This document shows, piece after piece, positions 1-25,102 of a stretch of DNA of 25,102 nt. The notes below the pieces were generated by a model. That model did not search any database, had not been told where the DNA came from, and worked only from the letters and a program-made list of their open reading frames with translations. This DNA is from a virus. Taxonomy: Duplodnaviria; Caudoviricetes. The stretch spans positions 1-25,102 of IMG/VR virus record IMGVR_UViG_3300045412_000768, one strand, 5' to 3'. A program made the position numbers and the translations under genes. Position 1 is the first letter of the stretch. Each line of letters opens with the position of its first letter.

Positions 1-669
1 CTAACGCACCCGCCGCCCGGTCCACACCACCCGACCGACCAGGCGGATTGCGTTGAGGGGCAAATCGTCCCAGCTCCTGTAATGCGGATTGTCGCTGATC
101 ACCGACACGCGCCCCGGCCCCGGCGCGCGCGCGACGCGCTTCACCATCAGCACATCGTCCATCCGCAGCACATAGATGCCGTCGCGCAGCCGGCCCGCGG
201 CGTCGCCGCCGTCGACCAGGATATCGTCGCCGTCGCTGAGCGTCGGGGCCATCGAATCGCCCTCGACGCGGATGATGCTGAGCGCGCGCGGGTCGGCGCC
301 GAGGTCGCGGAGCCATTTGGGATCGAACGCGACCTGTCCCTCCACCGTTTCGCCGTCGACACTCGCCCCCGCGCCCGCCGAAGCACCGATCGCGAGCTTC
401 GGCACCAGCACCATGTCGCCGCCGCGCGATCGCGTTGGCACCGCGACACGCGGCGCAGGGCCGCCGAGCAGCGCTTCCGACACGCCCAGATAGGCGGCGA
501 TGCGTGCGCGATCCTCCTCCGCCAGCCGGCGCGGCGAGCCACGCTTGATATATTGCTGGATATAGGCGGGGTTGCGCCCGATGCGCTGCGAGAGCTGCGC
601 ATAATCGACGCCCTTTTCGGTCAGCAGGCGGTCGAGCGTGGCGCGCGGGTCGAGATCGAAATCAGTCAT
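1..669 (-). CDS. CI/LexA-like repressor: N-terminal HTH + S24 peptidase domain (probably host flank)
   Basis: HTH-like YAQLSQRIGRNPAYIQQYI; putative Ala-Gly autocleavage region (ASAGAG); S24 catalytic motifs GDSMAPTL and MVKRV; ends VGRVVW. Confidence 0.9.
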   Translation of the reverse strand: MTDFDLDPRATLDRLLTEKGVDYAQLSQRIGRNPAYIQQYIKRGSPRRLAEEDRARIAAYLGVSEALLGGPAPRVAVPTRSRGGDMVLVPKLAIGASAGAGASVDGETVEGQVAFDPKWLRDLGADPRALSIIRVEGDSMAPTLSDGDDILVDGGDAAGRLRDGIYVLRMDDVLMVKRVARAPGPGRVSVISDNPHYRSWDDLPLNAIRLVGRVVWTGRRVR

Positions 670-710
670 GGGTCACCGGAAACTGGTCCTTCCTATTTCG
701 CATATAGCGA

Positions 711-765
711 TAGGATTTTTCCTAGACAAGTAGGAAAATTGGCATCAGATAGGAAATATCCTATC
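711..765. promoter_or_regulatory. Two TAGGA-N4-TCCTA palindromic operators between divergent genes
   Basis: TAGGATTTTTCCTA 711-724; GATAGGAAATATCCTATC 748-765; extra half-sites at 691-695 and 731-735. Confidence 0.7.
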
Positions 766-806
766 GGATGAGTCGCCTTGGGAATGGGAAGAAAACAGGA
801 GGAACT

Positions 807-1049
807 ATGGAGCGAAACCTGCTGCACCGGATCGAGGCCTTTCTGGCCGAATCGCGGATGCCGCCGAGCGTTTTCGGTCGTGCCGCAGCGCACGATCCGC
901 GGCTGGTGAGCGACCTGCGCGGAGGACGCGCGCCCGGTCGCAGCCTGATCTGCCGCGTGGAACATTTCATGAACAAATGGCGTGCCGACTTTCACGCGGG
1001 CCGTGTGATGAAGCGGGGCGACCAACGATTCCGTGTGACGCGCCATTAA
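807..1049 (+). CDS. Small Cro-like HTH protein; last codons probably supplied by the prophage end
   Basis: AGGAGG RBS before ATG 807 (MERNLLHRIEAFL..PSVFGRAAAHDPRLVSDLRGGR); divergent from the S24 repressor. Confidence 0.7.
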   Translation: MERNLLHRIEAFLAESRMPPSVFGRAAAHDPRLVSDLRGGRAPGRSLICRVEHFMNKWRADFHAGRVMKRGDQRFRVTRH

Positions 1050-1086
1050 TTACCTTCGCGGGATATGCGGGGACATCGGGGCACAG

Positions 1087-1138
1087 CAGCGGGATGAGAG
1101 TGGCTGAAAAGTGGGATTTTCGCGACTTCGAAGTGGGA
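1087..1138 (+). repeat. AGYGGGA repeats at 22-bp spacing, candidate transposase end-binding sites
   Basis: CAGCGGGA 1087-1094, AAGTGGGA 1109-1116, AAGTGGGA 1131-1138. Confidence 0.45.
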
Positions 1139-1200
1139 CGGATAATTTTTGGCGCGCTCGCGCGTTTTGCTCCCGAAATCGGCCCTTCAACCGCCCTTAA

Positions 1201-1336
1201 AGCCGCAGAAATGCGTCCGCGCGTCAAAGTTATGCGGTTTTCGAACATTGACGCGAGGATTGGCTGATTTCTGCGGCTCTCGACCGCGCCAAATTTGTGG
1301 CGCGGTCGCCCGAACATTGACGCGAACATTGACGCG
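1201..1336. repeat. Nested inverted repeats and 12-bp AACATTGACGCG repeats near the phage end
   Basis: Perfect IR 1201-1212/1267-1278; AACATTGACGCG at 1244, 1313 and 1325, with an inverted 11/12 copy at 1220-1231; perfect 11-bp hairpin 1281-1291/1298-1308. Confidence 0.8.
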
Positions 1337-1339
1337 AGC

Positions 1340-2194
1340 TCAGCCGCCGCGGCCGCCCGAAATGATGAGCTCGGGGACGGCCTTCGCCTTGTCGTTTCCG
1401 CCGACCTGATAGGTGGTCCAAACCTCCTCAAAATCGAAGCCGGCGAAGATCTCGCGCACGTCCGGATGGTCGTTGAGACTGAGCAGGAAGCGCCCCCTGA
1501 TCGACGCCAGCAGCTGGGCCATTTCCTCGAACTCGGGACGCCCGAAAAGCGGCTTGCCGTCGTCACCGACGTAGTCCTTCTCCGACCCGTAGTAGGGCGG
1601 ATCGAGATAGAAGAGTGTGCCCGGACGGTCATAGCGGGCGATGAAGTCTGCCCAGGGCAGGCGTTCGATGACGACGGGGGCCAGGCGCTCATGCGCGGCC
1701 TCGAGCAGCGGTGCGAGCTTGGTGATGTCGAAGCGCGCGGCCGTCGTTGGCGAGACGCCGAAGGTTCGGCCGGACACCCTGCCGCCGAACGCATTCCGCT
1801 GGAGATAGAGGAAGCGCGCGGAGCGCTCCAGATCGGTCAGCGTGGTCGGATCGGTGCGGAGCAGCTGCTCGAAGCCGATGCGCGTCGTCAGCTGAAATCG
1901 AAGCATGTCCATGAACGCGACATAGTGCCGCTGCAGGATGCGAAAGAAGGTCGCGACATCGGCCGACCAGTCGTTGATCGCCTCCGCCTTCGGCCGATAG
2001 TCGCGGCGCAGAAAGATGCCGCCCATGCCGACGAACGGCTCGGCATAGGTGGTGTGCGGGATCGCGGCGATCCGCTGGACGATGACCTTCGCGAGGTTGC
2101 GCTTGCCACCGATATAGCCGGCGACGGGACGGGTGGGCGCGATGGGCAACAGCCCCGCGGCCGGAGTGAAAGACGGACTCGACACAGCTACCAA
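1340..2194 (-). CDS. D12-class (Dam-like) N6-adenine DNA methyltransferase; start is TTG 2194 or GTG 2185
   Basis: GYIGGKRNL, YAEPFVGMGG (SAM-binding), INDW, FYLDPPYY catalytic motif; terminal position like mom. Confidence 0.93.
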   Translation of the reverse strand: MVAVSSPSFTPAAGLLPIAPTRPVAGYIGGKRNLAKVIVQRIAAIPHTTYAEPFVGMGGIFLRRDYRPKAEAINDWSADVATFFRILQRHYVAFMDMLRFQLTTRIGFEQLLRTDPTTLTDLERSARFLYLQRNAFGGRVSGRTFGVSPTTAARFDITKLAPLLEAAHERLAPVVIERLPWADFIARYDRPGTLFYLDPPYYGSEKDYVGDDGKPLFGRPEFEEMAQLLASIRGRFLLSLNDHPDVREIFAGFDFEEVWTTYQVGGNDKAKAVPELIISGGRGG

Positions 2195-2195
2195 T

Positions 2196-2210
2196 GTTCC
2201 CTATTCGTTC
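2196..2210. promoter_or_regulatory. Alphaproteobacterial LexA (SOS) box GTTC-N7-GTTC
   Basis: GTTC CCTATTC GTTC, immediately upstream of the methylase start. Confidence 0.75.
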
Positions 2211-2482
2211 CCGCGTCCGGTCGGACAGGCGGGATGGTCCAGCTCCTCGATATCTAGAGCGGGACCGGTTGGGCCATGACGGCTGCTGTCCGTCGGATGA
2301 AGGGCGCGCCAACGCCCTTTCCCCCGCCTTCGACAGCGGGAATTGAGAATTAACGCCTGCGGTGCTATATGGGCCGGGCAACGGGCGCGACGCGGTGAAT
2401 TCTTCCCTCCGTAGCGCGAGGCCACTGGCCATCGACCGTTCAGCAGGGGACAGGAAGTCCCTGCCGCTCGTTGCCCCATCCC

Positions 2483-3718
2483 TCATGACCGGCGATTATC
2501 CAGCACGATGTCGAGATTGCGCGTCTCGGGCGTGATGTTGCGCGGGCGGCTCTTGTGGAAGCTGACGATGATCGGGAGCGCGTCGCCGCTGTCCTGGCGA
2601 ACAACGGCCTTCCAGATGCGCCCGGCCTCATCGGCGAAATAGACGAGCCGGCTGTCCCCCTGCTTCGCGATCACGATCGCGCGATCGATGATGTCGGGGA
2701 GCAGGCGATAGTCGCCGATCGTCAGTTCGGCGTGGCCCGCCGATATCTCCGGCGCCGCGCCGCTTTGCTTGCGATAGACGCCCGCGGGCATGACGACGAT
2801 GCGCGAGTTCGATCCGATCAGCGCCCGGTGCGCGTCATCGATGATGGCGACCGGAAACACGCCCTCGGGCATCGCGGCGAACTGTTCGAACGCGGGATCG
2901 TTGACCAGCTCGCGGAGCGTCTGGCGGGCGAGCTGGTCGAGGCCGGCGTCGAGCGCCGACGCCAGCGACGCGGTCGCGCGATCGGCGACGACGCGAAGAT
3001 GGGCGGTGCCGGGATTGTAGCCGAAGCCCGGCGCGATGCCTTCGGGCACTGAGACGATCTCGCCTGCGGCGGTGATGAAGTCGTGGCGCGGCGGATCGGG
3101 CGCCTCGCCGACCTTCCAGCCCATCCGCCGCATCCGGGCCTCGCTGACCTGTTCGACGCGGCAATTGCAGCCCCAGCCGTTCGGCGGGAAAAGCCACTGC
3201 CACGCGGGATGGTCGACCGGAAGGATCAGGCCGTGCCAGCTCTTGTGATTGAGGCGCGGGTGCTTGCGATAGTGGTCCGACAGGTAGCGGAGATAGGGGA
3301 ATAGCGCCTTTTCACGCTGATATTTGCGCCAGCGGCCCGCCGCGATGCTCATCCGCACGTTGGTGCGGTAGATAGTACGTAGACGGCGATCGTTGACTAC
3401 GACGGGTTCAGGCGTTCCGGTCAGCGCCTCGTTCTCCACGACGCCCCACCAGCCGTGCCTCTTCAGATCCGGCAGCAGATTGGCCTTCCACTGCTCGAAG
3501 GTGCCGCCGTTGCGGATGACGTCGTCGAGCGAGTTGCGGATCGAGACCAGGAGATCGAGCTTCGCGACCTTCGCCACGGTGAAGGCTGCGGCGTGCTCCT
3601 CCATCCATGTGTCGGTCCAATGCGTCGAGAAGAGATAGCCCGACCGCTCGGTCCAGGCGGCGACGATGTCGCCTGGGTCCATGTAAATCGTATCGGAGAG
3701 GATGGGGCGATCAGCCAC
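2483..3718 (-). CDS. Mu gpF-like head morphogenesis protein with C-terminal extension (PBECR2-like nuclease fold candidate)
   Basis: AFTVAKV, RLRTIYRTN, HKSWHGLILPVDHPAW, PPNGWGCNCRV, GFGYNPG; then ~170 extra aa with DYRLLPDII..WKAVV..IVSFHK. Confidence 0.9.
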   Translation of the reverse strand: MADRPILSDTIYMDPGDIVAAWTERSGYLFSTHWTDTWMEEHAAAFTVAKVAKLDLLVSIRNSLDDVIRNGGTFEQWKANLLPDLKRHGWWGVVENEALTGTPEPVVVNDRRLRTIYRTNVRMSIAAGRWRKYQREKALFPYLRYLSDHYRKHPRLNHKSWHGLILPVDHPAWQWLFPPNGWGCNCRVEQVSEARMRRMGWKVGEAPDPPRHDFITAAGEIVSVPEGIAPGFGYNPGTAHLRVVADRATASLASALDAGLDQLARQTLRELVNDPAFEQFAAMPEGVFPVAIIDDAHRALIGSNSRIVVMPAGVYRKQSGAAPEISAGHAELTIGDYRLLPDIIDRAIVIAKQGDSRLVYFADEAGRIWKAVVRQDSGDALPIIVSFHKSRPRNITPETRNLDIVLDNRRS

Positions 3719-3965
3719 AGGAGACCCCGGCGTTCACCCAATCCGCGCCGCGATCGGTCAGCTCCCAAAAATAGCTGTTAGGCACCGAATAGCGTTCCGA
3801 CCGACGAACCATTCCTGATTTTTCCAACGACTGCAGTCGGCGCGTGACGCGGCGAAGATGTCGATCGGGAATGCCGAGCCGATCAGCAACGTGATAAGCG
3901 CGACCGCCGTTTCGCAATGCCCGCGCGATGGAGTAGTCGGTCGGGAATTCCGTTGCTCCGGCCAT
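3711..3965 (-). CDS. Small winged-helix-like protein (84 aa)
   Basis: ATG coupled to the upstream TGA, with RBS; AYHVADRLG..VTRRLQSLEKSGMV..YFWELT. Confidence 0.6.
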   Translation of the reverse strand: MAGATEFPTDYSIARALRNGGRAYHVADRLGIPDRHLRRVTRRLQSLEKSGMVRRSERYSVPNSYFWELTDRGADWVNAGVSCG

Positions 3966-4078
3966 CACTGCCTCCGTTCGAACAGAAACCACACCGTGAA
4001 GTCGAGCGCCGCCTTCGCGACAAAACCGAGCAGGAAGGCGCGCACGAGGTCTGTTACGGAGAAGCATGTAGGGTCCAT
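3965..4078 (-). CDS. 37-aa hydrophobic peptide (not in ORF track)
   Basis: MDPTCFSVTDLVRAFLLGFVAKAALDFTVWFLFERRQ; TAATG and TGATG coupling at both ends, GGAGG RBS. Confidence 0.6.
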   Translation of the reverse strand: MDPTCFSVTDLVRAFLLGFVAKAALDFTVWFLFERRQ

Positions 4079-4350
4079 TACTGCCTCCGCTGGTTGGGCG
4101 CGTCGCCGCCCGCGATCATGTCGGCCATCGACTGCATCGCGCTGGCGTTCATGATGGCGACGGCTTCGAGCGCGAGTTCGGGCGTTGCAGCGCCGCGATG
4201 CAGGATCTTCGTGGCGGCGAAGCTGAGGGCCATCGCCGTCGTGATCTCGTCGAGGCCGAGGGACTTGGCTGCGGGAACGGTTTCGCGGACGAGAGCTTCG
4301 GCAAGTGCGCTCATGGCGACGGTCTCTTCTTGTGTCGGATGGCCCGTCAT
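4078..4350 (-). CDS. Hypothetical protein (90 aa)
   Basis: TGATG coupling and GGAG RBS; Ala-rich helical sequence. Confidence 0.65.
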   Translation of the reverse strand: MTGHPTQEETVAMSALAEALVRETVPAAKSLGLDEITTAMALSFAATKILHRGAATPELALEAVAIMNASAMQSMADMIAGGDAPNQRRQ

Positions 4351-4508
4351 CACTCCACTCCTTTGTTCCGCGATGAAAAAGGCTTGGCGGTCTGCATCAC
4401 ACGCAGAGTTTCATCGCGAGCCGGGTTCGGCTGGTTCATGATGTTGGACGGGCAGTCGCAACGTGGGCTGTGCTGTGACCGCCCGCATTGGGGGCATTTC
4501 GGGTCCAT
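4350..4508 (-). CDS. Small Cys-rich, possibly zinc-binding protein (52 aa)
   Basis: MDPKCPQCGRSQHSPRCDC; TGATG coupling at both ends. Confidence 0.55.
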   Translation of the reverse strand: MDPKCPQCGRSQHSPRCDCPSNIMNQPNPARDETLRVMQTAKPFSSRNKGVE

Positions 4509-4960
4509 CACTCCGCTCCCTCGGTAAGGGCGGCGCGTTGCTGTTCGACGCGGCGACGGTTCAACGTTGAGCGGATTGTGCAAAGCTTGGCGTGCAATCC
4601 TTGTCCGATACCCCAGTGGCTGCGCGAGTGTGATCGCTCGTTGATCTCGTCAATCAGCGCTATTGCTTCGTGAACTGCCATCCCGACGTCTCCGGAGAGG
4701 CCGTGCGATCCCTCCCCCGCATCGGCTTGCGATGGTCGTGAATGGGCGAGCATGGCTTCAAGCTCGGCGGGATCATCATAGGCATCTTGAGAGATCGCCC
4801 ACTGCCGTTCGATCTCGGCATCACTCAACGGGAACGGCGCCTTGTTGCCGTTGCTGATCATCGCTTCGGCGTAGCAAGCGCCAAAGCCCATCTCGAAAAA
4901 GAACTGCGCGGGGCTGCGTTCGTCCACCTGCGTCACAATCGTTTCATCGGTCATGGTCAT
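4508..4960 (-). CDS. Hypothetical protein (150 aa)
   Basis: ATGA overlap with the portal stop; GGAG RBS. Confidence 0.65.
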   Translation of the reverse strand: MTMTDETIVTQVDERSPAQFFFEMGFGACYAEAMISNGNKAPFPLSDAEIERQWAISQDAYDDPAELEAMLAHSRPSQADAGEGSHGLSGDVGMAVHEAIALIDEINERSHSRSHWGIGQGLHAKLCTIRSTLNRRRVEQQRAALTEGAE

Positions 4961-6996
4961 TCTCCATCGTCAGCATCGAGCGTGGCGGCGAGGCCTGCGG
5001 CCTCGAGGTCGGCGGCGATCGGGGCCTCGTCGCCGGGGGTGAGGCCGAGGGTGGCGAGCAGTTCCTCGGGCGAACGAGCGGCGCGAATAGCGCCGAGCAT
5101 CGGTTCGGTGAGCGCGCGGACGGCGCGGTAGCCGTCCTCGGCGATCAGATCGTCGACCAGCTTGTCGGTGGCGCTGTCGGGGGCTTCGGCCTGCGTCTCG
5201 GCGAAGCTCGCCTCGCGGATCCGCGTCTGCCAATCCTCCTCGAGCGGCTCGAACATCTCGGGGCCGAAGCGCAGCTCGCCGCGGAACGGCGTCACCTTCG
5301 ACAGGTCGACGTCGCCCTGCCAATAGGTGAAGGTGATGTGCGGCAGATAGTCGGGGTAATCCCAGCTGCAGCCGGCGTCGCGCATCTCGCGATTGCGCTG
5401 GTTGAGGTGGCCCGAGAAGAAGTGCAGCGCCACGGCGCCGTCGCTGCCGATGCGTTCGACCAGGCGCGGCCCGCCATAGGGTACGAGATGGTCGCTGGTG
5501 TCCGGTCCCCAGCCCCAGAAACCGCCCATCTTCATCCAGTTCACCGGGCGCCGCGAATACATCACGGTGGTGTGCAGATCCTTCGGGTCCATCAATCGGG
5601 TGAAGCCCTGCTCGCGCGCCCAGGCGAGCAGCTCGAGCGCGCTTTCCTCCTTCAGCGGCCGATGGACGTAAAGCGGGCGCGGATCGTCAGCCGCGAAGCT
5701 GATATTGCGGTCGTTGACGTTGGGATCGGCCTTTTCGGGCTGATCGTCCTCGCCGGCATCGGGATCGTCGACCTGGACGTCGTCGCCACCGGGGGCCGAG
5801 GTTTCCGATTTCGGCTTGCGGGCGTAGCCCTCGCCATAGGTGTCGTTGAAGCTCTCGTCGGTGCGCTGCCAGCCGAGCCGGTCGAGTACCTCGTCGGTTT
5901 GGGCGGTCTTTTGGACGTCCTCTTCCTCTTCGACCTGTCGCATGACGCGCGGCGCGGCGACGTCGGGGCCGAAATTCAGGTCGGTCCACCAACGCGCGAC
6001 CTCGGCGAAGCTGTCGGAAAGAAGGTCGGAGTCGGACTTGACCACCTCCATCTTCACATCGGCATGGACCTCGCCCTGGCTGCGGCTCGATCCGTTGTCG
6101 GTGGTCATCGTCTGCGACAGGACGATCTTCGCGATCGCGGCGTCCATGTAGCGGACCATCGTGCCGTAATCGGCGGTGCCCGATCGCGCGGCCTCGAGCA
6201 GATCGACCGCCATGCCCTCGGGGATCGTGATGCCGCTGTCGGTCGAGATCGCGCCGAGCGCCTCGAGCAGGCGCTCCTGGTCAGCCTTCGGAGTGCCGGG
6301 GCGATATTTGCCGATGGCGGTCGGCGAACCGAACTTGTCGAGAAAGATATTCCAGAAGCGGATGCCGTTGCGCTTGAACAGCGTCGGCCAGTAGAGCCAT
6401 TCGGCGAGGCCGCGGCCGTAGGGCTCGTCGTCGTTGGTACCGCCGACCTTGAACACCCAGAATTTGCGATCCGGCAAGATCTCGCCGAGGCCGCCGACCG
6501 ATGTCAGCAGGCGCAAGCGACCCTGGACGTCATAGCGGAACCGGCGGGCGTGGCGGACCTTGATCGCGCCGATGTCGATCAGGCCGTCGCGGACCTCCCA
6601 CATGATTTCTGCGACTGCAGGGCCGTAGAAGACCGCCCAGAGCATCTTGCCCGTGATGCGGTCCCAGCCGATGCGGTCGATCGTGTTGCTGAACGCCTCG
6701 GCCGCGGCGACAGATCGCGGGTCGGTTTCCTCGCCGGCCACGACGTCCCATGTCCGCGACACCACGGCGCCGCGGCGCTGCTGCATCGTCGAAAAGACCT
6801 GATCGTCCTGCAGGATGCGGTCGTAGATGCCCCAATCGACCGAGCCGGCGAGGCGCGGGTCTTTCGGTTCGCGCAGGCCAGTGATGAACGGCTGGGTGAT
6901 GTCGCGGCCGTCGGCCGTCGTGGCGATCTCGCCCGCCAGATCGGCGGGTAGCGTCGTCTTGGCAGCGCGGGTGCGCGTGCCCCTGGGACCAGTCAT
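4957..6996 (-). CDS. Mu gp29-like (DUF935) portal protein with inserted Acb1-like 2H phosphoesterase domain (aa ~435-598)
   Basis: Portal motifs PYGRGLAEWLYWP, FLDKFGSP, IAKIVLSQTMTT, GEVH; insert carries LHTTVMYS and YLPHITFTY; directly follows the terminase. Confidence 0.92.
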   Translation of the reverse strand: MTGPRGTRTRAAKTTLPADLAGEIATTADGRDITQPFITGLREPKDPRLAGSVDWGIYDRILQDDQVFSTMQQRRGAVVSRTWDVVAGEETDPRSVAAAEAFSNTIDRIGWDRITGKMLWAVFYGPAVAEIMWEVRDGLIDIGAIKVRHARRFRYDVQGRLRLLTSVGGLGEILPDRKFWVFKVGGTNDDEPYGRGLAEWLYWPTLFKRNGIRFWNIFLDKFGSPTAIGKYRPGTPKADQERLLEALGAISTDSGITIPEGMAVDLLEAARSGTADYGTMVRYMDAAIAKIVLSQTMTTDNGSSRSQGEVHADVKMEVVKSDSDLLSDSFAEVARWWTDLNFGPDVAAPRVMRQVEEEEDVQKTAQTDEVLDRLGWQRTDESFNDTYGEGYARKPKSETSAPGGDDVQVDDPDAGEDDQPEKADPNVNDRNISFAADDPRPLYVHRPLKEESALELLAWAREQGFTRLMDPKDLHTTVMYSRRPVNWMKMGGFWGWGPDTSDHLVPYGGPRLVERIGSDGAVALHFFSGHLNQRNREMRDAGCSWDYPDYLPHITFTYWQGDVDLSKVTPFRGELRFGPEMFEPLEEDWQTRIREASFAETQAEAPDSATDKLVDDLIAEDGYRAVRALTEPMLGAIRAARSPEELLATLGLTPGDEAPIAADLEAAGLAATLDADDGE

Positions 6997-8660
6997 AGCC
7001 CGTAACCTCCATCATTCTTGCGCGCGACGGTGCCGAAGCCGCGCTGGGTGAGTTCCATCTCGCCGCCCGTCGTCGCGCGGTTGCCGGAGCTGAGAAATTC
7101 GATGTCGCCGGGATCTTCGTTCGCGGCGGCGACGAGGTGCATTGCCGAGATCGCGGTATCGCCGTGGCGCTTCGCGATCTTGCCGTCCTCCTTGCTCGCG
7201 CGCGGCGAGTCGGGGATCTTCGGCACACCGCGCACCTGCTTGATCATCCGGATATCGTCGAGGACGCCCTCGTCGAACGGGAGGAGAAGGTTGCGGTCCT
7301 CGATGCCCGATTTGAGCAGCGGCATGTACTGCAGGTACGTCTTGTCGCTGGCCATCACCGCTTCGATGACATCGAAGCCGAACAGCATCTGCAGGGCTTC
7401 GGCGAGCGCCGAGCCGTTCCCGCGACCATCGACCTTGCCGCGCGCGAAGTGCGGCACGCGGTTGATCAGCCATTCGATGATGAACTGCTGATCCGAGAAG
7501 GGCACATTGCGCATCTCGAGCGTCAGGCGCGTTACGAGGCGCATGTATTCGTCATGCTGTCCGAACATGACGGGCGAGACGTCCCCGCTGCGCGCGAAAT
7601 CCTGCCCCATGAAAGTGCGGCGTGTGGGATCGAAATTCGCGAGCCAGGGCTTGACCTCGGCCTCGAGGAATTCGAGCAGCCAGTCGCGACGGCGATCCTC
7701 GTGCCAGCGCTCGAACCCGTCGGGGCAGCGCAAGCGGACGACGGGCAAGTCCTTCGACATCGCCTCGAGGATCGTGGCGCGGGCGAGATAGGTACCCGAC
7801 CCGCGCGACGGAATCACGTCCAGCTCTTCGTCCGCGGCCTCGAGATAGGATTTGCGGATGCCCGCTTCCCATGCCTGCTCGGCCTCCAGCGTCCATTCCT
7901 TGCCGTTGACCAGGCAGATGCGTTTGTAGAGGCCCGCGGCGATCGCGTCCTTCAGGGTGATGCGCTGGACGTAGCCGGCGCGCTTGCCCGCGCGGATCTC
8001 CTCGATCAGCGTATTGAAATAGTTATCGGTCCCGTCGTGGGTCGAAATCACGATGACCTGGCCGCCCCACATCAGGGCCGCGAGGATGGCCTTGATCAGC
8101 TGCTCGAGGTTGTCGTGAAAGGCCGCTTCATCGATGATGAAGATGCCCTGCTTGCCGCGCACCGATCGAGGGCTCGACGGGAGGGCTGCGACGGCCTTGC
8201 CTGAGGGGAAGTCCACGCGGAAAGCCTTCACCGACTTGCCCGCGTCGCCGTTGATCAGGAAGCCACCCTGCGCTTCGGTCACCACCTGATCGCGGCGATA
8301 ATCGGCGTCCTTGGCGTCGACCAGGACATCGCCTTTGGCATCGAGGAAGCTGCCATCCTCGCGCTTCACGACGTAAGCGACATTTTCGTCCGGCAGCGAC
8401 ACGACGACATCGTCGAAGGCCTTTGCGAAATCGGCGCAATAGCCGATGAATTCGCGGGCCATGTCGAGGTTGTAGCCGATGTAATAGACGTTCTGCGGCG
8501 CACGCGCGGCCGAGGCGGCGAGATCAGCATAGGGCGCGAACGCATAAGACAAGCCGATGCGACGGGACTTCTCGACGATCAGCAGCTGATGCTCGTCGGC
8601 CAGGGCAAGGCTTTCCTGCTGGTATGGGAGCAGGACTTCGGGGGCGGCTACCTCCGACAT
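6993..8660 (-). CDS. Terminase large subunit (Mu gp28-like); start at 8660 rather than 8999
   Basis: LLPYQQ, KSRRIGLS (Walker A region), IIDEAAFH (Walker B), ISTHDG, GQDFARSGD, HGD. Confidence 0.93.
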   Translation of the reverse strand: MSEVAAPEVLLPYQQESLALADEHQLLIVEKSRRIGLSYAFAPYADLAASAARAPQNVYYIGYNLDMAREFIGYCADFAKAFDDVVVSLPDENVAYVVKREDGSFLDAKGDVLVDAKDADYRRDQVVTEAQGGFLINGDAGKSVKAFRVDFPSGKAVAALPSSPRSVRGKQGIFIIDEAAFHDNLEQLIKAILAALMWGGQVIVISTHDGTDNYFNTLIEEIRAGKRAGYVQRITLKDAIAAGLYKRICLVNGKEWTLEAEQAWEAGIRKSYLEAADEELDVIPSRGSGTYLARATILEAMSKDLPVVRLRCPDGFERWHEDRRRDWLLEFLEAEVKPWLANFDPTRRTFMGQDFARSGDVSPVMFGQHDEYMRLVTRLTLEMRNVPFSDQQFIIEWLINRVPHFARGKVDGRGNGSALAEALQMLFGFDVIEAVMASDKTYLQYMPLLKSGIEDRNLLLPFDEGVLDDIRMIKQVRGVPKIPDSPRASKEDGKIAKRHGDTAISAMHLVAAANEDPGDIEFLSSGNRATTGGEMELTQRGFGTVARKNDGGYGL

Positions 8661-9082
8661 TGGCGCATCCCCTTCCGGCGCTTGGTGTGGGGCAGGCAGC
8701 GGACGGTTGCGTCGGCGTCGAACCATTCGGCGGCGCCGGAGACGATGCGGTCGATCATCGAACAGCCGAGGGCGAGGCCCGAGCTGCCGTCGAAGCTGAC
8801 AAAATCGAGGTGCGGCATCGCGTGGCCGGTGCGACGCGGGCGAAGGTGGTTCGAGATCCGCATCCGCCACTGGCGGCCCGCGGCGTCGCGCATTGTGAGG
8901 TAGAGGCTGGCCGAGATTTTCGCCCGGCTGCGCTCCAGCTTGTCGATCTTCAGCCCCTTCGCCTGGGCATGGTCGCGCAACGCATAGGCGAGCTTCCACG
9001 GCACGGGCGCAAATACGCCGTCCTCGGGCCGCCTGCCGGCTGCGCGCATATAGGCGCGCGGCGAGGCCGGCGCCGCCTTCAC
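8648..9082 (-). CDS. Hypothetical basic protein between gp27 and terminase
   Basis: GTGA-coupled to the gp27 stop; fills the gap to the terminase; SLYLT..WRMRISNH. Confidence 0.65.
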   Translation of the reverse strand: MKAAPASPRAYMRAAGRRPEDGVFAPVPWKLAYALRDHAQAKGLKIDKLERSRAKISASLYLTMRDAAGRQWRMRISNHLRPRRTGHAMPHLDFVSFDGSSGLALGCSMIDRIVSGAAEWFDADATVRCLPHTKRRKGMRQCRR

Positions 9083-9606
9083 TTCGCCTTCATGCCGAGG
9101 ATCTGGCGGCGGATGACGTCGATCTGCGCATCGCCGACGCCGGCATCCTTCGCGGCGGCCGCGGCGGCGTCGGCCGCCTTGTTGCGTTCGCTGGCGCGGA
9201 TTTCGTCCTCGAACGCGCGCTTGTCGCGCATCGCCTTGATCACGCCGCCCAGCGACCGGACGAGCTTGGCGATCCGGTCGGGGCTGGCGGGCTCGTCCTC
9301 GTCGCCCATCGTGTCGAGCGCGCGCAGCACTTCGGATTGCGCGCGGTGGATCGCGATATCGATCAGCCCGGTGTCGACGCCATCGGGCAGGTGCTTGTGC
9401 ATCGCCTGCCGGACGGCGCGGTCGCGGATGATCGTTTCGACCATCGGGCGGTAGCGGTTGGCATAGCGGCCGACGGCCGAGCGCGAGACGCCATATTCGG
9501 CGACCGCTTCATGGATATCGTCGATCGAGTGCTCGCCCTCGGCGATCAGCTTTTCGACGGCGGCCTGAAGCGCGGGATTTTTCTCGATCGAGGAGCGGGG
9601 CGCCAT
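9079..9606 (-). CDS. Mu gp27-like (DUF3486) protein, putative small terminase
   Basis: MAPRSSIE, VSRSAVGRY, C-terminal IRRQILG; position before terminase. Confidence 0.85.
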   Translation of the reverse strand: MAPRSSIEKNPALQAAVEKLIAEGEHSIDDIHEAVAEYGVSRSAVGRYANRYRPMVETIIRDRAVRQAMHKHLPDGVDTGLIDIAIHRAQSEVLRALDTMGDEDEPASPDRIAKLVRSLGGVIKAMRDKRAFEDEIRASERNKAADAAAAAAKDAGVGDAQIDVIRRQILGMKAK

Positions 9607-9607
9607 G

Positions 9608-9898
9608 TCATTCCCCCGTCTTGTGGGGGCTGACGCCTTCGTATCGCATCGTGCCCGCCGCAATCGCGCGCCCGAGCTTGGTCGAGGACACGACGGTGTA
9701 AGCGGGATATTTTTGCACCTTAAGCAGTTCCTTGGCGCCGAGCCAGTCGAATTCGTCGACGACGTCAGGCGCGCCGACGCGGTGGCCCAGCTCGTTGAGC
9801 AGAATGGTGACGTCGTCGTCGTTCACCTCGCCGCCGACATCGAGGACGAGGTCGAGGATCGCGCGCCGGATCAGCGGGCGGATTTTTTCGTGGAGCAT
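9608..9898 (-). CDS. Mu gp26-like protein
   Basis: RRAILDLV..LGH..DWL..GRAIAAG..EGV pattern; TGATG coupling; synteny. Confidence 0.8.
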   Translation of the reverse strand: MLHEKIRPLIRRAILDLVLDVGGEVNDDDVTILLNELGHRVGAPDVVDEFDWLGAKELLKVQKYPAYTVVSSTKLGRAIAAGTMRYEGVSPHKTGE

Positions 9899-10257
9899 CA
9901 GCGTGCTCCCTGCGGAAGCGCGAGTGCCTGGATCCACTGGCTCTGCGATTTCATGTGGCGTTCGATCGATTCGAAGCTGCCCTCCAGGCGGCTGAGGCGC
10001 TCGATCGCATTGCCGATCTTGTCGAGCACCTGTGCTCGGGTCGGTTCGCTGTCGATGTCGTTGTCGATCTGGCTTACGCGCTGCTCGAGCAGTTCGACCT
10101 TGGTCTCGAGAGTGGCGATCTTGACCTGCGCCTGGTTGAACGCGGCGACATCGGGGAACTTGGTCCGGAGCCAGAGAAGGCCGATCGCGAGGAGGACCGG
10201 CGTCATGACGACCGCGATCGGCCAGAGCGTTGAAATCCAACCAAAGACGGTAATCAT
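9898..10257 (-). CDS. Mu gp25-like (DUF2730) membrane-anchored coiled-coil protein
   Basis: N-terminal TM segment followed by coiled coil (LEQRVSQID..PT); synteny with gp26/27. Confidence 0.75.
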   Translation of the reverse strand: MITVFGWISTLWPIAVVMTPVLLAIGLLWLRTKFPDVAAFNQAQVKIATLETKVELLEQRVSQIDNDIDSEPTRAQVLDKIGNAIERLSRLEGSFESIERHMKSQSQWIQALALPQGAR

Positions 10258-10346
10258 GAAACCCCCAGATGCGGATGCAATCTGCGGCGCCTTTCAGGCG
10301 CCGCGCGTGGAGGTCACAGTGTCATGGGTGGCCGATGCGGGCCGGT

Positions 10347-10360
10347 GTCCGTCAGCGGAC
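10347..10360 (-). promoter_or_regulatory. Putative late-activator site of the leftward packaging operon
   Basis: Palindrome GTCCG-TCAG-CGGAC; near-identical copy at 19046-19059. Confidence 0.6.
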
Positions 10361-10717
10361 GGGGGGCGAAGAAAGTCCAGCAAGTTCGAGGAGTTCAGCC
10401 TCGGTGATATTGCGGCTGGCGCCGCCCGGCCATGTCGCGAGATAGACCAGGGGCTGGCCGGGGATCAAGCGTCGGCATGGTTCGACATAGATGCCGCGGC
10501 CGAGCAGAATCGCCGCGGCCTGATAGGTCGGATCGAGTATCTCCATCGCGTCCTGCGACAGGAAATCCCGGATCGCTTCGCCGCCATCGCGCGCCTTGAG
10601 GGCCGCCCACAGGCGGCGCGCAAGATACTTCACGATGATCGCGGGAGGGTCTTCCGCCGCCCGCACTGCCATTGAGCGCGCAAGCGCGATCGTTTCGGGG
10701 CGAGGCCGGCGCGTCAC
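10352..10717 (-). CDS. Hypothetical protein (121 aa)
   Basis: GTGA-coupled to the upstream gene; continues the operon. Confidence 0.65.
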   Translation of the reverse strand: MTRRPRPETIALARSMAVRAAEDPPAIIVKYLARRLWAALKARDGGEAIRDFLSQDAMEILDPTYQAAAILLGRGIYVEPCRRLIPGQPLVYLATWPGGASRNITEAELLELAGLSSPPVR

Positions 10718-11003
10718 TGCGGATCAGCCGACGGGGCGAACATATCGAGCTGGCGCGGGTCGACGCGCGAGCGCTTCGGCACATAGGGTGCCGCTTCTTC
10801 GCCTTCGCTCGTCCCGTTGACGAGGTGGCTCAGATAGCTGCGCGACGTTTTGAGGATAGGCACGGCGTCGGCGATCGTCATCTTCTTTTCGCGGATCGCG
10901 GCGATGACGCCCGCCCGGCGCGCCTCGTCCAGGGCGGCGCGGCCGACCGGGACGCGCAGCACGTTGCCGCGTAGGCGGCCTCGTCGGGGAGATAGTGGCT
11001 CAT
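10714..11003 (-). pseudogene. Mor/C-like late transcription activator, apparently frameshifted near 10970
   Basis: RBS-supported, ATGA-coupled start MSHYLPDEAAY is out of frame with GNVLRVP..MTIADAVPILKTSRSYLSHLV..QLDMF. Confidence 0.6.
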
Positions 11004-11263
11004 GCAATCCTCCAGCAGCGGACGATCGAATTCGCGCGGTCGATCTGGGTCGAGAAATCGCGGCCGTTCTTGCGCTTCCACGACGCGGCGGCGCAGGAGA
11101 TGCGGCGATAGGCCTTGTCGGTGTTGCCGTCGCTGGACAGTTCCCCGGTCAACGGGACGCTAAAGCTGTCGCCGACCTCCATTTCGCCGAAGGGATAGAC
11201 GATCTTCCCGCTCATCTTGGGCGCGCGCGGCATGGGGATGCCGCGTTCGACGACGATGCTCAT
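11000..11263 (-). CDS. Phage-type hypothetical protein (87 aa)
   Basis: GIPMP..YPFGEMEVGDSFSVP..VRCWRIA; ATGA coupling at both ends. Confidence 0.75.
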   Translation of the reverse strand: MSIVVERGIPMPRAPKMSGKIVYPFGEMEVGDSFSVPLTGELSSDGNTDKAYRRISCAAASWKRKNGRDFSTQIDRANSIVRCWRIA

Positions 11264-11535
11264 TTCGGTTCTCCATGGTTGCGGCGCGCCAGCTCGGCGC
11301 GCAGGTCGGCGGTCGGCACCTCGGCAAGCGAATGCGACGTGAGCGAGAGGCCACGGTGGCGGCCTTCCTTGCGGAACAACTTGCCCTCGCGGACGAGCGC
11401 ATCGACGATGCGCGAGGTGGAGGATTTGCTCTTGTGGCCGAGGGCTTCGCGGATCTCGTCGTACGACGGGCCGACGCCCGTTATCTCGATCCGCTCGCGC
11501 ACATAGTCGAGCACCTTCAACTGGTTGGGGGTCAT
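11260..11535 (-). CDS. Stand-alone LexA DNA-binding (winged HTH) domain protein
   Basis: TPNQLKVLDYVRERIEITGVGPSYDEIREALGHKSKS..R..ALVREG; no S24 domain. Confidence 0.8.
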   Translation of the reverse strand: MTPNQLKVLDYVRERIEITGVGPSYDEIREALGHKSKSSTSRIVDALVREGKLFRKEGRHRGLSLTSHSLAEVPTADLRAELARRNHGEPK

Positions 11536-11723
11536 GAAATCACCTCATATTCAGCGATGTCGAAAGGGGAGCCAGTCAGCGTCCAGCGGCAGCCGCCCCG
11601 CCCGTCGGCGGGCCATCCGGGTGCGGCGCCAGGCACGTCGGTGGCCATCGATCCGTCGGCCAGACGCACGCGGACGCGCTTGCCTTCGGCCTCCTCGGGG
11701 CAATGGCCGGGGTTCGGCTTCAC
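11532..11723 (-). CDS. Hypothetical protein (63 aa)
   Basis: GTGA/ATGA coupling; KPNPGHCP..RVRVRLADG..RW..PFDIAEYEV. Confidence 0.65.
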   Translation of the reverse strand: MKPNPGHCPEEAEGKRVRVRLADGSMATDVPGAAPGWPADGRGGCRWTLTGSPFDIAEYEVIS

Positions 11724-12109
11724 AGCGCGAACTGCGGTTCGACGTCGACGACGGCGGGTTCGGCGCCCTTGATCGCGCGCGCGATCGCGAGGATCAGTGG
11801 CAGGAGCTGGCGAAACTCGCCGTCGGTACCGAGGCGCAATTTGCCGCGGTTGTAGGAACATATGATGGCCGCATGGTTGCGGCCGCCGAGGTCGCGAGCG
11901 ATCGCCGACCAGTTCTTTTCGAACACGTCGACCGCGGCGACGACGATCGCATCGCGAAGCGTGACGGCCCAGGGCGCACGCCCCGGCCCCACGAGGATCG
12001 CGGGGTCGGTGCCGCCGATCTCGGCCGCCGCCGCCACCAGCTGGGGCATCCAGCGATGGAAGCGGTGGACGCGAAGCGTTACGGCTTCGGTTACTGTCGC
12101 CTCGCGCAC
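11720..12109 (-). CDS. DnaA C-terminal-like (domain IV) HTH protein
   Basis: ILVGPGR..LRDAIV..WSAIARDLGGRNHAAII resembles the DnaA GGRDHTTV motif; GTG start with GGAG/GAGG upstream. Confidence 0.65.
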   Translation of the reverse strand: MREATVTEAVTLRVHRFHRWMPQLVAAAAEIGGTDPAILVGPGRAPWAVTLRDAIVVAAVDVFEKNWSAIARDLGGRNHAAIICSYNRGKLRLGTDGEFRQLLPLILAIARAIKGAEPAVVDVEPQFAL

Positions 12110-12360
12110 AGCGCCTCTCCCAGCTTGGCGGCGTCGACGGCGCCGCGCGCGATCGACGGCAGGTGGTCGGCGAGCAGGCCGCAGAACTCCTCGGCGCTCG
12201 CCTGATCGAGGCGGGCAACCATCACGCGGTTTCCGCCATGCTCGGCGATGGTGAAGCACAGCTGGCCGTCGATCACGGCGATGCCGAAGCTGCCCTGATT
12301 GTCGCCGTGGAATACGGCGGTCATCGTGGTGCGGGCGGGGACGGTGAGGAAACTGCTCAC
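12091..12360 (-). CDS. Hypothetical protein (89 aa)
   Basis: GTGA coupling; GGAGG upstream. Confidence 0.6.
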   Translation of the reverse strand: MSSFLTVPARTTMTAVFHGDNQGSFGIAVIDGQLCFTIAEHGGNRVMVARLDQASAEEFCGLLADHLPSIARGAVDAAKLGEALCARRQ

Positions 12361-12632
12361 AGCGTGAACCTCCCGGCCTGATCCGCCCCGACGGGCGATT
12401 TCACCTGCGGATTGCTGGCCATTTCGGTAAGGAACTGCGCGATGCCGTCGGCGTTGACGAAGGTGTCGCCGACGACGCTGAGGCGCCCCGCTACGGGATG
12501 ATCGGTGTGCGCGGCCCAGGCGCCGATCACCGCCATGCCGTCGGGTTGCGGCCAGATGCCGACAGTCCACCCGTTTGCGAGCTGCAGCAGGAGGCGATCG
12601 GCGCCGCGCGCCGAGCATTCGACCTTGATCAT
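12357..12632 (-). CDS. Hypothetical protein (91 aa)
   Basis: ATGA overlap with the gam stop; GGAGG RBS; MIKVECSARG. Confidence 0.65.
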   Translation of the reverse strand: MIKVECSARGADRLLLQLANGWTVGIWPQPDGMAVIGAWAAHTDHPVAGRLSVVGDTFVNADGIAQFLTEMASNPQVKSPVGADQAGRFTL

Positions 12633-13231
12633 GGCCGTGCCTCCACGATCTCGGGCTCCGGCACGTCGACGACGTCGGGGTCGGCTTCCTTCGGCGCGGC
12701 GCGATCGATGAAGAATTCGTCGCCCTGGGCGACGGTGAAGCCCAGCTCGCGCAGGCGAAGCGTGATCGGGCAGACCGACGTCGTGACGTTCAGCCGCTTG
12801 ACGATCTCCTTCTTCTCCAGCTCGATCTTGGTGCGCAGCAGCTCCTTCGCACCTGGCCATGTCGCGACGATCGCCTGGACCAACAGCACGGCGTCAGCAT
12901 CCTTCTTGACCCCCTTCGGGTTCTTGAGTTTGCCGGGCGTCATGCGCAGGCCGATGTTCGCGCCGGCCAGCTCGATCGACTTACGATCCTTGGCGATGTC
13001 AGGGCCGGCGACGGACCACCATGCGCGGAGCTGAAGGAAGATATTCTCGACCTCGGCACCGAACGGCGCGACCAGTTCGTCGCGGGTCGCCTGGATCGCG
13101 GCGATCGCCTTGTCGGCTTCGGCGACCGCGGCGGCGATTTCATGCTCGAGCACGAGGTAACGTTCGATGAGCGCGATCGCTTCGGGCAGAGTCGAGGGTG
13201 CGGTTTGGGGTTTGGACTTGCGGCGGGCCAT
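12629..13231 (-). CDS. gam: Mu Gam-like host-nuclease inhibitor
   Basis: N-terminal coiled coil, RKSIEL..IGLRMTP, LLRTKIELEK, G..V.Q.DEFFI; position in the early operon. Confidence 0.85.
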   Translation of the reverse strand: MARRKSKPQTAPSTLPEAIALIERYLVLEHEIAAAVAEADKAIAAIQATRDELVAPFGAEVENIFLQLRAWWSVAGPDIAKDRKSIELAGANIGLRMTPGKLKNPKGVKKDADAVLLVQAIVATWPGAKELLRTKIELEKKEIVKRLNVTTSVCPITLRLRELGFTVAQGDEFFIDRAAPKEADPDVVDVPEPEIVEARP

Positions 13232-13241
13232 ATCGATCCCT

Positions 13242-13352
13242 TCAGATCAGCGGAGTGAACAGGATGGCGGCGGCCACGAGGACGCCGGCCAGGATGAGGG
13301 TTGCCCCGATCGCCAGGCGCGATGCGGCTGAAGGCGGCGGATCGGCGATCAC
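13242..13352 (-). CDS. 36-aa single-TM peptide
   Basis: MIADPPPSAASRLAIGATLILAGVLVAAAILFTPLI; GTGA coupling. Confidence 0.55.
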   Translation of the reverse strand: MIADPPPSAASRLAIGATLILAGVLVAAAILFTPLI

Positions 13353-13465
13353 GGGCCGACCGCCAGGACGGCGCCGACGACGAGCCAGACGGCGGGGAAG
13401 AGCCACGCGAAGCCGATGGCGGCGCTGCGCCATTGCTGGGCGCGCGTGGGGAGCGGGGCGGTCAC
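13349..13465 (-). CDS. 38-aa single-TM peptide (not in ORF track)
   Basis: MTAPLPTRAQQWRSAAIGFAWLFPAVWLVVGAVLAVGP; GTGA coupling at both ends, GGAGG RBS. Confidence 0.6.
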   Translation of the reverse strand: MTAPLPTRAQQWRSAAIGFAWLFPAVWLVVGAVLAVGP

Positions 13466-13869
13466 GCGCAGGCCTCCAGCTCGTGCCCATGCCCGTCAGT
13501 GTTGTTCGGGCATGTCGGACAGTGGCGGCGATGCTGGTGGTGCATCAGGTTGACGGGCGGAGCGGTTCGGCGACGGGCGTGCATGCAGCTGGCGAGCGGG
13601 ATCGGGCCCCAGATCGGACAGTCGACCTGTTCGCCGCCCCATGCGGCGCGGACGAGCTTTTCGGCCTCGGCAAGATCGCCGTTGTAGGTGTTGCTGATGA
13701 CCCGGCTGACGTAGCCGCTCGAGCGCCCGATCTTCTCGCCGGCCTCGCGCTGGTTCGTCGCGTCGCAGGCAGTCGCGAGCAGCTGGACCCAGCGCGGCAT
13801 GTCGGCACCCCACGCAGATCGCGCGCGGTCGAGGTTGCTTAAGTCCTTGTTATTAACCTTAACAGACAT
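13462..13869 (-). CDS. Early HTH regulator with Cys-rich C-terminus (Mu-like phage type)
   Basis: NQREAGEKIGRSSGYVSRVISNTYNGD; VDCPIWG..C..CPTC. Confidence 0.8.
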   Translation of the reverse strand: MSVKVNNKDLSNLDRARSAWGADMPRWVQLLATACDATNQREAGEKIGRSSGYVSRVISNTYNGDLAEAEKLVRAAWGGEQVDCPIWGPIPLASCMHARRRTAPPVNLMHHQHRRHCPTCPNNTDGHGHELEACA

Positions 13870-13871
13870 GG

Positions 13872-14579
13872 TTAACTTACCCCCCCATCCAGCGCGGCTG
13901 CGGTGGACGATCCTGATGTGGTCGACGTGGCCCGCCCGGCGGATGCCGCGTCGCGGCTGCGCTGGCGGCGGACGGGCAGTTCGATGACCGTTCCGTCCAG
14001 ATGGTCGGTGATGCGGATGATCGCGCCCTCGGCGGCGGCGATCCGCGATATGGTCGGTGCGACCGATCCCCAGGGCCGCGCGGCCGCGGTGCTCCATCCG
14101 GTCGCGGTACGACGGAGCCAGCCGCCGCGCTGCAGCACGCCCAGCATCTGTCGGGCGGCTTGTTCGTTGGCCCGCGCGGTCATGGTCAGCGTGGGCAGGT
14201 CGAAATGTTTGAGGATGCGCATCGCGGACCAAAGGCGCTGGTGTTGGGTGCGCTTTGGAAACGGATTGCGCCGCAGGGTGTTTGGAAAGGCAGGCGGCGA
14301 CGCCATGTTCAGATATGTCCTTTCGAGCGAATAGAGGGCAGGTGTTCCGGTGGCCGCGACCATGCCTGCCGCGACCCAGCGCACGATCGTGCGCTCCAGG
14401 TAGCGGAAGGTCTGGCCCCGCTTCGGGTGGGCACCCTCGCAATGGCGAATGGCGCCGATCAGCAGGGTGAAGAGGTCGACCGGCGCGGCGGCGAAACGCA
14501 GCTCGCTCCACAGCGCCTGGTCGGGGTCAGCGAGCGCCGGGTTGGGTGCCCAGCGGGTGGTGGTCGCGATCGCGCTCAT
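13872..14579 (-). CDS. Early DNA-binding protein (tandem winged-helix-like)
   Basis: QRLWSAMRILKHFD motif; ATGA coupling; downstream of B. Confidence 0.75.
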   Translation of the reverse strand: MSAIATTTRWAPNPALADPDQALWSELRFAAAPVDLFTLLIGAIRHCEGAHPKRGQTFRYLERTIVRWVAAGMVAATGTPALYSLERTYLNMASPPAFPNTLRRNPFPKRTQHQRLWSAMRILKHFDLPTLTMTARANEQAARQMLGVLQRGGWLRRTATGWSTAAARPWGSVAPTISRIAAAEGAIIRITDHLDGTVIELPVRRQRSRDAASAGRATSTTSGSSTAAALDGGVS

Positions 14580-14821
14580 GCGCCAAAGCCGCAGCGGTCG
14601 GGGTGGTGGCGTTTCAGCGCCCGGAGCAGCGCTTCGCTTCCCGCCTTTGCCGACGCCTGCCAGTCGCCGACGAGCGGGTTGCCCAGGCGTTGGATGACAT
14701 CGCGTACATAGCGCGGCGACAAAGCAAGCTCGTTGCCGATGTCGTCGGGCTTTCTGCCTCCGTCATGGAGGTCGAGGATAGCCTGTTCGCGGCGCGTCGG
14801 GCCGTGGCCATAGGCGCTCAT
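14576..14821 (-). CDS. Small HTH protein (81 aa)
   Basis: TRREQAILDL..G.KPDDIGNELALSPRYV; ATGA coupling at both ends. Confidence 0.7.
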   Translation of the reverse strand: MSAYGHGPTRREQAILDLHDGGRKPDDIGNELALSPRYVRDVIQRLGNPLVGDWQASAKAGSEALLRALKRHHPDRCGFGA

Positions 14822-15588
14822 GCCGCAAAGCTCTTGCGCGTGGCGATCTCGCCGCTTGCGACGGGGCGGTTGCCCCACCACAGCCGGTCCATGTGATCGA
14901 CGCCCTCGGCATCGGCGAGGCGCTGGGCCGCGCGCAGGTTGTTGACGATACGGCGGGTGACGCCTCGGCAGCGTTCGGCGAAATAGATCGCGAGGTCATC
15001 GGCGATCAGGCTGGCGAGGCCGTAGTGGTTGCGGAGCAGCAGGGCATCGTCGGCCGATGCGGGTTCGGCGGCGCGGGCGACGAGGATGCGATTGTCGAAC
15101 CGCTCCCATTCCTTGAGCTTGGCGGGGAGCGCCTCCTCGCCGATCATCAGGATGGCGACGCCGGTCGCGTCGTGAATGTCGCGGATGACCTCGACCATCA
15201 GCTTTTTGACCAGGTGGTCCATTTCGTCGAGGATCACAGGGCGCGGCGCGCGGTTAAGCTCGTCGATGATCTGCTGCAGCAGGCGTGGCGCGGTGCGCTC
15301 GAAGCGGGTGATGCCGAGCTCGGCCGCGATCGCCTCGAGCAGCGCGCGGACGGTCCAGACGCTCTTCGCCTCGAGATAGATCGCGCCGGAAAGAGCGGCG
15401 GCGTAGGCGGCCGCCACGGTCTTTCCGTAGCCGGAAAAGCCGTAGAAGAGGCCCAGGCGCGGGCTGTCCTCGCCGGCTTCGGTGCAGTCGACCAGCGTCT
15501 GCATGAGCAGCGCCATGTTGGTCAGGGGGGCATAGCCCGCGCGCAGTCCCGCTGTCGCGGGTGCGGGCCGGGTCAATAAGGTGTGCAA
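14818..15588 (-). CDS. MuB-like AAA+ transposition ATPase (TTG start inferred)
   Basis: Walker A GFSGYGKT, Walker B VILDEMD, IRDIHD, ERFDNR; AGGAG RBS before TTG 15588. Confidence 0.92.
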   Translation of the reverse strand: MHTLLTRPAPATAGLRAGYAPLTNMALLMQTLVDCTEAGEDSPRLGLFYGFSGYGKTVAAAYAAALSGAIYLEAKSVWTVRALLEAIAAELGITRFERTAPRLLQQIIDELNRAPRPVILDEMDHLVKKLMVEVIRDIHDATGVAILMIGEEALPAKLKEWERFDNRILVARAAEPASADDALLLRNHYGLASLIADDLAIYFAERCRGVTRRIVNNLRAAQRLADAEGVDHMDRLWWGNRPVASGEIATRKSFAA

Positions 15589-15605
15589 GGCTCTTCTCCT
15601 TCTTC

Positions 15606-17468
15606 TCAGGCGGACGTGGTTCGGGCGGCGCCGAGGCTGTCGGCGATCGCGCGGTGGGCGCGATATTCGCTGCTGGTCGCGTAGCGTTGCGCACGGCGCA
15701 GCTCGTCGGCGTCGACATCCTGCCCCGCCGCGGCGGCGGCGATGACGGCGTCGGCCTCGCGCACCTTCTGGGCCGCGCTCTTCGGCATCGGAATGACGGC
15801 GGCCACGGTGCGCGGGCCGCGTGGCTCCGGCTGCGGCACCGACGCGGCCGCGCCCTGCGCGAGCGTGTCTATCGTCGGGGTCGAGTGCGGCTGGGTCGGC
15901 GGCGGCAGGTGGGCGAGCTTGCCCGCGGCCTCGGCCTCGCGGCGCAGCAGCTTGTCGCGCGCCTTTTCGAAGGTGACGCCGGTTGCGCGGGTCCGAGCCT
16001 TCAGCTCGGCCTTTTGCTCGCTGACCCAACGCTGCTGCTCGGCGCGTGCCTGCGTCGCGAATTCTTCCTGCGACAGGCCCGACCGCTGGTGGTTGATCGC
16101 GACGTCGATGAACAAGCCGTCGGGCGAGAAGATCAGCAGCTCGCCGAGATCGTCCTCGTCGCGGCGGACAATGACCTCGCGCCCGACCCAACCGGCGAGC
16201 CCCGCCGCCCAATAGCGACCGCCCTGCCACTGGATGCCGCGCTTGCCGACCGTGCGCTGGCCGACAAGCGCCGAGAGCGCCATGCGCAGCACGTCACCGG
16301 CGGGCGCGGCGCGAGCGGGGACCGGCGTCGACTGCCATTTCGCCATCGGCGTCATGCGCAGCGAGCTGTGCTCGCGAACATGATATTCACCGTCGGTCCA
16401 CGCATCGAGCGCGGCCTGCAGGTCGGCGGCCGACATGCGGGGCACGATGAGCGCGCGGCCTGTTTGCTTGCGCGCCCGCGCGCGCAGTTTCTGCGCCTCG
16501 GCGACGTTGTGGCCGAGATAGCCGTCGAACAGCTCGGCGCGGTCGCGGGTGAAGGTGCCGAACACGCGCTCGACATGCGGCTTCTTCTCCGGCGATCCCG
16601 GCGGGCATGGCCAATGCTCGATGCCCAGCAGCTCCAGCGCAGAGACGATCGAGCCGTTGATGAAGCCAGAGCCCTGGTCGGTCATCACGACTTCGGGCAT
16701 GACGCCCCAGCGCGCGATCGCCGTGGTGAGCAGCCGGCGCACCGACTGCGCACTCTCCGATTCACACACCATGAACAGGACGCGGCGCGACCAGCGGTCT
16801 ATCAGCCCGAGCACCATCTTGCGGCCGTCCGTCGTCATGACGTCCGCGGGCGTGGTGTCGATTTCCCAGATCTGATGCGCGCGATCGGTGTTGCCGTCGG
16901 CGCGACCGAGGGCGAGGCGATATTTGCCCTTGTAGGTGTCGGGGTCGCGCACCGAGGCGATGACGACTTTGCGCTCGTCCTCCAGTCGGGCGATGAAGCG
17001 CTGCAGCGAACGCTTCGACGGCAGGTGGACGAAATCCTCCTTCAGCAGCTTCAGGACGGCGGTCGACGACAGGCAGCGTTCGGTGATGTACATTTCGACC
17101 ACCGCGGCCACGTCGGGGTTCTGGGTGAAATAGTCCGACCCTCGAGGGCGGCCGACCGGCGCCGCTTTGACGGCGTCCAGGCGCTGGTCGCGGAGCGCGG
17201 CCTGCGCATCGACCGGCAAATCGGTGACGCGATACAGCCGTCCGCCACCGCGCCCGACCCGATCGATATAGGCCCATCCATCGGCGGCGGCGCGTCGCAC
17301 GATCGCGCTGTGCGTTGTCGGCAGGCCGGGCAAAGCAGCAGCAGCCAGCTCCTTTGCCGAGACGAAGCCCGGCAGTTTGCCGGTCACTGTGCCGTCTTGA
17401 GACGGGTCGAGTTGGGAACGAACAGGGGACGTTGGCGCTTTGCGCGGAGTGTGATACGCCCCCTTCAT
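15606..17468 (-). CDS. MuA-like DDE transposase
   Basis: N-terminal Mu DNA-binding domain (SAKELA..LPGLP..GRGGG..Y....LP); WEIDTTPAD, TDQGSGF, KPHVERVF. Confidence 0.95.
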   Translation of the reverse strand: MKGAYHTPRKAPTSPVRSQLDPSQDGTVTGKLPGFVSAKELAAAALPGLPTTHSAIVRRAAADGWAYIDRVGRGGGRLYRVTDLPVDAQAALRDQRLDAVKAAPVGRPRGSDYFTQNPDVAAVVEMYITERCLSSTAVLKLLKEDFVHLPSKRSLQRFIARLEDERKVVIASVRDPDTYKGKYRLALGRADGNTDRAHQIWEIDTTPADVMTTDGRKMVLGLIDRWSRRVLFMVCESESAQSVRRLLTTAIARWGVMPEVVMTDQGSGFINGSIVSALELLGIEHWPCPPGSPEKKPHVERVFGTFTRDRAELFDGYLGHNVAEAQKLRARARKQTGRALIVPRMSAADLQAALDAWTDGEYHVREHSSLRMTPMAKWQSTPVPARAAPAGDVLRMALSALVGQRTVGKRGIQWQGGRYWAAGLAGWVGREVIVRRDEDDLGELLIFSPDGLFIDVAINHQRSGLSQEEFATQARAEQQRWVSEQKAELKARTRATGVTFEKARDKLLRREAEAAGKLAHLPPPTQPHSTPTIDTLAQGAAASVPQPEPRGPRTVAAVIPMPKSAAQKVREADAVIAAAAAGQDVDADELRRAQRYATSSEYRAHRAIADSLGAARTTSA

Positions 17469-17740
17469 GCGTGCACCTGCGGGGCTGCGGGTGCCGCGCG
17501 GTAGCGGATGCGCTTACCTTTGGCGTTGTAGCGGGAGGGCCAAATCTGATGCGGTTTCAAACCGATGAAATCTGCGATGATCTGGTCGATACGCTCGGAA
17601 GCGCGCCGATCAATCGCGGCACTGATGGACTGTTTCGAGACGCCGGCGGTGGACGCGAGTTCTGCCAGGGTAGAGCCCTGCTTGCGGATCGCCGCCTTGA
17701 CGTCCTCGGGATGCCAGTCGGTTTGAAGGTCGTTCTGCAT
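17465..17740 (-). CDS. ner: Ner-like transcriptional regulator
   Basis: DWHPEDVKAAIRKQGSTLAEL..IIADFIG..P..IWPSRY. Confidence 0.92.
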   Translation of the reverse strand: MQNDLQTDWHPEDVKAAIRKQGSTLAELASTAGVSKQSISAAIDRRASERIDQIIADFIGLKPHQIWPSRYNAKGKRIRYRAAPAAPQVHA

Positions 17741-17778
17741 GACGACTTGTCAATATGACCGGTAAAATGACAGGTCAA
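17740..17778. promoter_or_regulatory. Immunity switch: TGAC/GTCA operator repeats overlapping both starts
   Basis: TGAC-N5-GTCA 17740-17752; TGACCGGTAA 17756-17765; TGACAGGTCA 17768-17777; minus-strand TTGACC-17-TATTGA. Confidence 0.55.
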
Positions 17779-18459
17779 CCGAAAAATGAGCGGGCGCGCG
17801 TCGTCGGCTGGTCGCAGGATGCCGCGGACAGGTTGAAAGAGGCCGTCAAGGCCTACGGCCCCGTGGGTTCGGTGGCGGAATTGGTGGGGATCAAGCGGCA
17901 ATCATTGAGCGAGATCCTTCAGGGGCGAGCGACGCCAACGGTCGGAACCTTCGAGAAATTGTGCGAGCTGCTGAAGGTGCGTCCGGCCTTCATCCTGGTG
18001 GTAGAGGACGTTGACGAAGATGTGGCCGAACCATCGGAGGACATGGCCGGTGTCGTCGCCATCAACGAAATCAACCTCGCTTACGGCATGGGTGCGACGT
18101 TCATCGACGGTGGGCCTGTCAAGGAAACTGTCCGGTATTTTGCGCTGGACTGGCTGCGCGTCTATACGCAGGCGCCGCCAAGCCAGCTGCGTTTCGCGCC
18201 GGGGCGCGGCAATTCGATGTCGCCGACGATCGACGACGGCGACATCATGTTGATCGACCTGTCGGAAAAGACGCCGAGTTTCGCGGATCTGATATGGGTG
18301 TGCGCCATCGGCGAAATGGGGATGGTCAAACGGCTGTCGGCGAAGCCGGGCGGCGCGATCGTCATCAAGAGCGACAATCCGAGCGTTCCCGACGATATCG
18401 TTCACGACGGCGAGATCCATGTTGTCGGCCGCGTCGTCGCGGTCATAAAGCGAGTTTAG
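17755..18459 (+). CDS. Prophage repressor, XRE HTH + S24 peptidase (start 17755 or 17767)
   Basis: VAELVGIKRQSLSEILQG HTH; GNSMSPTIDDGD and MVKRL; divergent from ner. Confidence 0.92.
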   Translation: MTGKMTGQPKNERARVVGWSQDAADRLKEAVKAYGPVGSVAELVGIKRQSLSEILQGRATPTVGTFEKLCELLKVRPAFILVVEDVDEDVAEPSEDMAGVVAINEINLAYGMGATFIDGGPVKETVRYFALDWLRVYTQAPPSQLRFAPGRGNSMSPTIDDGDIMLIDLSEKTPSFADLIWVCAIGEMGMVKRLSAKPGGAIVIKSDNPSVPDDIVHDGEIHVVGRVVAVIKRV

Positions 18460-18467
18460 GGGTGTTT

Positions 18468-18818
18468 ATGCCGAGAGTCTTCAGCCTGTTCCTGCTCTCT
18501 GCGGCCGCGTTGCCCGCCCAGGCGATCGCCGCGCCCGCCTATATGACTTGCACGTTCGTCAGCGATGGCGGCGCGAGGTCGGAGGTGAAGATCACGGCCG
18601 ACGAGGCGGCGGGGACCGTCGATGTGTTCGTGCCGTCGACTGGCTTCAATCAGCGATTGCCCGGCACGTTCACCGCGGACCGTCTGCTGTTCAAGGACAA
18701 GATGCTGGATTATGCGATCAGCCGCGTAGACTTGACCGCCGTCAGGACCATCCGGATGATCGATTCGACCGACAAGGGAAAGTGTTCGATCGACCCTGCG
18801 CCGAAGCGAGCATTCTGA
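18468..18818 (+). CDS. Exported protein with signal peptide (moron-like, 116 aa)
   Basis: MPRVFSLFLLSAAALPAQAIAA signal-like N-terminus; two Cys; 8 bp after the repressor stop. Confidence 0.75.
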   Translation: MPRVFSLFLLSAAALPAQAIAAPAYMTCTFVSDGGARSEVKITADEAAGTVDVFVPSTGFNQRLPGTFTADRLLFKDKMLDYAISRVDLTAVRTIRMIDSTDKGKCSIDPAPKRAF

Positions 18819-19035
18819 CCTGCCGAAATAAGGCCCGTACAGCGCATCGGGGTCGCGGACGGATAAATCCGCATCTTTTGCCGAAGACCCCCTTGGGCAT
18901 CGTGCCCACGGCAAATTTCGGGCAAGTGGAATGAACCCGCGACCCGTCATGTCGGTTACATGATCACCTCCATCGGTTTGCTGCTCTTGCCACTGCGGCA
19001 AATGACGGGCTAAGCGATAGCTCGCGACCCAGAAA

Positions 19036-19069
19036 GCAAGGGGGCGTCCGTCGGCGGACGCCCCCTTGC
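19036..19069 (+). promoter_or_regulatory. Perfect 15-bp inverted repeat containing the putative late-activator site
   Basis: GCAAGGGGGCGTCCG-TCGG-CGGACGCCCCCTTGC upstream of the protease gene. Confidence 0.65.
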
Positions 19070-19096
19070 CGTTCCGCCCCCGCCTAAGTCCGGGGC

Positions 19097-20083
19097 ATGA
19101 CGATTGAAACCGCCACCGACAAGCCGTTGAAGCCGATCCGGATATTCCGGAAAGGGACGTTCACGTCGGTCGAGGGCGACCAGATCACCTTCGGTGAAGC
19201 CGAGCTGGCGGGCATCGTCTCCAGCTATAACGCCGAAGCCAACCCCGCGCCGCTGGTCGTCGGGCATCCCAAGCTCAACGATCCGGCCTATGGCTGGGTC
19301 GATCGTCTGGCGATCGAGGATGGCGAGGTTGTCGCCTATCCGGATCCAAAGCTGACCGAGCCGGCGTTCGCCGAGGCTGTCAATGCCGGGCGCTATCGCA
19401 AGATCTCCGCGCAATTCTATCCGCCCGCCAACGCCAACAACCCGGTGCCGGGCGAATATTACCTGAAGCATGTCGGCTTCCTCGGCGCGCACCCGCCCTC
19501 GGTCAAAGGCCTGGGCACGGTGAGCTTCGCCGACGGCGATGTCGGCCCCCTCGTCACCTTCGAACAGGAGAATGTCATGTCGGACAGCAACGACAAAGAT
19601 CGCGAAAGCAAGGATAAGGAAGTCAGCTTCGCCGAGCGCGAGAAGGCGCTCAGCGACCGCGAGGCCGCGATCAAGGCGCGCGAGGATGCGGCCAACGAAA
19701 AGGCCGCGGCGGATCGTCACGACGCCAATGTCAGCTTTGCCGAGGGGCTTTTCGCCGCCGCGAAGATCAAGCCCGAGGGCAAGGATCTGCTGATCGGCGT
19801 GCTCGACGCGCTGGGCGAATCGAACGCCGACACGATCAGCTTTGGCGAAGGCGCCGAGCTGACGCCGCGCGATGCGCTGGTCAAGCTGCTCGATGCGGCG
19901 CAGCCGCTCGTCAGCCTGGGCGAGGCCGCGGCCGACGACGGCAAGGCGATCGGCGAGCTCGATCCCGCCGCTATCGCCGAAGAGGCCGCCTCGTTTGCCG
20001 AGAGCGAAGCCAAGGCGGGTCGCCCGATCTCGACGGCGCGCGCCGTCCGTCACGTCACCGAAAAAGCAAAGAAGGGAGCATAA
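19097..20083 (+). CDS. Prohead protease/scaffold (Mu gpI-like)
   Basis: IFRKGT, APLVVGHP..PAYGWV, YRKISAQFY, YLKHVGFLGAHPPSVKGL; acidic coiled-coil C-half. Confidence 0.9.
   Translation: MTIETATDKPLKPIRIFRKGTFTSVEGDQITFGEAELAGIVSSYNAEANPAPLVVGHPKLNDPAYGWVDRLAIEDGEVVAYPDPKLTEPAFAEAVNAGRYRKISAQFYPPANANNPVPGEYYLKHVGFLGAHPPSVKGLGTVSFADGDVGPLVTFEQENVMSDSNDKDRESKDKEVSFAEREKALSDREAAIKAREDAANEKAAADRHDANVSFAEGLFAAAKIKPEGKDLLIGVLDALGESNADTISFGEGAELTPRDALVKLLDAAQPLVSLGEAAADDGKAIGELDPAAIAEEAASFAESEAKAGRPISTARAVRHVTEKAKKGA
19577..20083 (+). CDS. Putative nested in-frame scaffold protein (Mu gpZ-like)
   Basis: Internal AGGAG RBS before in-frame ATG (M161, MSDSNDK). Confidence 0.6.
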   Translation: MSDSNDKDRESKDKEVSFAEREKALSDREAAIKAREDAANEKAAADRHDANVSFAEGLFAAAKIKPEGKDLLIGVLDALGESNADTISFGEGAELTPRDALVKLLDAAQPLVSLGEAAADDGKAIGELDPAAIAEEAASFAESEAKAGRPISTARAVRHVTEKAKKGA

Positions 20084-20087
20084 TCCG

Positions 20088-20468
20088 ATGGCTGGCCTGA
20101 GCACCACCCTCACCAAGAATTCCAGGGCAGAGGCCGCCGTGCCGCGACGCCGCATCGTCAAGTTCGGCGCCGCCGACAACGCGGTCCTCGTTGGCGCGGC
20201 CTCGACCGACAAGATCTTCGCCATTTCGTCGGAGATCGACGCGGCGATCGGCGAGCCTTGCGACATCCATATCGGCGGCATTGCCGAGGTCGAATACGGC
20301 GGCGCCGTCACCCGCGGCGACTATCTGACGTCCGATGGCGTCGGCCGCGCGGTCGCGGCCGCGCCGGGCGCGGGCGTCAACGCATCGATCATCGGGCAGG
20401 CGATGGTGTCGGGCGTGCTCGGCGACATCGGCAGCTGCACCATCTTCCCTGGGCGCATCCAGGGCTGA
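20088..20468 (+). CDS. Capsid cement/decoration protein (DUF2190-like)
   Basis: GIAEVEYGGAVTRGDYLTSDGVGRAV; lies between protease and capsid. Confidence 0.8.
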   Translation: MAGLSTTLTKNSRAEAAVPRRRIVKFGAADNAVLVGAASTDKIFAISSEIDAAIGEPCDIHIGGIAEVEYGGAVTRGDYLTSDGVGRAVAAAPGAGVNASIIGQAMVSGVLGDIGSCTIFPGRIQG

Positions 20469-20526
20469 TCCCGTCCCGGCGTTTCGGCGCCGGGGTTTTC
20501 CGATCCCGTTCAATTGAGGAGCGACT

Positions 20527-21456
20527 ATGTCTCTGTCCGCCTACCCCATCGATCCGCACCTCACCGCGATCGCCATCGCCTACAGGAATGCGGCCTATAT
20601 CGCCGACCAGGTGCTGCCGCGCGTGCGCGTCGGCAAGCAGAAGTTCACCTTCCTGCAGTATGCGTCGGATCAGTACTTCAACATCCCCGACACGCTGGTC
20701 GGGCGCCGGTCGAAGCCGAACGAGGTCAACCTCGAGGCGACCGAGGTGACCGACTCGACGTTCGACTATGCGCTCGATGGCGGCATCCCCAAGGCCGACG
20801 AGGATAACGCCGACGAGCGTTACGATCCGCTGGGCAGCGAAGTCGAGTTCCTTCAGGAACTGATCGCCCTCGATCGGGAGGCGCGCGCAGCCGGTCTGGT
20901 GTTCACCAACGGCAACTACAACGCCGGCCTGCGCCAGACGCTCTCGGGCACGTCGCAGTTCAGCGACTATGCCAACAGCACGCCGATCAAGAAGATCAAC
21001 GAGGCGCTGGACCTTCCGCTCGTCCGCCCGAACCAGATGGTGTTCGGTCAGGAGGGGTGGACTTCGTTCCGCCAGCACCCCGAGATCGTCGAGGCGGTGC
21101 TCGGCACCGGCGCAAAGAAGGGCAATGTGACGCGCCAGGCCGTGGCCGAGCTGTTCGAGGTCGACGAAGTCGTCGTCGGCGCTTCGCGCAGCAACTCGGC
21201 CAAGCGCGGACAGGCTCCGGCGCTGACGCGGTTGTGGGGCAAGCATCTGGCGCTGACCCACAAGGCGCCGGTTCCCGAAGCGAAGGGCGCGCTGCAGTTC
21301 GGTGCCACCTTCCAGTGGGGCGACCGCATCGCTGCCCAGTGGGAAGACAAGAATATTGGCATGCGGGGCGGCACGGCCTGCCGTACCGGCGAGAGCGTCA
21401 AGGAACGCATCGTCGCGAACGACGCCGGCTACTTCTTCAACAACGCCTTCGCCTGA
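20527..21456 (+). CDS. Major capsid protein
   Basis: IDPHLTAIAIAYRN..IADQVLPRV, LDRE.R, PN.MV.G..W...RQHP; GAGGAG RBS; synteny. Confidence 0.9.
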   Translation: MSLSAYPIDPHLTAIAIAYRNAAYIADQVLPRVRVGKQKFTFLQYASDQYFNIPDTLVGRRSKPNEVNLEATEVTDSTFDYALDGGIPKADEDNADERYDPLGSEVEFLQELIALDREARAAGLVFTNGNYNAGLRQTLSGTSQFSDYANSTPIKKINEALDLPLVRPNQMVFGQEGWTSFRQHPEIVEAVLGTGAKKGNVTRQAVAELFEVDEVVVGASRSNSAKRGQAPALTRLWGKHLALTHKAPVPEAKGALQFGATFQWGDRIAAQWEDKNIGMRGGTACRTGESVKERIVANDAGYFFNNAFA

Positions 21457-21486
21457 TCGGCGGCGCCGCGCGCGCTGTCGATCCAA

Positions 21487-21525
21487 AAAGGGGCGCCGCG
21501 TCAGGCGCGGTGCCCCTTTCTTCTT
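21487..21525 (+). terminator. Intrinsic terminator-like hairpin after the capsid gene
   Basis: AAAGGGGCGCCGCG-TCAGG-CGCGGTGCCCCTTT followed by CTTCTT. Confidence 0.65.
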
Positions 21526-21564
21526 CCCGACCCGGTTCCCCTTCGCTTTCATGGGAGATTTTCA

Positions 21565-22245
21565 ATGGGTAGCTACCCCGTACTCGAACGCCTCGACCAC
21601 AATGGCAAATCCTATGGCCCCGGCGATATCGTAGAGATCGACGACGCCGATACGGCCTATGACCTTCTGATTGTCGGCGTGATCGGCGCGGAAGGCGAGC
21701 CCGCCATTCTGTCGTCGACCATCATCGGTGGCGATCTCTTCGCAGCCGAGCCTCTGGCTGATGGAAATTTCCCGGTGCTCGAGCGCCTCGATCACGACGG
21801 CGAGACCTATAAGCCCGGCGACACGATCGTGATCACCAGCGCCAAGGTCGCGGCCGAGCTGCAGATCGCGGGCGCGATCGGCGGCGGTGCGGTTGTCGAC
21901 GCGCCCGTCGAGGACGATGCCCAGGATGATGGCGATGTCGACGAACCGGTCATCGAAACGCCTGCGGCGCCTGTTGCCGCTGCGGACGTAACGCCGCCCG
22001 CCGCCGAGACGAAGTCCGCCACGGAAACTGCTCCTGCCCCGACGCCCACTCCGACTCCGACGCCGACCCCGACCCCGACGCCCACTCCGACGCCCACTCC
22101 GACGCCCACTCCGACTCCGACGCCGACCCCGACCCCGACGCCCACTCCGACGCCCACTCCGGCCCCGTCGGCCAAGCCCGCCGGGGCGAAGCCGGCGGCC
22201 AAGAAGACCGCCGCCGCCAAGCCCGCCACTGCGACCAAGTCGTAA
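21565..22245 (+). CDS. Capsid-adjacent protein with two repeated small domains and a Pro-Thr linker
   Basis: [18 protein letters not shown] and [18 protein letters not shown]; (PT)20; Lys/Ala-rich tail. Confidence 0.8.
22039..22158 (+). repeat. (Pro-Thr)20 coding repeat = exact 60-bp tandem duplication
   Basis: 22039-22098 is identical to 22099-22158. Confidence 0.92.
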
Positions 22246-22248
22246 TTC

Positions 22249-22476
22249 GTGGCGGCGCTGGTTTCCAACATCGGCGCCGTGATCATGCTGGCGGGCGTCA
22301 TCCTGATGGCCCTGCCGGTGATCCGCGCCGCGCCGTGGGGCTATGCCCCGCTGTTCGAAGCGGGGCTGGCGATCTTCCTGGTCGGGGTGCTGATCGCACT
22401 GCTCGGCGCGATCGGATGGATCCTCGGCTTTGCCTTCGCCTGGTCGCTGACCCTCTACCCCCTGTCGGGGGTGTAG
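22249..22476 (+). CDS. Small multi-TM membrane protein
   Basis: Almost wholly hydrophobic 75 aa; GTG 3 bp after the upstream stop; weak RBS. Confidence 0.6.
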
Positions 22477-22477
22477 A

Positions 22478-22705
22478 ATGGTTGCGCTGGGGCTCCTCTA
22501 TCTCGGCATCTCGACCGCGCTGGCCGCGATCGTTGCAATCGGCGTGGCGGTCGCGCCCAGGGCGGATCGCGCCGAGCTGGCCGCGTGGGGCGTGGGCGCC
22601 GTCCTGCTGTGGCCGCTCGTCCTGGGCGGGCTGTTCCTCGATACCGTCGCCGCCGCGCTCGCCCACGTCTTCACCCGCTTTTCAGGATGGTTGAACGGCC
22701 GATGA
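22478..22705 (+). CDS. Small 2-TM membrane protein
   Basis: Two hydrophobic segments; ATGA overlap with the next gene. Confidence 0.65.
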   Translation: MVALGLLYLGISTALAAIVAIGVAVAPRADRAELAAWGVGAVLLWPLVLGGLFLDTVAAALAHVFTRFSGWLNGR

Positions 22706-23421
22706 AACTGATCGTCAAACAGCCCGTCGAGGTGTCACGCCTGCCGATGGAGTTCGGCGGGATCGCGACGATCAGCGCGCTGGTCGCGATCGATGTCGTG
22801 GATCGCGGGCTCGTATCGGGCGCGCAGCCGGTCGAGGCCGAGGGTCAATTGTTCGCCGGTGCGCTGACGCTGATCGTCGAAGGCGGCTCGGCTGGCGAAC
22901 GTTACCTGATCACCGTGACGGTCGACGATGCGAGCGGCGCGCGCGTGCAGCAAGAGGTCGAGGTCGTTGTCCTCGATCTTGCCTGGGCCATGCCCGACGG
23001 CGGCGCGCCGATGCTGTCAATCGCGGAATTCGTCGATCGCTTCGGCCTGGACGAGACTGTCCGCATGACCGACGAGCGCGGCGACGGCCGAATCGGCAAG
23101 GAACTGCTCGTAGGCGCACTGATCGCCGCGCAGGCAAAGGTCGAGGCGCCGCTGTCGGGCCGTTACGCGCTGCCGCTGGTCGACGTACCACAGATCGTCA
23201 AAGTGTGGATCGGCGACATTGCGCGAGCCAGCCTGTATCCGAACGGGGCGCCCGAAGGCATCGACGGTCCGGCCAAGCTCGCGCTGCGCGCGCTCGAGAG
23301 GGTCGAGGACGGCAAGTCGAGCCTGCCCGGCGTGCCCGCGGCGACGGCGCCGACCGAGGGCGGTACCGTGTCCTATCACTCGGGTGGCCGGCGCTATGCC
23401 AACGGCCTTTCGGACTATTGA
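22702..23421 (+). CDS. Mu gp36-like (DUF1320) head-tail adaptor with extra N-terminal beta domain
   Basis: C-half FVDRFG..E...LSGRYALPL..VP...DIAR..LY..LERVEDGK..L; N-terminal ~95 aa KQPVE..GGSAGERYLITVTV. Confidence 0.8.
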   Translation: MKLIVKQPVEVSRLPMEFGGIATISALVAIDVVDRGLVSGAQPVEAEGQLFAGALTLIVEGGSAGERYLITVTVDDASGARVQQEVEVVVLDLAWAMPDGGAPMLSIAEFVDRFGLDETVRMTDERGDGRIGKELLVGALIAAQAKVEAPLSGRYALPLVDVPQIVKVWIGDIARASLYPNGAPEGIDGPAKLALRALERVEDGKSSLPGVPAATAPTEGGTVSYHSGGRRYANGLSDY

Positions 23422-23423
23422 CC

Positions 23424-23933
23424 ATGAGCGGCGGCCTGCTCCTCGAGATCGAGACGCTCGACGTGTTGGCGCCGACGCTGCGCCGGATGAAGGCGGCGGC
23501 GGTCGACCTGTCGGCGCCGATGGCCGAGGCCTCCGAAGTGATGCTGGAGGACAGTTTCGAGAATTTCCGCGGCGAGCATGATCCGCTGGGCATTCCCTGG
23601 GCAAAGTCCGCCGCGGCGATCGAGGAAGGCCGCAAGACCTTGTTCGACAGCGGCGACCTGTTCAACGCGCTCGAGCGCCAGAGCGGCGAGGATTTCGCAG
23701 CCGTCGGCGTGTATCAGACGGGCGGTCCGGCGATTTATGGCCGCATCCACCAGTGGGGCGGCACGATTCGCGCCAAAGTCGGCAAGGCGCTGAAGACGCC
23801 CTTCGGCTATCGCGCCAGCGTCACGATGCCGCGGCGATCGTTCCTCGGCTTCTCTGACGATGCAATCATGCGGATCGACCGTATTCTCGTGCGCCACCTG
23901 CTCCGCGCGTTCGGCCAGGGCGCATCGGCATGA
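23424..23933 (+). CDS. Virion morphogenesis / tail completion protein (Mu gpG-like)
   Basis: F..EHDP.G.PW, TL.DSG.L, YGRIHQWGG, MPRRSFLGFS. Confidence 0.88.
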   Translation: MSGGLLLEIETLDVLAPTLRRMKAAAVDLSAPMAEASEVMLEDSFENFRGEHDPLGIPWAKSAAAIEEGRKTLFDSGDLFNALERQSGEDFAAVGVYQTGGPAIYGRIHQWGGTIRAKVGKALKTPFGYRASVTMPRRSFLGFSDDAIMRIDRILVRHLLRAFGQGASA

Positions 23934-24352
23934 TCGCGGCGGCGCCGATCGTCGATCGCCTCGAGGCGCGTGGCTGCAAGAAGGTCGAGGGGTTGATCGA
24001 ATTCGCCGGTCTGAAGAACGCGCCCGCGATCAGTCCGGCCTATTTCGTCATTCCCGCGCGCGACGCCGCGCCGCGCGACAGCGATCAGACCGGAATCCAT
24101 GACCAGCGCGTCCAGGCACAATTCCGCGTCGTCATCGTCGTGAAGCCGGCAGTGCGCGTCGAGGGCGGCATCTCGCGCCAGCTCGAGGAAGAAGAGCGCC
24201 GCGTGATCGATGCGCTGATCGGCTGGACGCACCCCGACGCCGCGGGGCCGGTCAACTATGCGGGTGGGTCGCTCCTGTCCGCTGACGGGTGGGGGGTCGC
24301 GTGGGCCGTCGACTTTAGGACGGCGTGGAGACTCAGGAAAGGAACGAGCTGA
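23930..24352 (+). CDS. Tail terminator (gp37-like)
   Basis: PAYFVIP, F.V.IVV, VIDALIGWTHP; position before the tube gene. Confidence 0.75.
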   Translation: MIAAAPIVDRLEARGCKKVEGLIEFAGLKNAPAISPAYFVIPARDAAPRDSDQTGIHDQRVQAQFRVVIVVKPAVRVEGGISRQLEEEERRVIDALIGWTHPDAAGPVNYAGGSLLSADGWGVAWAVDFRTAWRLRKGTS

Positions 24353-24648
24353 TGGCGGAAGGTGGCACCGATATCGCGCCCCAGTCAAGCGGCGACGAAG
24401 AAATCGTCGACACCCAGCCCACCGCGACGGGCGGCAAGGGGCGGAAGGGCAAGCCGGCGGCGGCCGAGCCCGAAGCCACCCAGGGCGATCCGACGCGGCC
24501 GATGCCGGTCGACGAAGATACCGGGCTTGCGCTCGACCAATGGGGTTTGCCGATCTCCGGCCCGGCGCGCCTGCGCTGGCTGGCCGATGCCGGCATCGAA
24601 GTCGATCCGGCGCTGATCCCCGCCGAAGAGGAGAATGACAATGGTTGA
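24352..24648 (+). CDS. Hypothetical acidic protein (98 aa)
   Basis: TGATG coupling; fills the gap to the tube gene. Confidence 0.7.
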   Translation: MAEGGTDIAPQSSGDEEIVDTQPTATGGKGRKGKPAAAEPEATQGDPTRPMPVDEDTGLALDQWGLPISGPARLRWLADAGIEVDPALIPAEEENDNG

Positions 24649-25102
24649 TGCGGTCAAAGTCCTGACCTCGAAAAAGGAGACGGTTTACGGCACCGACGCC
24701 GCGCCGACCCTTGCCGCCAACGCGATCCTGACGCGCAACTTCTCGGCGACGCCGGTCGAGGTCGACGCGCTGCAGCGCAACCTCGACAGCGGCAGCTTCG
24801 GCGCAACGCCGCAGGCTTCGACAAACGAGCGCCAGTCGATCCGCTTCGAAACCGAAATGGCCGGTTCCGGCGCCGCGGGCACCGCGCCGCCGTGGATGGA
24901 GCTGCTTGAGGGATGCGGCATGGCCGCTCCGGTGCTCGTCGCGACGACGAGCGCGACCCAGCAGTTTGCCGCCGCCAGCGCGGCACAGTCGTCGCTGACC
25001 CACTATCACTGGATGGGCAACCAGCGGCGCAAGGCGCTCGGTTCGCGCGGCACCTTCGGTATCAACTGGACCGCGGGCGCCTATCCTTTCCTCAATTTTG
25101 CC
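24641..25102 (+). CDS. Tail tube (major tail) protein, truncated by the window edge (not in ORF track)
   Basis: GAGGAG RBS; open to the end: MVDAVKVLTSKKETVYGTDAAPT..EMAGSGAAGTAPPW..LLEGCG..GSRGTF. Confidence 0.8.
   Translation, partial: MVDAVKVLTSKKETVYGTDAAPTLAANAILTRNFSATPVEVDALQRNLDSGSFGATPQASTNERQSIRFETEMAGSGAAGTAPPWMELLEGCGMAAPVLVATTSATQQFAAASAAQSSLTHYHWMGNQRRKALGSRGTFGINWTAGAYPFLNFA

Follow-up and report, generated by a model that had tools for sequence, protein, structure and literature searches.

We found that the Mu-type portal protein encoded in the window (the whole stretch of 25,102 nt that was analysed) carries an Acb1-family 2H phosphodiesterase domain as an internal insertion, which lies between the acidic linker behind the portal core and the native helical tail and is bracketed by two copies of an S-F-A motif. 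Because the bracketing motif also repeats in the phage's own head protease, it is likely, as judged from the sequences, that the enzyme is released by cleavage while the head is assembled. Fusions of portals with 2H enzymes are already known (2017, 2022) on three portal families, including the solved Pam3 portal; the new element seems to be the layout alone, with motifs on both sides and probable cleavage. The features on which the argument is built are given below in window coordinates.

4957..6996, minus strand: Mu-type portal gene with inserted Acb1 cassette, 679 aa (Pfam and PHROG matches)
5833..6828, minus strand: portal core, PF06074, aa 57–388 (Pfam; the predicted model matches the JBD30 and Mu portals)
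5701..5820, minus strand: acidic, low-confidence linker, aa 393–432 (composition; pLDDT <50 over 396–437)
5692..5700, minus strand: upstream S-F-A motif, S433-F434-A435, predicted head-protease site (from motif conservation)
5224..5676, minus strand: Acb1-family 2H phosphodiesterase domain, PF23474, aa 441–591 (profile, fold, residues)
5200..5208, minus strand: downstream S-F-A motif, S597-F598-A599, predicted head-protease site (from motif conservation)
4960..5199, minus strand: helical C-terminal tail, aa 600–679, common to insert-less Mu-type portals (relatives; model)
19097..20083, plus strand: head maturation protease/scaffold, PHROG 976, B3/BcepMu-type, with four S-F-A copies; predicted cutter
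6993..8999, minus strand: terminase large subunit gene, directly upstream of the portal gene (Pfam, PHROG)
9079..9663, minus strand: terminase small subunit gene (Pfam, PHROG)
2483..3718, minus strand: MuF minor head protein, downstream of the portal gene after small variable ORFs (Pfam, PHROG)
20527..21456, plus strand: major capsid protein (PHROG 1005)

The window covers the left portion of a Mu-like, transposable phage genome with genes for transposase A and B, Gam, Ner-like and CI-like repressors, both terminase subunits (terS, terL), portal, MuF, Dam, head protease, capsid, neck proteins, gp27 and gp36. We observed that the Portal_Mu profile (PF06074, gp29/DUF935) matches aa 57–388 of the portal with an E-value of 7.9e-100 (334.9 bits, Pfam), that the ORF matches PHROG 113 (portal) and PHROG 755, and that the predicted model of the core matches the portals of JBD30 (8rka, Z 20.9) and Mu (9knu, Z 20.4). 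With the full profile, a portal fold and a terL-portal-MuF context in a transposable phage the protein is a Mu-type portal, as a preceding sequence-only reading had recognized from its DUF935 core; in NCBIfam the portal had no match. An identical portal is encoded by another IMG/VR record of 37.6 kb. The closest named relatives are found in sphingomonad genomes (80% for a Sphingomonadales MAG, 74% for Sphingopyxis), and judging from these relatives the host is probably a sphingomonad.

Behind the core follows an acidic linker (aa 393–432, 12 D/E versus 5 K/R), as the sequence-only reading had stated, which is predicted to be disordered and is divergent in sequence across the relatives (alignment A1). 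Next to it, the Acb1 profile PF23474 matches aa 441–591 with an E-value of 6.4e-37 and 126.9 bits against a cut-off of 27, spanning model positions 2–143 of 144 (Pfam). The Acb1-like 2H domain had been placed at about aa 435–598, which is exactly window 5203–5694, and the profile match bears this out. Its paired HxT motifs, H475-T477 and H553-T555, had been named correctly as well and are the only two in the ORF (codons of H475 at 5572–5574 and of H553 at 5338–5340). They are the equivalents of the catalytic tetrad of T4 Acb1 (H44, T46, H113 and T115 correspond to H475, T477, H553 and T555), and the two histidines are kept in 118 and 117 of 119 Mu-type domains. Altogether eight of the nine T4 Acb1 residues named by Hobbs 2022 are kept (Y443, H475, T477, Y547, H553, T555, E583, W589), including the stacking aromatics Y12, F107 and W147 (Y443, Y547 and W589) and the adenine contact E141 (E583); the equivalents of E141 and of the lid residue W147 are found in 114 and 108 of the 119 Mu-type domains. 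The exception is T4 W74, which belongs to the four stacking aromatics: no aromatic residue stands at its place here, where E514 or, in the other register, I516 is aligned. The position of E514 is D/E in 113 of the 119 domains; the invariant W487 might substitute for W74. As W74 is not kept, the substrate specificity may differ from that of T4 Acb1.

The closest sequence matches in the PDB are aa 468–619 of the Pam3 portal (E 5.7e-25) and FBB1 Acb1 (E 1.5e-8). For structure comparisons we used an AlphaFold model of the full-length portal (mean pLDDT 66), in which the domain reaches mostly 70–92 per block of ten residues, with a weak loop at 491–499. In the Foldseek comparison with Acb1, which the sequence-only reading had proposed as a check, Acb1 7T26 ranked first among the 2H folds (E 7.9e-8, target TM-score 0.78), followed by 7T27, PDE-9 (0.64) and then LigT (E 1.7e-4, 0.54). 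A second structural aligner gave 7T27 with Z 15.4 and an rmsd of 2.3 Å over 136 residues (model range 440–593). The domain thus shares the 2H fold, the HxT/HxT tetrad and the equivalents of Y12, F107, E141 and lid W147 with Acb1 of T4 (gp57B) and FBB1 (PMC9117128; PDB 7T26/7T27; PF23474), although the identity is 26–28% in structural alignments, and T4/FBB1 Acb1 is a stand-alone protein of 152 aa and not an internal portal insert as here. Since dN/dS within the domain is 0.02–0.33 (15 pairs of 6 genes), the domain is under purifying selection and its presence in the portal is not a chance match. We rejected a LigT/RNA-ligase assignment: no LigT family match was found at E<=0.1, and LigT ranked below Acb1 and PDE-9. 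The label 'RNA ligase' of PHROG 755 is the annotation of T4 57B as well. In PADLOC the domain had no match. By profile, fold and tetrad the domain is a member of the Acb1 family, and by analogy to Acb1 it is predicted to hydrolyse adenosine-containing cyclic oligonucleotides.

The sequence-only reading had also described a short helical C-terminal segment. A helix is indeed predicted (about aa 609–676, AlphaFold model), but it had been overlooked that this is the native tail of Mu-type portals: insert-less relatives have the linker, one S-F-A-type motif and then the same helical tail. Acb1 is therefore an internal insertion and not a C-terminal addition. The tail aligns weakly, below threshold, to aa 446–490 of the JBD30 portal, and an ESM Atlas search with it gave no usable match. 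On both sides the domain is bracketed by S-F-A (S433–A435 and S597–A599). The strict upstream motif is found in 101 of 118 full-length Mu-type carriers (the 119 relatives minus one truncated protein), where 0.19 are expected from shuffles, and the strict downstream motif in 93 (1.43 expected), with 91 carriers having both. All 24 full-length insert-less sisters have one copy (16 strict, 8 variants; read by eye), the remaining five of 29 domain-less portals being four that end before the site and one, P0158, with a different insert. In the latter protein (609 aa) about 90 aa, HTH-like by eye, stand between two motif-like sites in the Acb1 slot; the insert had no NCBIfam or PADLOC match. SFA occurs once more within the portal core, at S329 in a predicted helix, and cutting can therefore not be deduced from the motif alone; context must matter.

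The head protease/scaffold of the window contains SFA four times, and its closest cultured relatives are of the B3/BcepMu type. Across 10 cognate head proteases, which are related and thus not independent, the motif occurs 3–5 times in each compared to 0.08–0.17 expected (p<=0.0005), and 7 of the 10 SFA occurrences in 29 window genes fall in portal and protease. The protease had no NCBIfam and no PDB match, and in the literature we found no documentation of the cut site of a B3/BcepMu-type head protease. A comparable pairing exists in Mu (gp29/protease I), B3 and BcepMu, which have the same portal family and repeat a linker or tail motif in protease/scaffold. The Mu portal linker ends in ALSA (428–431) and Mu protease I contains ALSA three times (0.035 expected); in B3 and BcepMu a single F-A-E in the portal tail is matched by five such motifs in the protease. 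Mu differs in having ALSA and another protease, the present phage in its gene layout and in a protease of the B3/BcepMu type; the Mu gp29 tail carries no cargo and is absent from virion models. In the Mu virion model the last 124 residues of gp29 are missing and may be cut by protease I (PMC11915804, partial text), and the aligned ranges of the Mu and JBD30 virion portal models stop at 388–401. The sequence-only reading had tied the nuclease to the dodecameric portal. A lasting tie is not supported, as the domain lies between predicted protease sites in the tail region absent from these virion models.

Two further portal families gave an additional control. In PF06381 portals, which we take to be DUF1073, Acb1 is preceded by xDA in 15 of 15 cases (TDA in Pam3), and in PF04860 portals by K-S/A in 8 of 9. 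The xDA motif was observed 127 times in the matching protease/scaffolds compared to 60 expected, with 11 of 25 proteins individually significant; this control is weaker because xDA is only about twofold enriched and 12 of the same 25 proteins contain SFA too. The HK97 protease cuts after lysine, and in two PF04860 phages K-A is found where the capsid delta domain appears to end. We regard S-F-A as a putative head-protease site.

With regard to gene order, the minus-strand region 1340–17740 holds the transposase/Gam genes and, further downstream, terS-terL-portal-MuF-dam, and protease, capsid and neck genes (19097–25102, plus strand) run the opposite way from the repressor. Gam before terL-portal-MuF is the order also in loci L001–L012, unlike in B3 and BcepMu. 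This opposed layout may allow portal-Acb1 to be made before the protease. A promoter and terminator scan was not above shuffles (4 versus 2.5 and 16 versus 12.2). Between portal and MuF (3711–4960, minus strand) we observed a slot of small ORFs (150, 77, 91 and 118 aa, the last with weak HTH matches) whose content varies among relatives; these may be genes with accessory or counter-defence roles. CI-like repressors (PHROG 4) are encoded twice, at 1–669 (minus strand), a gene found in several relatives too, and at 17755–18459 (plus strand) beside the Ner-like gene. Directly after the capsid gene, 21565–22245 (plus strand) holds an ORF of 226 aa that combines two repeats of DUF7210 with a long run of Pro-Thr dipeptides.

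How widely the arrangement is distributed was analysed with domain and portal core separately. The domain search gave 165 matches, and the best 120 consist of 96 Mu-type portals, 15 PF06381 portals and 9 PF04860 portals. The portal–Acb1 fusion itself is thus common and no discovery, and the novelty that had been considered for a fusion to a Mu-type portal was overstated. Among cultured phages the best matches are mostly portal genes, followed by T4-like 57B genes (144 records, 60 of them listed). The survey of DUF935 proteins that had been suggested could be carried out for the near clade: the portal-core search gave 1,740 matches, and of the best 120, which represent the near clade and not all DUF935 proteins, 91 have the Acb1 domain and 29 do not. 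In the domain tree 116 of the 119 Mu-type domains form one group (support 0.83), and three stand apart with weak support.

The cassette is present or absent among otherwise similar portals. In one pair, P0019 and P0122, 389 of 390 core positions (99.7%) agree, and a gap of 161 residues at the motif sets the two apart. In a phylogeny of 146 cores, from which two N-truncated proteins were left out and in which four of the 29 domain-less labels are uninformative truncations, the cassette label changes 24 times; 500 shuffles gave 26.8 changes on average and never fewer than 23. Gain or loss has therefore been repeated. The cassette is mosaic as well: relative to L001 the core of this portal is 90% and the domain 72% identical, while relative to four other loci the core is 72–75% and the domain 83–87% identical. 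In some PF06381/PF04860 portals (L041:3712-6417, L045:8013-10460, L055:7992-10259, L059:6597-8621) about 55–250 aa follow Acb1, so cargo can be stacked. One apparently free-standing protein of the same Acb1 subfamily (P0178, 149 aa) has about the size of the predicted excised product and comes from a contig of only 1.4 kb. Annotations pointed to two other fusions, which we rejected. Roseobacter phage DSS3P8 gp129 (L104:3995-4447) is annotated as 'prohead protease', but it is a stand-alone Acb1-like protein of 150 aa and no fusion of the two; for a putative Acb1–MuF fusion in HMSP1, the match sits in the gene before MuF.

Considered as a class, such fusions are not novel, since they are in print (PMC5512222 and PMC9503650, both partial text), exist in cultured phages and have been solved as PDB 8HDS. 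Iyer 2017 described 2H domains fused to MuF or portal that could degrade nucleotide signals, and Iyer 2022 described the same 2H fusions and proposed packaging and injection into the next host. These fusions are of the same type as the one reported here, with a proposed role against nucleotide-based immunity; the accessible text of both papers names no portal family, internal insertion or head-protease sites, and the 2017 set may include Mu-type examples. The PF06381 portals (cyanophage Pam3 gp3, PDB 8HDS; Pseudomonas phiPSA1; Rhizobium RHEph04) and the HK97-type PF04860 portals have the same Acb1 subfamily, which stands after a linker that ends in a short family-specific motif. There, however, Acb1 is mostly terminal with one upstream motif (xDA or K-S/A), whereas the present portal carries it internally, between two S-F-A motifs and ahead of the native tail. 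The Acb1 domain is unmentioned in the accessible main text and supplement of the Pam3 structure paper, and 8HDS was not among the structural matches listed for the portal model. The word 'portal' does not occur in the accessible main text and supplements of Hobbs 2022 (PMC9117128), nor 'portal' or 'fusion' in the accessible main text of the Doherty 2025 preprint. Searching full-text literature, with most subscription journals outside its scope, we found neither a description of an internal, doubly flanked Acb1 insert nor of protease release of a portal-borne Acb1; a bench test of portal–2H fusions was not found in full-text literature either.

We propose that the portal precursor would be built into the prohead with its Acb1 insert and that the head-maturation protease would cut at both S-F-A copies during prohead maturation, which would yield a portal core of ~48 kDa, free Acb1 of ~19 kDa and a tail of ~8 kDa. 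Acb1 would destroy CBASS cyclic di- and trinucleotides late in infection and would work mainly in the producing cell at head assembly, first on the unprocessed portal and then free. Through the fusion each portal subunit would bring along one enzyme, correctly timed and with no extra gene needed, and the upstream cut site would keep the mature portal crown unobstructed. That the enzyme is excised at both motifs and acts late in the producing cell seems to us rather probable. CBASS activation is reported to be determined by late virion assembly (bioRxiv 2023.05.21.541620, partial text), and cleavage by prohead proteases reportedly activates CD-NTases (PMC12991175, partial text). Being encoded in the same ORF, the enzyme is by construction made together with the portal, as the sequence-only reading had assumed, and is therefore in the cell at the assembly stage that is reported to trigger CBASS. 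CBASS cyclases occur in the likely host family, but of 151 sampled genomes only 16 have a SMODS match that reaches the cut-off (11 with E<1e-7), and 3 have Acb1. The Sphingobium faniae genome contains a portal–Acb1 prophage and a CBASS cyclase with a HORMA gene (L106:1483-2921).

Other readings concern the place where the enzyme acts. It might be cut free, kept in the head, ejected with the DNA and act in the next host, which is the packaged-effector model proposed by Iyer et al. for 2H–portal and 2H–MuF fusions (PMC5512222, PMC9503650, partial texts); small procapsid pores, 13–15 Å in JBD30 (PMC11445458, partial text), would trap a folded enzyme and thus favour packaging over release into the cytoplasm. 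Once trapped, the cut enzyme could serve within proheads as a sink for nucleotides or else be carried over into the next host. The geometry fits packaging as well, since the portal crown faces the capsid interior and the portal C-terminus follows the crown. However, at most about 12 copies would reach the next host, the folded 19-kDa domain would presumably need to pass through portal and tail channel, and the reported activation of CBASS comes late, at virion assembly, so that we consider delivery to the next host unlikely. Still less probable appears a reading in which S-F-A is a scaffold/protease docking motif or an insertion scar and Acb1 remains attached to the portal dodecamer of mature virions. 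The two S-F-A copies share an 8-bp DNA stretch that could be mere recombination ends, and the Pam3 PDB entry lists the full 621-aa sequence, but the upstream SFA is kept in most carriers within an otherwise divergent linker, the Mu and JBD30 virion models stop near residue 401, and the Mu gp29 tail is reported as possibly cleaved.

Just as doubtful is an active 2H enzyme with a different target, i.e. other signalling nucleotides, RNA ends with 2',3'-cyclic phosphate or RNA itself. The missing W74 and the label of PHROG 755 would fit such a target; viral 2H enzymes of the Acb1-related group vary in substrate (Doherty 2025 preprint, partial text), and Iyer 2017 proposed RNase activity too (PMC5512222, partial text). 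However, Acb1 is the closest fold with LigT far weaker, the E141 and lid W147 equivalents are widely kept, the scanned ORFs of the window include no RNA ligase, and all nine further Acb1 homologues tested by Hobbs cleaved cGAMP and cAAA (PMC9117128, partial text).

Returning to excision and late action in the producing cell as the preferred reading, our analysis adds three points that make the mechanism directly testable: a motif on either side of the domain, the recurrence of this motif in the phage's protease, and naturally occurring portal pairs of which one member lacks the domain. The vague idea of a packaged effector is turned into sharp predictions, namely two cut sites and products of ~48, 19 and 8 kDa, and the portal pairs, 99.7% identical in their cores and differing in the cassette, are available for comparison. 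As a tentative generalization, about which we are clearly less confident, the portal tail might be a protease-addressed cargo slot, in which unrelated portals would independently attach Acb1 via the site of their own protease, so that the protease that trips CBASS would also free the antidote; the duplicated site of the Mu-like portals would make the cassette removable, gained and lost between near-identical portals and able to hold other cargo. If excision of the cassette is real, counter-defence would be linked to the reported trigger of CBASS, the prohead protease, and further cargo hidden in head proteins could be traced by a sequence rule.

Follow-up and report, generated by a model that had tools for sequence, protein, structure and literature searches.

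Predicted prohead-protease sites flank an Acb1-family phosphodiesterase cassette in the portal protein of a Mu/B3-like phage

Phage enzymes of the Acb1 family destroy bacterial alarm nucleotides, gp21 of T4 is a motif-directed prohead protease, and scaffolds undergo degradation within proheads. The Acb1 proteins of T4 (gp57B) and FBB1 (PDB 7T26/7T27), whose ligand residues are listed in the available text of PMC9117128, are stand-alone enzymes. Packaging, injection and a role against nucleotide immune signalling have been suggested for portal or MuF proteins that carry a fused 2H domain (Iyer et al. 2017, PMC5512222; 2022, PMC9503650, available text); the portal-2H fusion and the idea of a packaged cargo are already in print and not new, and the available text of these papers gives neither a release mechanism nor a cut motif. 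In Mu, head maturation involves the protease gpI, the nested scaffold Z and C-terminal processing of gp29/H (PMC11915804, available text). The final 124 residues of gp29 are not seen in the cryo-EM structure of the Mu virion, and its authors ascribe this to protease I with reference to Grimaud 1996 (PMC11915804, available text). The SPN3US protease gp245 cuts at A-X-E, with sites mapped by mass spectrometry (PMC10052503, available text). Both the T4 gp21 and the SPN3US gp245 systems cut a short motif in the protease, the portal and ejected head proteins, whereas the motif described here is predicted only. A search of the main text of open papers yielded neither a mapped cleavage position for any Mu- or B3-type protease nor an experiment on Acb1 fused to a portal: the main text of the Pam3 paper (PMC9942802) has 0 occurrences of 'cleav' and 'protease', a preprint on 2H phosphodiesterases (bioRxiv 2025.08.21.671373) has 0 of 'portal', 'fused' and 'fusion', and the main text of PMC9117128 has 0 of 'portal' and 'fused'.

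Based on comparisons of this locus with its relatives combined with structure prediction, we propose that copies of a prohead-protease site release a phosphodiesterase from the portal in the following manner. An Acb1 cassette was inserted where related portals have one short motif, with a motif copy now on each side. The prohead protease would cut both copies during head maturation, leaving a 19-kDa predicted cyclic-nucleotide phosphodiesterase free inside the prohead. About 12 fragment copies per head, as the portal is dodecameric, would stay trapped, because the folded 19-kDa domain exceeds the procapsid pores, and would then be carried in the virion; in JBD30, these pores measure 13-15 Å and the portal crown lies inside the procapsid (PMC11445458, available text). 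In contrast to the fusions of Iyer et al., as far as these are described in the available text, the cassette is internal, lies between two defined motif copies and retains the portal tail. Release of the 19-kDa phosphodiesterase inside the prohead is the best reading and a probable one. Its parts differ in strength: that the motif is a prohead-protease site is very likely, cutting at both flanks is probable, and ejection of the fragment with action in the next host is put forward tentatively. Direct release into the cytoplasm, which the original prediction had offered as one of two routes, is less likely, because the C-terminal end of the portal points into the capsid.

The window, i.e. the whole 25.1-kb stretch of DNA analysed, is a provirus record with the genes of a Mu/B3-like transposable phage (Table 1). 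According to Pfam, it encodes a Mu transposase, an AAA transposition protein, Gam, gp27, the portal, MuF, gp36, a gpG-like protein and a tail terminator. A head maturation protease, matched by PHROG 976, and a major head protein are also present. The early region splits the head genes into two blocks, a layout also described for KS10 (PMC2628397, available text). Named portal homologues belong nearly all to the Sphingomonadales, and the host is therefore probably a sphingomonad; a Sphingobium faniae prophage is one carrier available in culture. The portal-Acb1 reading frame is genuine and no assembly artefact, since an independent lake-sample contig covers positions 5144-5821, including both cassette junctions, with zero differences, and a 37.6-kb viral contig carries an identical portal protein. 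Contigs from four lake samples contain no joint that deletes the cassette, a result that does not imply its absence, as contigs lose rare variants. No RNA holder is listed for the portal, and a search of NCBIfam returned neither a portal nor a protease model.

Table 1. Head-gene features of the window, with positions, strand and basis of assignment.
Feature	Position	Strand	Basis
MuF minor head protein, downstream of portal	2483..3718	-	profile matches
Portal, 679 aa: Mu gp29-type core, linker, Acb1 cassette, helical tail	4957..6996	-	Pfam, AlphaFold, fold search
Helical tail of the portal (603-677), homologue of Mu gp29 433-510	4966..5190	-	alignment; AlphaFold model; Mu counterpart missing from virion structure
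SFAE downstream of the cassette (597-600), predicted protease site corresponding to the single ancestral one	5197..5208	-	[FL]A 118/120; sister pairs; Mu L429 equivalent
Acb1-family 2H phosphodiesterase domain (441-591), H475/T477/H553/T555	5224..5676	-	Pfam, alignment, fold search
Upstream motif SFAA (433-436), predicted protease site	5689..5700	-	[FL]A 120/120; coil, pLDDT <50
Portal_Mu core, residues 57-388	5833..6828	-	Pfam PF06074 E 8e-100; best fold matches JBD30 and Mu portals
SFAE at S329 in core helix	6001..6012	-	motif-like in 11/120 homologues; helix 316-341, pLDDT ~90
Prohead protease/scaffold, 328 aa	19097..20083	+	PHROG 976 E 1.5e-75; Pfam Mu-like_Pro E 7.6e-4, below cut-off
SFAD (143-146) behind protease domain, disordered linker, predicted release site	19523..19534	+	sequence and model
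Probable nested scaffold from M161, AGGAG upstream, contains S177, S213, S248 and S299 motifs	19577..20083	+	in-frame start
Major capsid protein	20527..21456	+	profile match; contains no SF[AG] or F[AG][DE]

Comparison with relatives identifies the Acb1 domain as a cassette at an ancestral site, since Acb1-free relatives carry one motif at the same place. In the cultured ones, a single copy lies between the core and the helical tail, i.e. EFAE in B3, SFAE in BcepMu, GFAE in YPCBV-1 and EFAA in KS10, and of 83 protease-paired portals without Acb1, 60 have F[ASG][ED] in the 60 aa that follow the core, where shuffles predict 6.9. Seven sister pairs, picked from a quick tree, differ in the presence of the cassette, with one motif remaining where it is absent. 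The quick tree of 90 portal cores requires 11 cassette changes (gains or losses), at least 9 of which are forced by strong branches. In a cyanobacterial portal, an LFSE motif is followed by an InPase domain that is missing from a relative. The MuF gene annotated in RR1-B and in RcapMu starts with part of the tail, after which comes SFAE or SFAD, once more at a domain border.

The same Acb1 clade (36-48% identical) is found behind the core of the DUF1073-type portals of the cultured phages Pam3 (PDB 8HDS), phiPSA1, RHEph04 and Ssp-JY40. Here xDA precedes the same PRPLY start of Acb1 and, as in the phage presented here, the preceding motif is repeated in the phage's own protease. These fusions differ in that Acb1 is C-terminal with one flank, in the xDA motif, and in belonging to other portal and protease families. 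Pam3, RHEph04 and Ssp-JY40 thereby provide the same portal domain in cultured phages. With xDA in front of the same Acb1 start, the upstream Phe of our portal is, on this comparison, not part of the Acb1 fold.

The recurrence of such fusions bears on where a released enzyme would act. A possible, though not the favoured, alternative is that the motifs are cut and the enzyme is useful only in the producing cell. Through the late-gene fusion, Acb1 would then be made as heads assemble, the stage at which CBASS is triggered, and the main effect of cutting would be to clear the bulky domain from the portal crown before packaging, the fragment being degraded, lost or inert in the virion. Late activation is suggested by mutants that escape type I CBASS, which map to the prohead protease and further assembly proteins (bioRxiv 2023.05.21.541620; PMC13728456, available text). 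Small nucleotides could cross the procapsid pores, as judged from the pore size in JBD30, and twelve injected molecules would be few against a signal made late in infection. However, a stand-alone late gene would be simpler, yet the Acb1 clade has been tethered repeatedly to portals of two unrelated families, always behind the family's own motif, and a second enzyme, the InPase, lies behind the same motif in the cyanobacterial portal; targeting into the head is therefore indicated. Packaging with later ejection is placed only slightly ahead of action in the producing cell. If true, virion delivery of Acb1 would represent a new timing of anti-CBASS action. A broader view, which we regard as speculative, is that the portal maturation site serves as a general cargo slot, in which immune-evasion enzymes are placed between doubled protease sites, the flanks are rewritten for each protease on transfer between families, and twelve free anti-CBASS enzymes per head are injected with the DNA. 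Were such a slot real, it would provide a pre-emptive, virion-delivered block of nucleotide immunity with cut sites readable from sequence.

Assignment of the cassette to the Acb1 family is based on profile, fold and residues. PF23474 matches portal residues 441-591 with E 6e-37 and 126.9 bits against a cut-off of 27, and comparison of the fold to 7T26 using Foldseek yields E 4e-8 and a TM score of 0.75 over the target. Conservation was assessed in the best 120 of 466 portal homologues, which are 51-100% identical and each contain both Pfam domains, i.e. were selected for the fusion. In this set, the HxT/HxT tetrad is intact in 116 of the 120. Y443, Y547, E583 and W589 are equivalent to the Acb1 ligand residues Y12, F107, E141 and W147, a mapping read off the alignment to 7T26. 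The PF23474 profile, the 2H fold, the HxT/HxT tetrad and the equivalents of these four residues are thus shared with the T4 and FBB1 enzymes, whereas the domain described here is a predicted enzyme, fused to a portal, about 30% identical to the tested Acb1 proteins and without the aromatic residue at W74. At the latter position, the portal domain has R515/I516, and Phe is found in only 9 of the 120 homologues (best 120 of 466).

Since the W74 position is non-aromatic, the substrate may differ from that of Acb1. A released 2H phosphoesterase could act on RNA 2',3'-cyclic ends, 2'-5' oligomers or other nucleotide signals rather than counter CBASS, an alternative that we consider rather unlikely. 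It would fit the low identity to tested Acb1 proteins and the RNase or oligoadenylate roles listed for portal-fused 2H domains (PMC5512222, available text). Of 24 host genomes, most of them incomplete, only 2 contain a SMODS nucleotidyltransferase above the cut-off, with no association to the cassette, which would fit as well, although this search carries little information. Against this, the score lies far over the Pfam Acb1 cut-off, the equivalents of Y12, F107, E141 and W147 are retained, and the nearest 2H folds among solved structures are those of FBB1 Acb1 and of a phage phosphodiesterase.

The motifs that flank the cassette recur in the protease/scaffold of the same phage. Residues H57, S104 and H125 are invariant in 96 of 96 aligned proteases and are likely catalytic. 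The protease is of the B3/BcepMu type and distant from Mu gpI (hhalign E 0.07, a weak similarity), and a profile search of solved structures returned no relative. Nested scaffold genes are annotated in B3, BcepMu, RcapMu and Mu. The scaffold copies, SFAD at 143, SFAE at 177 and 213, SFGE at 248 and SFAE at 299, as well as the portal copies, are all at the positions given in the original prediction, as confirmed by re-reading the sequence, and the first indeed lies directly behind the protease domain, in a linker modelled as disordered. At least five SF[AG][DE] in the 328-aa protease arose in 0 of 20,000 shuffles, and the 28 other ORFs of the window (5,775 aa) hold a single copy.

In related phages, the portal motif follows that of the scaffold. 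There are 134 portal/protease pairs, 124 non-identical among those listed, of which 114 pass the filters (scaffold of at least 150 aa with at least three motifs, portal tail of at least 80 aa) and 111 have a portal motif. The residue before Phe/Leu matches the scaffold motifs of the same phage at 0.474, against 0.249 for shuffled partners (n=111). Corresponding values are 0.406 vs 0.227 below 80% core identity (n=70) and 0.343 vs 0.238 below 60% (n=27, p=0.006), and the match vanishes below 52% (0.282 vs 0.272, n=14, p=0.39); dereplication removes relatedness among the pairs only in part. Acb1-free portals alone retain the match (0.335 vs 0.227, n=28, p=0.003). The +2 position is not significant at 80% (p=0.12).

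A swap of the motif across families, in portal and scaffold together, offers a stronger view than the pairwise statistics, on few phages and with the motifs read by eye. In Mu, the scaffold contains five copies of LSA and the portal linker EAALSAE, in martha 12B12 the scaffold repeat ALNR goes with AINR in the portal, and JBD30 combines the scaffold repeat AALT with AALAT in the portal, a loose match only. The comparison also predicts prohead-protease recognition motifs within the Mu family, i.e. LSA in Mu and FAE in B3/BcepMu.

Mu also provides a positional match. The portal core is recognized by the PF06074 profile over its full length as well as by fold, and the tail, residues 603-677, aligns to Mu gp29 433-510 with E 1e-12, placing the single portal LSA of Mu, at L429, at the position of F598, just before the tail. 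The two systems thus share the core, a homologous tail, a scaffold-matching motif before the tail and a nested scaffold start, whereas Mu has no cargo and uses LSA. The modelled portal chains comprise 369-383 of 512 aa in Mu and 405 of 526 aa in JBD30. We note that missing cryo-EM density may also be disorder, and that the Mu model ends about 40 residues before the motif.

The structure predictions allow a different role for the motif. In the protease model, S143 lies in a disordered linker, whereas S177, S213 and S299 are in confident helices and S248 is in an ordered turn, and a structural or docking role of the scaffold motifs is therefore possible; these helices are the strongest objection to a reading by cleavage alone. 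The motif could then stay uncut as a contact within the scaffold coiled coil, or as a peptide that binds the capsid or the protease, with Acb1 remaining on the portal, which we judge quite unlikely. In keeping with such a role, a helix within the protease domain also has a conserved FAE (F91, 93 of 96). Several observations oppose it. In every family analysed, the border between protease and scaffold coincides with the first motif copy. A predicted complex between protease residues 8-139 and portal 584-615 scored 0.02 and gave no answer either way. In the AlphaFold model of the portal alone (mean pLDDT 71.8), segments 399-437 and 588-607, which include both flanking motifs, are coil with pLDDT <50, i.e. 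predicted disordered linkers. The Mu portal C-terminus is reported to be cut by protease I (PMC11915804, available text), and proteases of T4-like and giant phages use comparable short motifs (A-X-E in SPN3US; PMC10052503, available text).

Returning to the proposed cutting at both flanks, the portal motifs read SFAEV at S329, SFAAD at S433 and SFAET at S597. Two or more SF[AG][ADE] in portal 389-679 were obtained in 6 of 20,000 shuffles. Motif counts were taken per alignment column; an alignment-free pattern was dropped, as it produced false early matches (ELVD, GLSE and ELVA). Among the best 120 of 466 homologues, Phe/Leu-Ala is present at 434-435 in all 120 and at 598-599 in 118, and both flanks have [FL]A in 118, so that the proposed check on motif conservation came out in favour of both sites. 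Mean column conservation in this set (best 120 of 466) is 0.95 for the upstream and 0.88 for the downstream motif, compared to 0.39, 0.39 and 0.33 in the adjoining linkers and 0.70-0.74 in the folded domains. The linkers vary from 20 to 66 and from 13 to 37 aa in the same best 120 of 466. Three homologues, a small sample, have Leu at the upstream flank, and all three have Leu downstream as well. In 2 of 31 paired Acb1 portals (L087 and L091) the upstream flank is degenerate or shifted.

Taken at the sequence level, both flanks are evidently under selection. That they are prohead-protease sites, as originally predicted, is well supported by comparison, i.e. by conservation within variable linkers, a single copy in Acb1-free relatives, agreement with the scaffold motif and the positional match to Mu. 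A caution that the flanks could simply reflect duplication at the insertion point holds in part: they did arise by doubling of the ancestral site, but mere duplication does not account for them, as both copies are selected. Recent tandem duplication as sole origin is excluded by the divergence of the DNA around the motif between the two flanks and by conservation of the motif amid diverged linkers. The copy at S329, which had been raised as a caveat, was rejected as a cut site and is considered a chance copy, since its helix position is unconserved (a motif-like triplet in only 11 of the best 120 of 466 homologues) and is modelled in a confident helix.

Still less likely than a docking role is that only the ancestral downstream SFAE is cut, with SFAA as the start of the Acb1 fold or an insertion relic and Acb1 staying on the mature portal: the upstream flank is nearly always xFAA, running directly into the conserved DDPRPLYV, and SFAA-D falls outside the SF[AG][DE] pattern of the phage's own five scaffold copies, all acidic at +2 where this flank has Ala, but the same Acb1 clade lacks the Phe and has its own xDA in DUF1073-type portals, the model shows the upstream segment as disordered, 26 of 31 paired scaffolds contain xFAA, which is also the sole portal motif in KS10 and 6 of 80 Acb1-free portals, and the differing DNA around the motif speaks against a recent duplication.

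Many proteases disfavour Pro at P1'. When the xDA phages are aligned, the cut would fall behind the third residue of the motif, as for A-X-E in SPN3US, whereas 33 of 119 downstream flanks and 85 of 602 scaffold copies have Pro directly after the motif, which, given that preference, would favour an earlier cut such as F|A. The locus and its relatives thus yield a precise prediction, with two cut sites, natural sister phages with and without the cassette, a mature portal of about 48 kDa compared to 75.5 kDa at full length, and a product of 164 aa (19.1-19.2 kDa), a size that agrees with the insert of about 164 aa anticipated at the outset and applies to either cutting register.

The Acb1 clade of the window's portal also closes the portals of four cultured phages, Pam3, phiPSA1, RHEph04 and Ssp-JY40 (comparison loci L286, L287, L288 and L289). 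In each of these portals an xDA motif precedes the Acb1 domain, and this motif is repeated in the protease of the same phage. The words 'cleav' and 'protease' are absent from the main text of the Pam3 structure paper (PMC9942802). A divergent Acb1, carried by L195:5114-7186, is flanked by RFAA and RFAE and branches outside the main Mu-portal group in a fast tree, on a long branch of unsure placement, possibly reflecting an independent insertion with matching flanks. Further long extensions, each behind F-small-acidic motifs, are present on the cyanobacterial Mu-type portals L111, L136 and L099.

The scaffold part of the phage Mu protease gpI contains five copies of LSA, and the linker of the Mu portal gp29 contains one (L429); this linker copy could mark the position of the cut in the classic gpH processing. 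The window additionally holds an FAE within the protease domain itself (19367-19375, + strand), located in a helix of the predicted model, with F91 kept in 93 of the 96 aligned proteases. This motif may be structural or may serve as an internal self-inactivation site.

In RR1-B and RcapMu (L016:1666-3126 and L015:1644-3125), the MuF gene opens with part of the portal tail, followed by SFAE/SFAD, and in L153 a single frame holds the portal and a MuF-like region. Possibly, this tail forms a connection between the portal and MuF. Approximately 20 portals of Magnetococcales prophages (L105-L142) are devoid of the tail, stopping 4-30 residues past the Portal_Mu core, and a portal-tail profile search of ten of these loci gave no match.

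Coordinates of features in the window and in comparison loci (L-numbers)
Feature	Position	Strand	Remark
HTH/S24 repressor, first	window 1-669	-	at window edge, with Cro-like partner
D12-class adenine methyltransferase	window 1340-2194	-	near left end
HTH/S24 repressor, second	window 17755-18459	+	separate from first
Head-region protein	window 21565-22245	+	DUF7210 domains
Mu portal	L018:2555-4093		
Mu protease	L018:6057-7142		
Pam3 portal	L286:2272-4137		PDB 8HDS; ends in Acb1
Cyanobacterial Mu-type portal	L111:740-2977		extension contains InPase domain
Cyanobacterial Mu-type portal	L099:9785-12205		extension includes HExxH-containing region
Cyanobacterial Mu-type portal	L136:9968-12655		long extension after F-small-acidic motif

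Elsewhere in the window, the C-terminal 170 residues of MuF (2483-2998, - strand), which by eye we take to resemble PBECR nuclease domains, yielded no match in a Pfam search. The adenine methyltransferase is likely a second counter-defence gene, and the repressor at the window edge may belong to the host or to another element. In the DUF7210 protein, a Pro-Thr unit recurs about 20 times (22039-22161).
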